This document shows positions 1-64,000 of a stretch of DNA of 64,000 nucleotides, in pieces. The stretch is from Elusimicrobiota bacterium (GTDB lineage Bacteria > Elusimicrobiota > Endomicrobiia > CG1-02-37-114 > JAHJSO01). The stretch is taken from contig JBDRQF010000061.1 in the NCBI GenBank assembly GCA_043826435.1, forward strand, positions 6,919 to 70,918, read 5' to 3'. Made by a program: the position numbers and the translations under genes. The notes beneath the pieces were generated by a model, which saw nothing but the letters and a program-made list of their open reading frames with translations, did not search any database and had not been told where the DNA came from. Positions within the stretch are counted from its first letter, which is position 1. Every line of letters starts with the position of its first letter.

Positions 1-925
1 GTTTGATTCCGCCGTGTTCACAAACCTTACCCGTGACCACCTTGACTTTCACAAGACGTTTGAGGACTACTTCAGGGCGAAACTTAAATTGTTTGAAATG
101 CTGGCAGGTGATGCGGAGCCCTGCGGAAAAAAGACAAATAAATTTGCTATAATAAATGTTGACGACCGGTGGGGCAGGGTAATCGCGGAGAACATGGCAG
201 GGAAGATAAGGGTTGTTACGTACGGCATTAACCAGAAGAACTCTCCGGTTAAACCGGATGTCCGGGCTGACAGGGCGGTATTCAACAGGGAAGGGACCAC
301 GATGAAAATAGGCGATACGGTAATAAACTCACCCCTTATAGGAAGGTATAACGCTTACAATATACTCGCCTGTTATGCGTATGCGGATGCTTACGGTATA
401 GATAAAGCGGTTATTAAAAAGGGCATTGAAAAATTATGTTGCATCCCGGGGCGGCTGCACAGGGTTGAGTGCGGCCAGCCGTTTACCGTTCTTGTTGATT
501 ACGCCCACACCGACGACGCCCTGACGAACGTGCTGAATACGATAAGGGAAATAAAACCCGCGCACATTATAACGGTGTTCGGTTGCGGCGGCGACAGGGA
601 CAGGACCAAACGGCCCATAATGGGAGAGGTGTCTTCAATGCTTTCCGACTACGTGATTGTTACCAGCGACAACCCGCGCGCGGAGGACCCGCAGAAAATC
701 CTGCTTGACATAGAGGTGGGTATAAGGCGGACAGGCAGGCGGAATTATGAAATTATGCAGGACAGGGAAAAGGCGATAGAGAGGGCGATAAACATGGCGT
801 CGGAAGGGGACGTTGTCCTCCTTGCCGGTAAAGGGCACGAGGATTACCAGATTATGGGAGACAAAAAAATTCACTTCAATGATACGGAAGTGGCGGAAAG
901 GTATCTGGAGAAATGGAAAAGGTAG
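1..925 (+). CDS. murE: UDP-N-acetylmuramoyl-L-alanyl-D-glutamate--2,6-diaminopimelate ligase, C-terminal part (5' truncated by the window edge)
   Basis: The ORF is open from the window start. Mur ligase C-terminal motifs are present (DYAHTDDAL, GCGGDRDRTKRP, DNPRAEDP). It lies first in the dcw cluster ahead of murF. Confidence 0.85.
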   Translation, partial: FDSAVFTNLTRDHLDFHKTFEDYFRAKLKLFEMLAGDAEPCGKKTNKFAIINVDDRWGRVIAENMAGKIRVVTYGINQKNSPVKPDVRADRAVFNREGTTMKIGDTVINSPLIGRYNAYNILACYAYADAYGIDKAVIKKGIEKLCCIPGRLHRVECGQPFTVLVDYAHTDDALTNVLNTIREIKPAHIITVFGCGGDRDRTKRPIMGEVSSMLSDYVIVTSDNPRAEDPQKILLDIEVGIRRTGRRNYEIMQDREKAIERAINMASEGDVVLLAGKGHEDYQIMGDKKIHFNDTEVAERYLEKWKR

Positions 926-2322
926 TTCTTAAGGATCTTATCAGGGCGACAAAGGGTAAATTTGTTTTCGGCAACCCGAAACAGCCGGTGCTGACGATTT
1001 CATCCGACACGAGAAAAATAAAACATGGGGATGTGTTTTTCGCCCTGGAGGGAAAAAGGTTTGACGGGCACAACTTTGTAACAAAGGCGATTGAATCCGG
1101 CGTCAGCGCCATGGTTGTTACAAAGTTGTCCGACCAGATTAACGCTTTTTTCCCGAATATACCGGCGATAATAATCGTTGAGGATACTCTTAAGGCCCTG
1201 GGTGATTTTGCATCATTTTACAGGACGCAGTTTTCCAGCAGGATGATATGCATTACCGGCTCAAACGGCAAGACGACGACGAAAGAGATTGCGCATTCAA
1301 TATTTTCCCTTGTGGGCCCCACGCTTGCCAACTTCGGCACTTATAACAACCTTATCGGCGTGCCGGTGACGCTATTTGAACTTAACTCACAGCATGCATT
1401 CTGCATAGTTGAAATCGGTATTTCATTCAAGGGCGAGATTGACCGGCTTATAAGCATTGCCTACCCGGACATATCCGTTATCACGAACATCGGAAACGCG
1501 CACCTGGAGTTACTGGATGACCTGAACGGCGTGTTCGTAGAAAAGAAAAAGATAGCCACAGGGCTTACCGGGGAAAAATACGCGGTGCTAAACATTGACG
1601 ACCCTTACCTTGCGGAACTTATTCCCGAGTTGAAATGCAGGGTTATCACCTACGGGTTTAACAACAGGGCGGACATATTTGTTACCGACGAGAAATATCA
1701 TAAAGATACAACCGAGTTCGTCCTGCACGTAAGGAGTGCGGGAAAACCCGGCACGGTTGACAGGGTAAACGTAAAGATGCCTGCCGTCGGGAAGTTTAAC
1801 ATATACAACGCCATTGCAGCAGCCGGCGCCGCCCATGCGGCAGAGATTGACCTGCAGACGATAAAACACGGGATTGAAAAATTCATACCGCCGCAGATGA
1901 GAATGGAAACGATTGAACTGCCTTCAGGCGCCACGATAATAAATGATGCCTATAACGCCAACCCGGACTCAATGCGCCGGGCGATTGAATGTTTTATCCA
2001 GATATATCCGAACAGGGAAAAGGTAGTCGTGCTGGGGGACATGCTTGAACTCGGGAAGCACTCTGCGGCTGAACACAAGAAACTGGGCGAGTTCCTTTCA
2101 GCCCTGCCTTTGAAGGAAGTTTACCTGTACGGAGATGAAATAGCAAATGCCGTCGGGCCCATGAAAAAAACAGAATCAAACGGGCCGAAATACTTCCCCG
2201 CATCAAAGATAGACAACCTGATGATGCAGTTAAACGGACAGGTAACAAAACCCGTAGCGATACTATTCAAGGCGTCAAGGTTGGTCGGGCTTGAAAAAAT
2301 AATAGACAAACTCATACAATAA
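913..2322 (+). CDS. murF: UDP-N-acetylmuramoyl-tripeptide--D-alanyl-D-alanine ligase
   Basis: 469 aa with the Mur ligase P-loop ITGSNGKTTTKE. Its position between murE and mraY fits the dcw order. Confidence 0.85.
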   Translation: MEKVVLKDLIRATKGKFVFGNPKQPVLTISSDTRKIKHGDVFFALEGKRFDGHNFVTKAIESGVSAMVVTKLSDQINAFFPNIPAIIIVEDTLKALGDFASFYRTQFSSRMICITGSNGKTTTKEIAHSIFSLVGPTLANFGTYNNLIGVPVTLFELNSQHAFCIVEIGISFKGEIDRLISIAYPDISVITNIGNAHLELLDDLNGVFVEKKKIATGLTGEKYAVLNIDDPYLAELIPELKCRVITYGFNNRADIFVTDEKYHKDTTEFVLHVRSAGKPGTVDRVNVKMPAVGKFNIYNAIAAAGAAHAAEIDLQTIKHGIEKFIPPQMRMETIELPSGATIINDAYNANPDSMRRAIECFIQIYPNREKVVVLGDMLELGKHSAAEHKKLGEFLSALPLKEVYLYGDEIANAVGPMKKTESNGPKYFPASKIDNLMMQLNGQVTKPVAILFKASRLVGLEKIIDKLIQ

Positions 2323-3408
2323 ATGTTCTACCATCTCCTGTACCCGCTTAGAGTTTATTTTTCACCCCTTAATGTATTCGGATATATATCCTTCAGGTCT
2401 ATCGCTGCAATAATCACATCCCTGATGCTCTCCCTGTTTGTCGGCAGAAGAATGATTGCATATCTGAAGAATATCCAGGCGATACAGATAATCCGTTCGG
2501 ACGGGCCCGCATCACATCATGCAAAATCAGGCACGCCTACGATGGGCGGGCTGATTGTGCTGTTTAACCTTGCCGTTTCAACACTGCTATGGGCACGGCT
2601 TGATAACAGGTTTATCCTGATGTGTATTGCATGTGTCCTGTGGCTGGGACTGCTGGGTTTTTTAGACGACTATTTTAAGATTATGAAAAAGAACCCGAAG
2701 GGGATTTTGCCGAAATGGAAAATAGCGGGCCAGGTGGTTTTCGCCCTGGGGGTCGGTATTTATTTGTATTTTTTCCCCGCCAATTACGGATACCCGACAT
2801 CGGTAAACGTCCCTTACCTGAAAGACGTTTTCGTTGAGATGGGTGTCTTATACATACTTTTCTGCGTCCTCGTCATTGTCGCCTCGTCCAATGCGGTAAA
2901 CCTTACGGACGGCCTTGACGGCCTTGCAATAGGCAACTTGATAATATGCGCCTTTACTTACGGCCTGCTGGCATACATAGCAGGCCATTCGGGACTCTCC
3001 CAGTATTTAAGGATATTACCCGTGTCCGGGGCCGGGGAACTGACTGTCCTCCTGTCGTCAATGATAGGTGCGGGACTCGGCTTTCTCTGGTTTAACGGTT
3101 ACCCTGCTGATGTGTTTATGGGAGATACGGGCTCCCTTTTTCTTGGAGGTGTTATCGGGCTGGTCGCCATTTTCACAAGGCAGGAATTTATACTGGTTGT
3201 CGTCGGCGGGGTTTTTGTTATTGAGGCGTTGTCCGTAATACTGCAGGTCTTTCACTTCAAAAGATACAGGACAAGGATATTTAAAATGGCGCCCCTTCAT
3301 CACCATTTTGAACTATCCGGGTGGGCGGAACCGAAGGTCACCGTCAGGTTCTGGATAATAGGCATAGTCCTGTCACTCATCGCCCTGAGTTCTTTAAAAA
3401 TCAGGTAA
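2323..3408 (+). CDS. mraY: phospho-N-acetylmuramoyl-pentapeptide transferase
   Basis: 361-aa polytopic membrane protein with the MraY signature NAVNLTDGLDGLA. dcw context. Confidence 0.9.
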   Translation: MFYHLLYPLRVYFSPLNVFGYISFRSIAAIITSLMLSLFVGRRMIAYLKNIQAIQIIRSDGPASHHAKSGTPTMGGLIVLFNLAVSTLLWARLDNRFILMCIACVLWLGLLGFLDDYFKIMKKNPKGILPKWKIAGQVVFALGVGIYLYFFPANYGYPTSVNVPYLKDVFVEMGVLYILFCVLVIVASSNAVNLTDGLDGLAIGNLIICAFTYGLLAYIAGHSGLSQYLRILPVSGAGELTVLLSSMIGAGLGFLWFNGYPADVFMGDTGSLFLGGVIGLVAIFTRQEFILVVVGGVFVIEALSVILQVFHFKRYRTRIFKMAPLHHHFELSGWAEPKVTVRFWIIGIVLSLIALSSLKIR

Positions 3409-3416
3409 AAAATGAT

Positions 3417-4814
3417 ATGAAATATAAGAATGTATCTGTCCTCGGGCTCGGCAAGACGGGCGTTGCCGTTGCGAATCTTCTTTCCGATCACGGCGTCCGG
3501 GTTTTTGTTTCCGACAACAGTCCTGAAGAAAAACTTAAAAAATACATACCCCTGCTGAAAAATGGTATTGAGTACGAAACAGGGGGGCACACTACAAGGG
3601 TGCTTTCAGCCGGTTTAATAGTGAAAAGCCCCGGTGTCCCGAACGATATATCCGTCATTGCCGATGCGCGCGCAAAAGGGATAGACGTCCTTGATGAACT
3701 TGAAATATCATACGGTTTAATCAAGCCGAAAGTTCTGGTAGCCATCACGGGGACGAATGGCAAGACGACGACCACAGCCCTCGTCGGTGAAATCCTTAAA
3801 AACGCAGGGATGAGAACGGTCGTCGGCGGGAATATCGGAAACCCGCTAAGCGGCCTGGTTGATAAGATTGACGGTTCTACGGCGGTCGTCCTTGAGGTTT
3901 CAAGTTATCAACTTGAGGGCATAAGGGGGTTCAGACCGGACGTGTGCGCCATACTGAACATTACTCCCGACCACCTGGAACGCCACAAATCAATGAGCGG
4001 CTACATTGAGGCGAAAAAGAGGATATACATGAACCAGACGGGGGATGACGTGTGCATACTGAATATGGACGATGAGTCCATAAGAGACCTTTTCCTGAAG
4101 AAGGAAATAAACCCTGTTTCAAAGACATTGTTTTTTATGAAGGAGATGCAGGAGGCTGCAATTCCGGGGGGAGGGGTGTTCTACGGCGCTTCCTGGCGTG
4201 ACGGTAGATTTGAAGTAACCCTGCCGCCGCTTTCCGGTAACAGGGAGGCGGTTGTAAATGCCAGGATGTCCGTCAATGCCCGCTTGAAAATCCCGGGCAG
4301 GCATAACATAGAAAATGCGCTTGCCGCGGTGTGCATATCTGCGGTGTGCGGCGTTCCTGCGGAGGTTATCCGGAAAACGCTTAATGACTTTCCCGGGGTT
4401 GAGCACCGCATTCAGTTTGTGAGGGAGATAAAGGGAGTGAAGTATATAAACGATTCCAAATCAACCAACGTTGATTCAACGCGGACAGCACTTGACTCTT
4501 TTGATACCCCGGTTATTTTGATAATGGGCGGGAGGGATAAGGGCTTCCCGTATACGCCGCTTTTTGACAGGGTCAGAAAGAACGTTAAGGCCCTCCTGTT
4601 AATAGGCGAGTCGGCGGAAAAGATAAAGAAAGAACTGGGAGGCAGTACGCAGATAGTGGATTGCGGCGACCTTGCGGCTGCCGTGCGGAAGGCGTCCGAA
4701 ATAGCCGTTGCCCCGGACGTAGTCCTGTTGTCCCCGGGGTGCAGTTCTTTTGACCAGTTTGAAAACTACGAGGATAGGGGCGGGCAGTTCATAAGACAGG
4801 TAAATTCATTGTGA
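3417..4814 (+). CDS. murD: UDP-N-acetylmuramoylalanine--D-glutamate ligase
   Basis: The start is refined to ATG 3417 (MKYKNVSVLGLGKTG), which follows the mraY stop. GTNGKTTT P-loop. dcw order. Confidence 0.85.
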   Translation: MKYKNVSVLGLGKTGVAVANLLSDHGVRVFVSDNSPEEKLKKYIPLLKNGIEYETGGHTTRVLSAGLIVKSPGVPNDISVIADARAKGIDVLDELEISYGLIKPKVLVAITGTNGKTTTTALVGEILKNAGMRTVVGGNIGNPLSGLVDKIDGSTAVVLEVSSYQLEGIRGFRPDVCAILNITPDHLERHKSMSGYIEAKKRIYMNQTGDDVCILNMDDESIRDLFLKKEINPVSKTLFFMKEMQEAAIPGGGVFYGASWRDGRFEVTLPPLSGNREAVVNARMSVNARLKIPGRHNIENALAAVCISAVCGVPAEVIRKTLNDFPGVEHRIQFVREIKGVKYINDSKSTNVDSTRTALDSFDTPVILIMGGRDKGFPYTPLFDRVRKNVKALLLIGESAEKIKKELGGSTQIVDCGDLAAAVRKASEIAVAPDVVLLSPGCSSFDQFENYEDRGGQFIRQVNSL

Positions 4815-4876
4815 AAGAGGGGCGCTCCACGACTCCACGGGTACGCGGGCGGGGTCCGAGCCGGCGGTGACAGAAA

Positions 4877-5977
4877 ATGCTGCGCAAACTATATGATGTT
4901 GATTTTGGCCTTATGGCTGTATCCTTCTTGCTGCTGTGTGCGGGCCTCTTGATGGTTTACTCGTCAAGCGCAATATTTTCGGGTGAGACGGTTTCCGGCC
5001 CGTTTTTTTATTTCAAAAAACAACTCGTGTGGACGGCGATAAGCATGGTATTTTTTATTTTCTTCCTGAATTTAAATTACAAGTACCTGCAGAAAGGGGC
5101 GACGGGAATAATTGTTGCCGTGTTTCTGATGCTGGCCGGCGTCCTGATATTCGGCAAAACGGTCAGGGGCGCAAGGAGATGGTTTGATTTCGGGCCCATT
5201 AATTTCCAGCCGTCTGAGATTGCAAAATTCGGCGTTATAATTTTTCTGGCTGACTATCTGGACAAAAACAAAAGCAAAATTAAATCGCTGACCAGGGGAT
5301 TGTTGCCCGCTTTACTGGTTGTAGGAGGCGTTTCGGGACTTATAGCAATGGGGCCGGATTTCGGTACGCCCCTCGTGATATGCCTGAGTTCTCTTGCCCT
5401 TATTTTTATGGCAGGGGCGAAAATAGCGCACGTACTCCTTTTACTCTCTATGACTATCCCGGCGGTATCCTTTCTGTTATTGACCATACCGTATGTAACC
5501 AGCAGGGTTTCCGCATTCTTAAACCCGTGGGAACACGCCCGCTCCGCCTCATATCAACTTATCCAGTCGCTGGCTGCTCTTGGTTCAGGAGGGTTGCTTG
5601 GTAAAGGGTTGGGCAGGGGTGAAATCAAGAGGTTTTACCTGCCTGACATGCATACGGATTTTATCTTTTCAATAATAGGGGAAGAGGCAGGACTACTCGG
5701 CACGCTTTTGGTGGTTTTTGCTTTTATCTGGTTTTTTTACAGGGGATGCAAGATAGCGAGAGAATCAAGGGATTTCTTCGGAATGCTCCTCGCCTTCGGT
5801 ATAACGCTGACCATCGTTATGCAGGCGTTCTTCAACATAGCCGTGTGCATCGGTGCTGTCCCGACGAAAGGAATTTCCCTGCCGTTTTTTTCTTACGGCG
5901 GCTCGTCGCTTATATTCACCCTTTCGGCGGTGGGTGTCCTGTTAAACATATCGTCTAATAAGAAGTCAATTATGTGA
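4877..5977 (+). CDS. ftsW: SEDS-family peptidoglycan glycosyltransferase / cell division protein FtsW
   Basis: 366-aa polytopic membrane protein of the FtsW/RodA family. It lies between murD and murG. Confidence 0.8.
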   Translation: MLRKLYDVDFGLMAVSFLLLCAGLLMVYSSSAIFSGETVSGPFFYFKKQLVWTAISMVFFIFFLNLNYKYLQKGATGIIVAVFLMLAGVLIFGKTVRGARRWFDFGPINFQPSEIAKFGVIIFLADYLDKNKSKIKSLTRGLLPALLVVGGVSGLIAMGPDFGTPLVICLSSLALIFMAGAKIAHVLLLLSMTIPAVSFLLLTIPYVTSRVSAFLNPWEHARSASYQLIQSLAALGSGGLLGKGLGRGEIKRFYLPDMHTDFIFSIIGEEAGLLGTLLVVFAFIWFFYRGCKIARESRDFFGMLLAFGITLTIVMQAFFNIAVCIGAVPTKGISLPFFSYGGSSLIFTLSAVGVLLNISSNKKSIM

Positions 5978-5985
5978 GCGTCATT

Positions 5986-7101
5986 ATGAAAATAATTATG
6001 TGTTGCGGCGGGACAGGCGGGCATGTTTACCCGGCGCTCGTAACTGCAAGGGAGTTGAAGAAGAGAGACGTTGAGGCGGTTTTCGTTTTGCCGAAAAGGA
6101 CACGACTGGCGAGCGTCCCGGCCAGAGAAAACTTTAAGGTTGAATTCCTTGATGTCCGGGGCGTTCCGAGAAATAACCTTTTTAATGCGTGCGCATCAAT
6201 GGCGGGGATAGTATTTTCGTTCCCCCGCGCACTGAAGATAATTGCGGAAGTTAACCCTTTCGCTGTGGCGGGCTTCGGGAGTTATGTTTCATTCCCCGTC
6301 CTTGTCCTGGCGCGTTTACTGGGGGTGCCTGTTTTGATACACGAACAGAACCTGATGCCGGGTCTGGCGAATAAGATGCTCTCAAAAATATCAAACATAA
6401 TTGCAATAAGTTTTCCCGAATCGGAACAATATTTCCCTGCGGGGAAGACGGTTTTGACCGGCAACCCGATCCGGCAGGAGATTCTTGAATCAGCCGGGGA
6501 TACAGGCAGGGTATCCCGCGCCACGGCGGGGAGAAAGAAATACTTTACGGTTTTGGTTTTTGGCGGGAGTCAGGGTTCGCGGAGCATAAACAGGGTCGTT
6601 GCGGAATCGTTGGGTTTCCTTGCAGACAGGAAGGACAAAATAAAATTCATCCACATTACGGGTGAAAACGACTACGGATGGGTGAGGCATTTCTATGATA
6701 AAACGGCTTTTCACTGCGAGGTCGTACCATACAGCGAAAACATAGGGAAGTATTACGCGGAATCGGACGTTGTTATTTCCCGTGCAGGTGCAGGGACAAT
6801 TGCGGAACTGGTCGCCCTGGCAAAACCGTCCATACTTATTCCTTTCCCGCACGCGACGGAATCCCACCAGTATTTGAACGCAAAATACCTTTTTGACAGG
6901 GGATGCGCCGCGCTCATTGAGGAGGAGAAACTTAGCCCGCAACTTCTTCTGATTATGGTGGAAAAACTGATGAGCGACCCTCAAAAGATTAAGGATATGG
7001 AAAACTCCTGCAGGGCGCTCTCGCGGATAAACTCTCCGGAAAAGTATATATGGGAAGCACTGCTTGACCTCGCCCCCAGTACTTTTTGCCTATCCCCTTG
7101 A
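5986..7101 (+). CDS. murG: undecaprenyldiphospho-muramoylpentapeptide beta-N-acetylglucosaminyltransferase
   Basis: MKIIMCCGGTGGHVYPAL is the glycosyltransferase family 28 N-terminus. The likely start is ATG 5986 rather than GTG 5974. Confidence 0.85.
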   Translation: MKIIMCCGGTGGHVYPALVTARELKKRDVEAVFVLPKRTRLASVPARENFKVEFLDVRGVPRNNLFNACASMAGIVFSFPRALKIIAEVNPFAVAGFGSYVSFPVLVLARLLGVPVLIHEQNLMPGLANKMLSKISNIIAISFPESEQYFPAGKTVLTGNPIRQEILESAGDTGRVSRATAGRKKYFTVLVFGGSQGSRSINRVVAESLGFLADRKDKIKFIHITGENDYGWVRHFYDKTAFHCEVVPYSENIGKYYAESDVVISRAGAGTIAELVALAKPSILIPFPHATESHQYLNAKYLFDRGCAALIEEEKLSPQLLLIMVEKLMSDPQKIKDMENSCRALSRINSPEKYIWEALLDLAPSTFCLSP

Positions 7102-7130
7102 CAAAATTTTTGTGACAAAGTTAAAAATAG

Positions 7131-7207
7131 TTGACCAAAAGATAAATTTTTGCTAAAATATTACAATGTAAAATCGTATTGACAGAATTGAAAAAAATAG
7201 TTTATAA
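7131..7207 (+). promoter_or_regulatory. two sigma70-like promoters upstream of argH
   Basis: Promoter 1 is TTGACC(7131-7136)-N17-TAAAAT(7154-7159). Promoter 2 is TTGACA(7179-7184)-N17-TTATAA. The intergenic region is AT-rich. Confidence 0.4.
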
Positions 7208-7257
7208 AAACATAGTATGAAAATTAAAAGTAAAAGTTCAGCATATCAGGTGTATAT

Positions 7258-8787
7258 ATGACACAAAAATCATTCAAACTATGGGGCGGGAGATTTCATA
7301 AACCGGCGGATAAACTTGCAGAAGAATTCACCGAGTCAATATCCTTTGACTCGCGGCTCTACAGGCATGACATACTGGGGTCGGTAGCCCACGTTAAGAT
7401 GCTCTCAAAGTGCGGGCTGGTCCCGAAGAATGAAGCCGTCAGGATTGTGTCCGCCCTGCGGGGGCTGGAAAAGGAAATTTCTAAAAGGGTCAAAGCAGGC
7501 AGGTTCAAATTGGATAAAAAATACGAGGACATCCACACCTATATTGAAAAGAAGGTCATTGAGAAGGTGGGCGATGCCATAGGTTCAAAGATTCATACGG
7601 CAAGGTCAAGGAACGACCAGGTCTCAGTTGATTTGAGGCTCTACATCAAAGACGAGATAAGAGAAATATTATTACTGCTTTCAGGCGTATGCAATGTCAT
7701 ACTTGACAATGCAAAAAAATACCGGGACGTCCTTATGCCCGGATATACCCACATGCAGGTCGCAAAGCCGATATATTTCAGGGATTACATCCTTGCATAT
7801 TTTGAGATGTTTTACAGAGACAGCCAGCGGCTGCTGGACTGCCTGAAGAGGATGGATTTTTCGCCGCTGGGCGCAGGCGCAATAGGAGGCACGTTCTATA
7901 AAAAGACGGACAGGGCGAGCGTAGCCAGATACCTTGGCTTCTCGGGGGTGGTGTCAAACACCGTTGACGCTGTTTCAGACAGAGATTTTGTCATTGAGTT
8001 TATTTTTGATCTGGCGATGATAACCTTGCACATAAGCAGAATCAGCGAGGATTTTGTGATATGGCTGAACCCGCAGTTCGGATTTATATCTCTTGATGAA
8101 TCGTTTATGACCGGCAGCAGTATCCTGCCGCAGAAAAAGAACCCTGACGTGTGTGAGATTGCAAGGGCGAAAACAGGTCGGCTCTACGGCAACCTGATGA
8201 CGCTCCTTACGCTTATGAAAGGGCTGCCGCTTTCCTATAACAGGGATATGCAGGAAGACAAACCGCCTCTTTTTGATTCCGCGGACACGGTTAAATCCAC
8301 TCTGAGAATCTATACGAAAATGCTTGAAAAACTCGGGGTCAACAAGCAAAAAATGCTTGAAGTCCTTGTTGAAGCGTCCGGCTATGCGGTGGCGCCGAAG
8401 ATGGTTGACTACCTTGCAGAGAAGGGGTTCAGTTTGAGGAAAGCCCACGGGTTCGTCAGCAACCTTGTGAAATACTGCGAGGCGAAAAAGATTAATTTAC
8501 TCTCGCTGAAACGGCCCGACCTCGCCGACTTCGTAAACAATTTTTATAAACCGGATAAGGGGTTTGTCGGTTACCTCGTCGGTAGGTCAAAGGCAGGTTC
8601 TGCGCGGAAGGCGGCAGAATCAGCGCCGGGGCAATACCTGCTTGAAGAATGGTTTAATGAAAAATTCCTGAAAGAGTGCACGTCCCTCTCTCTGCCCGCC
8701 GTGGATAAAAACGGAGACAGGCAGTTTAAGGACGTCTCAGAAAGAATCAGAGGAATAATGAATGAAACAAGTGCTTATTACAAATGA
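7258..8787 (+). CDS. argH: argininosuccinate lyase
   Basis: 509 aa. The N-terminus LWGGRFHKPADKLAEEF and fumarase/aspartase-family fold motifs are present. Confidence 0.85.
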   Translation: MTQKSFKLWGGRFHKPADKLAEEFTESISFDSRLYRHDILGSVAHVKMLSKCGLVPKNEAVRIVSALRGLEKEISKRVKAGRFKLDKKYEDIHTYIEKKVIEKVGDAIGSKIHTARSRNDQVSVDLRLYIKDEIREILLLLSGVCNVILDNAKKYRDVLMPGYTHMQVAKPIYFRDYILAYFEMFYRDSQRLLDCLKRMDFSPLGAGAIGGTFYKKTDRASVARYLGFSGVVSNTVDAVSDRDFVIEFIFDLAMITLHISRISEDFVIWLNPQFGFISLDESFMTGSSILPQKKNPDVCEIARAKTGRLYGNLMTLLTLMKGLPLSYNRDMQEDKPPLFDSADTVKSTLRIYTKMLEKLGVNKQKMLEVLVEASGYAVAPKMVDYLAEKGFSLRKAHGFVSNLVKYCEAKKINLLSLKRPDLADFVNNFYKPDKGFVGYLVGRSKAGSARKAAESAPGQYLLEEWFNEKFLKECTSLSLPAVDKNGDRQFKDVSERIRGIMNETSAYYK

Positions 8788-9532
8788 CGACGGTATCCTG
8801 GGCGTCGGGCTGCCCCCGCTCATAAAAGAGATAGAAGGCATCGCCAGGGTGGTGGTCATAGTCCCGGACAAGGAGCGTTCCGCGGTGAGCCATTCTTTAA
8901 CCCTGCACGACCCGGTGCGTGCGAGAAAAATCAGCAGGCATACCTACGTACTTAGCGGCACCCCCGCTGACTGCGTGAGGTTCGGCATATTAGGGCTTAT
9001 AAAGGGAAAGATTTCATTGGTAATATCCGGCATAAACTACGGGCCGAACATGGGCAACGACGTCGTCTATTCAGGGACCGTCGCGGCTGCCAGGGAGGGG
9101 GCATTGCTTGAAATCCCGTCGTTCGCAGTGTCGCTCGTCACAAAGACGGGAAGGCACTTTGCCAGCGCCGCAAGGTTCGCAAGGACACTGGCGAAATTCA
9201 TCCTGAAGGACAACGCAAAGGAAAGATGCTTCTTCAACGTGAACGTCCCGGACGTCCCGTTCAACAAAATAAAAGGGGTGGACATCACCGCTCTCGGGAA
9301 GAGGATTTACGACGACAAAATACACACCAGGAAAGACCCCTACGGCCTGCCGTATTACTGGCTTAAGGGCAGCATCCTCTCGGGGGAAAACATCCCCGGA
9401 ACGGACATATTTACAGTGAACAAAAACAGGATATCGGTTACTCCGCTCATCGTGAACAACACGGACAACGAATACCTGGCAGACCATAAGAATAAAATCC
9501 AGTCCCGTCTCAATTTACCGTTCAAAAAATGA
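8762..9532 (+). CDS. surE: 5'/3'-nucleotidase SurE
   Basis: MKQVLITNDDGI is the SurE N-terminal signature. 256 aa. Confidence 0.85.
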   Translation: MKQVLITNDDGILGVGLPPLIKEIEGIARVVVIVPDKERSAVSHSLTLHDPVRARKISRHTYVLSGTPADCVRFGILGLIKGKISLVISGINYGPNMGNDVVYSGTVAAAREGALLEIPSFAVSLVTKTGRHFASAARFARTLAKFILKDNAKERCFFNVNVPDVPFNKIKGVDITALGKRIYDDKIHTRKDPYGLPYYWLKGSILSGENIPGTDIFTVNKNRISVTPLIVNNTDNEYLADHKNKIQSRLNLPFKK

Positions 9533-11577
9533 AATTTAAACTCACGTCCGGCTTCAGGCCGGCAGGTGACCAGCCGTCTGCAATCAACGAACTGTATTCG
9601 TGTATAAAGAATGACAAGAGGCACCAGGTACTGCTTGGTGTTACGGGTTCGGGCAAGACATTTACGGTTGCAAACGTAATACGCCGGTGCCAAAAACCCA
9701 CGCTGGTTATTTCACATAACAAGATACTTGCCGCCCAGTTGTATGCCGAGTTTAAGGAGTTTTTCCCGGATAACGCCGTTGAGTATTTTATTTCCTACTA
9801 CGATTATTACCAGCCGGAGGCATACATCCCCCAGACAGACACCTACATAGAGAAAGACGCCTCAATAAACGAACACATTGATAGATTGCGTCTCAGGGCT
9901 ACCTCGTCGCTGCTTGAGAGGAAGGACGTAATAGTAGTTGCGTCCGTCTCCTGTATTTACAACATCGGGTCGCCGTCGGATTTCAGGGAGATGTGCGTGT
10001 TCATGGAAAAGGGCAGGACAAAATCGCGGCAATTGCTTTTGCAGGAACTTGTTCAGATAAGATACGAGAGGAATGATATAGAATTATCCAGAGGGAAATT
10101 CAGGGCAAGGGGCGAGGTCGTTGAAATATGGCCCGCATACCTTGAGACAGTCACAAGGGTGGAGTTCGCCGGCGACGAGATTGAGCGGCTCACGGAGACA
10201 AACCCCGTTACGGGCAGGGTTATCACCGGCAAGGACAGGGTGTATATATACCCTGCGAGCCATTTTGTCGTGGCGCGTCCTAAGTTTGAAGAGGCCGTCG
10301 TCCTGATAGAGAGCGAACTTGAAGAGAGGGTGAAGTATTTCAGGAAAAAAGGAGCCATTCTTGAGGCGCAGCGTCTGGAGATGAGGACGAGGTATGACAT
10401 GGAGATGATGAGGGAAACCGGGTTCTGCCACGGCATTGAGAATTATTCAAGGCACCTTGCAGGCAGGCGCGCGGGCGAAAGGCCCGGGTGTCTTATTGAT
10501 TATTTTCCCGATGATTTTCTGACGGTCATAGATGAGTCGCACGTTACCGTTCCGCAGTTATACGGGATGTATGCAGGCGACCGCTCACGGAAGCAGACGC
10601 TCGTTGACTTCGGTTTCCGTCTGCCCAGCGCCATGGACAACAGACCACTGCGGTTTGAAGAATTTGAATCGCTTATGGGTTTAGTCCTGTACGTTTCAGC
10701 CACGCCGGGAGAGTACGAGTTGAAAAAGGCGAAGGGCGTTATTGTTGAGCAGATTATAAGGCCGACGGGGCTGGTTGACCCTGCGGTCACCGTCAAGCCC
10801 ACCGCAGGCCAGATTGACGACCTGGTGGATGAGATAGAAAAGTGCGTCGGCAGGAAGCAGAGAGTCCTTGTGACCACGCTCACGAAGCGTATGGCGGAGG
10901 ACCTTAGCGAGTACCTCAGTCAGAAGGGGCTAAGGGTCAGGTACATCCATTCGGAGATAGATACTCTCACCAGAGTGGAGATATTAAAAGACCTGAGGAA
11001 AGGGAATTTTGACTGTCTCGTCGGTATAAATCTCCTCAGGGAAGGGCTTGACATACCCGAGGTGGCGCTTGTGGCAGTGCTGGACGCGGATAAGGAGGGC
11101 TTCCTGCGTTCCGAGACGACGCTTGTCCAGATATGCGGCCGCGCGGCAAGGAACATAGACGGCAAGGTTATATTCTACGCCGACAACGTTACCGGTTCAA
11201 TGAAAAGGGCTCTTTCTGAAATGAACAGAAGAAGAAAAATGCAGTCGGACTATAACAAAAAAAATAAAATAACGCCGCGCTCCATTGTGAAGTCAATCAG
11301 GGAATTTGAGGAATTCCAGTATAAAGCGAAAAAAGAATCCCTCTGGCTTATTAAGGACGACGGCGCGGAATATTCGGCCTCGGCTTTGGCGAGGAAAAAT
11401 CTTCCTGTATTCATAAAAGAGATTGAGAAAAAGATGAAGGAAGCGGCAGACGCCCTGGACTTTGAGGTCGCTGCAATATACAGGGACAAGATATTCGCCC
11501 TGAAGGAGATGACCGCACAAAAAAATGAAACCCGACACAAAACAGGTGTTCAATCTGGCAAAGTTGTCTCTAAATGA
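9529..11577 (+). CDS. uvrB: excinuclease ABC subunit B
   Basis: 682 aa. Walker A GVTGSGKTFT, helicase motifs and the C-terminal UVR domain (EVAAIYRDKIFALKE) are present. Confidence 0.9.
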   Translation: MKFKLTSGFRPAGDQPSAINELYSCIKNDKRHQVLLGVTGSGKTFTVANVIRRCQKPTLVISHNKILAAQLYAEFKEFFPDNAVEYFISYYDYYQPEAYIPQTDTYIEKDASINEHIDRLRLRATSSLLERKDVIVVASVSCIYNIGSPSDFREMCVFMEKGRTKSRQLLLQELVQIRYERNDIELSRGKFRARGEVVEIWPAYLETVTRVEFAGDEIERLTETNPVTGRVITGKDRVYIYPASHFVVARPKFEEAVVLIESELEERVKYFRKKGAILEAQRLEMRTRYDMEMMRETGFCHGIENYSRHLAGRRAGERPGCLIDYFPDDFLTVIDESHVTVPQLYGMYAGDRSRKQTLVDFGFRLPSAMDNRPLRFEEFESLMGLVLYVSATPGEYELKKAKGVIVEQIIRPTGLVDPAVTVKPTAGQIDDLVDEIEKCVGRKQRVLVTTLTKRMAEDLSEYLSQKGLRVRYIHSEIDTLTRVEILKDLRKGNFDCLVGINLLREGLDIPEVALVAVLDADKEGFLRSETTLVQICGRAARNIDGKVIFYADNVTGSMKRALSEMNRRRKMQSDYNKKNKITPRSIVKSIREFEEFQYKAKKESLWLIKDDGAEYSASALARKNLPVFIKEIEKKMKEAADALDFEVAAIYRDKIFALKEMTAQKNETRHKTGVQSGKVVSK

Positions 11578-12382
11578 AGACGTCCCATCGGTTGACCTCA
11601 CGACTACGAATCTGATTCCGCCGACATGCAGGGTGTCTGCAAGAATCGTAGCAGGGGAGAGGTGCGTTGTTGCGGGGCTGGGACTTGCAAGGTACGTTTT
11701 CAAATACCTTGACAGGAACTGCGTCTGGAGGGCGAAATACAGCGACGGGGACATTGTCAGGAACGGCAGGACGGTGGCGACCATAACTGGCCTTGCGAGG
11801 GCAATCCTTACGGCGGAAAGGACCGCCCTGAATTTTCTCGGTCATTTAAGCGGCATAGCGACCTTAACAAGAAGGTTTGTTGAAAGGGTGAAGGGGTCGG
11901 GCGTGGATATTTATGATACGAGGAAGACCGCCCCCGGATTGAGGGTGATTGAAAAATATGCCGTCCGGTGCGGCAGAGGCCACAACCACAGGATGAACCT
12001 GTCCGAGATGGTGCTGATCAAAGACAACCACATAAAGATATGCCGTAACGAGAAACTTCCCCTGGGGCAATTAATTTCCTTTATGAGAGGGAAAATACCG
12101 CGAGGGACAAGGATTGAAATAGAAGTGCAGAATTTAAGGCAACTGGACTTCGCCCTGAAGAACCCTCCCGACATTATAATGCTGGACAACATGGATTTTA
12201 AGACATTGCAAAAAGCGGTTGGGGTAATAAGGAAATCCGGGCATGACATTGAAATAGAGGTCTCGGGCAGGGTGAACCTGAAGAACATTGAGAGGATAGC
12301 CAGGTTGAAGGTTGACAGGATTTCAACCGGCGAGATTACGCATTCGGCTCCGGCGATGGATTTTTCACTGGAGATTATTTAA
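11525..12382 (+). CDS. nadC: nicotinate-nucleotide diphosphorylase (carboxylating)
   Basis: Quinolinate phosphoribosyltransferase family (LSLNEDVPSVDLTTTNLIP and a C-terminal TIM-barrel part). The start is uncertain (ATG 11525 or GTG 11546). It overlaps the uvrB 3' end. Confidence 0.8.
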   Translation: MKPDTKQVFNLAKLSLNEDVPSVDLTTTNLIPPTCRVSARIVAGERCVVAGLGLARYVFKYLDRNCVWRAKYSDGDIVRNGRTVATITGLARAILTAERTALNFLGHLSGIATLTRRFVERVKGSGVDIYDTRKTAPGLRVIEKYAVRCGRGHNHRMNLSEMVLIKDNHIKICRNEKLPLGQLISFMRGKIPRGTRIEIEVQNLRQLDFALKNPPDIIMLDNMDFKTLQKAVGVIRKSGHDIEIEVSGRVNLKNIERIARLKVDRISTGEITHSAPAMDFSLEII

Positions 12383-12418
12383 ACGGCAGCAGACGAAGAA
12401 ATGCATGTTTGCCGTTTA
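12380..12418 (+). terminator. hairpin after nadC (possible intrinsic terminator)
   Basis: TAAACGGCA-N21-TGCCGTTTA forms a 9-bp stem beginning at the nadC stop codon. The U-tract is weak. Confidence 0.3.
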
Positions 12419-12475
12419 CCCCTGCGTATAGTTTTCAAACTTGTTTTGTTTGAAAACTGCATGGGGTAATTCTTT

Positions 12476-13291
12476 ATGGTTATGGAAACCAAATGTTATC
12501 TTTGTGGCGGCAGGACGGAAAAGTTGTTTGAAAAAGAAAAGGCGGATTATGCCCGATGCACGATATGCGGGCTGATGTTTGTGTCGTCCGGGACGGGGGA
12601 CATTGAAAACCGGTACAGGGAAAAGGACTCCGGAAGACAGGGAAACCTGCTCGGCAGCGAGTGTGACAGGATGATTAAAAGGATGAAGTATCGTTTAAGT
12701 ATAGTTGGAAGATATACAGACGCTACGCCAAACAAAGTCCGTCAAAATAAAGGACGGCTCCTTGACATAGGCAGTAGCAGGGGGGATTTTGTTAAGGTGG
12801 CGTCAGATGCCGGGTGGGACTGCACAGCCGTGGAACTTTCAAAAAGGGACTGCGATTATATAAGGAACGAACTAAAAATAAAGGCGGTGGATAAGGATTT
12901 GACGGAAATCAATTTTCCGGATGAATATTTTGACGCGATAACCCTTTGGCATGTTTTTGAACACTTCAGCGACCCGCTGAAAGAGTTGAAAGAAATCTAC
13001 AGGATACTTTGCAAAGACGGTGTTTTATGCCTTGAAGTCCCGAATATTGACTCGCCGGTTTACCGTCTTAAAGGGAAAAACTGGAAATACATCAACAATG
13101 AACACCTGTATTATTACAACAAAAAAACGATAAAAATGATTTCAGAGGCAGCGGGTTTCGGGATTGAATATATCACGGATATCAGCGGATTAAACTGGTG
13201 GGGGGAGCATGCTACGGTAAAAGTAGTTCTGCACGGTGTCGCCAGAAAGTTGTCCCTGGGTGACCATATTGTGGCTGTTTTGAAAAAATAG
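12476..13291 (+). CDS. class I SAM-dependent methyltransferase with N-terminal CxxC-x15-CxxC zinc ribbon
   Basis: Motif I LLDIGSSRGDF. LWHVFEHF and VLCLEVPN are typical of Methyltransf_11/23. It sits in an AT-rich segment. Confidence 0.6.
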   Translation: MVMETKCYLCGGRTEKLFEKEKADYARCTICGLMFVSSGTGDIENRYREKDSGRQGNLLGSECDRMIKRMKYRLSIVGRYTDATPNKVRQNKGRLLDIGSSRGDFVKVASDAGWDCTAVELSKRDCDYIRNELKIKAVDKDLTEINFPDEYFDAITLWHVFEHFSDPLKELKEIYRILCKDGVLCLEVPNIDSPVYRLKGKNWKYINNEHLYYYNKKTIKMISEAAGFGIEYITDISGLNWWGEHATVKVVLHGVARKLSLGDHIVAVLKK

Positions 13292-13454
13292 ACAACTGCG
13301 ATAAAAGTGTACTCTTTTATTGATAGATTTTACAGGAACTTGATTTCCTTCTCAGAAAATGTTAAAATGAGGGCGTCCGACACAAAGTGGATTGATTAGA
13401 AAAGATACCCTACGTATTTCTTTCCTTTTCTTTTTGTAAGACAACGTGCATACA

Positions 13455-13485
13455 TAGGCGAAAACTGCACTTTCGGTTTAGGAAA
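13455..13485 (+). repeat. left copy of an imperfect 31-nt direct repeat (AGGCGAAAACTGCACTTTCGGTTTAGGAAAA)
   Basis: It matches 13955-13985 (AGGCAAAAACTGCACCTTCGGTCCGGAAAAA) at 26 of 31 positions. The pair flank an AT-rich gene-fragment region. Confidence 0.35.
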
Positions 13486-13599
13486 ATATGAATAAAAAAT
13501 TTTATACCGAGGACGAAGAATGGTTGAAACTTACCCCGGCACAGCGGTTAAAAGAATCAGGTAAATTGTGGGAATTGTACATATCGTTAGGAGGTAATC

Positions 13600-13845
13600 T
13601 TGACCCGGAACCCGATACTCAAAGTCCTTTTTACTTTCAAAAAACACAGAGTAAAAAACCTGTTAATAGGCGGACAGGCAAGCATAATATACGGAGCCGC
13701 TGAATTTAGCAGGGATTCTGACTTTATCATTTTGTGTGATTCAGAAAATGTAGACAGATTAAAAAGGGCGTTAAAATCACTACTAAAAATAAGAAAATGG
13801 CAAGAGAATGTATTCAGGAAAGACCATTGCTTAAATATGCAATAA
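13600..13845 (+). pseudogene. minimal nucleotidyltransferase (MNT/Pol-beta fold) fragment, TTG start with a strong RBS; probable remnant of a toxin-antitoxin or mobile module
   Basis: TAGGAGGTAATC precedes the TTG start. LLIGGQASIIYGAAEFSRDSDFIIL matches the GS...DxD nucleotidyltransferase core. At 81 aa it is too short for a complete nucleotidyltransferase. Adjacent ORFs at 13488-13703 and 13797-14003 in other frames suggest frameshifts. Confidence 0.35.
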
Positions 13846-13954
13846 AAAAAGATATCCCAATGTCAATAAAATTCTTAAAACAAGAAGAAATGTGTGAGAG
13901 AAAAAAGGATATAAAATACTGGCAACCATTAAAACAAGAACTTGAAATGTTAAG

Positions 13955-13985
13955 ACACAGGCAAAAACTGCACCTTCGGTCCGGA
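13955..13985 (+). repeat. right copy of the imperfect 31-nt direct repeat
   Basis: See 13455-13485. Confidence 0.35.
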
Positions 13986-14112
13986 AAAAGCAAGAAACAT
14001 TGACCCAAGCCCCCCCCTTGACAACCTTCGGCAAGTTTTTGTATGATTAAACAATCAAATCGCGTGATATTTAAGGGGTATTTAGAGAGTATTTAAAGGG
14101 TATTCAACGGAT

Positions 14113-14751
14113 ATGGACGAAAACACGCTGAAATATTACGAGGTGCTTCTGCAAAAGACCGCGGACGCGCTCAAAAAAAACAACTTTGAGGACGTCAGTA
14201 TCGTTGACAGTAAAGAACAGGCGAAAGAAAAGATACTGAAACTTATCCCTGCAAATTCAAAGGTGGGCGCCGGCGGGTCAATGACTGTCCGCTCGCTCGG
14301 CGTGATGGACGAATTAAAAAAGAAATGCAACATCGTTCAGCACTCCGTCGGGATGCCTCTTGAGGAAAGAAAAAAGATATGGCATGAGGCAACCGGTGCG
14401 GATTTTTACCTGGCGTCGCCTCAGGCAATTACCACCGACGGACACCTGTTTTTTATAGACAAATACGGAAACCGTCTTTCGGCGATAATCTTCGGGCCCA
14501 CAAGGGTTGTCCTTGTGGCGGGCTACAACAAAGTTGTCCGCGACCTGGACGAGGCGCTCTGGCGGATTAAGAACGTTGCGGCGGTTAAGAATGCCATTCG
14601 CCTGAACGTCAAGACGCCGTGCGTTACTGCGGGAAAATGTATGGACTGCAACGTTCCCGAAAGGATTTGCAATGTCGTAACCTATTTGCTTAAAAGGCCG
14701 GCTGCTACCGACTACACGGTAATTCTCATAAAAGAGGAAGCGGGTTATTAA
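14113..14751 (+). CDS. LUD-domain (DUF162, LutC/YkgG-like) protein
   Basis: 212 aa. The size and pattern resemble the lactate-utilization LUD-domain family. The C-terminal CxxxC...C cluster is noted. Only moderately sure. Confidence 0.5.
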   Translation: MDENTLKYYEVLLQKTADALKKNNFEDVSIVDSKEQAKEKILKLIPANSKVGAGGSMTVRSLGVMDELKKKCNIVQHSVGMPLEERKKIWHEATGADFYLASPQAITTDGHLFFIDKYGNRLSAIIFGPTRVVLVAGYNKVVRDLDEALWRIKNVAAVKNAIRLNVKTPCVTAGKCMDCNVPERICNVVTYLLKRPAATDYTVILIKEEAGY

Positions 14752-14787
14752 AAGGGTATTAATTCCATTGGAAGGGAGGTGAAAAAA

Positions 14788-14970
14788 ATGGCAGATATTT
14801 TTGTTGTTGCGAGCAAGATTAAAAAGTTCGTCAAGGGACAGGGACTTCGTTCAGGCCCGGGCTATTTAGAGGCGCTTTCAAAAAGGGTTGAAGAAACCGT
14901 AAAGGCCTCATCTGAAAAGGTAAAACAGGAAGGTAAAAAGAAGACACTCGGAGCGGAAGACCTTATATAA
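14788..14970 (+). CDS. bacterial histone-fold protein (HBb/DUF1931-like singlet histone)
   Basis: The 60-aa product MADIFVVASKIKKFVKGQG...KKKTLGAEDLI resembles the Bdellovibrio histone Bd0055-type pattern (VVTSKVKKLIKEKG ... GRKTVMARDI) and the archaeal histone RKT..AEDI end. RBS GGGAGGTG is 6 nt upstream of the ATG. Confidence 0.6.
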   Translation: MADIFVVASKIKKFVKGQGLRSGPGYLEALSKRVEETVKASSEKVKQEGKKKTLGAEDLI

Positions 14971-15033
14971 TATTTCACCCTGCCGTTAACCCTCTTATGC
15001 GTTATCATAGACGGGCAAGGCAGGGCTGCACTT

Positions 15034-15483
15034 ATGACCGCCGGGGACCGTCTTATTATTTTTGTTGTGCTGGCTTTTGCGCTTGTATCTGGCAGGAGAG
15101 TGGCTGCATATTTGTTCCAAAAAGGCATGCCTGCCGGAACCGCCGTCGTATGGTTTGAAAATAAAATGTTCGGTGAATTTGACCTTTCCGGCGACAGGAT
15201 AATAACCGTCCGGCAGGGTGTCCGGTTGCAAATAAAAGACAGGACGGTAAAGGTGTTTGCGAACGACTGCCCTCAGAAGTCATGTATCCACCAGGGAGAC
15301 ATCACCAGCCCCGGGGGAAAAATCATCTGCCTGCCGAACAAACTCCTCGTTGAATTAAAACCGGGACGCCCGGTGGCCAGCCGTCCGGTGGGCACCTCAG
15401 TCCGCCCGGGGGGCACGGCAAATCCGGAAACCACCCCGAAAATTGATGGACGCAACTCAAAGATTGATGGGCTCTCATACTGA
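15034..15483 (+). CDS. NusG domain II (DUF1312)-containing membrane-anchored protein
   Basis: N-terminal TM helix, then CPQKSC-H-G. This domain is characteristically encoded beside Gx transporters and ApbE in flavinylation loci. The C-terminal tail is low-complexity. Confidence 0.55.
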   Translation: MTAGDRLIIFVVLAFALVSGRRVAAYLFQKGMPAGTAVVWFENKMFGEFDLSGDRIITVRQGVRLQIKDRTVKVFANDCPQKSCIHQGDITSPGGKIICLPNKLLVELKPGRPVASRPVGTSVRPGGTANPETTPKIDGRNSKIDGLSY

Positions 15484-16621
15484 AAAAATTACTGAAAAAA
15501 TCGCTTACTTTATTGCCTGCGGCGCCGCGCTGCAGGTCGCAGAATCCATGATACCGCATCCGGTTCCGGGCGTCCGTTTGGGGCTTGCAAACATGATGAC
15601 CCTGCTCGCCCTTAATTCCATGGGCGCCGGGATGGCTTTCCGGGTCGCTTTTCTCAGACCGATCGTAAGTTCCCTGATACTCGGGAGTTTACTCGGCCCT
15701 TCCTTTTTTATGAGTTTGTCCGGTTCAGTTGCGGCCTTCTTGACGATGTGGTTCACCCGCGCCCTGTTTAGAACGTATATTTCAAATTACGGGGTCTCCA
15801 TTCTTGGGGCGGTTTCCCACAATCTTGCACAGTTAATAATTGCGTATTTTTTTCTGATAAGGCACCCCGGGGTTTTTGTTTTCCTGCCTGTCCTTTTGCT
15901 GAGCGCCCTCTTTTCGGGGTATTTTACGGGGTGGTGCGTCAGTTACGTCGTGAACAAGAACCGTCCTGAACAGGATCTGTGGCAGGGGGGCGTTAATGCG
16001 TCCGGAATAGCGGGAACAACGGGGATAGCGGGAACAACGGAAATGACGGGAATAAACATAGAAAAAGGTTCGGGCAGGACACTGCTGAAAATTTTCCTTG
16101 TCCTTCCTACGATTGTGATTGTTTCGTTGGTTTCGGGACTGAGGCCGTTTATCTATTCTTCCCTGTGGCTCGTGTTTCTGATTGCGGCGTTCAGGGTGCC
16201 GGTGAAACGCCTGCTTGGCAGCATGGCCTTCCTGTGGGTTTTGGTCTTTGCTTCCCTCGTTTCCCATGTTTTGATGACGCCCGGCACGGAAATATTCAGG
16301 ATGGGTTTTTTGAGAATAACGACACAGGGGCTGGAAAACGGCGGGATTGCTTCTTTCAGGATTGTCCTGATAACTATTTCTGCGGGGGTCCTGCTGTGGT
16401 CAACCGGTACGGACGAACTGTTGTCCGGTCTGTTGAGGTTTTTTTCACCTTTAAGGCAGGTGGGTGTGCCGGTGGAAAAGATATTTTATGTTATCGGGCT
16501 GGCGATTGTTTTGTTCCCTTCCGTGTTGCAGAGAGTGCGCGGGACAAAACCCATAAGCATCCACTCTATATTGGACTCAATACACCGGGATTGCCACGCT
16601 CCCTTCGGTCGCTCGCAATGA
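15443..16621 (+). CDS. fusion of Gx transporter (heptaprenyl diphosphate synthase component I-like, S-component-like) with an ECF transporter T component (EcfT/CbiQ-like)
   Basis: The N-terminal half has Gx-family TM helices. The C-terminal half is EcfT-like. They are joined by a GIAGTT repeat linker. The 3' end reads through a REP element. Confidence 0.6.
   Translation: MMDATQRLMGSHTEKITEKIAYFIACGAALQVAESMIPHPVPGVRLGLANMMTLLALNSMGAGMAFRVAFLRPIVSSLILGSLLGPSFFMSLSGSVAAFLTMWFTRALFRTYISNYGVSILGAVSHNLAQLIIAYFFLIRHPGVFVFLPVLLLSALFSGYFTGWCVSYVVNKNRPEQDLWQGGVNASGIAGTTGIAGTTEMTGINIEKGSGRTLLKIFLVLPTIVIVSLVSGLRPFIYSSLWLVFLIAAFRVPVKRLLGSMAFLWVLVFASLVSHVLMTPGTEIFRMGFLRITTQGLENGGIASFRIVLITISAGVLLWSTGTDELLSGLLRFFSPLRQVGVPVEKIFYVIGLAIVLFPSVLQRVRGTKPISIHSILDSIHRDCHAPFGRSQ
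16007..16058 (+). repeat. 18-bp tandem repeat (ATAGCGGGAACAACGGGG, 2 full copies plus a partial) encoding the GIAGTT linker
   Basis: The copies are directly visible. They lie in-frame inside the fusion ORF at the domain junction. Confidence 0.6.
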
Positions 16622-16624
16622 CAC
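16588..16624 (+). repeat. REP-like palindromic element, copy A (GATTGCC-hairpin-TCGCAATGACA)
   Basis: Member of a repeat family that also occurs at 49374-49510, 61772-61809 and 63958-64000. It lies between convergent genes. Confidence 0.5.
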
Positions 16625-17605
16625 TTAGTAGGCAAGTTTTAGTCCTTTAAGTCCCTTTGAAACAAGAGTTGAGCCGTCCGCCTTAACCATTATCACTTCA
16701 ATAGATGCACCCTGGCTTTGAAGTTTTTCAATCAGCGCCATACCCTTTTCGTGCCCCATGACAAAAATCCCGGTGGAGAGGGCGTCTGCGGTGGTGGCGT
16801 CATCACAAATAATCGTTACGCTTATGCACTCCTGCGCCGGCCTGCCCGTTTTTGGGTCAAGTATGTGATGATACCTCCTGCCGTCATGTTCAAAATACCG
16901 TTCGTAATCCCCTGATGTGGCGACCGCCCTGTCCGTCAGACCGGTTACCGCCATCACTGCCCCTCTTTCTTTCCTCGGGTGCTGGATGCCTATTTTCCAG
17001 GTCCTGTCTCCGAAGACGCGCAGATTGCCCCCTGCGTTTACCATGGCGGATTTTATGCCGCACGCCCTCAGTGTCTCTATTGCGCCGTCAACCGCCCAAC
17101 CTTTTGCAATCCCGCTGAGGTCAATCGCGACGCCGTATTTCAAAAAAATCTTATTTTGCCGAAACTTTATGTTCCTGTAATTAACAAGCCGCAGCGCATT
17201 TTTCAAGTCCTTTGCTGGAGGGGGCGACTTTTTGCCCGGGGGTGCGTCGTTCCCGAATTTCCATATCTGCATAAGAGGGACAACGGTTATGTCAAATGCC
17301 CCGCCGGTAAGGACGGAAAATTCAATCGCCCTTTTTATAACCTTATCCGTTATCCTGTCGCACTTGAGCCATTTCTTTTTGTTCAGTTCCGACACCCTGC
17401 TGTTCTTATTGTATTTGTTTAAAATGCCGTCAATTATCTCCATCTCCTGGAATGCCGCGGCGATTGAATCCATCGCCTTTTGCTTGTCGTTTTCAACCAC
17501 CTGTATTTCAACAAAGGTGTTCATCAGGAACTTTGTCTGTTTGTGGATGTTGTTGCTGCAGCCGGCGAATAAAACAAGGAATGGGACAATAATTATTGGA
17601 CGCAT
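16625..17605 (-). CDS. apbE: FAD:protein FMN transferase (ApbE family) lipoprotein
   Basis: 326 aa. Signal peptide with lipobox FAGCS. The ApbE fold motifs GGNLRV and TSGDYERYF are present. Confidence 0.8.
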   Translation of the reverse strand: MRPIIIVPFLVLFAGCSNNIHKQTKFLMNTFVEIQVVENDKQKAMDSIAAAFQEMEIIDGILNKYNKNSRVSELNKKKWLKCDRITDKVIKRAIEFSVLTGGAFDITVVPLMQIWKFGNDAPPGKKSPPPAKDLKNALRLVNYRNIKFRQNKIFLKYGVAIDLSGIAKGWAVDGAIETLRACGIKSAMVNAGGNLRVFGDRTWKIGIQHPRKERGAVMAVTGLTDRAVATSGDYERYFEHDGRRYHHILDPKTGRPAQECISVTIICDDATTADALSTGIFVMGHEKGMALIEKLQSQGASIEVIMVKADGSTLVSKGLKGLKLAY

Positions 17606-17657
17606 TTGACTTTTCCTTATTTATTTTATAAAATTATTAGGATAAAATCAAATTTTT

Positions 17658-18758
17658 ATGCAGAAAAAAGAAGTCCTTACAGTAAACACCCCATCACGGA
17701 ATTACAAAATACTTATCGGCGCGGGGATAATCGGGCGATTGGGAAAGACGCTCAAAACCCTGCGGCTGGATGAGTCCTGCTTTGTTGTCTCAAGCCCCAG
17801 GGTATTTTCTCTTTATGGGAAAAAGGTCACAGGCATACTCAGGGGCTCGGGCATAAAGGACGTCGGCGTAGGGCTTTTCCCCGACGGTGAGAAAAATAAG
17901 TCGTGGAAGAATTACGAGAAAATATTGTCCCTGTTGATTTCGTTTGACGGCGGGAAGAAGAAAAGGATTACGGTTATCGCCCTGGGAGGCGGGGTGGTGG
18001 GAGACCTTGCCGGATTTGTGGCTTCAACCTACCGAAGGGGGGTGCCGTTTGTTCCTGTGCCGACCACGTTCCTTGCGGCGGTTGATTCAAGCGTAGGCGG
18101 AAAAACAGGGATTGACTTCATCCAGAATAACAGGGTGATAAAAAATATCGTCGGGCAGATTTATCAGCCCTCGCTCGTCCTTACCGACCTCTCCTTTTTT
18201 AAGACACTCCCGAAAAGAGAATTCCTCAGCGGGATTGCAGAGGTGATAAAATACGGGATAATAAAAGACAGGCGCCTTTTTGAATACCTGAAGTCGCACA
18301 AGGACGAAGTATTGTCACTTAATGCACCAGCCCTTGGACGGATAGTCCGAAGGTCCTGCGAGATAAAAAGTGATATCGTTGAACGGGACGAGAGGGAGAC
18401 GAAAGGTATAAGGACAATACTGAACTACGGGCATACGGTCGGCCATGCGGTTGAGTCCGCTTCCTGTTTCAGATATACGCACGGCGAAGCAATATCAATC
18501 GGGATGGCGGCTGAAGGCAGGATTTCAAACAAATCAGGGTATCTCCCGGGTGCAGAACTTGAGAGGATAAAAGACATAATACAGGGGTTCGGCCTTCCCG
18601 TCCAGGCGGAGGGTTGTCCCCGCGGGGATTTACTGAAGGTTATGATGTATGATAAAAAGTTCCATGGTGGCAGGAACCTGTTTGTCCTGCCTGTGAGGAT
18701 AGGTAAGGTTATCGTCAAAAGGAATATTGACGAAAATATCATCAGGGCATGTATCTGA
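17658..18758 (+). CDS. aroB: 3-dehydroquinate synthase
   Basis: GGGVVGDLAGF and NYGHTVGHAVE match the DHQS family. Confidence 0.8.
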   Translation: MQKKEVLTVNTPSRNYKILIGAGIIGRLGKTLKTLRLDESCFVVSSPRVFSLYGKKVTGILRGSGIKDVGVGLFPDGEKNKSWKNYEKILSLLISFDGGKKKRITVIALGGGVVGDLAGFVASTYRRGVPFVPVPTTFLAAVDSSVGGKTGIDFIQNNRVIKNIVGQIYQPSLVLTDLSFFKTLPKREFLSGIAEVIKYGIIKDRRLFEYLKSHKDEVLSLNAPALGRIVRRSCEIKSDIVERDERETKGIRTILNYGHTVGHAVESASCFRYTHGEAISIGMAAEGRISNKSGYLPGAELERIKDIIQGFGLPVQAEGCPRGDLLKVMMYDKKFHGGRNLFVLPVRIGKVIVKRNIDENIIRACI

Positions 18759-18768
18759 CGTAAAAAAT

Positions 18769-20070
18769 ATGAAAATACCTGAATTTGGCGGTGGGATATA
18801 CCCTCCGCACTATAAGGAGTTGACGCACTCCCTTCCTATAAAGGAAGCCGGTCTCCCGCAAAGGGTCGTCCTTCCGCTGAGCCAGCATGCAGGAGCGCCT
18901 GCAATCGCGGTTGTCAGGAAAGGGGATTATGTCCGCACAGGGCAGGTAATAGGCGAGCCGCAGGGCAGAATATCGGCGTACCTGCATTCAAGCGTATCGG
19001 GAAGGGTCGTTGATATAGTCCCGCGCCCGCACCCTGTTATCAACCGACCGGTGCTTTCAGTGATTATTGAATCCGACGGGAAAGACGCCCGCGAAGAACA
19101 GGTGAAAACGCACTGGGATTATTTCAGGTATTCGCCCGGAGACATAAGGAAGGTCATTGAGACGGCAGGCGTGGTCGGTATGGGCGGGGCGGCATTCCCG
19201 ACCCATGTGAAACTGGCGCCCCCATCCGAGATTGACACCCTTATACTCAACGGCTGCGAGTGTGAGCCGTACATAACCTCCGACGACCGGCTCATGCAGG
19301 AATATTCAAAGGAAATCGTTGAGGGTATGAAGTTATTCATGTTTATCCTGAACGTCCACAAGGGACTTATCGTTATTGAAGACAACAAGGAAGAGGCGAT
19401 AGACATAATCAATAAAATTGTTTTCAACGAGCCGAATATTTCGGTGGTCAGGGTAAAGACGCATTATCCCCAGGGGTCTGAAAAACAACTTATAAAGGCG
19501 GTGCTTAACAGGACGGTGCCGTCGGGTAAATTGCCGTTTCATGTCGGGGTGGTCGTCCAGAACGTAGCAACGAGTTACGCTGTCCATCAGGCGGTAGTCC
19601 GGGCGAACCCGCTGATATCAAGGGTGGTAAGCGTTACGGCGTCTGAAAGTATCAGGAGACGGCTGCATAGACCGGGCAACTACCTTGTCCGCATAGGGAT
19701 GACGTTGTCTGATTTACTGGCTCAATGCGAATACGAATCTCAGCCGGACGACAGGGTGGTATGCGGCGGGCCGATGATGGGTGTATCGCAATACACCTTG
19801 TCCGTACCGGTAATCAAGGGGACGTCGGGCGTGGTGCTTTTGGAAGGGATACCGTATTACGAACATTACCCGTGCATAAAGTGCGGCAGGTGCGTATCCG
19901 TCTGTCCGATGGGTTTAATGCCGAATATGCTCAGCGTTTACGCTGAGGCGGAATTGTGGCAGAAAGCGAAGGAGTTTTACCCCCAGGACTGCACTGAGTG
20001 CGGCTGTTGCAGTTACGTATGCCCTGCGAAAAGGCCCATAGTCCAGCACATTAAACTCGCAAAAGAATAA
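18769..20070 (+). CDS. rnfC: Rnf electron transport complex subunit C
   Basis: NADH-binding and 2x[4Fe-4S] (CIKCGRCVSVCP ... CTECGCCSYVCP) RnfC architecture. The start is refined to ATG 18769. Confidence 0.8.
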   Translation: MKIPEFGGGIYPPHYKELTHSLPIKEAGLPQRVVLPLSQHAGAPAIAVVRKGDYVRTGQVIGEPQGRISAYLHSSVSGRVVDIVPRPHPVINRPVLSVIIESDGKDAREEQVKTHWDYFRYSPGDIRKVIETAGVVGMGGAAFPTHVKLAPPSEIDTLILNGCECEPYITSDDRLMQEYSKEIVEGMKLFMFILNVHKGLIVIEDNKEEAIDIINKIVFNEPNISVVRVKTHYPQGSEKQLIKAVLNRTVPSGKLPFHVGVVVQNVATSYAVHQAVVRANPLISRVVSVTASESIRRRLHRPGNYLVRIGMTLSDLLAQCEYESQPDDRVVCGGPMMGVSQYTLSVPVIKGTSGVVLLEGIPYYEHYPCIKCGRCVSVCPMGLMPNMLSVYAEAELWQKAKEFYPQDCTECGCCSYVCPAKRPIVQHIKLAKE

Positions 20071-20073
20071 AAA

Positions 20074-20976
20074 ATGATAATATCAGTTTCGCCGCATATA
20101 AAATCCAGGGAGACGATCGCGTCGGTAATGAGGGACGTGCTTATAGCCCTTGCGCCTGCCGGGGTTGCGGCGGTGTATCTTTTCGGTACGAACGTGCTGT
20201 GGATATTGTGCGCCTCTGTTTCGTTTTGCGTAATTTCGGAATATGTTTTTCAAAAGGTTACAAAAAAAAGAGTAGGGGTTTATGATTTAAGTGCGGTCGT
20301 AACGGGCGTACTGCTTGCATTTTCACTCCCGCCGGGCGTCCCGGTATGGATGGTCTGCGTCGGGGCGGTTTTCGCCATAGTCGTCGGAAAGGAGATATTC
20401 GGCGGCATAGGGTACAACCCTTTCAACCCGGCGCTTGTAGGCAGGGCGTTCCTGCACATATCATGGCCCACGGAGATGTCTTCATGGGTGCTCCCTTACA
20501 GCAACCTGACTTCCGCATCACCGCTGTCCGTGGTGAAATTTGGCCTGAACGGGGACATCCCGGCATATTTGGAACTCTTTTTCGGGAACGTAGCGGGTTG
20601 CATTGGGGAGACGTCAAAAATAGCGCTGTTGGCAGGGGTAGTGTATCTTGTCATGCGCAAGCAGATAAAACTGCTTGCCCCATTCAGTTATATTATCACC
20701 GTGGTTGTCGTATCGTTGGTGGCGGGCAGGGACGCCGTTTTTCACCTGTTGTCAGGCGGGTTAATTCTCGGCGTGTTTTTTATGGCGACCGACCCCGTTA
20801 CTACGCCCGTGCCGGCGAAGGGGAAAATTATATTCGGCGCGGGTTGCGGTATTCTGACGATGTTGATACGACTGTGGGGGGGCTTCCCCGAAGGGGTGTG
20901 TTATTCAATTCTTATAATGAACATACTTGTGCCTTTTATAGACAGGGCGACTATTCCGAGGAGGTTCGGGGCGTGA
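20074..20976 (+). CDS. rnfD: Rnf complex subunit D (NqrB-like, flavinylated)
   Basis: 300-aa polytopic membrane protein of the RnfD/NqrB family. It lies in the rnfCDGEAB order. Confidence 0.85.
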   Translation: MIISVSPHIKSRETIASVMRDVLIALAPAGVAAVYLFGTNVLWILCASVSFCVISEYVFQKVTKKRVGVYDLSAVVTGVLLAFSLPPGVPVWMVCVGAVFAIVVGKEIFGGIGYNPFNPALVGRAFLHISWPTEMSSWVLPYSNLTSASPLSVVKFGLNGDIPAYLELFFGNVAGCIGETSKIALLAGVVYLVMRKQIKLLAPFSYIITVVVVSLVAGRDAVFHLLSGGLILGVFFMATDPVTTPVPAKGKIIFGAGCGILTMLIRLWGGFPEGVCYSILIMNILVPFIDRATIPRRFGA

Positions 20977-21018
20977 ACCATAACCGGTCGGCTATTCCGA
21001 GGAGGTTCGGGGCGTGAA
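20951..21018 (+). repeat. 27-bp perfect direct repeat (CTATTCCGAGGAGGTTCGGGGCGTGAA) x2, spaced 41 bp apart, at the rnfD/rnfG junction
   Basis: Copy 1 supplies the rnfD C-terminus IPRRFGA and its TGA stop. Copy 2 supplies the GAGGAGG RBS and GTG start of rnfG. Confidence 0.7.
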
Positions 21019-21550
21019 AATTATAGATTACGCGGTAAAACTCACGTTCTTGTGTATTTTATCTTCCGCAATACTGTCATTTGTCTATAACAAAACAATG
21101 CCGGAGATTGAAAGGCAGGAAAGGGAGAAAATAATGGCGGCGCAGAAGGAACTCCTGCCGCAGGCGGAGACGTTTGAGTCCGCGGACGATTCCGGCAATT
21201 TCATGCTCGGTTTTATTGAGAAGGCGGGTAGGCGCGAGGCAGTAGGTAAGATAGTCAGTTTTGAAACAAGGGGATATGCGGGCCCCATAAAGTTAATGGC
21301 GGGTATAAACGCAGAAGAAAAAATCACCGGGGTGAAGGTCCTCCAGCAGAGCGAGACACCGGGCCTCGGCAACCGTATATCAAAGGACCATTTCCTTGGC
21401 CAGTTTTCCGGCAGGGGATATGACGAACTGGCGTTCGGCGCCCATGGGAGCGGAATTCAGGCGATTACCGGCGCCACGGTCTCGTCAAGGGCAGTCCTGT
21501 ATGCGGTTAAGCAGGCGATGGGCAGGGTTCAATCACACCCGGGGAAGTAG
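21014..21550 (+). CDS. rnfG: Rnf complex subunit G (FMN-binding)
   Basis: 178 aa. N-terminal TM helix plus FMN_bind domain (ITGATVSSRAV, where the Thr is the flavinylation site). Confidence 0.8.
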   Translation: MKIIDYAVKLTFLCILSSAILSFVYNKTMPEIERQEREKIMAAQKELLPQAETFESADDSGNFMLGFIEKAGRREAVGKIVSFETRGYAGPIKLMAGINAEEKITGVKVLQQSETPGLGNRISKDHFLGQFSGRGYDELAFGAHGSGIQAITGATVSSRAVLYAVKQAMGRVQSHPGK

Positions 21551-21606
21551 TAAAGTGCTTTGCAACCTATGAACGGCGGACGAGCGAAGCAAGAACGCCC
21601 TGTGAA

Positions 21607-22233
21607 GTGAGGGAGACGGACAGTATGTCCAGCGATAAATTCAATCATAAACCGGCAAAATTAAACGATTTTTTATACGGGATACTCAGGGGTAACCCCG
21701 TGCTCGTACTTATGATAGGGCTCTGCCCCGTCCTTGCCGTATCCACGACATTATTCAATGGCGTCGGTATGTCGGTTGCCGTGGCGTTCGTTTTGGTCGG
21801 TTCAAACCTGATAATTTCGCTCGTAAGGAAATACACGCCACAGCAGATAAGGATACCCATTTTTATTATTATCATATCCACATTCGTTACGGTAGCGGAC
21901 TATGTAATAAAGGCATATTCGCCGCAACTTTACCGGCAATTAGGAGTGTTCATACCTTTGATTGTGGTGAACTGCGTTATAATAGGCAGGGCTGAGGCGT
22001 TCGCTTACAGGAATAAAGCGTGGTCGTCCGTCCTGGACGGCATAGGGACGAGCATCGGGTTTTTAATCGTCCTGTTCTTTATCAGCGCCCTGCGTGAATT
22101 TTTCGGGATGGGGAGTTTATTAGGCAACCAGTTAATTTCAAAGCCGGCGTTGATAATGGCTATGCCGCCCGGCGGGTTTATAACGATAGGGGCTCTGATG
22201 GCATTGCTGACTTTCCTGAGGAAAAAAAGATGA
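21607..22233 (+). CDS. rnfE: Rnf complex subunit E
   Basis: RnfE/NqrD family membrane protein. Confidence 0.8.
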   Translation: MRETDSMSSDKFNHKPAKLNDFLYGILRGNPVLVLMIGLCPVLAVSTTLFNGVGMSVAVAFVLVGSNLIISLVRKYTPQQIRIPIFIIIISTFVTVADYVIKAYSPQLYRQLGVFIPLIVVNCVIIGRAEAFAYRNKAWSSVLDGIGTSIGFLIVLFFISALREFFGMGSLLGNQLISKPALIMAMPPGGFITIGALMALLTFLRKKR

Positions 22234-22823
22234 TAGACAATTCAATGACGCCCGGTATGATTTTTCTCAGCGCCAGTTTGATAAACAACATCATACTGAT
22301 GCAATTTCTCGGGCTGTGTTCATTTTTCGGCGTCTCAACGAATATAAAAAACTCGGCGAGCATGGGGCTTGCCGTTACTTTCGTTGCGGTTATGGCTGGG
22401 GTAGTTTCCTGGGCGGTGTATCACCTTGTCCTTGTGCCGTTTCAGATTACCTTTTTAAGGACGGCGGTGTTCGTACTCACGATTGCATCACTCGTCCAGT
22501 TAGAAGAGATGTTCATAAAAAAATACGTCCCGTCGCTCTACTCTGCAATGGGGATATATCTCCCGCTTATAACGACGAATTGCGCCATACTCGCAGTTGC
22601 ATTTTTGAACATTGACTATTCACTCTCGTTATTAAATACCGTCGTGCACAGTTTTGCCGTCGCTTTCGGGTATGTCATTGCGATTGTACTTTTCGCGGGG
22701 CTCAGGGAGCACCTTGTTCTTGCCCCCGTGCCGAAATCGTTAAGGGGTTACCCGCTGGCGTTTTTTCTTGCAAGTTTAATGTCTCTTGCATTCATGGGAT
22801 TTAAGGGGCTGTTTGGTCTATAA
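22230..22823 (+). CDS. rnfA: Rnf complex subunit A
   Basis: RnfA/NqrE family, 197 aa. Confidence 0.85.
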   Translation: MIDNSMTPGMIFLSASLINNIILMQFLGLCSFFGVSTNIKNSASMGLAVTFVAVMAGVVSWAVYHLVLVPFQITFLRTAVFVLTIASLVQLEEMFIKKYVPSLYSAMGIYLPLITTNCAILAVAFLNIDYSLSLLNTVVHSFAVAFGYVIAIVLFAGLREHLVLAPVPKSLRGYPLAFFLASLMSLAFMGFKGLFGL

Positions 22824-23614
22824 TGGGATATTATGCTATAATAGTTTTTGGCGGGCTGGGGCTGTTGTTCGCTGTCGGGCTTGCGATAGCAGGCAGGTTA
22901 TTACGGACGGATGAAGACGGCAGGAAGTCCGATGTCCTTCGTTCGTTGCCCGGGGTGAACTGCGGCGCCTGCGGTTTCGCCGGGTGCGAGGGTTTTGCAG
23001 GAGGGCTTATTTCCGGCAAAGCCGGTATTGAGAAATGCGCTTCCCTTACGGAAGAATCGTTGAAGGATATTGAAAGGATGCTCGGCCTTACCCCGGGTGA
23101 AATCGTCAGGAAAAAGGCGGTTGTTTATTGCAGTGGAGGAAAAAACTGCTCGGGCAGGTACGGGTATATCGGCGTTGAGACATGCCGCGCATCGGGGCAG
23201 ATTTTCGGTGGCCACAAGAAGTGCGATTACGCCTGCCTCAGTTTCGGCGATTGCTCAAGGGTGTGTCCGTTCGGCGCGATTACGTATAAGAAAGGCGAGG
23301 TGCCCGTGGTCAACAGGGAGTTGTGTACCGGCTGCGGGATTTGCGTGGACGTCTGCCCGAAAAAAATAATTTCACTGGTTGAAGAAAAATACCCGGTACA
23401 TATCAGGTGCAGTTCAAAGGACAACGGGAATTATGTCAGGCAGGTGTGCAAGACCGGTTGTATAGCGTGCGGGGTTTGTGTAAAGGTGTGCCCCAAAAAG
23501 GCGATAACGCTTAAAGACAACCTGGCAGTGATAGATTACGGGAAGTGCAATGCATGCGGGCTTTGCGTTGAAAGATGTCCTGCGAATACCATAGAAAGAG
23601 CGCTGCCGAAGTAA
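22823..23614 (+). CDS. rnfB: Rnf complex subunit B (polyferredoxin)
   Basis: N-terminal TM helix and multiple CxxCxxCxxxCP ferredoxin motifs. Confidence 0.8.
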   Translation: MGYYAIIVFGGLGLLFAVGLAIAGRLLRTDEDGRKSDVLRSLPGVNCGACGFAGCEGFAGGLISGKAGIEKCASLTEESLKDIERMLGLTPGEIVRKKAVVYCSGGKNCSGRYGYIGVETCRASGQIFGGHKKCDYACLSFGDCSRVCPFGAITYKKGEVPVVNRELCTGCGICVDVCPKKIISLVEEKYPVHIRCSSKDNGNYVRQVCKTGCIACGVCVKVCPKKAITLKDNLAVIDYGKCNACGLCVERCPANTIERALPK

Positions 23615-23751
23615 TGAGTCAGCGAAGTAATGGGGTCAGGTCTTGACATTTGACATTTGGTAGAGGCGTCGGTAATGGGGTTAGCAATCAGCAAAAGCAT
23701 GTCGGCAGTAACTAACGAATTGCTAAAAGGCAAAAGGAGGAGAACGTAGAG

Positions 23752-24537
23752 ATGTCAACAATCACAATGAAGGCGTTGCTTGAAGCAGGAGCGCATTTCG
23801 GTCACCAGACCAGACGGTGGAATCCCAAGATGAGCAAATATATTTTTGGGAAAAGGAACAACATACACATTGTTGATCTGCAGAAGACAGTAAAGGAACT
23901 CAAGAAGGCGTACAGGTTTATCAGGGACGCGGTCCAGTCCGGGGCGAACGTACTTTTTGTGGGCACAAAGAAACAGGCGGCAGAGGTTATTGAGGCCGAA
24001 GCCACCCGTTGCGGGGCATTTTTTGTTTCAGAGAGATGGCTCGGCGGTACGCTTACGAATTTCCAGACAATAAGAAAGTCGGTCGGCCGGCTGTCCGAAC
24101 TGGAGAAGATGAAACAGGAGGGGATTTTTAAAATCATATCAAAAAAGGAAAGAAGCAAGAGGCAGAAGGAAATGGATAAACTCCACCAGTCCCTGAGGGG
24201 CATAAGGAACATGGACACGATCCCCGACGTGGTTTTTATTGTTGACCCCGTAGAGGAGGAAGTGGCGTTGCGGGAGGCGAAAAAAATGTCCGTCCCCGTC
24301 ATCGCTGTTTGCGATACGAACGCCAACCCGGATTTAATTGATTATGTAATCCCCGGAAATGATGACGCAGTCCGTTCCATTAAGGTATTTTGTTCAATAA
24401 TCGCCGAAGCCGTTGTTGAGGGGAAAACCAGCATGGAGAAAACCGAGCCGTTTGGGGAACAGGCGGAGGATGTCCCGGCATCGGCATCCGTAAGCGGGGA
24501 AGAATTAAACAGGAAGATAGGTGCGGGCGGCGAGTGA
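23752..24537 (+). CDS. rpsB: 30S ribosomal protein S2
   Basis: [22 protein letters not shown]. Confidence 0.9.
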
Positions 24538-24571
24538 AAAACGGGGAATAAAAGGGAAAGGGGCAATAAAA

Positions 24572-25189
24572 ATGTCAGAGCAAAAAACAAAGGTTGATAT
24601 GACACTTATTCAGAAACTCAGGGAGTGCTCGGGCGCGGGGGTGCTTGAGTGCCAGAAGGCGCTCGTTGAGACCACGGGAGACATAGACAAGGCGTTGCAG
24701 ATACTAAGGGAAAAGGGTATGACACAGTCGCTGAAAAAGGGCGGAAGGGAAGCGAAGAATGGAGTCATATCGTCATACATCCATTCCGGCAACAGGATAG
24801 GCGTTCTGGTTGAAGTCAACTGCGAAACGGATTTTGTAGCGCGGACGGACGAGTTCAAAAATTTCGTAAAAGAGATAGGTCTCCAGATAGCGGCTGCGGC
24901 TCCGTTGTGGGTCCGCAAGGAAGACGTCTCAAAGGAGATTATTGAAAGGGAAAGAGACATATACAAGAAACAGTCCCTGCAGGAGGGAAAGCCGGAAAAA
25001 ATGGTGGACAAGATAGTTGAAGGCAGGTTACAGAAATTCTACACGCAGGTATGCCTTCTTGAACAGCCGTATATAAGGGACCCCCAGGGAAAAGAAAAGG
25101 TGCAGGATATTATGAACTCGGTTATAGCGAAGACGGGAGAAAACCTCGTAATCCGCAGGTTCGTAAGGTACCAGTTAGGCGAGGAGTGA
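24572..25189 (+). CDS. tsf: elongation factor Ts
   Basis: The start is refined to ATG 24572 (MSEQKTKVDMTLIQKLRECSGAG, UBA-like N-terminus). It follows rpsB. Confidence 0.85.
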   Translation: MSEQKTKVDMTLIQKLRECSGAGVLECQKALVETTGDIDKALQILREKGMTQSLKKGGREAKNGVISSYIHSGNRIGVLVEVNCETDFVARTDEFKNFVKEIGLQIAAAAPLWVRKEDVSKEIIERERDIYKKQSLQEGKPEKMVDKIVEGRLQKFYTQVCLLEQPYIRDPQGKEKVQDIMNSVIAKTGENLVIRRFVRYQLGEE

Positions 25190-25289
25190 AAGGCAAAATA
25201 AACAACCAACTTGTGTGTTTTATTAGTTGTTGTCGGTAACTTAAAAAGTGTGCGAATGAACTAACTCTGATAACGCACGCTGAGGAGTA

Positions 25290-26021
25290 ATGATAAAATA
25301 CAGGCGGGTACTGATTAAAATATCAGGCGAGGCGCTGGCAGGTAAAAAGGGATGGGGTATAGACCCTGCCGTTCTGAAGTCCGTTGCGGACGAGATTGTA
25401 TCGGCTAAAAAAACAGGTGCGTGTGTATCCGTTGTCGTCGGCGGGGGGAATTTCTGGCGGGGCAGGGAGGAAAGGATTGCAGGGCTGGACAGGGGGACAT
25501 CCGACTATATAGGGATGTTAGCCACGGTCATAAACGCCTGCGTCCTGCGGGATGAAATCAGCAGGATTTACCCCCGGGTGGTCGTGCAGTCGGCGATTGA
25601 GGTTAAGGAACTCTGTGACCCTATCAGGAAACGGGAGGCAATGGACGCCCTCAGCAGGAACGCGATAGTTATTTTTGCAGGCGGCACGGGCAGCCCGTAT
25701 TTTACCACGGACACTGCGGCCGCATTACGCGCAGCGGAGGTGTCGGCCGGCTGTCTTATAAAGGCGACCAAGGTTGACGGCGTTTATACCGACGACCCGG
25801 TTAAAAACAGGAAGGCGAGAAAGTTTGACCGGCTCGCCTCAATGGAAGCGATAAAAAGAAATTTAAAGATAATGGACATATCCGCTTTTTCACTGTGCAT
25901 GGAGAACGGCATTGACATAATCGTGTGCAGTTTAAAAAAGGGGAATCTGGTAAAAGCCATAAGGGGCAAAAAAACAGGCACGCTGATAGTCAACCGGGTG
26001 TCAGCGTCTGCCGGTCATTAA
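25290..26021 (+). CDS. pyrH: UMP kinase
   Basis: RVLIKISGEAL, GGGNFWRG and the amino-acid kinase family fold. Confidence 0.9.
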   Translation: MIKYRRVLIKISGEALAGKKGWGIDPAVLKSVADEIVSAKKTGACVSVVVGGGNFWRGREERIAGLDRGTSDYIGMLATVINACVLRDEISRIYPRVVVQSAIEVKELCDPIRKREAMDALSRNAIVIFAGGTGSPYFTTDTAAALRAAEVSAGCLIKATKVDGVYTDDPVKNRKARKFDRLASMEAIKRNLKIMDISAFSLCMENGIDIIVCSLKKGNLVKAIRGKKTGTLIVNRVSASAGH

Positions 26022-26032
26022 GGAGGGAGACC

Positions 26033-26596
26033 ATGTCAGCAGGACAACAGGTATTATCAACCGCAGAAGACCTTATGAAAAAATCCATTGAGAAGTTAAA
26101 ACACAGTCTCGTGTCGTTGAGGACAGGCAGAGCGAGCCCGTCCCTCCTGGAAGGCATTAAGGTTGAATGTTATAATTCCGTTATGCCCATAAACCAGGTG
26201 GCCGGTGTTGCCATCCCCGATTCCAAAACGATTGAAATAAAACCGTGGGACCCCACAATAATATCTTCCATTGAGAAGGCAATAAACAAGTCGTCCATCG
26301 GATTAACGCCAATGAGCGACGGTAAGGTCATATGGCTGAAAATCCCGCCGCTTACAGGTGAACGCAGGCAGGAACTCGTGAAGGTGGCGAAGAGGATTGC
26401 AGAGGAGTTCCGTGTGTCCATAAGGAATGACCGTCGGCTATGCCATGAAGAAATAAAAAAACTTGAGCGGGATAAAAAGATACCCGAAGACGAAAGATTT
26501 AAATTTGAAGCCCAACTGCAGAAGGTTACGGACGGCTATATTGAACAGGTTGATAGTATCCTGGCGAATAAGGAAAAGGGAATCCTTGAGGACTAG
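26033..26596 (+). CDS. frr: ribosome recycling factor
   Basis: The start is refined to ATG 26033. RRF family, 187 aa. Confidence 0.9.
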   Translation: MSAGQQVLSTAEDLMKKSIEKLKHSLVSLRTGRASPSLLEGIKVECYNSVMPINQVAGVAIPDSKTIEIKPWDPTIISSIEKAINKSSIGLTPMSDGKVIWLKIPPLTGERRQELVKVAKRIAEEFRVSIRNDRRLCHEEIKKLERDKKIPEDERFKFEAQLQKVTDGYIEQVDSILANKEKGILED

Positions 26597-26653
26597 AACC
26601 GGGTGCAATATTTAACACAGGGATGTGCGAATGGACGCCATGAGGTTGCACTG

Positions 26654-27376
26654 ATGACAGACATACACATTGATAAGTCAAAGTTGCCGGTGCACGTTGC
26701 CATTATTATGGACGGTAACGGCAGGTGGGCGAAGAAGAAAGGGTTGCCGAGGATTTACGGCCACAGGGCAGGCATTAAGTCGGTCAGGACAGCCATTGAA
26801 ACCGCAAGGGAACTGGAAATTAAGGTCCTGTCATTGTTTGCCTTTTCAACTGAAAACTGGACAAGGCCTGCCGGCGAGATAGGCGCCCTGATGGGGCTTC
26901 TCTCACGGTATTTGAAAAAAGAGAAGGAAGAGATGAAAAACAAGGGCATAAGATTTGTGGTAAGCGGGGATATATCCGCCCTGCCGGCGAAGGTCCGTCA
27001 GGAGGTTCGGCAGGTATGTGAATATACGGAAGATTGCCGCGGCCTTGTGCTGAACTTGTGCCTGAATTACGGCGGCAGGCAGGAGATTCTGCATGCGGTG
27101 AACATGATAGCGAGTTTAGAGAGAACAAAAAAGACACAGGGCATTATTGACGAGTCGGCATTCCGCCGGTTCCTCTGGACGGGTAATTTGCCTGACCCTG
27201 ATTTGCTTATCCGCACATCGGGCGAGCGGAGGGTTTCAAATTTTCTGCTCTGGCAGATTGCATACGCAGAACTTTATTTTACGCCCGTGTTGTGGCCTGA
27301 TTTTAACAGGAATGAATTTTACAGGGCGATAAAGGACTACCAGACAAGAGAAAGGAGATTTGGGTCAATACAATGA
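26654..27376 (+). CDS. uppS: ditrans,polycis-undecaprenyl-diphosphate synthase
   Basis: HVAIIMDGNGRWA is the UppS signature. The start may be 26603 or, more likely, 26654 (RBS GAGGT). Confidence 0.85.
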   Translation: MTDIHIDKSKLPVHVAIIMDGNGRWAKKKGLPRIYGHRAGIKSVRTAIETARELEIKVLSLFAFSTENWTRPAGEIGALMGLLSRYLKKEKEEMKNKGIRFVVSGDISALPAKVRQEVRQVCEYTEDCRGLVLNLCLNYGGRQEILHAVNMIASLERTKKTQGIIDESAFRRFLWTGNLPDPDLLIRTSGERRVSNFLLWQIAYAELYFTPVLWPDFNRNEFYRAIKDYQTRERRFGSIQ

Positions 27377-28212
27377 TTTTGCCAAGGTTATTGACGGCCA
27401 TAATAGGCATACCGGTAATACTCCTGTCAATTTATTTCGGTAATATTCCGTATTTTATTCTTGTCCTGCTGGTCGTTTGCTTTTCTCTCCATGAGTATTT
27501 CTTCTTACTCGTGAAAGGGGGATACGGGCCGAGGGTTGTCCCTGGTTATGTCGCCGCAGTGGCGTTGCTGTTTTCCGTTTATTTCAGCGGGACAGGCGTC
27601 CTTGCTCCTGCTGGGAACGTGGTTACTGCTGTCGTCCTGACGCTGTTCCTGTTTGCGCTTTTTATTTACGAGATACTCGCAAGTACGTTTAAACGAAAAT
27701 TGGAAGAAGGGGCTGTGGGCAGGATATCAACCACGTTCGCGGGTGTTTTCCTGATTTCGTGGTGTTTCGGGCATTTGCTCCTTATGAGGGACATAAAGCC
27801 CTACGGCGCTGAATACACATTTTTTCTTTTCCTTTTGCTATGGGTGGCGGATACTGCCGCCTATGTAACCGGGATAAGGTTCGGCAGGAGGCGACTGTCG
27901 GAGAAGATAAGCCCGAAGAAGTCGGTTGAAGGAGCGATCGGAGGCGTCCTTGTGGGTGTCCTTTCAGGGATACTCCTCAAGCACCTGCTTAAATTAGGAG
28001 AAATCAAAACGGTTGAATCCGCTGTCCTGAGTTTTGTGATAATCGTCGTTGCATATTTTTCCGACCTTTCGGAGTCCCTGATAAAAAGAGATGCAGGCGT
28101 GAAGGACTCGGATGTGCTCCTGCCGGGACATGGCGGCATTCTTGACAGATTTGACTCATTCCTTTTCACCGCTCCGATTTTATATTATTATTTGCTCATT
28201 TTCCACAGATAA
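27373..28212 (+). CDS. cdsA: phosphatidate cytidylyltransferase
   Basis: CTP_transf_1 family membrane protein. It follows uppS, as in many bacteria. Confidence 0.8.
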   Translation: MILPRLLTAIIGIPVILLSIYFGNIPYFILVLLVVCFSLHEYFFLLVKGGYGPRVVPGYVAAVALLFSVYFSGTGVLAPAGNVVTAVVLTLFLFALFIYEILASTFKRKLEEGAVGRISTTFAGVFLISWCFGHLLLMRDIKPYGAEYTFFLFLLLWVADTAAYVTGIRFGRRRLSEKISPKKSVEGAIGGVLVGVLSGILLKHLLKLGEIKTVESAVLSFVIIVVAYFSDLSESLIKRDAGVKDSDVLLPGHGGILDRFDSFLFTAPILYYYLLIFHR

Positions 28213-28229
28213 TGTCTGGGTGTCACAGT

Positions 28230-29381
28230 ATGAACGTTGTTATACTCGGTTCAACAGGCTCAATAGGAATAAAGGCGCTTGACGTCGCCCGTCGGATGAA
28301 AGACAGGTTCAGGGTCGTCGGCCTTTCGGCGTATTCAAACATGGGACTGCTGAAAAGGCAGGTCCGGGAGTTTTCGCCTCTGGCAGTGTGCGTCGGCAAA
28401 CCGGAAGACGCCCGCCTGTTCAGCCGCAGGGGGCTGGAGGTATTTTCTGGTAACGACGGACTGTCTGCACTTGCAGGGATGGTGCCCGCGGACGTCGTCC
28501 TGATAGCGGTCGTCGGCGCCGTAGGGATATACCCATTGTTGGCGGCCGTTAAATCCGGCAGGCGGGTAGCCCTGGCGAACAAGGAGTCAATGGTTATCGC
28601 CGGGGGTATCGTGAGAAAGATGTTGTCCCCGGGACGGCGGCGCCCGGCCGAGCGCGTTTCCGGGATACTTCCCGTTGACAGCGAACACTCAGCAATATTC
28701 CAGTGCATCTCCGGCGAGAAAAAGGAAAACGTAAAACGGCTGATATTAACCGGCTCAGGCGGCCCGTTCTACAGGAAAAACATTAATTTTGATAAAATCA
28801 CTGTCCGGCAGGCGCTTGACCACCCTAACTGGAAGATGGGGAAAAAAATAACCGTTGACTCATCCACGCTTATGAACAAGGGCCTTGAGGTGATAGAAGC
28901 CCGCCACCTGTTTGACATACCCTTTAACAGGATAGACGTGCTTATCCACCCGCAGTCAATCGTCCATTCAATGGTTGAATTTTCAGACGGCGCGGTTCTC
29001 GGGCTGATGTCGGTTCCGGATATGAAACTGTCAATCCAGTATGCGCTCACTTACCCCGAACGCTACCCTACAGGGATTAAGTCCCTTAAATTAGACAAAA
29101 TAAAACGACTGGAGTTCTTTTCACCTGATTTCAGAAAGTTCAGGTGTCTCTCGCTTGCCATTGCCGCCGGGAAGGAAGGCAATACGATGCCTGCCGTCCT
29201 GAACGCCTCAAACGAGGTGGCGGTGCAGGCATTCTTACAGGGAAGAATAAGGTTTTCGGGCATACCCGCAATCATTGAAGAGACGATGGAAAAACACACC
29301 GTCGTAAAAGACCCGTCGCCGGACGACGTCATTTCTGCCGACGGGTGGGCGAGAAAGTTCGCCGGAAAGGGGATAAATTAA
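28230..29381 (+). CDS. dxr: 1-deoxy-D-xylulose 5-phosphate reductoisomerase
   Basis: MNVVILGSTGSIG N-terminus. DXR family. Confidence 0.9.
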   Translation: MNVVILGSTGSIGIKALDVARRMKDRFRVVGLSAYSNMGLLKRQVREFSPLAVCVGKPEDARLFSRRGLEVFSGNDGLSALAGMVPADVVLIAVVGAVGIYPLLAAVKSGRRVALANKESMVIAGGIVRKMLSPGRRRPAERVSGILPVDSEHSAIFQCISGEKKENVKRLILTGSGGPFYRKNINFDKITVRQALDHPNWKMGKKITVDSSTLMNKGLEVIEARHLFDIPFNRIDVLIHPQSIVHSMVEFSDGAVLGLMSVPDMKLSIQYALTYPERYPTGIKSLKLDKIKRLEFFSPDFRKFRCLSLAIAAGKEGNTMPAVLNASNEVAVQAFLQGRIRFSGIPAIIEETMEKHTVVKDPSPDDVISADGWARKFAGKGIN

Positions 29382-29382
29382 A

Positions 29383-30438
29383 ATGTTTTTTGAAGCGTTT
29401 GCCGTTGTCTGGACTTTCGGTATAATAATATTTCTGCACGAATTGGGGCATTTCCTTTCCGCCCGGTGGATGGGCGTGAGGGTTGAAAAATTTTCTTTCG
29501 GGTTCGGGCCTGAAATCGTCGGTAAAACAATCGGGGACACCCGCTATTGTATATGCGTGTTCCCGTTAGGCGGAATGGTAAAACTTGCCGGTGAACAACA
29601 GGACGAAACCAGCGGCAGGACGGACGAGTTTTATTCACAGGCGTGGTACAGGAGGGTATTTATAGTGGCGTCAGGCCCCGTTATGAATTTTATTCTGGCG
29701 ATATGTTTCTTTTTTATAACAATTTTTTTCTGGGGCGTCGGGGCGCCGTCCAGCGAGCCGGTAGTGGGGGATTTGATGCAGGGTTTTCCCGCAGAACTCG
29801 CAGGAATCAAACCCGGCGATAAGATTGTTGAAATTGATGGCAGGGGGATTGGCGCCTGGCAGGACGCGTCCGAGGTTATTCATTCAAAAGGCGGCCAGAA
29901 GGTAATAATTGAAATTCTTCGTGAGAATAAAAAACTGATGTTTGAAATCGTCCCCAGGCAGGACAGTGAACTGAATATAGGCCTTATAGGAATAATTCCC
30001 GTATTGGCTGTCCAAAAGGTCGGGCCGATAAAATCGCTGGGTTATTCAATTGGGCACACATTCGGATTGAGCGTCTTTTATGTAAGGTATATACTGGACA
30101 GAATAATAAAACTGAAAAAACCCGATGTCGCAGGGCCCATCGGCATTGCCCAGTTTATCGCCAGGGCGGCAAGGCAGGGGGTTTCAAGTTTGCTTAATTT
30201 TGTCGGCGGGATATCCGTAATGGTGGGGTTGTTAAACCTTTTTCCGATACCCATCCTGGACGGCGGGCACATATTCTTTTTTGTGCTGGAGGGGATTTTC
30301 CGCCGCAGGGTAAATAAAAAAATTATTGAGACGGCGAATTTTGTCGGACTTTTTGTTATTCTGTCTATTTTTTTATATGCCTTTTACAGCGACTTCCAGC
30401 GACTGGGCATACTCCAGCGGTTGGGCATACTCCCCTGA
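29383..30438 (+). CDS. rseP: RIP metalloprotease RseP (site-2 protease) with PDZ domain
   Basis: HELGHF zinc motif, PDZ segment and C-terminal TM helix. The C-terminus carries a tandem QRLGIL duplication derived from a repeat element. Confidence 0.85.
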   Translation: MFFEAFAVVWTFGIIIFLHELGHFLSARWMGVRVEKFSFGFGPEIVGKTIGDTRYCICVFPLGGMVKLAGEQQDETSGRTDEFYSQAWYRRVFIVASGPVMNFILAICFFFITIFFWGVGAPSSEPVVGDLMQGFPAELAGIKPGDKIVEIDGRGIGAWQDASEVIHSKGGQKVIIEILRENKKLMFEIVPRQDSELNIGLIGIIPVLAVQKVGPIKSLGYSIGHTFGLSVFYVRYILDRIIKLKKPDVAGPIGIAQFIARAARQGVSSLLNFVGGISVMVGLLNLFPIPILDGGHIFFFVLEGIFRRRVNKKIIETANFVGLFVILSIFLYAFYSDFQRLGILQRLGILP

Positions 30439-30463
30439 CATGGAAGAGTTGTCAATCAATTAT
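30395..30463 (+). repeat. 18-bp tandem duplication (CAGCGRYTGGGCATACTC x2), a degenerate REP remnant and the 27-nt TGACA-N9-TGTCA motif
   Basis: The 27-nt sequence TGACATGGAAGAGTTGTCAATCAATTAT is nearly identical to 61805-61831 and ends in the treS ATG. Confidence 0.5.
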
Positions 30464-33400
30464 GTCTAAAGAAGAAAAAAACTTTTCGGCTGAACCTTGC
30501 TGGTATAAAGATGCAATAATTTATGAACTGCATGTAAAAACATTTAATGATAGCGATGGGGACGGTATCGGCGACTTCAAAGGACTTACCCAAAAACTTG
30601 ATTATCTTAAAGGACTCGGCATAACTGCAATATGGCTTCTTCCTTTTTATCCTTCGCCCTTAAAAGACGACGGCTATGACATATCCGATTATTTTGGCAT
30701 CCATCCGAATTACGGTAGTATTAAGGACTTTAAGGAATTCCTGAATGAAGCGCATAAAAGAGGAATAATGGTCATCACCGAACTTATTCTAAACCATACT
30801 TCGGACCAGCACGAATGGTTCAAAAGAGCGAGGGAATCAAAACCCGGTTCGGTGTCCAGAGATTTTTATGTATGGAGCGATACGCCTGAAAAATACAAGG
30901 ATGCACGAATAATTTTTAAGGATTTTGAGACATCTAACTGGGCATGGGACCCTGTCGCAAATGCGTACTACTGGCACCGTTTTTATTCTCATCAGCCGGA
31001 TTTGAATTATGACAACGGACAAGTTCAGAAAGCGGTATTGAAAGTTATAGATTATTGGTTTGATATGGGTATTGATGGTATGCGTCTGGATGCGGTTCCG
31101 TATCTTTTTGAAAAAGAAGGGACGAATTGCGAAAACCTGCCCGAGACCCACGAATTCTTAAAAAAATTAAGGGCGTATGTTGACGGCAAACATAAAAATA
31201 AAATGCTTCTTGCGGAAGCGAACCAGTGGCCGGAAGACGCTTCTGCTTATTTCGCGGACGGCACTGCCTGCCATATGGCGTTTCACTTCCCGATTATGCC
31301 CAGAATGTTTATGGCGATATGGATGGAGGACAGATTTCCCATAATAGATATTATTGAACAAACCCCTGAAATTCCTCAAATATGTCAGTGGGCGCTTTTC
31401 TTAAGAAATCACGATGAATTGACGCTTGAAATGGTTGCCGACGAGGAAAGGGACTACATGTACAGGGTCTATGCAAAAGACCCCAGCGCAAGAATCAACC
31501 TTGGCATCCGCCGCCGTCTGGCACCTCTTCTTGGAAATCACAGAAGAAAAATAGAACTGATGAATTTTTTACTTTTTTCTTTACCCGGCACCCCGGTCAT
31601 TTATTACGGGGATGAAGTTGGAATGGGCGACAATTATTATCTCGGCGACAGAAACGGCGTCCGAACCCCTATGCAATGGAACGCTGATAGAAATGCAGGG
31701 TTTTCAATGGCAAATCCACAGAAACTTTATCTGCCGATTATAATTGACCCGGAATATCATTATGAGTATATCAATGTTGAAAACAGCGGAAGAAACCAGT
31801 CGTCTCTTCTGTGGTGGATGAAAAGAGTCATCGCCGTTCGCAAAAGGTTTAAATCATTTGGAAGAGGGGACATAGAATTTTTACCTTCTGACAATCCTAA
31901 GGTTCTTACATTTATAAGGAAATATCAAGATGAGAATATTCTTGTAGTGATTAATCTGTCGAGGTTTTCACAGGCAGTTGAACTTGACCTTTCAAAGTAT
32001 GCCGGATATTTCCCACAGGAAATATTCAGTAGAAACAAATTCCCGCTGATAAAAGATTCTCCATACACTTTTACTTTAGGGTTTTATGATTATTTTTGGT
32101 TTGTGCTCAGAAAAAAAGAGGATCCCTTGAAAATCACTGAAACGGCCATACCAGAACTAAATATTGGAGAAAAATGGACAGGGGTTATAGACGAAAAGAC
32201 AAAAGAAAACATAGAGAGCGAAGCGCTTCCTTTTTACTTAGAAAAGTGCAGATGGTTCAGGTCTAAAGCAAGGAGAATTCAGTCGGTGAGGATTTCTGAA
32301 AACATAGCGATTGGGAAAAGCCCTTCGGCCACTCAATTACTTTTCCTGGAAGTTTTATATATAGAAGGATTGTCAGAAACATATCTGCTGCCGGTATGTT
32401 TCGCATCAAAAGACGAAGCGGATAAAATTATAAAAGAAAATACCGGCGCGGTTATTGCACGACTGAAATGCAAAGATACGGATGGTATTATTTACGAGGG
32501 CGTTTATAACGATGAGTTTCGCAAAAATATTCTTTTGATGATTGCCAGAAAGGATAGTATTGAGGGATTACATGGAAAACTCATCGCATATCCGGGTAAG
32601 TTTTTGAAAAAATTATTCTACCCTAATAAAATACTGCCTCTTGAAAAGTCGCGGGTTTTGAAAGCAGAACAAAGCAATACTTCTTTTCTATATGGGGAAG
32701 AACTGTTTTTTAAACTTTTCAGGATGCTGGATGAGGGTATAAATCCCGAACTTGAAATTGGAAGGTTTCTTACTGAAAAAACACAGTTTAAGAACGCACC
32801 CTTATTCGCCGGAGCGATAGAGTATATAAGCCCCGGCTTAAAGCCAATGGTTATAGGGATACTTCAAAGTTCAGTTTCAAACGAGGGAGATACATGGAAA
32901 TACACTTTAGATTCTCTGGGAAGATACTACGAGAGAATGCTTGCAAAAAAAAGCGAAGTTCAAAAACTACCGCAAATACCAACTTCAATTATGGAAATCG
33001 CTTATAGCGAAATTCCACCGCTGGTGGGCGAATTGGTCGGTGGTGATTATTTTGAAATGGTACGACTTTTAGGAAAAAGGACGGCAGAGATGCATCTTGC
33101 TCTTTATTCTGAAATGCAAGACGAAAATTTTGTTCCGGAACCCTTTTCAATGCTTTATCAACGTTCACTTTATCAGTCAATGCAGTCGCTTACAAAGAAA
33201 GTTTTTGACGCTCTGCGAAAAAATCAGAAAAATTTGTCGGAAAATGCCAGAGATGAAGTTGTCAAACTACTAAGTTTGGAAAAAGAGATAGTTAATAAGT
33301 TCCAAGTCCTGCTCACCAGGAAGATATCAGCAATGAAAATAAGAATACATGGGGACTACCATCTCGGTCAAGTTCTTTTTACCGGAAACGACTTTATAAT

Positions 33401-33797
33401 CATTGATTTTGAGGGCGAACCTATGAGGTCATTAAGCGAAAGAAGATTTAAAAGATCCCCTTTAAGGGATGTTGCAGGAATGATACGTTCGTTTCATTAT
33501 GCCGCGTACACATCATTTACGAAGGATTTACCTATTAAAATTGAAGATTTTTCCGAAATAGAACCGTGGGCTGTTTTATGGTACAAATACATCTCCGGTG
33601 CATTTTTGAGGTCATACCTTGACACTGTGAAAAACATACCGTTTATTCCACAAGATAGGGAAGAATTCAACATTCTGCTGAATGTATATCTTCTGGAAAA
33701 GGCGGTTTACGAACTCGGGTACGAAATCAATAATCGTCCGGAATGGCTCTTTATTCCATTGAATGGAATTAAACAAATACTGGAAGACCAGAAATGA
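30462..33797 (+). CDS. treS: trehalose synthase (GH13) fused to maltokinase (TreS-Mak/Pep2)
   Basis: 1111 aa. The N-terminal alpha-amylase catalytic domain has WLLPFYPSP and DGMRLDAV. The C-terminal maltokinase has HGDYHLGQVLF and IIDFEGEP. The gene is AT-rich relative to its flanks. Confidence 0.8.
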   Translation: MSKEEKNFSAEPCWYKDAIIYELHVKTFNDSDGDGIGDFKGLTQKLDYLKGLGITAIWLLPFYPSPLKDDGYDISDYFGIHPNYGSIKDFKEFLNEAHKRGIMVITELILNHTSDQHEWFKRARESKPGSVSRDFYVWSDTPEKYKDARIIFKDFETSNWAWDPVANAYYWHRFYSHQPDLNYDNGQVQKAVLKVIDYWFDMGIDGMRLDAVPYLFEKEGTNCENLPETHEFLKKLRAYVDGKHKNKMLLAEANQWPEDASAYFADGTACHMAFHFPIMPRMFMAIWMEDRFPIIDIIEQTPEIPQICQWALFLRNHDELTLEMVADEERDYMYRVYAKDPSARINLGIRRRLAPLLGNHRRKIELMNFLLFSLPGTPVIYYGDEVGMGDNYYLGDRNGVRTPMQWNADRNAGFSMANPQKLYLPIIIDPEYHYEYINVENSGRNQSSLLWWMKRVIAVRKRFKSFGRGDIEFLPSDNPKVLTFIRKYQDENILVVINLSRFSQAVELDLSKYAGYFPQEIFSRNKFPLIKDSPYTFTLGFYDYFWFVLRKKEDPLKITETAIPELNIGEKWTGVIDEKTKENIESEALPFYLEKCRWFRSKARRIQSVRISENIAIGKSPSATQLLFLEVLYIEGLSETYLLPVCFASKDEADKIIKENTGAVIARLKCKDTDGIIYEGVYNDEFRKNILLMIARKDSIEGLHGKLIAYPGKFLKKLFYPNKILPLEKSRVLKAEQSNTSFLYGEELFFKLFRMLDEGINPELEIGRFLTEKTQFKNAPLFAGAIEYISPGLKPMVIGILQSSVSNEGDTWKYTLDSLGRYYERMLAKKSEVQKLPQIPTSIMEIAYSEIPPLVGELVGGDYFEMVRLLGKRTAEMHLALYSEMQDENFVPEPFSMLYQRSLYQSMQSLTKKVFDALRKNQKNLSENARDEVVKLLSLEKEIVNKFQVLLTRKISAMKIRIHGDYHLGQVLFTGNDFIIIDFEGEPMRSLSERRFKRSPLRDVAGMIRSFHYAAYTSFTKDLPIKIEDFSEIEPWAVLWYKYISGAFLRSYLDTVKNIPFIPQDREEFNILLNVYLLEKAVYELGYEINNRPEWLFIPLNGIKQILEDQK

Positions 33798-33901
33798 AAA
33801 TCGGTGTCCTGTATTAAAATGTTTTCTAATTTTGATAATCCTCAGTTCAATAACGAAGTGCAACACTTGAGTAAGCGGAAAGGGAAAAAATTAACAAAGT
33901 T

Positions 33902-35005
33902 ATGAAAATGGACCGCAATGAGACACGGAAAATAAGGATCGGCAAAACGTTAATCGGCGGCGGCGCTCCTGTAGCCGTGCAGTCAATGACCAAGACGGAC
34001 ACTACGGACGTCTCCGCTACGGTCGCACAGATTAAGGAACTGGAGAAAGCCGGGTGCGAGATAGTCCGGGTAGCCGTGCCGAATATGGAATCCGCAAAAT
34101 GTCTTTCAAAAATAAAAAAAGAAATAAATATCCCGCTTGTGGCGGACGTCCATTTTGACTACAAACTCGCGATGGAATCAATATTACAGGGAGCGGACAA
34201 GATAAGGATTAACCCCGGGAATATCGGGTCAAAGGGAAAGGTCCGGCAGGTCGTTTTACTCGCAGGCGAGAAAAAGATTCCGATAAGGGTGGGCATAAAC
34301 GCCGGCTCGTTGAAAATAACCTTCGGCGGCGCCGGCAGTTCCGGCGGCAGGAAGAAGGAGCGGGTCTCTCCTGACGCAAAAGACATGGTGTCATCCGCCC
34401 TGGATTATATCAAAATGTTTAACGACTGGGGGTTTTTTGATATCGTCATATCGCTTAAATCAAGCGACGTCGTAACCACCGTAGAAGCATACACAAAGTT
34501 TGCAGAAAAATCGGATGCGCCCCTGCACTTAGGCATAACGGAGTCGGGCCCGCCCGGCATAGGGACGGTAAAGTCATCCGTCGGGTTGGGGATACTTCTG
34601 CACCGGGGCATCGGCGACACGATAAGGGTTTCGCTTACTTCAGACCCCGTTGAGGAAGTCCGGGTTGCATGGCTAATCCTTCAATCACTAAATCTCAGAA
34701 ATTATGGTATTGATATAATTTCCTGCCCTACGTGCGCCAGGTGCCGGACTGACATAGTAAAGGTAGTTGAGACGCTCCAGGAAAGGGCAGCGTCACTGCG
34801 GAGCCGCACAGCCGGGAAGCCGCTGAGGGTTGCGATAATGGGCTGCGAGGTAAACGGCCCGGGTGAGGCGTCCCACGCAGACATCGGCATTGCCGCAGGG
34901 AAGAACACGGGGCTTTTGTTTAAACGCGGCAGGCCGGTTAGAAAGATCGCTCCGGACGAGTGGATTGAACAACTTATATTAGAGATAGAACGGTTTGGAG
35001 AATAG
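33902..35005 (+). CDS. ispG: 4-hydroxy-3-methylbut-2-en-1-yl diphosphate synthase (GcpE)
   Basis: IRIGKTLIGGGAPVAVQSMT and CPTCARC cluster. Confidence 0.9.
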   Translation: MKMDRNETRKIRIGKTLIGGGAPVAVQSMTKTDTTDVSATVAQIKELEKAGCEIVRVAVPNMESAKCLSKIKKEINIPLVADVHFDYKLAMESILQGADKIRINPGNIGSKGKVRQVVLLAGEKKIPIRVGINAGSLKITFGGAGSSGGRKKERVSPDAKDMVSSALDYIKMFNDWGFFDIVISLKSSDVVTTVEAYTKFAEKSDAPLHLGITESGPPGIGTVKSSVGLGILLHRGIGDTIRVSLTSDPVEEVRVAWLILQSLNLRNYGIDIISCPTCARCRTDIVKVVETLQERAASLRSRTAGKPLRVAIMGCEVNGPGEASHADIGIAAGKNTGLLFKRGRPVRKIAPDEWIEQLILEIERFGE

Positions 35006-35053
35006 GATGAAGTAGAATTGGGAAAGGTAACTTTATTGTTTAATCAAAAACAC

Positions 35054-35084
35054 TTGACAAGGCGTTTTTGACATTATGTATAAT
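35054..35084 (+). promoter_or_regulatory. sigma70-like promoter (TTGACA ... TGTATAAT extended -10) at the start of a 540-bp leader
   Basis: TTGACA 35054-59. TGTATAAT 35077-84 (the TTGACA-to-TATAAT spacing is 19 nt, and TG is directly adjacent, making an extended -10). Confidence 0.35.
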
Positions 35085-35359
35085 TATTTAGCGGTACATA
35101 AGTATTATTACATAATATGAATACGCATCATTATTGAACTGAAACCTTTCGGTATAGAATCTATCCGCACGGTTATTTTCCCGAACTTAATATCGGGAAA
35201 TCATTCAGTATTAAAAAAACAATAGCGTACATTAAAAAGATTCCGGATAAAAATGCAAAGGTTTTGGCATTATCAAGGTTGAAGGAGATACTTAATCCAT
35301 AAAAATTAACCGCTGCCTGATACCCCCGCCCGGCTGCCGGAATTAAATCATCACAAGTA

Positions 35360-35388
35360 TTGAAGTTTTCGGCAAAATTTTATATAAT
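35360..35388 (+). promoter_or_regulatory. near-consensus promoter TTGAAG-N17-TATAAT upstream of the dinD-like gene
   Basis: Hexamers and spacing were counted directly from the sequence. Confidence 0.45.
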
Positions 35389-35549
35389 GGGAGTGTTGAA
35401 AAAAACTCTATCAATTCTAATCTCCAGAATACACCTGCAAAACATCATAGGCAATATTGTTTTTGATAATTTGCCGGCGAAGTAGAATTTGAGGACAGAA
35501 CCAAAATTAATACCGAAGATTTGGATTATAAATTCGTTAAGCCCTTAAT

Positions 35550-36404
35550 TTGGTGAGAGTAAAATTTATGGATAATACAAAAATCGCCTTATTTAAAGGC
35601 AAAAAAATCAGACGAGTCATTTACCAAAATGAATGGTGGTTTTCGGTTGTTGATGTGGTCCAAGCATTAACCGATCAAACTGACGATTATACTGCCAGGA
35701 AATATTGGAATAAACTCGCGCAGCGGTTACGAGAAGAAGGAAGCGAGGTGGTGACATTTTGTCACCGACTGAAATTGGAGGCATCCGATGGAAAAAAATA
35801 TGAAACCGATTCTGCCAATACCGAAGGTGTCTTTCGTATTATTCAGTCCATTCCTTCGCCAAAAGCCGAACCGTTTAAACGATGGCTAGCAAAGGTGGGC
35901 TATGAAAGAGTGCAGGAAATTGAAAATCCAGAACTGGCAACTAAACGGACGCGTATGCTTTACAAACTCAAAGGTTATTCTGACGATTGGATTGAAAAAA
36001 GAATGCGCGGAATTGCTATCCGGGAGGAATTGACTGATGAGTGGCAGAAAAGAGGCGCGAGAGAACAGAGAGAATATGAAATTTTAACCGCAGAGATTTC
36101 CAAAGCGACTTTTGGCATAACTCCAAGCCAGTATAAGAAAATTAAAAAACTCAAGCGGGAAAACCTGCGTGATCATATGAATGACTTAGAATTGATTTTT
36201 ACAATGTTAGGTGAACGCTCAACAACTGAAATTCACAGGACAGAAGATTCAAAAGGTGTAAGCAATCTTAAAAAAGATGCCCAAGCCGGCGGTGATATTG
36301 CCGGCAATGCTCGCAGGCGACTGGAAAAAAGATTAGGGAAATCAATCGTCTCAAAAGAAAATTATTTAAGAGAACTGGAAAGCCAGAAGAAACTAAAAGG
36401 ATAA
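35550..36404 (+). CDS. dinD: DinD/RhuM-family protein with N-terminal Bro-N domain (DNA-damage-inducible protein D-like)
   Basis: KIRRVIYQNEWWFSVVDVVQAL is Bro-N. The C-terminal part matches the RhuM/DinD family layout. The true start may be ATG 35565. Confidence 0.65.
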   Translation: MVRVKFMDNTKIALFKGKKIRRVIYQNEWWFSVVDVVQALTDQTDDYTARKYWNKLAQRLREEGSEVVTFCHRLKLEASDGKKYETDSANTEGVFRIIQSIPSPKAEPFKRWLAKVGYERVQEIENPELATKRTRMLYKLKGYSDDWIEKRMRGIAIREELTDEWQKRGAREQREYEILTAEISKATFGITPSQYKKIKKLKRENLRDHMNDLELIFTMLGERSTTEIHRTEDSKGVSNLKKDAQAGGDIAGNARRRLEKRLGKSIVSKENYLRELESQKKLKG

Positions 36405-36648
36405 TTGTGTCCAAATCATACCCCTTAGAAAAGAACAATTAAAACATTTAGAAAAAGATAAAGACAAAATCAGAAACTTATTCAAAAACTCCGAAAACGA
36501 AAACATTGACATAGATATATTACTATTATTATCTTCAAAAGTCCTCAGTCCAAATATAAATGCGGATATTATTTTGACTTGGTTAGACACTTACAATCTT
36601 TATAAATATGAGATGTTTAAGCATGCCGATGATTTATATCGTAAATAA
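36397..36648 (+). pseudogene. start-less 84-codon ORF remnant (C-terminal fragment of an unknown protein)
   Basis: It is open in frame from 36397 to stop 36646-48 with no usable start. It is AT-rich and overlaps the dinD-like stop. Confidence 0.3.
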
Positions 36649-36716
36649 AATTGCCTCAGGGTAAAAATCAGTTCGGGGGTCTATCGGAAATTATAAAGCA
36701 AGCACGGAGGAGTCTA

Positions 36717-38141
36717 ATGAAAAAATACGTAATTCTATTATTGTTTTTGTCGCACTGCACGCTTTCTTACGGAACTAAATTACCTGATAATATAGTCTTG
36801 TCTGTTATGTATTTTGATAACGCATCAAAATCCCATGATTTTGATTGGATGAGGAAAGGTATTGCGGATATGGTTATTAGCGACCTTTCAAAAATCAAAA
36901 AAATAAAAGTTGTTCAACGAGAAAATTTACAAAAAGTTTTAGAAGAACAGAAACTTGCTCTGACAGGTATTATTAGTGAAGACAGTGCAGTAAAAGCGGG
37001 GAATATATTAGGGGCAAATGTTATTCTATTAGGGTCATTTATTGTTTTTAACAATGAGATAAGAATAGACGGTCAGCTTATTGATATTAAAACTTCTGAA
37101 GTTATAGATGGTGTAATGGTTGCCGGAAAAGTTTCAAAATTCTTATTATTAGAAAAACAGTTTAGCATGGAATTATTAAAAAAATTAGGTGTTAAATTGA
37201 CACCAGAAAATCAAAAATTAATTAAACATATAGAAACAGAAAATTTAGATGCACTTAAATATAACTATGAAGGCATTAGTGCAATAGATGACAAGCAAAT
37301 TGCAAAAGCATTGGAACTGTTCAAAAAAGCAACTCAAATAGCCCCTGAATATAAATCAGCCCAAAATAATTACGCTTATTTCTCAAAAAACGTATCGGGT
37401 GAAAATATATTTTCTGAAGCATTTTCACAACTTGACAATAAAACAGATTTTTTAACCACTTCTAAAAAGTTGCTTGAAGATTTAGCAGACGAGATTGTTA
37501 AAAAAGGATTTATAATCCGAATAGGAGAACCAATTATTTCAACGGACATAAATAACCCTGACAAGGTTAACATAAAAGTAGATGTAAAAATAGCCCTTGA
37601 TAAAAAAGTGAGGAACAAGATTTTTAAAGCGCAACAATCTTTGAAAGGAGGATGGTGTAAAGCAGGCGGGGTTAGTTATGGCATTTCCACGTCTGCATAT
37701 TTTGCAGCATATTATGCAGATTTCTCGTATTCAAGACTGTGGGTTGACTACGCTCCTGGGTGTATTGCTTTTTTTGGTAAAGGTGCTGATTTTTATGAAA
37801 AAGAAGAAAAAGAATATCGTTTGAACAAATATTTTTATAATCTATTAAAAGATCTAAAAGTTGTTTTTATTTTTGCAGATAAAGATGGCAATACAATCAT
37901 TGAAGTTATCGGTGCCAGTAACCCCATACCCGGGCGGGGGCGTACGGGCAGAGACCATAGGGTTTCCACTTGTGATTTGCCATTTAAGGTTCTCGGAATG
38001 CTACGCTGGAACAGTGATTTCCATTTTTTTGTTATATGGGCGAAAGAAAGAGTGGGACAAATAATATTAGCAGAAGATACGGCCGTATTGCTGAAAGATG
38101 CAAAGAAAATAACCTCAATTATATCCAGAGTAGAGAGATAA
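36717..38141 (+). CDS. secreted/lipoprotein with CsgG-like N-terminal domain and TPR-like segment, C-terminal domain unknown
   Basis: Signal peptide MKKYVILLLFLSHC after RBS GGAGG. The CsgG/HfaB-like pattern is VLSVMYFDN.S...G.ADM...L....V.RE.L..VLEEQ.L..TG......K.G..LGA..ILLGS. Very AT-rich. Confidence 0.5.
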   Translation: MKKYVILLLFLSHCTLSYGTKLPDNIVLSVMYFDNASKSHDFDWMRKGIADMVISDLSKIKKIKVVQRENLQKVLEEQKLALTGIISEDSAVKAGNILGANVILLGSFIVFNNEIRIDGQLIDIKTSEVIDGVMVAGKVSKFLLLEKQFSMELLKKLGVKLTPENQKLIKHIETENLDALKYNYEGISAIDDKQIAKALELFKKATQIAPEYKSAQNNYAYFSKNVSGENIFSEAFSQLDNKTDFLTTSKKLLEDLADEIVKKGFIIRIGEPIISTDINNPDKVNIKVDVKIALDKKVRNKIFKAQQSLKGGWCKAGGVSYGISTSAYFAAYYADFSYSRLWVDYAPGCIAFFGKGADFYEKEEKEYRLNKYFYNLLKDLKVVFIFADKDGNTIIEVIGASNPIPGRGRTGRDHRVSTCDLPFKVLGMLRWNSDFHFFVIWAKERVGQIILAEDTAVLLKDAKKITSIISRVER

Positions 38142-38148
38142 ACATATC

Positions 38149-39930
38149 ATGAAACTGTCAAATTATTTTATACCTACACTCAGGGAGGACCCGTCAGACG
38201 CGGACACAATTTCCACGGTTCTGATGATGCGTTCCGGAATGATAAGAAAATTAGCCAGCGGTATTTATGAATGGCTGCCGTTAGGCCTCCGGGTGCTGAA
38301 AAAGGTTGAGCAGATTGTCCGGGAGGAAATGAACGCAATCGGCGGGCAGGAGGTGTGGTTGCCTGTACTCTTGCCAAAGGACCTGTGGGAGGAAACGGGC
38401 AGGTGGCAGTTATATGGGAAGGAGTTGTGTCGTATAAAAGACAGAAAGGGCAATGATTTCTGTCTGGGACCCACCCACGAGGAAGTAATTACTGACATTG
38501 TTAGAAAAGAGGTTAGGTCATACAGACAACTCCCAGTGATGTTCTACCAGTTCGGCGTAAAATTCAGGGACGAGATTCGCCCGAGGTTCGGCGTGATGAG
38601 GGCAAGGGAATTCTTGATGAAGGACGCTTACTCCTTCCATGCCACGGAGGAAGATGCGGAGAAGTATTACCAGGAGGTCTTCAGGGCGTATTCAAAAATC
38701 GTAGAGAGGTGCGGTTTTAATTTCAGGGCTGTTGAGGCGGCTACGGGCGCAATAGGGGGAAAATTCTCGCACGAGTTTATGGTCCTGGCGGACACGGGAG
38801 AAGAGGAGATTGTCTGGTGCAGGTGCGGCTATTCTGCAAATGTTGAAAAAGCAGAATGTACGCAGGAAGAGAGCCCTGCGGGAGATATCAGCCCTGATAA
38901 AGTAGAAGGAGTCCATTCTGCCGACGATGTCGTCCCTGCTGATTTGGAAGAGGTCCACACACCAGGGCTCCGCAGCGTGGAGGAGGTCGGAAGTTTTTTG
39001 AACGCCCAGCCGGATAAGTTTATAAAATCCCTAATATATCTCTGTGACGGTGTCCCTGTAATGGTTCTCGTCCGTGGCGATTATGAAGTCAATGAAATAA
39101 AACTCAGGGAGCATTTTTCCTGCCAGGAACTTACTCTGGCTGACTCGCAGACAATAGAAAAAATAACCGGAGCACCTGTCGGTTTCGCAGGGCCCGTGAA
39201 TATAAAAAATAAATCAGGGGGTGGCGTAAAGGGTAGTATGAAAATAGTTGCCGATTATTCCGTTAAATCAATTGTTAACGCTATTTCAGGAGCGAACAAA
39301 AAGGACTATCACTTAAAGAATATCAATTTCGGCAGGGATTACCAGCCCGACGAGGTTTTTGACCTCAGGAAGGTTACGAAAGGTGACGCCTGCCCCAGGT
39401 GTCTCGCCGGAGGTAAGACCGTCCCGCTTAATTTTTCCCACGGCATAGAGGTGGGGCACACCTTCAAATTAGGGACGAAATATTCAAAGGCGATGGAGGC
39501 GACTTTCCTTGATACGGCCGGCAAAGAGCAGTTTTTCATAATGGGGTGTTACGGCATAGGCGTTTCAAGAATAGTCGCCGCTGCCATTGAACAGTCCCAT
39601 GACGAGAACGGAATTATCTGGAATGAAAACCTGGCGCCTTTTGATGTTTTGATTCTACCGATTGATTACAACGACCCTGAGATAAGGAAAACGAGTGACA
39701 GGATTTATTCTGCGCTAAGGGACAACGGTTTTGAAGTGCTGATGGACGACAGGGATGAAAGACCCGGCGTGAAATTTAAGGATGCGGATTTAATAGGCGT
39801 GCCGGTGCGCATTACGGTTAGCAAAAGAAATTTAACCGAAAAAAAGATTGAAATAAAATTCAGAAACCGGAAGGATCTCTTTTTGGTAGCAGAGAGCGAG
39901 ATGCTGGAGACGATTAAAAGGACTCTCTGA
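38149..39930 (+). CDS. proS: proline--tRNA ligase
   Basis: 593 aa. Class II aaRS motifs and a bacterial-type insertion domain are present. Confidence 0.9.
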   Translation: MKLSNYFIPTLREDPSDADTISTVLMMRSGMIRKLASGIYEWLPLGLRVLKKVEQIVREEMNAIGGQEVWLPVLLPKDLWEETGRWQLYGKELCRIKDRKGNDFCLGPTHEEVITDIVRKEVRSYRQLPVMFYQFGVKFRDEIRPRFGVMRAREFLMKDAYSFHATEEDAEKYYQEVFRAYSKIVERCGFNFRAVEAATGAIGGKFSHEFMVLADTGEEEIVWCRCGYSANVEKAECTQEESPAGDISPDKVEGVHSADDVVPADLEEVHTPGLRSVEEVGSFLNAQPDKFIKSLIYLCDGVPVMVLVRGDYEVNEIKLREHFSCQELTLADSQTIEKITGAPVGFAGPVNIKNKSGGGVKGSMKIVADYSVKSIVNAISGANKKDYHLKNINFGRDYQPDEVFDLRKVTKGDACPRCLAGGKTVPLNFSHGIEVGHTFKLGTKYSKAMEATFLDTAGKEQFFIMGCYGIGVSRIVAAAIEQSHDENGIIWNENLAPFDVLILPIDYNDPEIRKTSDRIYSALRDNGFEVLMDDRDERPGVKFKDADLIGVPVRITVSKRNLTEKKIEIKFRNRKDLFLVAESEMLETIKRTL

Positions 39931-39946
39931 GAAAGGACAGGAAAGT

Positions 39947-40294
39947 ATGGAAATACCGTCCCTCGAGCAACTGACATTTGACGAAATCAATGCAATACTG
40001 GTTCACAAATGGTATTTGAGTGAAAAAGCACGGTATGATGTCGGGATGGAGTTTGCCAAAAACGATTTCTTCAGGAATCATTCAAGAGCATGGCGTCAGA
40101 AAAAAATGCATGAGGATGTCGTCCGGCAAAAAGAAGAGATATTGAGACACAAATGGTATCTATCAGAGAAATTGGGATACGATGTAGGGATACAAAAAGC
40201 GGCACTTGACTGGATACTCTGCGGATATGCCGAACACTGGCGGTGCTGTACAGGACCCTATGAGAAAAAAAGAAAAAAATGTTCGTCCACTTGA
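39947..40294 (+). CDS. hypothetical protein with two HKWYLSEK-x-YDVG repeats and a Cys-rich C-terminus
   Basis: Internal duplication: ILVHKWYLSEKARYDVGMEFA and ILRHKWYLSEKLGYDVGIQKA. It resembles an HKW-motif DUF (possibly DUF4032); that assignment is low confidence. Confidence 0.4.
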   Translation: MEIPSLEQLTFDEINAILVHKWYLSEKARYDVGMEFAKNDFFRNHSRAWRQKKMHEDVVRQKEEILRHKWYLSEKLGYDVGIQKAALDWILCGYAEHWRCCTGPYEKKRKKCSST

Positions 40295-40371
40295 AAACCT
40301 TTTTATAATTTGCTATCATACATTCGGCTGGCGCTTAGAAATGGGTGGCTGGTGGTAGGCCGCTTTTTTTT

Positions 40372-40815
40372 ATGGAAGAGATTATTAAAATTATTGAACC
40401 CGCTCTCCGGGAGACGGGCTACGAGCTTGTTGACGTTGAGTTGATGAAGGACAGGTTTTTGAGAATTTACATAGACAGGGCTTCCGGGGGCGTTACGCTT
40501 GACGACTGCGCCATTGTGAGCGGGAAGATAGGTTTATTGCTTGACTCGTCAGGGATTATGGATGGCGGGTATAACTTGGAGGTGTCTTCGCCCGGAGTTT
40601 ACCGCCGGCTGAAAAAAGAAAAGGATTTCATTAAATGGACGGGCAGCAGGGTCCATGTTAAACTGTATGAGCCCGTTGATTCGCACAGGAAGCTCGTCGG
40701 AATTATCAGGGGTTTTGAGTCGGGTATCTTATCCCTTGAAACGGAAGGCAGGACGCTGGGGATAGATGTTAAAAATATAGCGAAGGCGAATCTATATCCT
40801 GAGATGGAGATATGA
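40372..40815 (+). CDS. rimP: ribosome maturation factor RimP
   Basis: It precedes nusA-infB. MEEIIKIIEPALRETGYELVDVE is the RimP N-terminus. Confidence 0.8.
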   Translation: MEEIIKIIEPALRETGYELVDVELMKDRFLRIYIDRASGGVTLDDCAIVSGKIGLLLDSSGIMDGGYNLEVSSPGVYRRLKKEKDFIKWTGSRVHVKLYEPVDSHRKLVGIIRGFESGILSLETEGRTLGIDVKNIAKANLYPEMEI

Positions 40816-40856
40816 TGCCCGGCGCTGGCGCGACGATAGGAGGTCGCTGATAAGTA

Positions 40857-42152
40857 ATGACAGAATTTAAAAGTGAACTTTTTCCTGTCCTTGAACAGAT
40901 TGAAAAAGAAAAGGGCATAAAGAAGGAGGAGATAATCAGGGTGATAGAGTCCGCCCTTATTTCCGCCTACAAGAAGCATGTAGGCAGGAACGTGAACGTT
41001 GAGGCGGTCGTGGACGTGGAGACGTCCGAGGTGAAGGCGTTTGTTGTCAAAAAGGTTGTTGACGACGTTTCCAACCCGAACGTGGAAATTTCGCTTGACG
41101 ATGCGAAAGGCATTTCGCCGGATGCGTCCGTGGGCCAGGATTTAAGGATACGATTAGACACGCAGGATTTCGCCCGTATAGCCGCCCAGACAGCAAAGCA
41201 GGTCATCATTCAAAAAATCAGGGAATCCGAAAGGGCAAGCATGTACGACGATTTCAAAAAGAAGGAAGGGGCAGCGCTGACCGGCGCCGTATATAAATTC
41301 GTTGACAAGAATATAATCGTTGACCTTGGTAAGACCGAGGGGATTATACCCGCCAGGGAACAGGTATTTTCTGAAAGGTTTCGTATAGGAGAGCACCTGA
41401 AGGTGCTGCTCGTGAACGTTGAAAGGGGCCCGCGTGGGCCGCGGCTTTTGCTGTCCAGGAACCGCACGGAACTGGTAAAGAGATTGTTTGAGATGGATGT
41501 CCCTGAGATTTATGAAAAAATCGTAGAGATAAAACAGATAGTCAGGGCGCCGGGGATAAGGTCCAAGGTTGTCGTCAGGTCAAACAATTTAAAGGTTGAC
41601 CCTGTGGGAGCGTGCGTGGGAGTGAAGGGCTCAAGGGTTAAACCGATTATTGACGAACTCAGGGGCGAGAGGATTGATTTGATATTGTATTCGGAGGAAT
41701 CTACAAAATTCATAGCGTCCGCATTTTCACCCGCAAAGGTTGAAAATGTCAACGTTATTGATGCAACGAGGAAAAAGGCGGAGGTAATTGTTAAAGATGA
41801 TGTACTGTCCCTCGCCATAGGCAAGGGCGGGGCTAACGTTAACCTTGTATGCAGGTTGACGGGATGGCGCATTGATGTCCGCTCTGAAACGCAGAAGAAA
41901 GAAGCGGCGAAGGAAAAAGAAGTCCTATCGGTGGAGCAACTCACCAAACTTGACGGTGTCGGCCCTAAACTTGCAGAGACACTTTTCAAGGCGGGACTCA
42001 GGAGTATAGACAAACTTGCAAATATAAAATTGGAGGACCTGGTTACGCTCCAGGGAGTCGGAGAGAAAACAGCCCAGAAAATAATTGATTCAGCGAAAAA
42101 CACACTTGAAGATAAAAAAGATAAAGGAAATGGAAAAGAAAAACAAGGATAA
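40857..42152 (+). CDS. nusA: transcription termination/antitermination factor NusA
   Basis: S1 and KH domains and C-terminal HhH repeats. Confidence 0.9.
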   Translation: MTEFKSELFPVLEQIEKEKGIKKEEIIRVIESALISAYKKHVGRNVNVEAVVDVETSEVKAFVVKKVVDDVSNPNVEISLDDAKGISPDASVGQDLRIRLDTQDFARIAAQTAKQVIIQKIRESERASMYDDFKKKEGAALTGAVYKFVDKNIIVDLGKTEGIIPAREQVFSERFRIGEHLKVLLVNVERGPRGPRLLLSRNRTELVKRLFEMDVPEIYEKIVEIKQIVRAPGIRSKVVVRSNNLKVDPVGACVGVKGSRVKPIIDELRGERIDLILYSEESTKFIASAFSPAKVENVNVIDATRKKAEVIVKDDVLSLAIGKGGANVNLVCRLTGWRIDVRSETQKKEAAKEKEVLSVEQLTKLDGVGPKLAETLFKAGLRSIDKLANIKLEDLVTLQGVGEKTAQKIIDSAKNTLEDKKDKGNGKEKQG

Positions 42153-44424
42153 GAAAAAAACCGGCGCAGAAAAAACTGCTGTACCGGGCAAGGCACCAGT
42201 TAAACCTGTAAAGCCCGTGGCTAAGCCGGAGGCGCCTGTTGCAAAAATAAAGCCCGCAGTTAAACCTGTAAAGCCCGTGGCTAAACCGGAGGCGCCTGTT
42301 GCAAAAGTAAAGCCCGCAGTTAAACCTGTAAAGCCCGTGGCTAAGCCGGAGACGCCTGTTGCAAAAGTAAAGCCCGCAGTTAAACCTGTAAAGCCCGTGG
42401 CTAAGCCGGAGACGCCTGTTACAAAAGTAAAGCCCGCAGTTAAACGGGTTGCGAAACCAAAATTAAAACCGAAAGAAATAGTGGTGGTAAAACCGCCGGT
42501 TGAAAAGGTGAGAACAGTTAAAACAGTTGGGGAGATAAAGCCACCTGCAGTTGAACGTCCGGCGCCCCCGCCCCCGACTTCGCCCCCGTCCCCGACTGCG
42601 CCCCCGGCACAGTCCCCGCCTCCGTCTCCACCCCCGATCCCGGAGCCCCATGCTCCCCTGCCGAAAGTTCCGGTTATAGACAAAAAGATAATTCTTCCAA
42701 AAATAAAAATAAACGAACTTTCTACAATAAGAGAGATTGCGGGGAAGATAAACAAAAGCCCTTCCGATCTGCTGAAGAAACTTCTGGGGATGGGTATCGT
42801 TTCAACCATCAACCAGCGTCTGGACCGCGACACGGCGAGTGTTTTACTCCACGAGTACGACTACGACATTGATTTTATAAATATTTATGAAGAGGAAATT
42901 TCAGCGAAATCGGAGGACAAGAAATTACTTAAACCGAGGCCCCCTGTCGTTACCGTTATGGGGCACGTTGACCACGGCAAGACGACCCTGCTTGATACGA
43001 TAAGAAAATCAAAGATTACCGAGAAGGAACACGGCGGAATTACCCAGCATATAGGCGCCTACATGGTGAAGACGCCGAAGGGCGAAATAGTGTTTCTGGA
43101 TACGCCGGGACACCAGGCATTTACCGCTATGCGCGCGCACGGCTCAAAAATTACCGATATAGTGGTGCTTGTGGTGGCAGCCGATGACAACGTTATGCCT
43201 CAGACGGTGGAGGCCATTGACCATGCGCGTGCAGCAGGGGTCCCCATAATAGTCGCCATCAACAAGATAGACGTTGCAACTGCAAACCCGCAGGGCACCA
43301 AACAGAAACTGACCCAGTACGGACTGATACCTGACGACTGGGGCGGGGATACCCTGACGGTTGAGATATCTGCAAGGAACAACATAAACATTGACAAACT
43401 ACTTGAATCCATCCTCTTCAAAGCGGAACTCATGGAACTTAAGGCAAACCCGGAAAGACCTGCAAGAGGGGTTGTGGTGGAGTCACGGATGGACCCGAGG
43501 AAAGGGCCGGTGGCGACTGTCCTCGTGCAAGCAGGCACCTTGAAAGCCGGTGATGCCCTGATTTGCGGTTTTACCGGCGGGAAAGTCAGGGCTATGCTGA
43601 ACGATACGGGCCACAGGATAAATGCCGCGGGGCCGAGCGTTCCGGTTGAAATACTCGGGCTTGAATCGGTCGTTTCTGCGGGTGACGCTTGTTTTGTGGT
43701 GAAAGACGAGAGGTTGGCCAGGGAGATAATAAGTAAAAGAAAGGCCGCCCTGAGCGCCCAGAGGGTGGATGCAAGAAAGAGGGTTTCACTGGAAGACATC
43801 GGCGCAGGCAGGGTGAAACAACTGGACATCATCTTAAAGACGGACGTCTCCGGTTCGCTGGATGCAATAAAGGATGCCATTGAGCACCTGCATTCAGATG
43901 AAATAAAGTTGAATATCGTCCACGGCGGGGTGGGGGCGATAAATGAGTCCGACGTCAACCTCGCTATTGCTTCAAATGCAATTATAATCGGGTTCAACGT
44001 GCGGGCGAACCCCAATGCCGAAACGATGGCAAAAAAGGAGGGTATTGATACAAGGACTTACAGGATAATATACGAACTCATAAGCAGTTTAAAATCGGCA
44101 ATGGAAGGCCTCGTTGAGCCGAAGATGGTTGAAACAACAACGGGCAGGGTTGAAATCAAAAAGGTCTTCCAGATAACCGGTTCCGGGGCGGTTGCGGGAT
44201 GCATGGTGATTGACGGAAAGATTAACCGCTCGTCAAAGGTCAGGTTACTGAGGGACGATGTGATTGTTTATGAAGGCGCCATCAAGTCATTAAAAAGATT
44301 TAAGGACGACGTAAGGGAAGTTGAAAAAGGGTATGAGTGCGGGGTGTCACTGGAAAATTACAACGACATAAAGGCAGGAGATATAATTGAGGTGTACGTC
44401 CAGGAAAAGGCAAAAGCGATCTGA
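42130..44424 (+). CDS. infB: translation initiation factor IF-2
   Basis: GTPase domain ([21 protein letters not shown]). The N-terminal domain is repetitive and Pro-rich. Confidence 0.9.
42199..42448 (+). repeat. 60-bp tandem repeat (about 4.2 copies) encoding [20 protein letters not shown] units in the IF-2 N-terminal domain
   Basis: The units are near-identical and differ only by a few substitutions (gag/gac, aaa/gta). Confidence 0.75.
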
Positions 44425-44432
44425 TAAGTTAA

Positions 44433-44837
44433 ATGCAAGCGAGAAATATACCATACAGCCGGACAGTAAGGATTAGCAGCATCCTGAAGATTGAGGTTTC
44501 AAGGATAATACGGGAACTGAACGATCCGGGCATCGGGTTTATTACGGTTACGGACGCAAAGATTTCGCCCGACCTTTCGGAAGCAAGAATTTATTTTTCC
44601 GTCCTCGGTGATGAGAAGGAAAAGGATGAGACCTCGCAGGCGCTGCACAGAGCAAGCGGTTTTATCCGGGGGTGTCTTTCAAAAATCCTGAGTTTGCGGA
44701 AGATACCGGAGATAAAATTCATATACGACGGTACCCCCGCGACCGCTTCAAGGATATTTTCAATACTTGAAAAGATAAGAAATGAAAAAAAGATTCCCCG
44801 GAAAAAGACAGCAAGAAAAAAGAAAAAGGGCCGTTAA
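44433..44837 (+). CDS. rbfA: ribosome-binding factor A
   Basis: 134 aa. RbfA KH-like fold. It follows infB. Confidence 0.8.
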   Translation: MQARNIPYSRTVRISSILKIEVSRIIRELNDPGIGFITVTDAKISPDLSEARIYFSVLGDEKEKDETSQALHRASGFIRGCLSKILSLRKIPEIKFIYDGTPATASRIFSILEKIRNEKKIPRKKTARKKKKGR

Positions 44838-45798
44838 GGAAATAGCCCGCCTGTTCAGGACTGAAAAAAGTTTTTTGATAATAGGGCACGTACGTCCCGA
44901 CGGGGATACCGTCGGTTCGGCGCTTGCGATAGGTTCGTGGTTAGGAGCAGAAGGCAGGAGGGTTAAGGTAGTCAACGCGGATAACACGCCGCAGTACCTG
45001 ATGTTTCTGAAGGGCGCAAAACGGATTAAGAGGATACACGGGTTCAGCGAGCTGAAAAACGGTTACGATGTGTGCATTGTGCTTGAATGCCCCGACGTCC
45101 TCCGAATAGGTTTCCCTTTTGAAAAGGAAAGGTTTAAAAAGACAATAATCATAGACCATCACCCCTACGGCAAGAAAGGCATAAAGGACGGGGTGGAATT
45201 CATTGACCCCGGCGCATCCTCCTGCGCCGAACTGGTGTGGGACATAATGGAGGCGGCAGGACATAAGGTTACCAGGGACGAGGCAGTGTGTCTTTACACG
45301 GGTATTTTAACGGATACCGGCAAGTTCCAGTATGAGAATACGACGGGCCACACCCTGCATGCCGCAGCGGCGATGGTTGACCGCGGCGTTGACCCCGTAA
45401 CGCTATATCAAAAACTCTATGTGAACAAGACGCTGTCCGGTTTAAGGTTGCTGGGCGGCACCCTCTCCTCGCTGAAGGTTGACGGGAAGGTCGCATACCT
45501 GATGGTTACTGATGCAGTTTTGAAAAAACACAACGCTTCCGACGAGGACACCGAAGAGATTATACATTATGCAGGACTCCTTAAGGGGATAGGTCTGTTC
45601 GTTATGTTCCGTGAACTCCGCAACCCCCGCGGGACGGTAAAGGTGAGTTTGAGGTCCTGCGGAAAAATAAATGCGAACCACCTGGCCGGTCTTTTCGGCG
45701 GCGGGGGGCACGTCCGGGCAGCGGGGTTTCAGATAAAAGGCGCGATAAAGCGTGTAATCCCCAAAGTCCTGTCCGTGTTGAAAAGGTATGCTGTCTGA
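44782..45798 (+). CDS. nrnA: DHH/DHHA1 phosphoesterase (NrnA-like bifunctional oligoribonuclease/pAp phosphatase)
   Basis: SFLIIGHVRPDGDTVGS DHH motif. DHHA1 GGGH near the C-terminus. Confidence 0.7.
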   Translation: MKKRFPGKRQQEKRKRAVKEIARLFRTEKSFLIIGHVRPDGDTVGSALAIGSWLGAEGRRVKVVNADNTPQYLMFLKGAKRIKRIHGFSELKNGYDVCIVLECPDVLRIGFPFEKERFKKTIIIDHHPYGKKGIKDGVEFIDPGASSCAELVWDIMEAAGHKVTRDEAVCLYTGILTDTGKFQYENTTGHTLHAAAAMVDRGVDPVTLYQKLYVNKTLSGLRLLGGTLSSLKVDGKVAYLMVTDAVLKKHNASDEDTEEIIHYAGLLKGIGLFVMFRELRNPRGTVKVSLRSCGKINANHLAGLFGGGGHVRAAGFQIKGAIKRVIPKVLSVLKRYAV

Positions 45799-46510
45799 AG
45801 CGATACTTAACGTTTGCAAACCGGTTGGCATGACGTCTTATGACGTTGTCCGTTTAATCAAGAAAAAAACCGGGATGGGGAAGGTCGGGCATGCAGGCAC
45901 GCTTGACCCGTTCGCGCGGGGAGTGCTTGTTGTCCTTGTTGGAAAAGCAACGAAATATTTTGATATAATAGTTCGTATGGAGAAGGCCTATACCGGCAGG
46001 ATGATCCTCGGGCAGGAAACAGACACGGGAGACCCGACGGGAAAAATCGTCCAGGTCAGCGGCGGTAACGAAAAACCTCTTGATTTGGAAGAGATAAAGA
46101 GTGTTTTCTCTTCTTACAGGGGAGATATTTATCAGTCGCCTCACCCGTATTCGGCAGCGAAGTTTCGCGGAAAGAAGTTATACGAATACGCAAGGAAAGG
46201 CGAAATGGTTATCAAGCCGCCGCGTCCGATAAAGATATATTCTTTTGAAATAACCGGGTACTCCCACCCCTTTATTGATTTTATTCTGAAGTGTTCAAGC
46301 GGGACTTACGTGAGGGGGCTGGCGCAGGAAGCCGGCCGGCGGCTGGGCAGGTATGCCACACTTGTTGAACTTACAAGGGAAGCGGTCGGAAAGTTTAAAC
46401 TGTGCGATTCCATCGGTTATGATGAGATTTCGGGTATGACGGCAGACGAGTTCCATAATTGGCGAGGGATGTGTGGAAAAGAAATGTGTTTTCACGATGG
46501 GGTTTTTTGA
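45788..46510 (+). CDS. truB: tRNA pseudouridine(55) synthase
   Basis: KPVGMTSYDVV and KVGHAGTLDP catalytic motif. Confidence 0.85.
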   Translation: MLSEAILNVCKPVGMTSYDVVRLIKKKTGMGKVGHAGTLDPFARGVLVVLVGKATKYFDIIVRMEKAYTGRMILGQETDTGDPTGKIVQVSGGNEKPLDLEEIKSVFSSYRGDIYQSPHPYSAAKFRGKKLYEYARKGEMVIKPPRPIKIYSFEITGYSHPFIDFILKCSSGTYVRGLAQEAGRRLGRYATLVELTREAVGKFKLCDSIGYDEISGMTADEFHNWRGMCGKEMCFHDGVF

Positions 46511-47378
46511 CGGTGTCCATACGGGGCATGCGTCCCTCATACAGCAGGTAATTCGGCAGGCGAGAGGGAAAAATTACGAATCGCTAATACTGACCTTTGA
46601 CAAAAAACCGCGGCTGGTTGAAAAGGGGGATAGCATACTCACACCCCTGAGCGAGAAACTCGGACTGCTTGCTGCTTACGGCGCGGACAGGATAGAAGTA
46701 ATAAGATTTGACAGCGCCCTCGCCCACCTGCCGCCTGAAAGTTTTTTCAGGGACATGCTTGTGAAGAATTATAAGATAGCGGCCATTGTGGCGGGATATG
46801 ATTTTGCTTTCGGCAGGGGCAGGACTGGCACCAGGGAAACCCTCGGAGCGTTGTGCAGGGAAGAGGGGATTTCACTTACAGCCGTTAAGCCGCTGTTTTA
46901 CAAAGGCGAAATCGTTTCGTCTTCACTGATAAGAAGGCGCCTGCTGGCGGGTGACATAGATATGGCAAACGGACTTCTCGGCAGGGCATATTCTTTCTGC
47001 GGCAGGGTGGTAAGGGGAAAGGGCGCCGGTTCCGGGATGGGTTTTCCGACGGCAAATGTCCGGATTGATAAACGGAAACTCCTGCCCTGCGGTGTCTTTC
47101 AGGGCGCAGTTGAAATAGGCGGCCGAGGCGGCACGGGCGGCGCAATTTTTAACGCCGTGGCGAACATCGGAACTTCGCCGACTTTTTCATCAGCCGGAAA
47201 AAGCAGGGAAATTATACCCGAAGTCCACGTAATTGACTTTAACGAAAACATACTTGGCAGGGAAATTGTTTTTTATTTTAATAGAAAAATAAGGGATGAG
47301 AAAAAATTCAGGAGCAGGGAGCATCTCGCAGGGCAGATAAGAAGGGACATAAACATCGGCCGGAATATAAATAATTAG
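46473..47378 (+). CDS. ribF: bifunctional riboflavin kinase / FMN adenylyltransferase
   Basis: MGFFDGVHTGH N-terminal FAD synthetase motif. C-terminal riboflavin kinase domain. Confidence 0.85.
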   Translation: MEKKCVFTMGFFDGVHTGHASLIQQVIRQARGKNYESLILTFDKKPRLVEKGDSILTPLSEKLGLLAAYGADRIEVIRFDSALAHLPPESFFRDMLVKNYKIAAIVAGYDFAFGRGRTGTRETLGALCREEGISLTAVKPLFYKGEIVSSSLIRRRLLAGDIDMANGLLGRAYSFCGRVVRGKGAGSGMGFPTANVRIDKRKLLPCGVFQGAVEIGGRGGTGGAIFNAVANIGTSPTFSSAGKSREIIPEVHVIDFNENILGREIVFYFNRKIRDEKKFRSREHLAGQIRRDINIGRNINN

Positions 47379-47380
47379 GG

Positions 47381-49366
47381 ATGGGGATGATGCAAAAGGA
47401 TTACAAAGCGGACGACATAAGGAACATCTGTATGGTCGGAAGCAGCGGCGCCGGTAAGACAATCCTTGTTGAATCAATAGCTTCAAATGCAGGGATCGTA
47501 ACAAGGATGGGGAGTGTTGAGGATGGCAATACGGTTTCAGATTACAATGAGGATGAGATAGAAAGAAAAATATCCATAAATTTATCCGTCATTTCTTTTG
47601 AACATAAAAACAGGAAGGTTAACCTTATAGACACGCCCGGCTATGCCGATTTTGTCGGCGAGGTTTTTTCCGGAATCAACGTATGTGAGGCGTGCATACT
47701 GGTTATTTCAGCGGACACGGGCATTGATGCGTCCGTGGAAAACCTGTGGGAGATAATTACGCAGGAGGGCAGGTCCGTCCTGTTTTTTATAAACAAGTGC
47801 GACAGGGAAAATATTGATGTTAAGGCGCTGATTGGTAAGATTGAGTCCGCTCTTGAGATAAAACTTACCCCGATGAACGCGCCTTCAAAAACAGGCGGGG
47901 ATTTTTCTACCGGCTGGACGGGCGGTTTGGATTTGAGCGATGAAGTTGTTGAGGCAATCGCTTCGTGCGACGATTCGCTTATTGAAAAATACATAAACGG
48001 CGAAAAGATTCCCGATGCGGAACTTATTAACGGGTTCAAATCGGGTTTTGCCCGGCGTAAGATAATGCCGGTTATATTCGGCTCTGCCCTTAATTCCGCA
48101 GGTACAAAACCGTTAATGGATTTTATAACCGATTTTTTGCCGCCGCCTCAATTGGAAGGCGGGGAACAGGAACCGTTCATGGGGCTTGTATTCAAGACGA
48201 TAAGCGAACCCGGAATGGGCCAGATGAATTATATCAGGACGTATTCAGGCAGGTTGAGCACGGGGCAGGACATTTATAATTTCACCCGCGCTACTTCGGA
48301 AAGGTCGGGGCACCTGTGTTCCCTGCAGGGGAAGAAAAGGATAGACATGCAGACGCTTACGGCGGGGGACATAGGGGTTATGGTAAAACTGAAATCAACC
48401 CGTACGAACGATATCCTGGCTGAACAAAAGGTCGCCCGTGAAAAGGTTGAAAAACTCAGGAGGATACCGTTCCCCTCGCCGATGCTTAACATGGCGGTAT
48501 ATGCTAAAACAAAGGGGGAAGAGGAAAAGATAGGTAATGCGTTGCAGTCGGTTATAATGGAAGACCCGACCATGAGGTTCCAATTTGATGCTGAAACGAA
48601 AGAGGTGATTGTTTCAGGGATGGGGATGCTTCACCTTGAGGTTATGATGGAACGGGCGAGGTTAAGGTTCAAAGTTGCCCTGGAATTGAGATCACCGAGG
48701 ATATCGTACAAGGAGACAATCAAAGGGATGGCCGATGTACAGGGAAAATTCAAGAGACAGTCGGGAGGCAGGGGGCAGTACGGCGACTGCTGGTTGAAGA
48801 TTGAACCTGTGGAGAGGGGCAGGGGTTTTGAGTTTGTTGACAAAATTTTCGGCGGTTCAATACCGAAGAACTACATACCGGCGGTTGAGAAAGGCGTGAT
48901 TGAAGCGATGGCCGGGGGCGTTATAGCCGGTTACCCCGCGGTTGACATAAGGGTGACCGTTTATGACGGTTCATACCACGATGTTGATTCTTCCGATATG
49001 GCTTTTAAAATAGCGGGGGCGATGGCTTTTCGCAAAGGGGTCAGCGAGGCAAAACCGGTAATTCTGGAGCCGATATATAACGTTGAGGTCACCATCCCCG
49101 ACGAATACATGGGGAGCATAATGGGTGATTTGAACAGCCGTCGCGGAAGGGTGTTGGGAATGGACAGGGTGGGCAAGAAACACATAGTAAAGGCGCATGT
49201 CCCGTTAGGAGAGATATTCAGATATGCCACTGATTTAAGATCTCTCACCAAGGGGAGCGGAAAATTTAAAACAAATTTCGCCCACTATGAAGAGTTACCG
49301 TCCCATCTTACCCACCCGCTGGTAGAGGCATTCCAGAAGTCAAAGAAAGGGGAGGAAAAAGAATGA
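47381..49366 (+). CDS. elongation factor G family GTPase (EF-G paralog)
   Basis: G motifs GSSGAGKT, DTPGY and NKCD, plus EF-G domains III-V. The G1 is divergent. It is inserted between ribF and rpsO. Confidence 0.7.
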   Translation: MGMMQKDYKADDIRNICMVGSSGAGKTILVESIASNAGIVTRMGSVEDGNTVSDYNEDEIERKISINLSVISFEHKNRKVNLIDTPGYADFVGEVFSGINVCEACILVISADTGIDASVENLWEIITQEGRSVLFFINKCDRENIDVKALIGKIESALEIKLTPMNAPSKTGGDFSTGWTGGLDLSDEVVEAIASCDDSLIEKYINGEKIPDAELINGFKSGFARRKIMPVIFGSALNSAGTKPLMDFITDFLPPPQLEGGEQEPFMGLVFKTISEPGMGQMNYIRTYSGRLSTGQDIYNFTRATSERSGHLCSLQGKKRIDMQTLTAGDIGVMVKLKSTRTNDILAEQKVAREKVEKLRRIPFPSPMLNMAVYAKTKGEEEKIGNALQSVIMEDPTMRFQFDAETKEVIVSGMGMLHLEVMMERARLRFKVALELRSPRISYKETIKGMADVQGKFKRQSGGRGQYGDCWLKIEPVERGRGFEFVDKIFGGSIPKNYIPAVEKGVIEAMAGGVIAGYPAVDIRVTVYDGSYHDVDSSDMAFKIAGAMAFRKGVSEAKPVILEPIYNVEVTIPDEYMGSIMGDLNSRRGRVLGMDRVGKKHIVKAHVPLGEIFRYATDLRSLTKGSGKFKTNFAHYEELPSHLTHPLVEAFQKSKKGEEKE

Positions 49367-49373
49367 AACCAAT

Positions 49374-49510
49374 GGTTGTCTTTGCGAGGAACGTTAGCGA
49401 CGAAGCAATCTCATTTTTACCGACGAGATTGCCACGCTCCCTTCGGTCGCTCGCAACGACATTTTGATTGCCACCCACCACGCCCCTGCGGGGCTCGTGG
49501 TCGCAATGAC
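49374..49510 (+). repeat. cluster of three REP-like elements (one inverted, two direct)
   Basis: 49374-49414 is the reverse complement of the 63958-64000 copy. 49422-49461 and 49466-49510 are direct copies with different internal hairpins. Confidence 0.55.
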
Positions 49511-49603
49511 AATCCAATGGGTATTCAAATGTCAAGAGATTTACGGGACACTACATTAGAATACACTAATAAATTAACGTACGAAAGGGAGTGAGATGAT
49601 AAA

Positions 49604-49867
49604 ATGATAACAAAAGAACAAAAAAAGGAATTGATTGAAAAATTCAGGACCCACCCGGGGGACTCCGGCTCAGAGATAGTTCAGGCAGCCATATTGACGG
49701 CCAGAATAAACTATCTTGCCGGCCATTTTAAGAGTCACCCGAAGGATTTTACTTCAAAGAGGGGCTTCCTGAAACTCGTGGGTCAGAGGAGGCGGCTTAT
49801 TAACTACCTGAAGAACAATAACAGGGAGTTATACATTAAAGTTGTGGAGGGACTTGGACTTAAATGA
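49604..49867 (+). CDS. rpsO: 30S ribosomal protein S15
   Basis: 87 aa. It precedes pnp. Confidence 0.9.
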   Translation: MITKEQKKELIEKFRTHPGDSGSEIVQAAILTARINYLAGHFKSHPKDFTSKRGFLKLVGQRRRLINYLKNNNRELYIKVVEGLGLK

Positions 49868-51942
49868 TAAAAAAGGAAATACTGGCAGGTAACAAAAAGA
49901 TTGAGTTTGAAACAGGTAAAATAGCGAGGCAGGCCAACGGTTCGGTGTTTGTCCGGATGGGGGATACCTGCGTGCTGGCTACTGTCGTTATGTCGCCGGA
50001 GCCGCTATCGGCGGGCGATAGGAGAGACATGCTGCCGCTGACCATTGACTACAGGGAACGGACTTATGCGGCGGGGAGGATACCCGGAGGGTTTTTCAAG
50101 AGGGAGGGGAGGCCGCGCGAAAAAGAAACCCTTACCTCGCGGCTTATAGACAGGACGGTCAGGCCGTTGTTCCCCGAAGGGTTCCAGCACAAGATACAGA
50201 TAAATGTCGTAGTCCTTTCAAGCGACGGTGAAAACGACGCCGACGTCCTTTCACTGTTAGGCGTGTCTTTCGCTTTGATGATTTCAGACATCCCTTTCAA
50301 CGGCCCGGTCGCCTGTGCAAGGGTGGGCAGGATAGACGGTAGTTTTGTGCTTAATCCGACATATACCGAAAGAACCAAAAGCGACCTTGACCTGTTTGTG
50401 GCAGGAGCGGGCGACAAGACAGTTATGATGGAAATGGCGGGTAATGAATTACAGGAACAGGATGTATCTGCCGCTATTGAATTCGCCGGACAGCCGGTTG
50501 CGGATTTGTGTAAAATGCAGGACGCGTTGCAGAAGGAAGCGGGCATTAAAAAAATCCCGGTTGAAAAAGAGGAAGCGGACGGGGAGATTATCAGCACAAT
50601 CTCGGGCATCGTAAAAGAGCATACGGATGAATTTATGGATACAGGGGCGAAATCAGAAAAACAAGGTGCATTCAACAAGGCGCTGGATTCCGCTCTTGTG
50701 GCGCTCCTACCGAAATTCCCCGAAAAGGGATTTGAAATCAAGGCGACATTTGACAGAATAGTCCGTGAAGAAATCAGAAAAATTATTTTTGAAAAAAGAA
50801 AAAGGCCCGACGGGAGGTCCCCGGCAGACATCAGGGATATAACCTCAGAAGCCGGCGCTCTTCCGAGAGTGCACGGTTCGGCGCTGTTTACCAGGGGCCA
50901 GACGCAGTCGCTTGTGGCTGTTACGTTGGGTACGCCCGCGGACAAGCAGCGGATGGAGCAACTTGAAGGCGAATACAGGGAAAGGTTTCTTTTCCATTAT
51001 AACTTCCCGGGTTTTGCAACAGGGGACGTAAAGCCGGAAAGGGCCACTTCCAGGAGAGAGATAGGCCACGGCGCACTTGCCAAGAAGGCGATACAACCGC
51101 TCCTGCCGGGCGACAATGAGTTCCCTTATACCATCCGTCTGGTTTCGGATATACTTGAATCAAACGGTTCCTCTTCCATGGCTTCCGTATGCGGCGGTTC
51201 GCTGGCGCTTTTTGATGCGGGCGTGCCGATGAAATCAGCAGTGGCGGGCGTAGCCCTCGGGCTTGTTAAGGAGGCGTCCGGCCATGTTATACTTACCGAC
51301 TTAATAGGGTTTGAGGACCACATAGGGGATATGGACTTCAAGGTTGCCGGCACAAAGAACGGCATAACCGCCATCCAGATGGACCTGAAGATTGACGGTA
51401 TTGATATAAAACTCATCAGCGAGACGCTTAGCCAGGCGAAGGATGCGCGGCTAAAGATTCTTGGTATGATGGAGCGGACAATAGACAAGCCCAGGGAAAC
51501 CCTTTCCGAACACGCGCCGAAGATGATAATCCTGCAGATTCAGCAGAGCAAAATAGGCGGGCTGATAGGCCCCGGCGGCAAAAACATAAGGCAGATAGTT
51601 GAAGAGACAGAGGCGAAGATAGACATTGAGGAAGACGGCAGGGTGTTTATATCAAGCACGAGCGCCAAGTCAATAGAACTTGCAAAACAGATGGTGGAGT
51701 ACTATACCGCCGACGTTGATGTAGGCAGGATATACCAAGGCAAGGTCACACGCATAACCGATTTCGGCGCATTCGTTGAAATCCTCCCCGGCAAGGAAGG
51801 GCTTGTGCACATTTCAAAATTAGCGGACCACCGGGTGAACAGGGTAGAGGACGTCGTAAAAGAAGGTGATGAAATCGCCGTTAAGGTGATGGAGGTTGAC
51901 AACCAGGGCAGGATAGTGCTGTCCAAAAAGGCAGCGAAGTAA
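49864..51942 (+). CDS. pnp: polyribonucleotide nucleotidyltransferase (PNPase)
   Basis: Two RNase PH domains plus KH and S1 at the C-terminus. Confidence 0.9.
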
Positions 51943-51981
51943 TGTCCCTGCGAGCAGCGCAGGTCGTCGGGCGATGAAAAA

Positions 51982-52437
51982 ATGGCAGATAAAAATAAAG
52001 GCACCAATACAGACCTGGTCATCGAGAAAATAAATGAGTTGTACGATTTAACTGTCGCCGAGGGTCTTGCCGAGGTTGAGTTTAAGGACGCGGAAGTTTA
52101 CATAAAGATAAAAAGAAAGGACGGTAAAAAGAAACACAGGGTTGACGTTAAGCGACCGTCCGATAAACGGGAAGTACAGCAGGGGATAAACAAAAACAGG
52201 GCGACAATCAAATCACCTCTGAACGGCGTTTTTTACCGGATGCCCTCACCCGGGGAGCAGCCGTTCGTTAAAGAGGGCGACGATGTCCATGCCGGGAGCG
52301 TTCTGTGTGTAATTGAAGCGATGAAGGTGATGAACGAGATAAAAGCGGACGCAAGGATGAAGATACATGGTATCCTCATTGAGAACGGGGGCCTCGTTAC
52401 GGCGGAGCAGGATATTTTTGTGGTGGAGTATCTATGA
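51982..52437 (+). CDS. biotin carboxyl carrier protein (biotinyl domain)
   Basis: The EAMKVMNEI biotinylation motif lies within a C-terminal hybrid-barrel domain. Confidence 0.6.
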
Positions 52438-52655
52438 GTGATGCTTCTGTGTCAGGCGAATCAATAGGCACCAATGCGGGAAGGATATGGGGATACCTTT
52501 CAAGAAACGGAAAGTCGGATTTGAGGAAAATAAGATTCGGCCTGAAACTTAATAACGCCGAAATGTTTCTTGCACTCGGCTGGCTGTGCCGTGAGGGCAA
52601 GGTTGTCACTACGTTTGATAACGATAAAAACACCTATTTTGCAGAACTGAAATAA
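52434..52655 (+). CDS. small winged-helix protein (DUF2582-like), hypothetical
   Basis: 73 aa, with only a pattern-level resemblance. Translationally coupled between the biotin carrier gene and ftsK. Confidence 0.35.
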   Translation: MSDASVSGESIGTNAGRIWGYLSRNGKSDLRKIRFGLKLNNAEMFLALGWLCREGKVVTTFDNDKNTYFAELK

Positions 52656-52656
52656 T

Positions 52657-54807
52657 ATGAACGGATATTTTAGAGTTCGGGCAAAACCGAAAAAGGAAAA
52701 GGAGCGTGCAATCAGGGTCTTCATCACGATACTCGTCGGGATGGTCCTGTTGTATTGCATTGTTCTGCCGGACAAATGCGGGACGGTGGGCAGGTGGTTC
52801 GCCAGGCGTTTCGGGGAATTGTTCGGTAAGGCATCATTCGTTTTCCCCGTACTTATAATATTGTATGCAGTTGAACTGCTGAGGTTTAAAAAATTGCGCC
52901 TCGGCAAGTCGGTTACCATGGCGGCAATGTTTGTAGTGTTGTGCGGCGTACTCAGCGTAATAGGTTCATTTGGCGATATAAATTACGGCGGGTTGGTCGG
53001 GATAGCGCTGAGGGATTTTTCTGTCAGGGTTTTTGGCCAGGTCTTTGCATTAGTTATACTTATATTTCTTTTTCTGTACCTTTCGTCCATTCTGTTTAAT
53101 GTATCCGTCGTTGAACATTTACGGTTTTTTATGAGGCGGCTCTCGGAAGACATCAAAGAGTGGAGGTCTGTCCGTGAATTAAACAGGAAGATTAAAACCG
53201 CTGCAACCGGGACAGTCGTCAGGAAGACGCCGCAGGGGAAGCAGGAGATGGCTGGGGTGCCCGGGACGATCGGAATGCCGGGGACGCCGGAAATTTCCGT
53301 AGCGACTGGGGTGCCGGGAAGAAAGATTGAACCCGCCCCGGTCCCGCAGCCGGATATATCAAAAACATATCAGTTGCCGTCGGTGGATTTACTCCCGACG
53401 GGCGAACAGATAGACAAGGAATACAGGCATTCCGACATGATTCAGAAAGCGGCATTACTTGAGCAGACCCTGTCAACCTTCAACGTGCAGGCAAAGGTCA
53501 CGGACGTATCCAGCGGGCCCACGATAACGAGGTTTGAACTGACCCCCGACCCCGGCATAAAGGTCAAGGACATTACGTCTCTTTCAAACGATATAGCCCT
53601 GGCGCTGAAAGCCACGAGCGTCCGTGTCGCGACAGTGCCCGGCAAGGGCACGGTAGGAGTGGAGGTCCCGAACCCGAAAGGTAAAAGGGTCGGAATCAGG
53701 GCGGTTATGGAGGAAAAGGATTTCGCTGAATCCGGCTCCAAACTTACAATAGCCCTCGGCAAGACCTCCGAAGGCAAATCCTATGCTTTTGACCTTACAC
53801 CCATGCCTCACCTTCTTATAGCAGGCGCTACCGGCTCAGGGAAGAGCGTGTGTATCCATTCAATAATCACGTCTATTTTATTCAAAGCAAGGCCGGATGA
53901 GGTGAAATTTCTTCTGATTGACCCCAAACGTCTGGAGTTGCCCGTGTATAACGGTCTGCCGCACCTGTATGACCCGACTGTCACGAGCGAGCAGGCATCG
54001 GTAGTCACGAACCCGAAACAGTCGGCCAGGGTGCTGCAATCCATGGTGAGGGTAATGGAGAAAAGGTATGAAAAATTCGCCAGGGCGACCGTCCGCAACA
54101 TAGACGGTTATAATGAATATGCAGAAAAGTCGGGCGAACCGAAGGAGTTTTATATAGTCATAATCATAGACGAACTGGCTGATTTGATACTTACCCTGCC
54201 CCGTGAGATTGAAGACGCAGTCCAGCGGCTCGCCCAGATGGCGAGGGCGGTCGGTATCCACCTTGTGCTTGCAACCCAGAGGCCTTCAGTTGATGTCATT
54301 ACCGGAGTAATCAAGGCGAACCTTTCCGCCAGGATTGCCTTCCAGGTCCTTTCAAAAACGGACTCCAGGGTAATACTTGACACCATGGGGGCTGAGGACC
54401 TGTTAGGGTGCGGGGACATGCTCTTTTTACCCACGGGGGCAGCGAGGCCTTTCCGTCTGCAGGGGTCTTATGTTTCGGAGAAAGAGGTTACGGAAATCGT
54501 AAATTTCATAAAAAAGCAGAACGTGAAAACACATTATGAAGATATGGAATCCCAGTCCGTAGAGGAAGAAAAGAACAAGATGGACGAGACGACGAACGAA
54601 CTCATCAAACAGGCGCTGAAACTGATACTGGAACGCAAACGCGTTTCGCAGGATTTGCTCAAAGCGCGTTTCGGCACTTCCGCGAAGGCGAGCGACGTGT
54701 TGAGCCGTCTGGAAGTGCAGGAGTTTATATTCAAGCCGGAAGGCACCAACAAGTGGCATATTAATTATGACAGGATTGAAGAATACCTGAAAGGGGACGC
54801 GAAATGA
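52657..54807 (+). CDS. ftsK: DNA translocase FtsK
   Basis: N-terminal TM helices, linker, alpha/beta motor with Walker A GATGSGKS, and the gamma domain. Confidence 0.85.
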   Translation: MNGYFRVRAKPKKEKERAIRVFITILVGMVLLYCIVLPDKCGTVGRWFARRFGELFGKASFVFPVLIILYAVELLRFKKLRLGKSVTMAAMFVVLCGVLSVIGSFGDINYGGLVGIALRDFSVRVFGQVFALVILIFLFLYLSSILFNVSVVEHLRFFMRRLSEDIKEWRSVRELNRKIKTAATGTVVRKTPQGKQEMAGVPGTIGMPGTPEISVATGVPGRKIEPAPVPQPDISKTYQLPSVDLLPTGEQIDKEYRHSDMIQKAALLEQTLSTFNVQAKVTDVSSGPTITRFELTPDPGIKVKDITSLSNDIALALKATSVRVATVPGKGTVGVEVPNPKGKRVGIRAVMEEKDFAESGSKLTIALGKTSEGKSYAFDLTPMPHLLIAGATGSGKSVCIHSIITSILFKARPDEVKFLLIDPKRLELPVYNGLPHLYDPTVTSEQASVVTNPKQSARVLQSMVRVMEKRYEKFARATVRNIDGYNEYAEKSGEPKEFYIVIIIDELADLILTLPREIEDAVQRLAQMARAVGIHLVLATQRPSVDVITGVIKANLSARIAFQVLSKTDSRVILDTMGAEDLLGCGDMLFLPTGAARPFRLQGSYVSEKEVTEIVNFIKKQNVKTHYEDMESQSVEEEKNKMDETTNELIKQALKLILERKRVSQDLLKARFGTSAKASDVLSRLEVQEFIFKPEGTNKWHINYDRIEEYLKGDAK

Positions 54808-55499
54808 AAACTGTATTCGTCCTTTTAACCCTAATTACAGTCGCCGCCGGGAATGTATTGCCTGGTGGCAGCCCGCAGGAAAGGCGGCAGGATATTAAAT
54901 TTATTCTGTCAAATATGGCGGAAAAGGAAAAGGGTATTGAGTCCATACAACTTGAGTTTATCCAGATTATGAAGTTTGCCGCTACCGCGGATACGCAGAC
55001 AATGTCCGGCGGGGTGATTTTTAAGAGGCCCAACAGGATATATTACCGCATATACAGCCCTGCAGAGCAGGTCGTGGTGAGCGACGGGAAAAAACTCTGG
55101 CTCTACAACCTTTCCACCAACCAGGTGTTTGTTGATTTGTGGAAGAACTGGAAGGGTATAAATTATTTCATCCCCGGGATATTCAACCCGAAGGGGACGG
55201 TTTCGGATTTGAAAAAATATTTTAATTTTGAATTACTGTCGGAAGAGGCGGGGGACTACGTCCTTAAACTGGTGCCGAAAGAGAAGGTTGCCGCTGAGTT
55301 GCACATAATGCCCGGTGAGTTTGAATTCCGGATGTGGGTGTCAACCGCAACCTTCCACCCGCGGAAGAGCATGTTTTTGAGCGAAAACATAACCGTTGAG
55401 ACCGATATAATTAAATATGAAGTAAACGTCAGCACGCCCGACGCCCTTTTTGATTTCAAGCCGCCCGCAGACGCCGAGGTACTGAGGTTGTTCAAATAA
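54804..55499 (+). CDS. lolA: LolA-like outer-membrane lipoprotein carrier
   Basis: Signal peptide. LolA fold-like size and position after ftsK, as in many bacteria. Confidence 0.55.
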   Translation: MKTVFVLLTLITVAAGNVLPGGSPQERRQDIKFILSNMAEKEKGIESIQLEFIQIMKFAATADTQTMSGGVIFKRPNRIYYRIYSPAEQVVVSDGKKLWLYNLSTNQVFVDLWKNWKGINYFIPGIFNPKGTVSDLKKYFNFELLSEEAGDYVLKLVPKEKVAAELHIMPGEFEFRMWVSTATFHPRKSMFLSENITVETDIIKYEVNVSTPDALFDFKPPADAEVLRLFK

Positions 55500-55509
55500 A
55501 GGAACCGCA

Positions 55510-56136
55510 ATGAAACCCACATGGTTAAAAAATCTTCCCATCCAGCTCACTCTCCTGAGGATATTCCTTGTCCCTTTCTTTATGGTATTTATGTTCGTTG
55601 ATAACCTCTGGACCAGGATTTTCGCCCTGTTAATTTTTGTCCTCGGAGGGCTTACCGACCTTTATGACGGGATGATCGCCAGGCACCTGAACGTCGTGAC
55701 GAAGGCGGGCATTTTCCTTGACCCGCTTGCAGACAAACTTATTATTTCCGCCGCGTTAATATCTTTCGTCGGGCTGAGAGAATTGCACGTCCCCGCGTGG
55801 ATGGTGGTTTGCGTAATTTCCAGGGAATTCCTGATAACAGGGCTGAGGATACTTGCCGTTTCGGGCGGAAGGATTATCGCTGCGGACAGGACGGGAAAGT
55901 TCAAGACGACCTCACAGATTATCGCCATAATAATAATACTTCTTGTATTGATAGTGAACTCCCTTTTTAAGAAGTATCCCGGTATCGTTCCGCCACCCGC
56001 CATAATGAGTTTCATCAGGTCGCTTCCCTACTGGATAATGTTCGTTATAACCCTGTTGACCCTGTATTCGGGGGTGGTGTATCTCTGGAAACACAGGGAC
56101 GTGTTGATTTCAGAACTGAAGAATAACGGCAAATAA
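55510..56136 (+). CDS. pgsA: CDP-diacylglycerol--glycerol-3-phosphate 3-phosphatidyltransferase
   Basis: CDP-alcohol phosphatidyltransferase motif DGMIAR...G...D.LADK. Confidence 0.8.
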   Translation: MKPTWLKNLPIQLTLLRIFLVPFFMVFMFVDNLWTRIFALLIFVLGGLTDLYDGMIARHLNVVTKAGIFLDPLADKLIISAALISFVGLRELHVPAWMVVCVISREFLITGLRILAVSGGRIIAADRTGKFKTTSQIIAIIIILLVLIVNSLFKKYPGIVPPPAIMSFIRSLPYWIMFVITLLTLYSGVVYLWKHRDVLISELKNNGK

Positions 56137-56139
56137 CCG

Positions 56140-56619
56140 GTGCCCGCCTTGAAAAAGACATTTATTAAATTGCTGGCGACTTCTTTTGGAATTGGTTATA
56201 TACCTTTTGCAGGCGGCACGTTTGCAAGCGTTTTCGCATGCCTGATATACTGGTTTCTCGCTCCGCACAATCCATATCTGTATTTACTGATTCTTTTAGC
56301 CGGTGCCGTTTTTTCATTACCGGTTTTGTCGGAAGCGGAAAAAATATTCGGCAGGAAAGACGACAGGAGAATAGTCCTGGATGAGGTCATCGGTTTCTGG
56401 TTTGCCGTGGCATTTATACCGAGGGGTCCCGGGGGTCCAGCGGGGCTTAAGTATTTAATGATGGGCTTTGTCCTGTTCAGGATATTTGATATTTTCAAGC
56501 CATTTCCTATTCGGGCGGTCCAAAAATATACAGGTGGTATCGGCGTTCTGGCGGACGACGTTCTGGCAGGAATTTTATCAGGCATTATCTTGATTGTTCT
56601 GAGAAGTTTTTTGACGTAG
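56140..56619 (+). CDS. pgpA: phosphatidylglycerophosphatase A
   Basis: PgpA family (FGIGYIPFAGGTF). Confidence 0.75.
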   Translation: MPALKKTFIKLLATSFGIGYIPFAGGTFASVFACLIYWFLAPHNPYLYLLILLAGAVFSLPVLSEAEKIFGRKDDRRIVLDEVIGFWFAVAFIPRGPGGPAGLKYLMMGFVLFRIFDIFKPFPIRAVQKYTGGIGVLADDVLAGILSGIILIVLRSFLT

Positions 56620-56698
56620 TCCTGCCTTAATATCAAACCTGGACCTGTTGTGCCTGGATGACTGCAAAAGTCCCTTAAAAAAATGCCCTTTTGACCTA

Positions 56699-56727
56699 TT
56701 GACTTAAAGGAACATAATGGTTAAAAT
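56699..56727 (+). promoter_or_regulatory. promoter TTGACT-N17-TAAAAT upstream of ssb
   Basis: Hexamers and spacing were counted directly. Confidence 0.4.
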
Positions 56728-56791
56728 AAAACCATCGCTAACCGCAAAAACAATTTTGTATCGCCATGGTTGGTGAGGGGGGTGATGACAG

Positions 56792-57193
56792 TTGAACTTG
56801 CTAATCGTTTCGGGTAACATCGTGAAAGACGCAAAACTGTTCAGTACGTCTTCGGGTAAGTCCTGCTGTATGTCAAGGATAGCCGTCCGGGAAGACATGA
56901 AGCCGCAGGAAAAGGAGGCGACCTTTATTGACATCGCAATATGGGGCAGCCGGGCCCAGAAACTTTCGGATATGCTGAAAGTGGGGAAATCAATCTCGGT
57001 GACAGGACGGCTTGAAATAAACAAGAACAAGAAGAACGACAGAACTTATGTGAACCCGCGCGTTGTCGTGAACACGCTTGAGTTCCTCAGCAAGAAAAAC
57101 CCCGTTATTGCCAACGGGAGTCCTGCAAATGCCGCTGATTCGTTACGGGACATCTGCGAAGACGATGAAGAGGCAAACAACGAAGGGGCCTGA
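56792..57193 (+). CDS. ssb: single-stranded DNA-binding protein (OB fold), atypical C-terminal tail
   Basis: TTG start after GAGGGGGG. OB-fold SSB pattern. The tail is acidic (EDDEEANNEGA) but lacks the canonical DDDIPF. Confidence 0.6.
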   Translation: MNLLIVSGNIVKDAKLFSTSSGKSCCMSRIAVREDMKPQEKEATFIDIAIWGSRAQKLSDMLKVGKSISVTGRLEINKNKKNDRTYVNPRVVVNTLEFLSKKNPVIANGSPANAADSLRDICEDDEEANNEGA

Positions 57194-57301
57194 AGGGGCC
57201 AAAGGATGAGTTAATAAGGATGAGTTAATAAGATAAGGCCTGTTGTCTGAGGAGGTCTGTGCCGGCTGAATCCGTATTTGAAACAATCCCGTATTTAAAA
57301 C

Positions 57302-57330
57302 TTGACAGTTCAGTGAAAAATTTGTAAAAT
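57302..57330 (+). promoter_or_regulatory. recA promoter TTGACA-N17-TAAAAT followed by a roughly 120-nt GC-rich structured leader
   Basis: The spacer contains the palindrome TTCAgTGAA. Two CCGTATTT repeats lie just upstream. Confidence 0.45.
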
Positions 57331-57450
57331 TCATCAGGCGGACGGTGATGGCCGGGCACAGCCGGTTATAGCCGGGCGTCGGGACTCCGGATTAGAAGTA
57401 TCCGTGGCCGGAGGCATTGGATATCTACGCAATCTCAAAAGGGGGATTTT

Positions 57451-58536
57451 ATGGTAATGGTAAAGGATGAAAGGATTAAGGCGCTCCAGGCGGCAATTAC
57501 GCAGATAGAGAAGGACTTTGGCAAAGAAGCGATAATGAAGTTGGGCGAAAAGGGTCCAAGATTTGTCATGGATGTAATTCCGACGGGGGCGCTGCCGCTG
57601 GATATAGCAACGGGGGTGGGCGGGATTCCCCGCGGCCGGGTGGTTGAAATATTCGGGCCTGAGGCAGGCGGAAAATCAACCCTGGCGATGATAATCGTCG
57701 GACAGGCGCAGAAATTAGGCGGGATTGCGGCATACATTGACGCAGAGAATGCCTTTGACCCCACGTATGCAAAAAAACTCGGTGTTGATACGGACAACCT
57801 TTTTATATCCCAGCCAGATTCGGGCGAGCAGGCGCTTGAGATTACCGAGCGGCTTGTCCGTTCTGGCGCGATGGACATAATTGTCATTGACTCGGTGGCG
57901 GCGCTTGTCCCCAAAGCAGAGATAGAAGGAGAGATGGGTGATCCGCAGATGGGTCTCCAGGCCCGGCTTATGAGCCAGGCGTTGAGAAAACTTACTTCTA
58001 TCATCTCAAAGACAAGGGCGGTCGTCATTTTCATAAACCAGATAAGGCACAAGATAGGCGTTATGTTCGGCAACCCGGAAACGACCCCGGGCGGGCTGGC
58101 GCTGAAGTTTTATTCATCCATCCGCCTGGACATCAGGGCGATAGAGAGAATAAAGAAAAGCGATGTGGTCGTCGGTAACAGGATAAGGGTGAAGGTTGTA
58201 AAGAACAAGGTAGCCCCGCCTTTTAAGACGGCGGAGTTTGAACTGATATTCGGCGAGGGGATACTGAAAGAAAGTTACCTTATTGACCTTGCCGTTGCCA
58301 ACGGCATTATGGAAAAATCAGGCACGTGGCTTTTATACAAGGGTGAAAAGATAGGCCAGGGAATGGAACAGGCGAGGGCATATTTAAAAGAGAACCTCGC
58401 AGTCAGCCAGGAGATTGAAAACTTATTGAGGGAAAAACTTTTACCGAAAACCGAAGTAAAGCAGGAGAAAAAAGAAGCGGAAGAACTGAAGGAAAAAAAC
58501 ATTACAGAAGGGCACACCAAAAAACACAAAGGATAA
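57451..58536 (+). CDS. recA: recombinase RecA
   Basis: Walker [11 protein letters not shown]1/L2 loops. Confidence 0.92.
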
Positions 58537-58550
58537 TTCTCGTCTATGTT

Positions 58551-58603
58551 CTCGCCTATTGACAATCTCGCCTATTGACAACCGTATTTTTATACAGTAT
58601 AAT
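58551..58603 (+). promoter_or_regulatory. perfect-consensus promoter TTGACA-N17-TATAAT with a 15-bp direct repeat (CTCGCCTATTGACAA x2) for the R-M operon
   Basis: 58575-80 TTGACA. 58598-603 TATAAT. The spacer contains CCGTATTT. Confidence 0.5.
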
Positions 58604-58639
58604 ATAAACAGATTAATAGACATTTTCTTCATATGAAAT

Positions 58640-60337
58640 ATGAAAAATCAACGCCTCACCAAAAGACAAAAAGATATAATAGGAGTCCCTCTTTTAGGAA
58701 CTATCGCCGCAGGAGAACCAATTCATGCAATTGAAGTCCCGCAAGAAACAATACCAATACCAAGAGACGAATTAAGTAAAACCGAAAAATATTATGCCTT
58801 GCGAGTTCAAGGCAATAGCATGGTAGACGAAGGTATTTTTGACGGCGATATCGTTGTTATACGGAAACAAGAAACTGCAATTAACGGCCAATCTGTTGTT
58901 GCAATCATTGACGGTGACCAAGCAACTTTAAAAAAACTCTACCGTGAAAAAAACAGGATAAAATTGCAGCCCGCAAATCCTTTGTTATTCCCAATTTATC
59001 CTAAAGAAATTGAGATAAGAGGTATTGTTGTAAAAATAATACGCAACTTAGAACAGAAAATAGAAAAATGTTCTTCCGCTGGACCTAAATTTAAAAGACG
59101 AATAGATTATTCATGGGATTATTCAGGACAAAACACTAAATCATATACACACGGGTTACACACATATCCAGCAATGTTTATTCCGCAGGTAGCAAGGCGA
59201 CTTTTACAGAACTACAGTAATAAAGGCGATACAATATGCGATGTTTTTTGCGGTTCAGGTACTGCTTTAGTTGAAAGCAGAGTATTAGAAAGAAATGCCT
59301 ACGGAATAGACCTAAACCCATTAGCTGCGTTTTTATCAAAAGTAAAAACAACAGAAATAAATCCTCTAACATTGAATAAAAAATATTTTCAATTAATAGA
59401 TAGGATTGCAAAAATAAAAAGCGAAAACATTAAAAAGCCAGATTTCTTTAATATTGATTTCTGGTTTAAAGAAGCCGTAATTATTAAACTGTCTAAAATA
59501 AAAAAAGCCATTAATGAAATAGAACAAGAAAACACCAGAAACTTTTTCATGGCGGCATTCAGTGAGGCAGTGCGGCTTAGTTCTAATACAAAAAATGGTG
59601 AATTTAAACTTGTTAGGATACCAAATGATAAGTTAAAGAACTATAATCCGGATGTAATAAATATTTTCAAGAAAAGAGTTGAATCAAACATATTAGGAAT
59701 GGAAGATTTCTTTAAAAATGTTGATAAAAACGCATGGGTCAAGATAATATACGGCGATTCTTCAAAAGAAAATGGAATAAAAGAAAACTCAATTGACTGC
59801 ATTATTACTTCTCCACCTTACGGGGACAGCAGAACAACAGTTGCTTATGGACAATTTTCAAGATTGTCCGCTCAATGGACAGATATCTTAGAAAATCCCG
59901 ATATGGCTTCCAACATAGACAATGAATTACTTGGAGGAAGGTCTGTTAAAGAATTAAAATATAATCTAAATTCAACCCACTTAAGCACAATCTTGAATGA
60001 AATATCAAACAAAGACGAAAAGCGAGCAAGAGAGGTTCTAAGTTTTTTTATTGACTTAGAAAAATGCCTTAAACAGGCCTATAGAATACTTAAACCCAAT
60101 AAATATTTCTGCGTTGTAATAGGTAATCGCCTTGTTAAACAAGTAAGAATCCCTACCGATTTTATTATAGCAGAAATTTGCGAAAACATTGGTTTTGTCT
60201 GTGAAGACATTTTTGTCAGAAATATTCCTGGCAAAAGGATGCCGTTAAAAAATTCTCCATCAAATGTTACTGGACGAACTGAAGAAACTATGTTGAAAGA
60301 AAGCATAGTGATTTTAAGAAAGATTAAGAAAGGCTAA
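58640..60337 (+). CDS. fusion of LexA/UmuD-type S24 peptidase domain (N-terminal, no HTH) with an N4/N6-family (SPPY) DNA methyltransferase
   Basis: Residues 18-135 (VPLLGTIAAGEP ... VQGNSMVDEGIFDGD ... ATLKKL) carry the AG cleavage site and the Ser and Lys dyad. The methyltransferase has FCGSGTA (motif I) and TSPPYG (motif IV). Very AT-rich. Confidence 0.7.
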   Translation: MKNQRLTKRQKDIIGVPLLGTIAAGEPIHAIEVPQETIPIPRDELSKTEKYYALRVQGNSMVDEGIFDGDIVVIRKQETAINGQSVVAIIDGDQATLKKLYREKNRIKLQPANPLLFPIYPKEIEIRGIVVKIIRNLEQKIEKCSSAGPKFKRRIDYSWDYSGQNTKSYTHGLHTYPAMFIPQVARRLLQNYSNKGDTICDVFCGSGTALVESRVLERNAYGIDLNPLAAFLSKVKTTEINPLTLNKKYFQLIDRIAKIKSENIKKPDFFNIDFWFKEAVIIKLSKIKKAINEIEQENTRNFFMAAFSEAVRLSSNTKNGEFKLVRIPNDKLKNYNPDVINIFKKRVESNILGMEDFFKNVDKNAWVKIIYGDSSKENGIKENSIDCIITSPPYGDSRTTVAYGQFSRLSAQWTDILENPDMASNIDNELLGGRSVKELKYNLNSTHLSTILNEISNKDEKRAREVLSFFIDLEKCLKQAYRILKPNKYFCVVIGNRLVKQVRIPTDFIIAEICENIGFVCEDIFVRNIPGKRMPLKNSPSNVTGRTEETMLKESIVILRKIKKG

Positions 60338-60340
60338 ACA

Positions 60341-61042
60341 ATGACACTTACTGAATTGAAAAAAAGATTAAAAAATCTAAAAGATAAGGGTTTTATCTCC
60401 TCAAAAAGAAAAGGTCCTACTGGTATAGGATATACTTTTGAGACCGAACTAAATTTAAAAGAAACCAACATCGCAATCCCCGACCTCGGCGGTAGAATAG
60501 AATTAAAGACAATGAGAGAAACTTCAGGGTCTCTTGTTACATTGTTTACATTCAATAAATCAGTGTGGAAAATTCACCCCAAAGATGCTATTTCCAAATA
60601 TGGCTATTTTGATGAAAATAAACGACATTGCCTATATGTTACAGTCGCATTTGGAACTCCTAATAATCAAGGATTGTTATTGGATTTAGACAAATCCGGT
60701 GAAAACCTTCAATTGAAAGACAAGAATGGTATTCTTATTGGCAACTGGAAAATGAGCCATATTGTAGCAAAATTTCTCTCTAAAATGGGAAGATTAATTA
60801 TAGTTTATGCGGACACAAGAAAAAATGATACCGGCGTTGAGGAATTTTTCTATAAAAAGGCATATCTACTGGAAAACCCTTCAGACGATAATTTTGTAGA
60901 TGCTATCAAGAAGAAATCCGCTTTTGTGGATATAAGAATGTATTTAAGGCCGGATGGGTCAGTTAGAAACCACGGGACTGGTTTCCGGGTGTATGAGAAA
61001 GATTTGGGGTCGCTGTATCAAAGTAGGAGACAATTGATTTGA
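60341..61042 (+). CDS. type II restriction endonuclease, MvaI/BcnI family
   Basis: 233 aa. LKNLKDKGFIS, the PDLGGRIELK PD-ExK core, and LIIVYADTRK...FYKKAYLLEN are collinear with BcnI/MvaI as recalled. The start overlaps the methyltransferase stop. Confidence 0.65.
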   Translation: MTLTELKKRLKNLKDKGFISSKRKGPTGIGYTFETELNLKETNIAIPDLGGRIELKTMRETSGSLVTLFTFNKSVWKIHPKDAISKYGYFDENKRHCLYVTVAFGTPNNQGLLLDLDKSGENLQLKDKNGILIGNWKMSHIVAKFLSKMGRLIIVYADTRKNDTGVEEFFYKKAYLLENPSDDNFVDAIKKKSAFVDIRMYLRPDGSVRNHGTGFRVYEKDLGSLYQSRRQLI

Positions 61043-61674
61043 TAATAAAAACAATTACACTCGGAGGACTTGAGACAAATTGCTATCTGGTTTTGAATGA
61101 AGATTCGGGCGATTGCCTGATAGTTGACCCGGCGGCAGAGCCGGAAAGAGTCATTGCCGCATTGAAAACGCTTAACCGCAACGGCGGTGGGCCGAAAGTA
61201 ATAGGGATAGTCAATACGCACGGGCATGCGGACCACATAGGTGCGAATACGCGGATAAAGAAAGAGTTCTCCTGTCCCGTTTACGTCCACCGTCTTGACG
61301 CTCCACTGCTGGTCTCCCCCGCGCAAAACCTTTCAGCATCACTTTATTTTGAGGAAATAAAATCGCCCGCGGCAGACGTCCTGGTTGAAGAGGGGGACGT
61401 CCTCCCGAATAACCTCAAGGTTATACATACGCCGGGGCACACCCCGGGCAGTATCTGCCTTGTGGGGGACAGTTTTGTCCTGTCGGGGGATACGCTTTTC
61501 TGCGGTTCGGTCGGGAGGTGGGACCTGCTGGGCGGCGATGAAAGGACGTTAATGCAATCCCTGAAGAAACTCACCAAACTCCCCGCGCATTTTATTTTCT
61601 ACCCGGGTCACGGGCCTTCCTGCACGATAGGGAACGAACTGAAACACAACCCTTTCCTCGCCGGCATAATATAA
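61039..61674 (+). CDS. MBL-fold metallo-hydrolase (glyoxalase II-like)
   Basis: TTG start after GGAG. HGHADH motif. Confidence 0.7.
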   Translation: MIIKTITLGGLETNCYLVLNEDSGDCLIVDPAAEPERVIAALKTLNRNGGGPKVIGIVNTHGHADHIGANTRIKKEFSCPVYVHRLDAPLLVSPAQNLSASLYFEEIKSPAADVLVEEGDVLPNNLKVIHTPGHTPGSICLVGDSFVLSGDTLFCGSVGRWDLLGGDERTLMQSLKKLTKLPAHFIFYPGHGPSCTIGNELKHNPFLAGII

Positions 61675-61771
61675 CCGGTACAATATAAACGGATGTTCCC
61701 CTTGTTTTTCTTCCGCAATTTTTGTATAATCCTCACTGATAAAGACACGGATGAATCGTACTAATTTTAGT

Positions 61772-61809
61772 GATGAGATTGCTTCGGGGCTTCACCCCTC
61801 GCAATGACA
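61772..61809 (+). repeat. REP-like palindromic element, copy C (GATGAGATTGC-GGGGcttcaCCCC-TCGCAATGACA)
   Basis: Family member. It is followed immediately by the 27-nt TGACA-N8-TGTCA motif at 61805-61831. Confidence 0.5.
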
Positions 61810-61849
61810 TGGAAGAGTGTCAATCAATTATACGGACATCAATAATATT

Positions 61850-62752
61850 ATGCCTCCACAGAACGATTCTGACAAATACCTTAAAGAGTTTATCCAGTAC
61901 CTGGACATAGAAAGGGGACTGGCGAAAAATACAGTCCTGTCTTATGCCAGCGACCTCAGGTTGTTTTTCGGGTATCTGAAGAAAAGGAATGTTTCTGCGA
62001 CGGACGTCCGTGAAGACGACATTACCGGTTACATAATGAAGAGAAAGTTTGAAAGGTACGGCGGCTTAAAAGAAAGGTCAATATTCCGCCTGATAGAGTC
62101 AATCAGGCAATTTTATAAATTCCTGATAATAGAGGAATACGTAAAAATTGACCCGACTCTAAACATAAAGACGCCGAAGATGCCGCACCATCTTCCGGGG
62201 GTGCTTACGATTGAAGAAGTGGCGAAACTGCTTGAGAGTGTCCCCGTGGACAACGAGAGGGGTCTCAGGTACAGGGCGATGTTTGAACTGGTGTATGCGG
62301 CGGGACTGCGCGTCTCCGAGGTTATAAATATAGGGCTGAATGACATTGACCTGGACGTGGGCTATGTAAAGGTCGTCGGTAAAGGCGGGAAAGAAAGGAT
62401 TGTTCCGTTAGGCAGAAGAGCGAAATACGCCATTGAAAAATACCTTGAATTCAGGATGAAAAAATACCCTGCCCAGAAAATGCTTTTTGTAAGCAAGTTA
62501 AGGAGGTGCCTCAGCAGGGTTGAATTCTGGGAGCAACTTAAAAAATATGCCCGTATTGCAGGCATAAAGAAACCGGTCTCACCACACACCCTGCGGCATG
62601 CATTTGCCACCCACCTCCTGATCGGCGGGGCTGATTTGAGGAGTTTACAGGAGATGCTGGGGCATTCAAGCATCTCCACGACCCAGATTTACACCCACGT
62701 TGACAGGGAACACCTGAAGCAACTCCACAAAAAATATCATCCCAGAGGATAG
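61850..62752 (+). CDS. xerD: site-specific tyrosine recombinase XerD/XerC family
   Basis: N-terminal core-binding domain. R..HxxR...Y catalytic residues (LRHAFATHL ... IYTHV). An alternative GTG start at 61817 lies within the shared motif. Confidence 0.8.
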   Translation: MPPQNDSDKYLKEFIQYLDIERGLAKNTVLSYASDLRLFFGYLKKRNVSATDVREDDITGYIMKRKFERYGGLKERSIFRLIESIRQFYKFLIIEEYVKIDPTLNIKTPKMPHHLPGVLTIEEVAKLLESVPVDNERGLRYRAMFELVYAAGLRVSEVINIGLNDIDLDVGYVKVVGKGGKERIVPLGRRAKYAIEKYLEFRMKKYPAQKMLFVSKLRRCLSRVEFWEQLKKYARIAGIKKPVSPHTLRHAFATHLLIGGADLRSLQEMLGHSSISTTQIYTHVDREHLKQLHKKYHPRG

Positions 62753-62836
62753 CCCTCTAAATAAAATTACACAGGACTATTGACGTTACCCAATTGCGTC
62801 ATCCCCATAGTGCCGCCGAAGATACTGCCCTGAAGG

Positions 62837-62865
62837 TTGAAAAAAATCTCTAAATAGAGTATAAT
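62837..62865 (+). promoter_or_regulatory. promoter TTGAAA-N17-TATAAT upstream of moxR, with the palindrome CTCTAaaTAGAG in the spacer
   Basis: Counted directly. Confidence 0.45.
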
Positions 62866-62923
62866 ATCCTGAAAGTAATTTACGTATATCCGGAAAAGTT
62901 TCCTAAAGAGAGAGGTAATTGCA

Positions 62924-63913
62924 ATGGCGGGTAAAGATACGGAACTCGTTGACAAACTTATTAAAGGGCACAGGTCAATTATCAACCAACTTAAAAAAAT
63001 TATCGTCGGCCAGGATGGGGTGATCAACCAATTACTTATAGCCCTCTTTGCCAGAGGGCACTGCGTGATTGTAGGCGTCCCCGGCCTTGCAAAAACGCTG
63101 CTGGTGTCCTCGCTGGCGGAAATACTTGACCTGCAGTTTAAGAGAATCCAGTTTACGCCAGACCTGATGCCTTCCGATATCACGGGGACGGAAGTAATAG
63201 AACAGGACGCGGCAACGGGGGGGAGAAACTACAGGTTTATCAAAGGGCCTGTGTTTGCAAACATCATACTTGCAGACGAGATTAACCGCACCCCGCCGAA
63301 AACCCAGAGCGCCCTGCTCCAGGCGATGCAGGAATACAGGGTGACCTCTGCCGGGCAGACATATCCGGTGCCGATGCCGTTTTATGTCCTTGCGACGCAG
63401 AATCCCATAGAGCAGGAGGGGACTTACCCTCTGCCCGAGGCGCAGCTGGACAGGTTTTTCTTTCAGATAAACATTGATTACCCTTCTGCGGATGAGGAAA
63501 AAACCATCGTTCAGCAGACGACGGGCGCCACCATCCCGTCCCTTGATAAGGTGCTGGATGCGGACGAAATAATACAACTCCAGGAGATTGTCCGCAGGGT
63601 CCCGGTGAGCGACAACGTTATTGATTACGTCGTCAGGTTTGTCGGCGCGACCCGTCCCAGGGCGGATGGTTCCCCGGATTTTGTGAAGCAGTGGTTAAAC
63701 TGGGGGGCAGGTCCCAGGGCAAGCCAGGCGCTGATATTGGGGGCGAAGGCGAGGGCATTGCTGGACGGCAGGTATTCCATTTCCATTGAGGACATTCAGA
63801 AACTTGCCCATCCCGCGCTGAGGCACCGTCTGATATTAAATTTCAACGCGGAGGCGGAAGGTATTACCACGGACGACGTAATTACGAAACTTGTGTCACT
63901 CGTTCCCGCTTAA
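62924..63913 (+). CDS. moxR: MoxR-family AAA+ ATPase
   Basis: Walker A GVPGLAKT. Walker B ILADEINR. MoxR/RavA family. Confidence 0.85.
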   Translation: MAGKDTELVDKLIKGHRSIINQLKKIIVGQDGVINQLLIALFARGHCVIVGVPGLAKTLLVSSLAEILDLQFKRIQFTPDLMPSDITGTEVIEQDAATGGRNYRFIKGPVFANIILADEINRTPPKTQSALLQAMQEYRVTSAGQTYPVPMPFYVLATQNPIEQEGTYPLPEAQLDRFFFQINIDYPSADEEKTIVQQTTGATIPSLDKVLDADEIIQLQEIVRRVPVSDNVIDYVVRFVGATRPRADGSPDFVKQWLNWGAGPRASQALILGAKARALLDGRYSISIEDIQKLAHPALRHRLILNFNAEAEGITTDDVITKLVSLVPA

Positions 63914-63957
63914 AACGGCTGTCGGCAGGAAAACGGGTTTTTTGCGGGCGGAGCGGC

Positions 63958-64000
63958 GATGAGATTGCTTCGTCGCTAACGCTCCTCGCAATGACAACCA
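63958..64000 (+). repeat. REP-like palindromic element, copy D (may continue past the window end)
   Basis: GATGAGATTGCTTCGTCGCTAACGCTCCTCGCAATGACAACCA. Its inverted twin is at 49374-49414. Confidence 0.45.

Follow-up and report, generated by a model that had tools for sequence, protein, structure and literature searches.

The window, i.e., the whole 64-kb stretch of DNA that was analyzed (positions 1–64000), contains on its + strand a short coding sequence (14788..14970, stop codon included) for a 60-aa protein that we read as an alpha3-truncated histone fold of the type of HBb (Bd0055) from Bdellovibrio bacteriovorus. The coding sequence runs from an ATG at 14788 to a TAA at 14968–14970 and is preceded by a Shine-Dalgarno site, GGGAGG (14774..14779, + strand), in which 8 nt separate the end of GGAGG from the ATG, in agreement with the strong ribosome-binding site that a preliminary description of this DNA had claimed. 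In each of five aligned orthologous loci, a purine-rich element of the same kind (GGAGG, GGAGGA, or GGAAGG) lies at approximately this distance 5' of the start codon. The mechanical ORF list opened the frame at a GTG (14779 to TAA 14970, + strand, 63 aa), which was rejected as a start codon: it lies inside the Shine-Dalgarno site, the 17 close homologues without exception have a length of 60 aa and MA or MS as their first residues, and in L008, one of the aligned relatives, the closest GTG upstream is not in the frame of the ATG. Translation therefore starts at 14788, and the product has the 60 aa originally given for it. Both motifs quoted in the preliminary description, VVASKIKKFVKGQG and KKKTLGAEDL, occur in the protein as written.

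The protein is 100% identical to NCBI KJ967_06335, a 'hypothetical protein' from an Elusimicrobia MAG, while 16 further homologues share 67–85% identity with it, all being 60 aa long and none carrying a Pfam annotation. Among five orthologous genes, synonymous change was saturated (pS 0.60–0.90) whereas pN stayed at 0.09–0.15, and dN/dS was 0.055–0.118 where it could be calculated. The ORF is thus a genuine gene that is subject to strong purifying selection.

Gene neighborhood and transcription

The genes on both sides were annotated with Pfam, which confirmed the previously described location between a LUD-domain gene and a flavinylation cluster: the upstream neighbor is a LUD_dom gene (14113–14751), and the downstream genes encode NusG_II, Hpre_diP_synt_I (with a weak additional match to CbiQ), and ApbE proteins, followed by aroB, rnfC, and rnfD. 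A chromosomal backbone of surE-uvrB-nadC-(variable)-(LUD)-histone-(variable)-rnfCDGE is conserved in the nearest lineages, which argues for vertical inheritance. The immediate neighbors are variable, and thus no conserved operon partner ties the histone to LUD or to flavinylation; a functional operon joining the histone to the LUD gene or to the NusG_II/Hpre_diP_synt_I/ApbE genes was rejected, as this adjacency is confined to the nearest lineages.

A consensus scan for promoters returned one sigma-70-like match 5' of the LUD gene (TTGACA-18-TATGAT, 14018..14047, + strand, 11/12 matches). A single site is within chance (1.9 ± 1.3 expected from shuffles), and this uncertain candidate could drive a transcript covering both the LUD and the histone gene; in the 36-nt gap between the two, the consensus scan found no promoter-like site. 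Behind the histone stop codon, RNA folding indicated a GC-rich hairpin that lacks a T-tract (14978..15025, + strand). The segment 14965–15040 folds at −21.3 kcal/mol (z = −2.2), with 1 out of 200 shuffles being as stable, and the hairpin was not called by the terminator scan; it is an uncertain feature that may represent the transcript end or an mRNA stabilizer. In alignments read by eye, the orthologous loci L008 and L013 have a hairpin with a T-run at the same place, and the gene of the P0013 lineage is equipped with promoter-like hexamers of its own as well as with a hairpin and T-run.

The GC3 of the histone gene is 0.41, compared to 0.59 ± 0.07 in 60-codon windows of native-looking genes (0.9th percentile). 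L005 behaves likewise (1.4th percentile), whereas the trend is weaker in L008 and L013 and absent in the AT-rich L011; it could reflect the codon bias of a highly expressed gene, the sample being just 60 codons. A tblastn search within the 64-kb window found neither a second histone copy nor an HU gene.

Other characteristics of the window were recorded alongside. Between a methyltransferase gene and the LUD gene lies an 820-nt stretch (13291–14113) with only overlapping small ORFs (68–81 aa), of which the one tested (13600–13845) had no Pfam match; on another contig with the identical histone (L003), gene calling placed a 71-aa gene at a comparable location 5' of the LUD gene. Five long ORFs within 30462–33797, 35550–38141, and 58640–61042 have a GC content of 0.33–0.40 and a GC3 of 0.26–0.39, compared to about 0.47–0.53 and about 0.52–0.69, respectively, in the rest of the window, and may be horizontally acquired islands. 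Nearly all plausible genes of at least 180 aa in the window are encoded on the + strand. Searches of the 64 kb for tRNA genes and for Rfam families (at gathering score) found none.

Homology, predicted fold, and class among prokaryotic histones

When used as a single query against Pfam and NCBIfam, including the CBFD_NFYB_HMF and DUF1931 profiles, the protein had no match even at E ≤ 10, and PDB sequences, profiles, and relatives were therefore used to establish homology. The best phmmer matches among PDB sequences were the HBb/Bd0055 chains 8fvx and 8cmp (E = 2e−5, residues 1–59). A profile built from the clade of the 17 close homologues matched these chains over the full length with E = 4e−11, followed by the archaeal face-to-face (FtF) histone HTkC (9f2c, E = 1e−7) and the Leptospira face-to-face histone HLp (9qt0, E = 8.5e−6). 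With this profile, 1.84 billion cluster representatives were searched exhaustively, resulting in 401 relatives at E ≤ 1e−3, among which were Bd0055 orthologues and doublets of about 120–135 aa. Of 93 singlet relatives screened against Pfam, 35 matched CBFD_NFYB_HMF (PF00808), nine matched Histone, and nine matched DUF1931. The alignment of the wider family with HMfB by hhalign (probability 92%, E = 7e−7) had a 4-residue gap in alpha2 and paired KKTLGAEDL with RKTIKAEDI. The histone fold proposed in the preliminary description is borne out by the HBb and HMfB comparisons and by the CBFD_NFYB_HMF matches of the relatives, and homology to HBb is shown for the entire length of the protein.

Structures were predicted with AF2 from two alignments. 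The first model, based on the 17-sequence clade alignment, had two helices and an unresolved L2 (pLDDT 74), and Foldseek returned no match for this shallow-alignment model; it was superseded by a second, single-chain model based on 93 sequences (pLDDT 86.4), which consists of an extended N-terminus (residues 1–7), alpha1 (8–17), L1, alpha2 (26–48), L2, and a one-turn alpha3 (56–58). The top Foldseek matches of the latter in the PDB were HBb structures (9ezz, 9f0e, 8fvx, 8cmp; TM 0.87–0.89, rmsd 1.0–1.4 Å), HLp and HTkC were found at TM 0.83 (rmsd 1.2–1.3 Å), and eukaryotic histones and NF-Y at TM 0.5–0.68. For a single chain, the order of elements and the best PDB matches are those anticipated for a histone fold.

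Helix alpha1 is encoded by codons 8–17 (14809..14838, + strand) and contains the predicted DNA-backbone contacts S9-K10, K12, K13, and K16, all of which are invariant in the 17 close homologues; in the wider relatives, S9 is present in 89/93 and K10 in 82/93. Loop L1 (codons 18–25, 14839..14862, + strand) contains R21, an arginine found in 17/17 close homologues and in 60/93 wider relatives. The 23 residues of alpha2 (codons 26–48, 14863..14931, + strand) form the predicted dimerization helix, and the counterparts of the HBb dimer core (L30, V34, I11, and L59) are conserved in the clade alignment. Codons 49–60 (14932..14967, + strand) were assigned from the HBb alignments and AF2 to L2 (G49-K50-K51-K52-T53-L54-G55) and the one-turn alpha3 (A56-E57-D58-L59-I60), of which only residues 56–58 are helical in the AF2 model, and the protein ends two residues after D58. 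The clade shows no variation at K50, K51, K52, T53, and D58. Among the wider relatives, 79/93 have a gap at position 50, and position 51 is R in 72/93 and K in 11/93. No histidine occurs in the protein or in 80 Elusimicrobiota orthologues (the best 80 of 164).

The closest known protein type is HBb, for which the PDB structures 8FVX, 8FW7, 8CMP, 9EZZ, and 9F0E are available. The two proteins are collinear over the full length (59–61 aligned positions, 32–34% identity) and have in common the extended hydrophobic N-terminus, S9-K10, K12, K16, the short alpha2, the one-turn alpha3, K52-T53, and D58, as well as the lack of tetramerization residues. Six of the ten main DNA contacts of HBb (PMC11317129) are identical and invariant in the Elusimicrobiota protein, i.e., S9, K10, K12, K16, K52, and T53. 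There are nevertheless several differences: L2 is one residue longer (GKKKT vs. GRKT), the clamp arginine R51 of HBb is a lysine in 17/17 clade members, and R57, a major DNA contact of HBb in simulations (PMC11317129), is replaced by an invariant Glu, the residue that is also found in HMfB. Moreover, N22 of HBb corresponds to the invariant R21, which is aligned with the 'sprocket' R19 of HMfB, the chain terminates at residue 60 without the VIDHL tail of HBb, and it is more basic (pI 9.7 and net charge +5 per chain, compared to pI 8.9 and +2 in HBb).

With HMfB, the protein shares the histone fold and the K-T-x-x-A-E-D-[IL] motif of L2/alpha3, and its K13, K16, and R21 align with HMfB R10, K13, and R19, but alpha2 is 4 residues shorter, alpha3 has one turn instead of three, and His49 has no equivalent. 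HLp from Leptospira perolatii (9QT0) and HTkC from Thermococcus kodakarensis (9F2C) have the same alpha3-truncated fold, but they form tetramers via R49, N53, and R55 (HLp numbering), residues that are absent here.

Prokaryotic histones have been divided into nucleosomal and alpha3-truncated types, the latter including bacterial dimers, with HBb as the prototype, and FtF tetramers (PMC11390915; PMC12701072). We assign the gene product, with a probability of roughly 80%, to the alpha3-truncated 'bacterial dimer' histones, a category that itself rests on sequence clustering (PMC11390915), and regard it as a predicted DNA-binding homodimer with a presumed role in the nucleoid. In this category, alpha2 is about 4–5 residues shorter than in nucleosomal histones and alpha3 is reduced to 3–4 residues. 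The protein clusters with HBb, has an alpha2 shortened by the 4-residue gap relative to HMfB and an alpha3 of one turn, and carries the S9-K10 motif together with the lysines of alpha1. Of the RxTxxxxD motif, which combines the RD clamp with the KT DNA contact, T53, D58, and their spacing are present, but the Arg position is Lys in 17/17 homologues (K51-x-T53-xxxx-D58) and L2 has one additional residue; a Lys-Asp salt bridge would be plausible. The RKT motif of the preliminary description is not the one present, as L2 reads KKKT and the clamp Arg has become Lys. Residues for higher oligomers were not found: the His49 of HMfB is missing, the positions of FtF R48 and N52 are occupied by V45/K44 and G49/E48, and R49, N53, and R55, which mediate the tetramerization of HLp, have no conserved counterpart (V45 or K44; G49 or E48; K51).

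Other classes fit less well. The DUF1931 family (PF09123) consists of pseudodimeric doublets that cluster apart (PMC12701072) and do not have conventional DNA-binding residues, whereas the protein described here is a single 60-aa fold without a Pfam match at E ≤ 10, and 9/93 of its distant relatives touch PF09123; its earlier designation as DUF1931-like was therefore abandoned. The likeness to the Leptospira histone holds at the level of the profile match but not of the type, HLp being an FtF tetramer whose residues are absent here. The one-turn alpha3, the absence of His, and the lack of a direct PF00808 match separate the protein from the archaeal nucleosomal histones.

Predicted DNA binding and alternative readings

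Judging by its sequence, the protein most likely functions as a non-specific DNA-binding homodimer of the nucleoid. Two chains would pair head-to-tail via alpha2 (L30, V34, and residue 37), with the participation of I11 and L59, and the resulting basic homodimer would bind the DNA backbone at minor grooves without sequence specificity. One set of contacts would be provided by the first turn of alpha1 (S9, K10, K12, K13, and K16) and a second one by a paired L1/L2 site, to which one chain would contribute R21 and S22 and the other K50–K52 and T53. In this way, the dimer could bend or coat DNA as an abundant nucleoid-associated protein, for which the pI of 9.7, the strong Shine-Dalgarno site, and the low GC3 are indirect hints. 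Two modes have been published for HBb, namely an end-on sheath on straight DNA (PMC10627809), a filament that was seen in one HBb crystal, and the bending of DNA by individual dimers (PMC11317129). The end-on coating mentioned in the preliminary description hence covers only one of the two models, and between single-dimer bending and an end-on filament the sequence alone does not discriminate.

It is also conceivable, though unlikely, that the Elusimicrobiota histones are a distinct structural variant with a DNA geometry unlike both HBb modes and constitute the main chromatin protein in this phylum. This reading is based on the L2 that is extended by one residue and contains a Lys triplet, the exchange of the clamp Arg for Lys, the acidic residue in place of the R57 contact, and the L1 'sprocket' Arg.

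As histone folds may serve non-DNA roles (a caution expressed in Schwab 2024 and Hocher 2023), we considered a function outside chromatin, e.g., as a protein-protein adaptor for the neighboring LUD or flavinylation/Rnf genes, comparable to what has been proposed for DUF1931. The LUD gene is situated directly upstream, at a distance of 33–172 nt, in 4/5 of the nearest lineages, the LUD-histone gap of the window (36 nt) has no separate promoter that could be found, and nine of the 93 relatives match DUF1931. However, the P0013 lineage has no LUD gene, the lineages of P0009, P0013, and P0014 lack the NusG_II/ApbE genes, and in a set of 80 Elusimicrobiota genomes, neighbors of the type seen in the window were encountered at only about five loci. 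The invariance of the basic DNA-contact residues and the high pI speak against an adaptor as well, given that DUF1931 proteins are doublets devoid of conventional DNA-binding residues, and we consider such a role improbable.

A comparably small chance is given to an FtF histone like HLp or HTkC, i.e., a torus-shaped tetramer that wraps about 60 bp of DNA. The clade profile does match both of these proteins, the model superposes on them, and FtF-type sequences (N at R-2, R at R-6) are present among the 93 relatives, but HBb scores clearly above HTkC and HLp, the nearest relatives by distance are without the FtF signature, and the tetramerization residues are not conserved. Far less probable still is an archaeal-type nucleosomal histone that polymerizes into hypernucleosomes, despite the remote HMfB profile match, the common KTxxAED motif, and the L1 Arg aligned with sprocket R19: with its short alpha3 and alpha2 and no His49 equivalent, the four-helix-bundle tetramer interface cannot form, and HBb itself wraps DNA only with engineered tetramerization residues (Hocher 2023). 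Finally, a chance ORF or mis-called small gene without a product, as its mere 60 aa, the empty Pfam and NCBIfam searches, and the NCBI label 'hypothetical protein' might suggest, has virtually no probability left and is already refuted by the conservation data, i.e., strong purifying selection, fixed length, a conserved Shine-Dalgarno site, and relatives in 164 genomes.

Histones of this type in the Elusimicrobiota

When one genome was scanned for each GTDB species, 164 loci that encode a relative were identified. For the best 80 of these 164, the record titles name Elusimicrobia, Elusimicrobiota, or Endomicrobia in essentially every case (one reads only 'bacterium'); they include a Candidatus Endomicrobium trichonymphae MAG as well as the complete genome CP096137.1 and encode proteins of 59–60 aa without exception. 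As the scan pattern was KKKTLGAE, the tally of KKKT in the 80 loci is circular and is not evidence of a universal motif. The protein belongs to an Elusimicrobiota clade of histones that is probably vertically inherited across the phylum.

Members of this clade have appeared in published surveys. OGS21531.1 from Elusimicrobia bacterium RIFOXYA2_FULL_39_19 is given as a bacterial singlet histone in Supplementary Table 1 of Hocher 2023, a table that includes further proteins with ...KKKTLGAEDL, and Elusimicrobiota are among the phyla with bacterial-dimer histones in Schwab et al. 2024 and Hu et al. 2024. The sequence of OGS21531.1 is that of our P0009, which is 60 aa long, ends in ...EGKKKTLGAEDLI, is 82% identical to the window protein, and has the same surE-uvrB-nadC-...-LUD-histone synteny; the two differ only by ordinary orthologue divergence. 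With relatives from the same phylum already in published histone surveys, the window protein is an unannotated member of a published clade, correctly called but neither a new discovery nor a new kind of protein, with the L2 variant as a modest difference, and the rarity ascribed to bacterial histones in the preliminary description is overstated for Elusimicrobiota, where they had already been published.

Several observations were made on the relatives and their surroundings. In 43/80 Elusimicrobiota genomes (L017–L096, e.g., L024, L040, L046, and L058), the histone gene is immediately followed, in the same orientation, by a Methyltransf_28 gene (PF02636) of the MidA/NDUFAF7 type, which we take to be a protein arginine methyltransferase family, and nuoA comes after it in 41 loci, mostly as the next gene; the observation also concerns L016 (250–429), and neither gene is present in the window. 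The simplest reading is that the methyltransferase gene belongs with the nuo operon. A suspected tandem histone pair in L016 was rejected, as the second partner is the N-terminus of a MidA-like methyltransferase encoded behind the histone.

Eight histone-fold relatives (P0023, P0080, P0097, P0152, P0156, P0166, P0057, and P0155) have an N-terminal hydrophobic segment that by eye resembles a signal peptide, and two of them (P0057 and P0155) additionally have an N-terminal segment that, likewise by eye, resembles an RNA-recognition motif (RRM), architectures that are odd for a DNA-packaging protein. A 59-aa relative with a long L2 loop (GKRKT) is encoded on a 137-kb contig (P0020, Logan SRR21778130, L015 6001–6180), where its start overlaps an upstream epimerase gene by 4 nt. 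The context of P0020 is unrelated: the contig encodes a MJ0330_N protein with an intein, Fic, Vsr, and numerous small ORFs that lack annotation, and the locus may belong to a mobile element or a phage.

Research on bacterial histones is recent and active, and it is disputed how HBb binds DNA. To our knowledge, experimental studies exist only for HBb from Bdellovibrio and for the histones of Leptospira. Histone genes such as the one described here are still annotated as 'hypothetical protein' and escape both Pfam and NCBIfam. The Elusimicrobiota clade is large, with relatives in at least 164 species-level genomes, and is uniform in length (59–60 aa), strongly constrained, and consistent in its KKKT variant of L2, and it would therefore be a reasonable third test case for DNA binding by alpha3-truncated histones.

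Follow-up and report, generated by a model that had tools for sequence, protein, structure and literature searches.

The stretch between ispG and proS in the 64-kb window that we analysed, a piece of DNA from an Elusimicrobiota bacterium, is horizontally acquired low-GC DNA. We put the probability at about 0.7 that this island is a patchwork assembled by horizontal transfer, and not a functional unit or a new two-gene system. Its list of open reading frames comes down to two genes, a Bro-N gene (gene 1) preceded by debris of a type III restriction-modification operon and a gene for a secreted protein (gene 2). As such it is an ordinary patch of horizontal transfer, of some forensic interest.

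An AT-rich insertion between ispG and proS

The island is 3,143 bp long. On its left lies ispG (GcpE; 33902-35005, plus strand), an open reading frame whose IspG relatives are 37-52% identical, and on its right proS (38149-39930, plus strand), whose relatives are 60-74% identical and whose product is 100% identical to 'proline--tRNA ligase [Elusimicrobiota bacterium]'. GC content is 0.35 over 35006-38148, compared with 0.47 for the 64-kb window, 0.52 for ispG and 0.48 for proS, in a host genome of roughly 47-49% GC. GC3 showed the same contrast, with 0.60 in ispG and 0.55 in proS versus 0.36 in gene 1 and 0.26 in gene 2. The sharp drop in GC described by the first-pass annotation was thus borne out, and synteny with relatives placed the insertion boundaries exactly where it had drawn them. 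In Elusimicrobiota relatives, gcpE, assigned by its Pfam domains, lies directly upstream of proS with a gap of 56 nt (L115) or 10 nt (L116/L117); the ProS of the nearest relative in this comparison is 74% identical to that of the island genome. The same island arrangement was present, at 99.8% identity, on an independent 2.8-kb metagenome contig, so a chimeric assembly does not explain the island.

Debris of a type III restriction-modification operon

The island opens with 562 nt (35006-35567) that contain no convincing gene, in agreement with the long non-coding start, of 540 bp, that had been claimed. Within them, 35420-35556 is debris of a type III restriction-modification operon, in which the 5' head of res is fused, in reverse order, to the 3' tail of mod. 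The res remnant (35420-35485, plus strand), found by blastx/tblastn against the Res N-terminus, comprises the first 21 codons, ISRIHLQNIIGNIVFDNLPAK and a stop, with the ATG changed to ATC and a TGG changed to TAG. Over these 21 aa it is 62% identical to Res of locus L020 (E 1e-3) and 57% identical to that of L046 (E 5e-4); 49/66 nt are shared with L020, and the codon differences are 2 synonymous versus 8 non-synonymous. The mod remnant (35476-35556, plus strand) comprises the last 26 codons and stop, GEVEFEDRTKINTEDLDYKFVKPLIW, and matches the Mod C-terminus, with 88% identity to L020 over 26 aa (35476-35553, E 1e-9). Here 66/81 nt are identical and 10 synonymous versus 3 non-synonymous codon differences were counted. 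Its 3' end supplies the ribosome-binding site of the Bro gene.

The two remnants are joined at the 11-mer GAAGTAGAATT (35479-35489; junction ...TTGCCGGCGAAGTAGAATTTGAGGAC...). With 1 mismatch allowed, this 11-mer occurs at only one other place in the 64 kb, 35009-35019. This copy lies in the left edge of the island (35006-35031, plus strand), a stretch of 26 nt similar to the beginning of the 3' tail of type III mod: GATGAAGTAGAATTGGGAAAGGTAAC is identical to GATGAAGTGGAATTTGCAGACGGGAC of the L019 mod gene at 19/26 positions, counted by hand. Decay has gone much further in the res head and the left-edge copy than in the mod tail, so that selection must still be acting on the tail unless the events are of different ages. 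A possible second res 5' head, VSKSYPLEKNN and a stop (36407-36442, plus strand), begins 2 nt after the Bro stop codon, at the position where res starts in intact operons. Its GTGTCCAAATCATACC, to be compared with ATGTCTAAACTATATC in L046 and ATGTCCAGACTCTATT in L020, is too short for statistics, and a longer comparison with res was not significant. No further match to the Mod or Res of L020 was found within the island.

Intact operons with the order mod-bro-res were present in L019, L020 and L046, whose Bro homologues (77-86% identical) rank with the closest in the set of fetched loci. The genes are separated by a few nt in L020 and L046, and by ~55 nt before res in L019. The L020 Mod protein matches PADLOC MTase_III at 2.4e-181, up to the last position of the profile, and Res of the intact operons matches PADLOC REase_III (4e-26) and Pfam ResIII. 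In L020, GAAGTGG stands 87 nt before bro, within mod, and again 67 nt after bro, within res. L022 and L023 are two further loci with a mod tail but no mod gene; the former has a res head as well, and its mod tail begins within a few nt of where that of the island does, adjoining a tRNA-Pro gene. We found no description, in the literature searched, of an additional gene lodged between mod and res.

On this evidence, the left part of the island (35006 to ~36440) is probably the leftover of a type III operon of the form mod-bro-res. Of mod there remain 26 codons of its tail, and of res one or two short heads, while the nested bro has survived intact. The breakpoint is GAAGTRG, which intact operons have on either side of bro and which recurs at the island's left border. 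The order res head then mod tail can arise solely if the segment mod tail-bro-res head was tandemly duplicated or passed through a circular form, and we infer that one of these took place. A simple tandem duplication needs an extra step of deletion or replacement, because no match was obtained for the 388 nt that separate the left-edge motif from the res head. This AT-rich DNA (35032-35419, unstranded; GC 0.33), which holds promoter-like sites and an imperfect palindrome, showed no similarity to the Bro gene (nhmmer; Smith-Waterman against shuffles), to the fetched loci or to other parts of the 64-kb window.

The Bro-N gene

Gene 1 (35568-36404, plus strand) is intact and encodes a DinD-like protein of 278 aa. 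The Bro-N domain that had been annotated is present: PF02498 matched at 2.9e-13 (50.7 bits against a cut-off of 25.6) over aa 19-115 of the TTG-start open reading frame. Almost the entire protein matched the PADLOC profile PDC-S13 (PDLC04920; 4e-117, aa 1-275 of 278 against positions 1-275 of 286), and PHROG 15286 matched at 2e-91. By sequence, gene 1 can be assigned to PDC-S13, a candidate phage-defence family for which we found no experimental paper in the literature searched. No NCBIfam match was obtained. The family is large, with at least 8000 candidates at E<=1e-3, of which the best 120 are 79-90% identical, and homologues at 80-90% identity are spread over many phyla. Gene 1 is under strong purifying selection (dN 0.10-0.15, dS saturated, dN/dS <0.07).

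Most Bro loci are not beside defence genes. The immediate neighbours included Cas1, Cas4, Cas7, ResIII, MTase and RhuM in a minority of loci (RhuM genes adjoin Bro in 2-3 of those fetched), and the remaining neighbour families are mostly housekeeping. Some relatives lie inside CRISPR-Cas operons, and a family member sits between cas4 and cas1b on the Arcobacter plasmid pACLO.

Structure prediction with AF2 gave a pLDDT of 80, with 1/5 models confident. The product would be a non-enzymatic DNA-binding protein with a Bro-N domain followed by a C-terminal helical domain, in the domain order of DinD. It may act alone and bind DNA, probably broken or recombining, and so modulate what follows DNA cutting. 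Such a role would explain why the gene recurs in DNA-cutting defence operons and why it stays useful after their decay.

The secreted protein

Downstream of gene 1, the start-less open reading frame that had been reported is present as an 83-codon frame without start codon (36397-36650, plus strand, by translation). It matched nothing in Pfam, in phage records, in the fetched loci or among the neighbours of gene 2 homologues.

Gene 2 (36717-38141, plus strand) encodes a protein of 474 aa, counted from the ATG at 36717. A signal peptide is followed by an alpha/beta domain of the LpoB/TolB-N/CsgG type (~aa 25-155), TPR-like helices (~160-225) and a poorly modelled, lineage-specific C-terminal part of ~230 aa (~aa 240-474). 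Pfam CsgG (PF03783) matched the N-terminus only, at 4.3e-13 (49.5 bits against a curated cut-off of 20.8). The match covers positions 13-109 of the 210 in the profile, and the half that forms the membrane hairpin and barrel is missing. The matching NCBI name is 'CsgG/HfaB family protein'. Relatives number 11,935 representatives at E<=1e-3, and most of the best 150 of these match within the first ~310 aa only.

Foldseek searches with the predicted structure (pLDDT mostly ~80-96 over aa 25-220, falling to 67-72 near aa 70-90) returned LpoB first (E 2e-6, TMt 0.64-0.72), then TolB (2.7e-5) and PelC (1.4e-4), and also CadC, GNA1162 and CsgG, the last at TM-scores of 0.28-0.38. By predicted fold, the domain is a generic LpoB/TolB-N/PelC domain. 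The proposed CsgG/HfaB pattern was right as far as secretion and the N-terminal match go; the rest of the CsgG domain and a lipid anchor are missing. The description as a lipoprotein was not sustained, since the box reads L-S-H-C, with His at -1, and Cys14 is missing from both full-length homologues (P0002 and P0003). We rejected both a CsgG channel and a lipoprotein as identities for gene 2, given the half-domain match, the lack of a conserved Cys and the better fold match to LpoB.

Curli or holdfast partners (csgE/F, hfaA/D) do not adjoin gene 2, whose neighbours are the Bro gene and proS. Next to its homologues we found toxin-antitoxin genes, UDP-glucose pyrophosphorylase, OmpA-like genes and TPR genes. 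We read gene 2 as an accessory gene unrelated to gene 1, for a secreted periplasmic or envelope protein in which the LpoB/TolB-N-type scaffold and TPR-like helices probably dock the fast-evolving C-terminal domain onto an envelope partner.

Alternative readings of the island

The first-pass annotation had suggested an uncharacterised accessory or defence module; on this reading the Bro-N and CsgG-like genes would form one operon, with a DNA-binding sensor that controls an envelope protein or works together with it. Both genes do lie in one insertion, have a foreign base composition and share a strand, and no terminator is predicted in the 312 nt that separate them. However, the spacer holds a promoter-like site of its own (36506-36535, 10/12 matches), gene 2 has no PADLOC match, and comparison with other genomes separates the pair: across 93 Bro loci no neighbour is conserved and none is CsgG-like, while the two full-length homologues of gene 2 adjoin HEPN/nucleotidyltransferase or DUF433/DUF5615 genes and no Bro gene. 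A shared module is accordingly very unlikely. Slightly less likely still is that the 562-nt upstream region works as a regulatory leader or small RNA for the Bro gene, possibly under SOS/LexA control as the textbook SOS induction of E. coli dinD might suggest. The two good sigma-70-like promoters on which this idea drew are there, TTGACA-N19-TGTATAAT at 35054-35084 (the TGTATAAT element itself at 35077-35084) and TTGAAG-N17-TATAAT at 35360-35388, and an imperfect palindrome (35068-35121) overlaps the first of them. The region is nevertheless not promoter-rich, as its 10 sites compare with 11.1 +/- 3.9 in shuffles. It folds no better than shuffles (z = -1.52; 5/100 folded equally well) and matched no Rfam covariance model at E<=1, which speaks against the suggested hairpins and sRNA. 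Its similarity to other Bro loci is limited to the last ~90 nt, which are mod coding sequence, so that the supposed leader is partly restriction-modification debris. The SOS theme found no LexA-box-like site to rest on: CTGT-N8-ACAG and GAAC-N4-GTTC (1 mismatch), which may not be the motifs of Elusimicrobiota, are absent from 35006-35567.

A prophage or satellite remnant with the Bro-N gene as antirepressor, also raised in the first-pass annotation, is similarly improbable. Bro-N domains are typical of phage antirepressors, and we obtained weak matches to PHROG 'Ant' families (6e-7 to 1e-3) and structural matches in BFVD to Bro-N, KilA-N and repressor-domain proteins; the family also occurs on 13 viral contigs at 41-62% identity, with one partial match at 75%. 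Against this, no integrase, tRNA, att repeat or phage structural gene lies in or beside the island (the 64-kb window has no tRNA, and no flanking repeat exceeds a 7-mer), the debris alongside stems from a restriction-modification operon and not from a phage, and the nearest homologues are found on chromosomes, where their surroundings are restriction-modification, CRISPR or housekeeping genes. We give somewhat more credit, while still thinking it unlikely, to a mobile cassette of mod tail, bro and res head that uses a GAAGTRGAA(TT) core to excise and integrate by site-specific recombination and so travels among defence operons and other loci. This would account for the core flanking bro in L020 and following it in L046 (whose contig starts too near bro to show an upstream copy), for the circle-type junction of res head and mod tail exactly at the core in the island, for the second exact copy at its left edge, and for the L022 mod tail that starts within a few nt of the same point beside a tRNA-Pro gene. 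Yet the cassette has no recombinase gene in or near it, and its core is just 7-11 nt of ordinary mod and res coding sequence. Removing the cassette would, judging from the sequence, restore neither gene in frame; most Bro loci have no such border motif, the junction 18-mer matches viral contigs at chance level only, and the tail-bearing copies do not cluster in an NJ tree.

We found no evidence of an operon, of a prophage or of an SOS link, and favour the patchwork of horizontally transferred pieces. Since ispG, both island genes and proS all run in the same direction with no convincing terminator between them, transcription of the island genes probably relies on AT-rich promoters that arose by chance, the best candidates being 35360-35388 and 36506-36535, and on read-through from ispG; the two genes may also share a transcript.

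A bolder reading, which we regard as doubtful, takes the Bro-N genes nested between mod and res, or between cas4/cas7 and cas1 of type I-B/I-C CRISPR-Cas systems, as 'guest' genes. If true, a guest Bro-N gene would be duplicated or excised at short repeats such as GAAGTRG and outlive its host operon, and the island would be an end state, with the guest left alone amid the scars of the operon. Its product, a DdrC-like binder of broken DNA, would modulate the fate of DNA after cutting by the host system, for example by keeping cleaved phage DNA from being rescued through recombination or by shielding the chromosome of the host.

Comparison with known systems

Type III restriction-modification requires intact Mod and Res; the island keeps 26 mod and 21 res codons and, with neither gene intact, cannot restrict or modify. 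Gene 2 shares with the CsgG/LpoB/TolB-N/PelC/FlgO fold its Pfam CsgG match, an LpoB-like predicted fold and a signal peptide. It differs from the CsgG channel in having neither a conserved lipobox Cys nor the barrel-forming half, and in the TPR-like helices and ~230-aa lineage-specific part that follow the domain.

RhuM genes are often embedded in type I restriction-modification loci. Gene 1 shows weak local similarity to RhuM in the second half of Bro-N (BLASTP 3e-5, aa 72-162), but PF13310 did not match at E<=0.1 and hhalign gave a probability of 13%, so the label of a RhuM-type protein was dropped. The likeness to DinD (PcsA) of E. coli, an SOS-induced protein reported to inhibit RecA filaments, is one of architecture: the two proteins have 274 (DinD) and 278 aa and an N-terminal Bro-N domain followed by a helical C-terminal part. 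In the C-terminal 100 aa, hhalign aligned them at E 4e-4 with a probability of 34%, around the motif KGLK..(L)DHM..EL. The DinD type that had been assigned holds in this sense; an E. coli homologue in the stricter sense was not confirmed by BLASTP, which gave E=4.8. With no pairwise similarity and no LexA box found upstream, gene 1 is unlikely to be an orthologue.

The best PDB fold match of the gene 1 model, in both domains, was DdrC, a damage-induced DNA-binding protein of Deinococcus radiodurans (PDB 7QVB, 7UDI and 8U0G; E 5.5e-6 to 1e-3, probability 1.00). DdrC has a winged helix preceded by a beta-hairpin and then a four-helix bundle (PMC9303277), and the gene 1 model has a similar order of elements. 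TM-scores of 0.31-0.49 and sequence identities of 12-14%, with no sequence-level match to PDB chains, make this resemblance a lead rather than shown homology. The closest known counterpart by sequence is PDC-S13, a single-gene Bro-N family whose members occur solo and sometimes inside defence loci. Unlike the members in defence loci, the island gene lies between housekeeping genes, with restriction-modification debris as its sole trace of defence.

A foreign patch between ispG and proS

Two unrelated cargo genes and debris make up the island at 35006-38148, a patchwork of foreign base composition; of most interest in it is the forensic trace left by a mod-bro-res operon, with a recurrent GAAGTRG breakpoint. 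In this Elusimicrobiota metagenome-assembled genome, the ispG ORF (33902-35005, + strand) is followed by 562 nt without a convincing gene (35006-35567), gene 1 (ATG 35568 to 36404, + strand, 278 aa), a 312-nt spacer, gene 2 (ATG 36717 to 38141, + strand, 474 aa) and proS (from 38149, + strand), which starts 7 nt past gene 2. The ATG codons at 35568 and 36717 are the starts of the homologues; the upstream TTG codons called by the ORF tool are not. For the proteins encoded at 35568-36401, 36717-38138 and 38149-39927, NCBI lists identical 'Elusimicrobiota bacterium' entries. GC content is 0.35 over 35006-38148, against 0.52 in ispG and 0.48 in proS; the window overall has 0.47, with 0.47-0.52 in most 2-kb windows. 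GC3 is 0.60 in ispG and 0.55 in proS, 0.36 in gene 1 and 0.26 in gene 2.

Scanning the genome collection with IspG returned distant phyla only (37-52% identity), and synteny was taken instead from ProS homologues and look-ups of their contigs. In Elusimicrobiota relatives L115 and L116/L117, whose ProS proteins are 70% and 67% identical, a GcpE gene lies directly 5' of proS with gaps of 56 nt and 10 nt, respectively. The two closest relatives (ProS 74% and 72%) carry a pterin-binding gene 5' of proS and no ispG there. The short ispG-proS gaps in relatives indicate an insertion of 3,143 bp at a junction that is otherwise very short. In an independent metagenome contig of 2.8 kb (L018), 35169-37986 recurs with 6 mismatches, and the arrangement is therefore not an assembly chimera. 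The low-GC island described in the first-pass annotation is thus real and its borders hold; what was observed there is largely correct, and the interpretation stands in part. Its borders showed no direct or inverted repeats beyond a 7-mer, and no recombinase, tRNA or flanking repeat marking its arrival was found; the prophage remnant that had been suggested is unsupported. We consider the region a routine horizontal-transfer patch, not an SOS-themed two-gene module. Since the genes from ispG to proS are co-oriented with no convincing terminator between them, read-through transcription would be plausible.

Several other features of the window were recorded. Between proS and rimP, which are adjacent in relatives, a 115-aa ORF (39947-40294) with two DUF4032-like repeats (HKWYLSEK...) marks another small insertion within this conserved string of genes. 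On the other side, 5' of ispG, a TreS-maltokinase fusion (30462-33797; alpha-amylase plus Mak_N_cap) has a GC content of 0.40, well below the genome, and is possibly another acquired gene; at this site relatives carry acetyl-CoA-synthase genes (CdhD, pterin-binding) or rseP. The nusA/infB boundary (42130-42489) holds tandem 60-nt units, seen as five overlapping 120-nt copies at 60-nt spacing with 93-94% identity among the central copies, and probably encodes a repetitive linker. A direct-repeat pair of ~41 nt (CGGGATTGCCACGCTCCCTTCGGTCGCTCGCAATGACA...; 16586-16626 and 49424-49464) and a 42-nt inverted-repeat pair (49373-49414 and 63959-64000) have GATTGC and CGCAATGACA in common and resemble a small family of intergenic, REP/MITE-like repeats. 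Directly 3' of recA (57451-58536), at a GC content of ~0.33, lie a gene (58640-60337) whose 565-aa fusion product joins a Peptidase_S24 domain of LexA/UmuD type (aa 17-131, 3.7e-29) to an N6_N4 DNA methyltransferase, and then an MvaI/BcnI-family restriction endonuclease gene (60341-61042). Coupling restriction-modification to RecA activation through a methyltransferase that bears a self-cleaving S24 domain would be unusual.

Gene 2 encodes a probable accessory periplasmic or envelope protein

Both island genes belong to known, poorly characterised families. The gene 2 product matches the Pfam CsgG profile with 49.5 bits, over profile positions 13-109 of 210 only, and more weakly LpoB and TPR. 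Its structural model has good confidence over most of residues 25-220 and becomes poor past ~225. Foldseek ranked LpoB at the top (E 2e-6, TMt 0.64-0.72), followed by the TolB N-domain, the CadC periplasmic domain, GNA1162 and PelC, with CsgG only after those (TMt 0.28-0.38). The supposed lipobox reads L-S-H-C, and its Cys is absent from both full-length homologues (57% and 44% identity), which keep the hydrophobic signal sequence; the protein is therefore secreted and probably not lipidated. Gene 2 is best described as encoding an accessory protein of the periplasm or envelope that carries a docking domain of LpoB/TolB-N type, not a curli-type channel. Of the CsgG-like lipoprotein initially proposed, the N-terminal CsgG match stands, while the conserved lipobox and the closeness to the CsgG fold do not.

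Exhaustive HMMER searching returned 11,935 gene 2 representatives at E<=1e-3. Many are 420-470 aa long and align to residues 1-310, and some have several domain copies or TPR arrays. Among the best 150 of the 11,935, resemblance extends past ~residue 375 only in the two full-length homologues, P0002 and P0003. Compared with the homologue in the Elusimicrobiota locus L016, dN is 0.15 over the N-terminal 300 residues and 0.56 in the fast-evolving C-terminal part. One full-length homologue, in another Elusimicrobiota MAG, has HEPN/nucleotidyltransferase and zeta-toxin genes as its neighbours, and the other, on a short contig, has DUF433/DUF5615; neither has a Bro gene or ispG/proS nearby, and no small neighbour gene is common to both. 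More distant members are found among envelope genes (SurA-like, OmpA-like, TPR). Gene 2 showed no conserved partner genes and no PADLOC match, and Bro had no conserved neighbour across 93 loci. A Bro plus CsgG-like module is thus not supported. The start-less ORF reported between the two genes is present as an 83-codon open frame (36397-36650), with no match in Pfam, phage records, the fetched loci or the small genes beside gene 2 homologues.

The surroundings of the L016 homologue (GCA_043802785.1, 1-21815) have a very mosaic architecture: the housekeeping genes tyrS, thi4 (duplicated) and ilvC are interleaved with Fic, an MvaI/BcnI restriction-modification pair, HEPN/nucleotidyltransferase, zeta toxin and MazE-like genes.

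The leader carries a trace of a mod-bro-res operon

Both promoters originally named in the leader are present, TTGAAG-N17-TATAAT at 35360-35388 and TGTATAAT at 35077-35084 with TTGACA 19 nt upstream. With 10 promoter-like sites against 11.1 +/- 3.9 in shuffles, the leader is nevertheless not promoter-rich. Its predicted RNA fold is unremarkable (z = -1.52) and there were no Rfam matches at E<=1; rather than an sRNA or regulatory leader, as first thought, it is partly restriction-modification gene debris. We found no LexA-box-like site in the leader, which leaves the SOS theme of the island unsupported.

In three of the closest fetched loci (L019, L020 and L046; Bro protein 77-86% identical), bro lies in the order Mod-Bro-Res, with spacers of a few nt in L020 and L046 and ~55 nt before res in L019. 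Mod is a type III methyltransferase (PADLOC MTase_III, 2.4e-181, profile matched to the last position; Pfam N6_N4_Mtase) and Res a type III restriction helicase (PADLOC REase_III, 4e-26; Pfam ResIII). In the leader, 35476-35553 encodes GEVEFEDRTKINTEDLDYKFVKPLIW and a stop, with 88% identity to the final 26 residues of L020 Mod (mod tail), and 35420-35482 encodes ISRIHLQNIIGNIVFDNLPAK and a stop, with 62% identity to the first 21 residues of L020 Res (res head). Relative to L020, the mod tail has 10 synonymous and 3 non-synonymous codon changes, so that it was coding until fairly recently or is still constrained; its final bases are the conserved GGTG(G/A)GAG ribosome-binding site of bro. In the res head, ATG is mutated to ATC and TGG to TAG; it has 2 synonymous and 8 non-synonymous changes and is therefore decaying.

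The leader order, res head then mod tail, is the opposite of that in the operon, and the two pieces overlap in GAAGTAG. In L020, GAAGTGG occurs in mod (87 nt 5' of bro) and in res (67 nt 3' of bro), and thus a short direct repeat brackets the mod tail-bro-res head segment; L046 has the 3' copy, and its contig begins too near bro to show the 5' copy. The junction is what a tandem duplication or a circularised mod tail-bro-res head segment would yield. Within the 64-kb window, with 1 mismatch allowed, the 11-mer GAAGTAGAATT is found only at the junction (35479) and at 35009, 4 nt past the ispG stop, where ~15 nt that follow are still mod-like. From a simple tandem duplication, a decayed upstream Bro copy would be expected in 35006-35419. 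Searching this stretch by nhmmer with a Bro DNA profile of 78 sequences (the window and 77 loci) gave none at E<=100, and Smith-Waterman scores against Bro were at shuffle level; the 388 nt that separate the left-edge motif from the res head matched neither Bro, the fetched loci nor the rest of the window. On the 3' side, GTGTCCAAATCATACC, 2 nt past the Bro stop, resembles the res start at its intact-operon position and is too short for statistics. Comparison of the spacer (36405-36716) with res, as a decayed copy, was not significant.

A mod tail without a mod gene was also seen in L022 and L023. Bro is solo in L022 (967-2090), where the mod tail starts 45 nt 3' of tRNA-Pro(GGG) and is split by a 34-nt GC-rich insert, and bro is followed by 28 nt left over from a res head and by a terminator hairpin, which makes the locus a compact case of the 'survivor' layout. 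Apparently, mod and res were lost and bro was kept more than once; monophyly of the mod-tail-bearing copies was not seen in an NJ tree, which carries no support values. The recurrent GAAGTRG breakpoint could reflect microhomology-mediated rearrangement or a true mobile cassette, the latter being an improbable source of the breakpoint and of the mod-bro-res trace. The junction 18-mer CCGGCGAAGTRGAATTTG had 9 matches in viral contigs, all in unrelated sequence and none beside Bro, Mod or Res, and these we attribute to chance.

Gene 1 belongs to a widespread defence-candidate family with some members nested in DNA-cutting systems

Gene 1 matches the PADLOC single-gene candidate PDC-S13 over its full length (4e-117) and PHROG 15286 (2e-91), so its placement in a defence family holds at candidate level; PDC-S13 is among the most conserved and widespread single-gene defence candidates. 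All 8000 scored candidate homologues were significant. The best 120 of these, at 79-90% identity, are spread over Patescibacteria, Omnitrophota, Nitrospinota, Acetothermia, Desantisbacteria and the archaeon Altiarchaeum. Between gene 1 and its relatives dN is 0.10-0.15 with synonymous sites saturated (pS 0.68-0.76), indicating long-standing strong purifying selection and not very recent transfer. Viral contigs (41-62% identity, with a single partial match reaching 75%) and plasmids (up to 65%) carry less similar Bro members.

Defence genes are a minority of the 113 immediate Bro neighbours: Cas1 (up to 6), Cas4 (4), Cas7 (3), ResIII (4), N6_N4 methyltransferase (3) and RhuM (2). The other neighbour families listed are mostly housekeeping, such as tRNA synthetases. 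On the Arcobacter cloacae plasmid pACLO (L119, NZ_CP053834.1, 4482-6947), Bro is flanked by the cas4 and cas1b genes of a type I-B system, with spacers of 18 and 51 nt. The order Cas7-Bro-Cas4/Cas1 recurs in several metagenome loci, and Bro lies in a CRISPR-Cas operon also in L042 (4760-8526). In this analysis PDC-S13 appears to go back to a place within type III restriction-modification operons, and relatives lie in CRISPR-Cas operons; the papers searched have no account of such nesting. Literature searches for PDC-S13, for DinD with restriction-modification or defence islands, for DdrC with DinD and for Bro-N with type III restriction or CRISPR found nothing relevant.

Comparison of the Bro protein with DinD and DdrC

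The first-pass annotation had called gene 1 a Bro-N plus RhuM/DinD-type protein with an E. coli homologue. Pfam confirmed the Bro-N domain and gave no RhuM match, and there was no NCBIfam match. E. coli DinD has its own Bro-N domain, as gene 1 does, but shows no pairwise similarity to it (E=4.8); the C-terminal 100 residues of DinD align weakly with the gene 1 family profile (E 4e-4, probability 34%), with KGLK..DHM..EL in common. The shared domain and this weak alignment make 'DinD-like architecture' a fair description, while 'E. coli homologue' would, judged from these alignments, overstate the relation.

The AlphaFold2 model of gene 1 (mean pLDDT 80; only one of five models confident) consists of two beta-hairpin/helix units and, after them, a C-terminal half made up of helices only. 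PDB sequence searches with gene 1, gene 2 and the Bro profile gave no matches, and no catalytic domain was detected in gene 1. A viral structure library returned Bro-N, KilA-N and antirepressor-type proteins for the model. We infer that gene 1 encodes a DNA-binding, non-enzymatic protein. Its only significant PDB matches were six Deinococcus DdrC chains (E 5.5e-6 to 1e-3; TM 0.31-0.49). DdrC is induced by damage and binds DNA; it has a winged helix preceded by a beta-hairpin, and a four-helix bundle, and its authors found it to have no structural homologue (PMC9303277). The repeated occurrence of bro within DNA-cutting systems and the resemblance of its product to DinD and DdrC point to a putative action of the Bro protein on broken or recombining DNA. 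The predicted fold may link the Bro-N/DinD family to DdrC, and this link and the nesting are leads on how DNA-end-binding proteins might cooperate with restriction or CRISPR systems.
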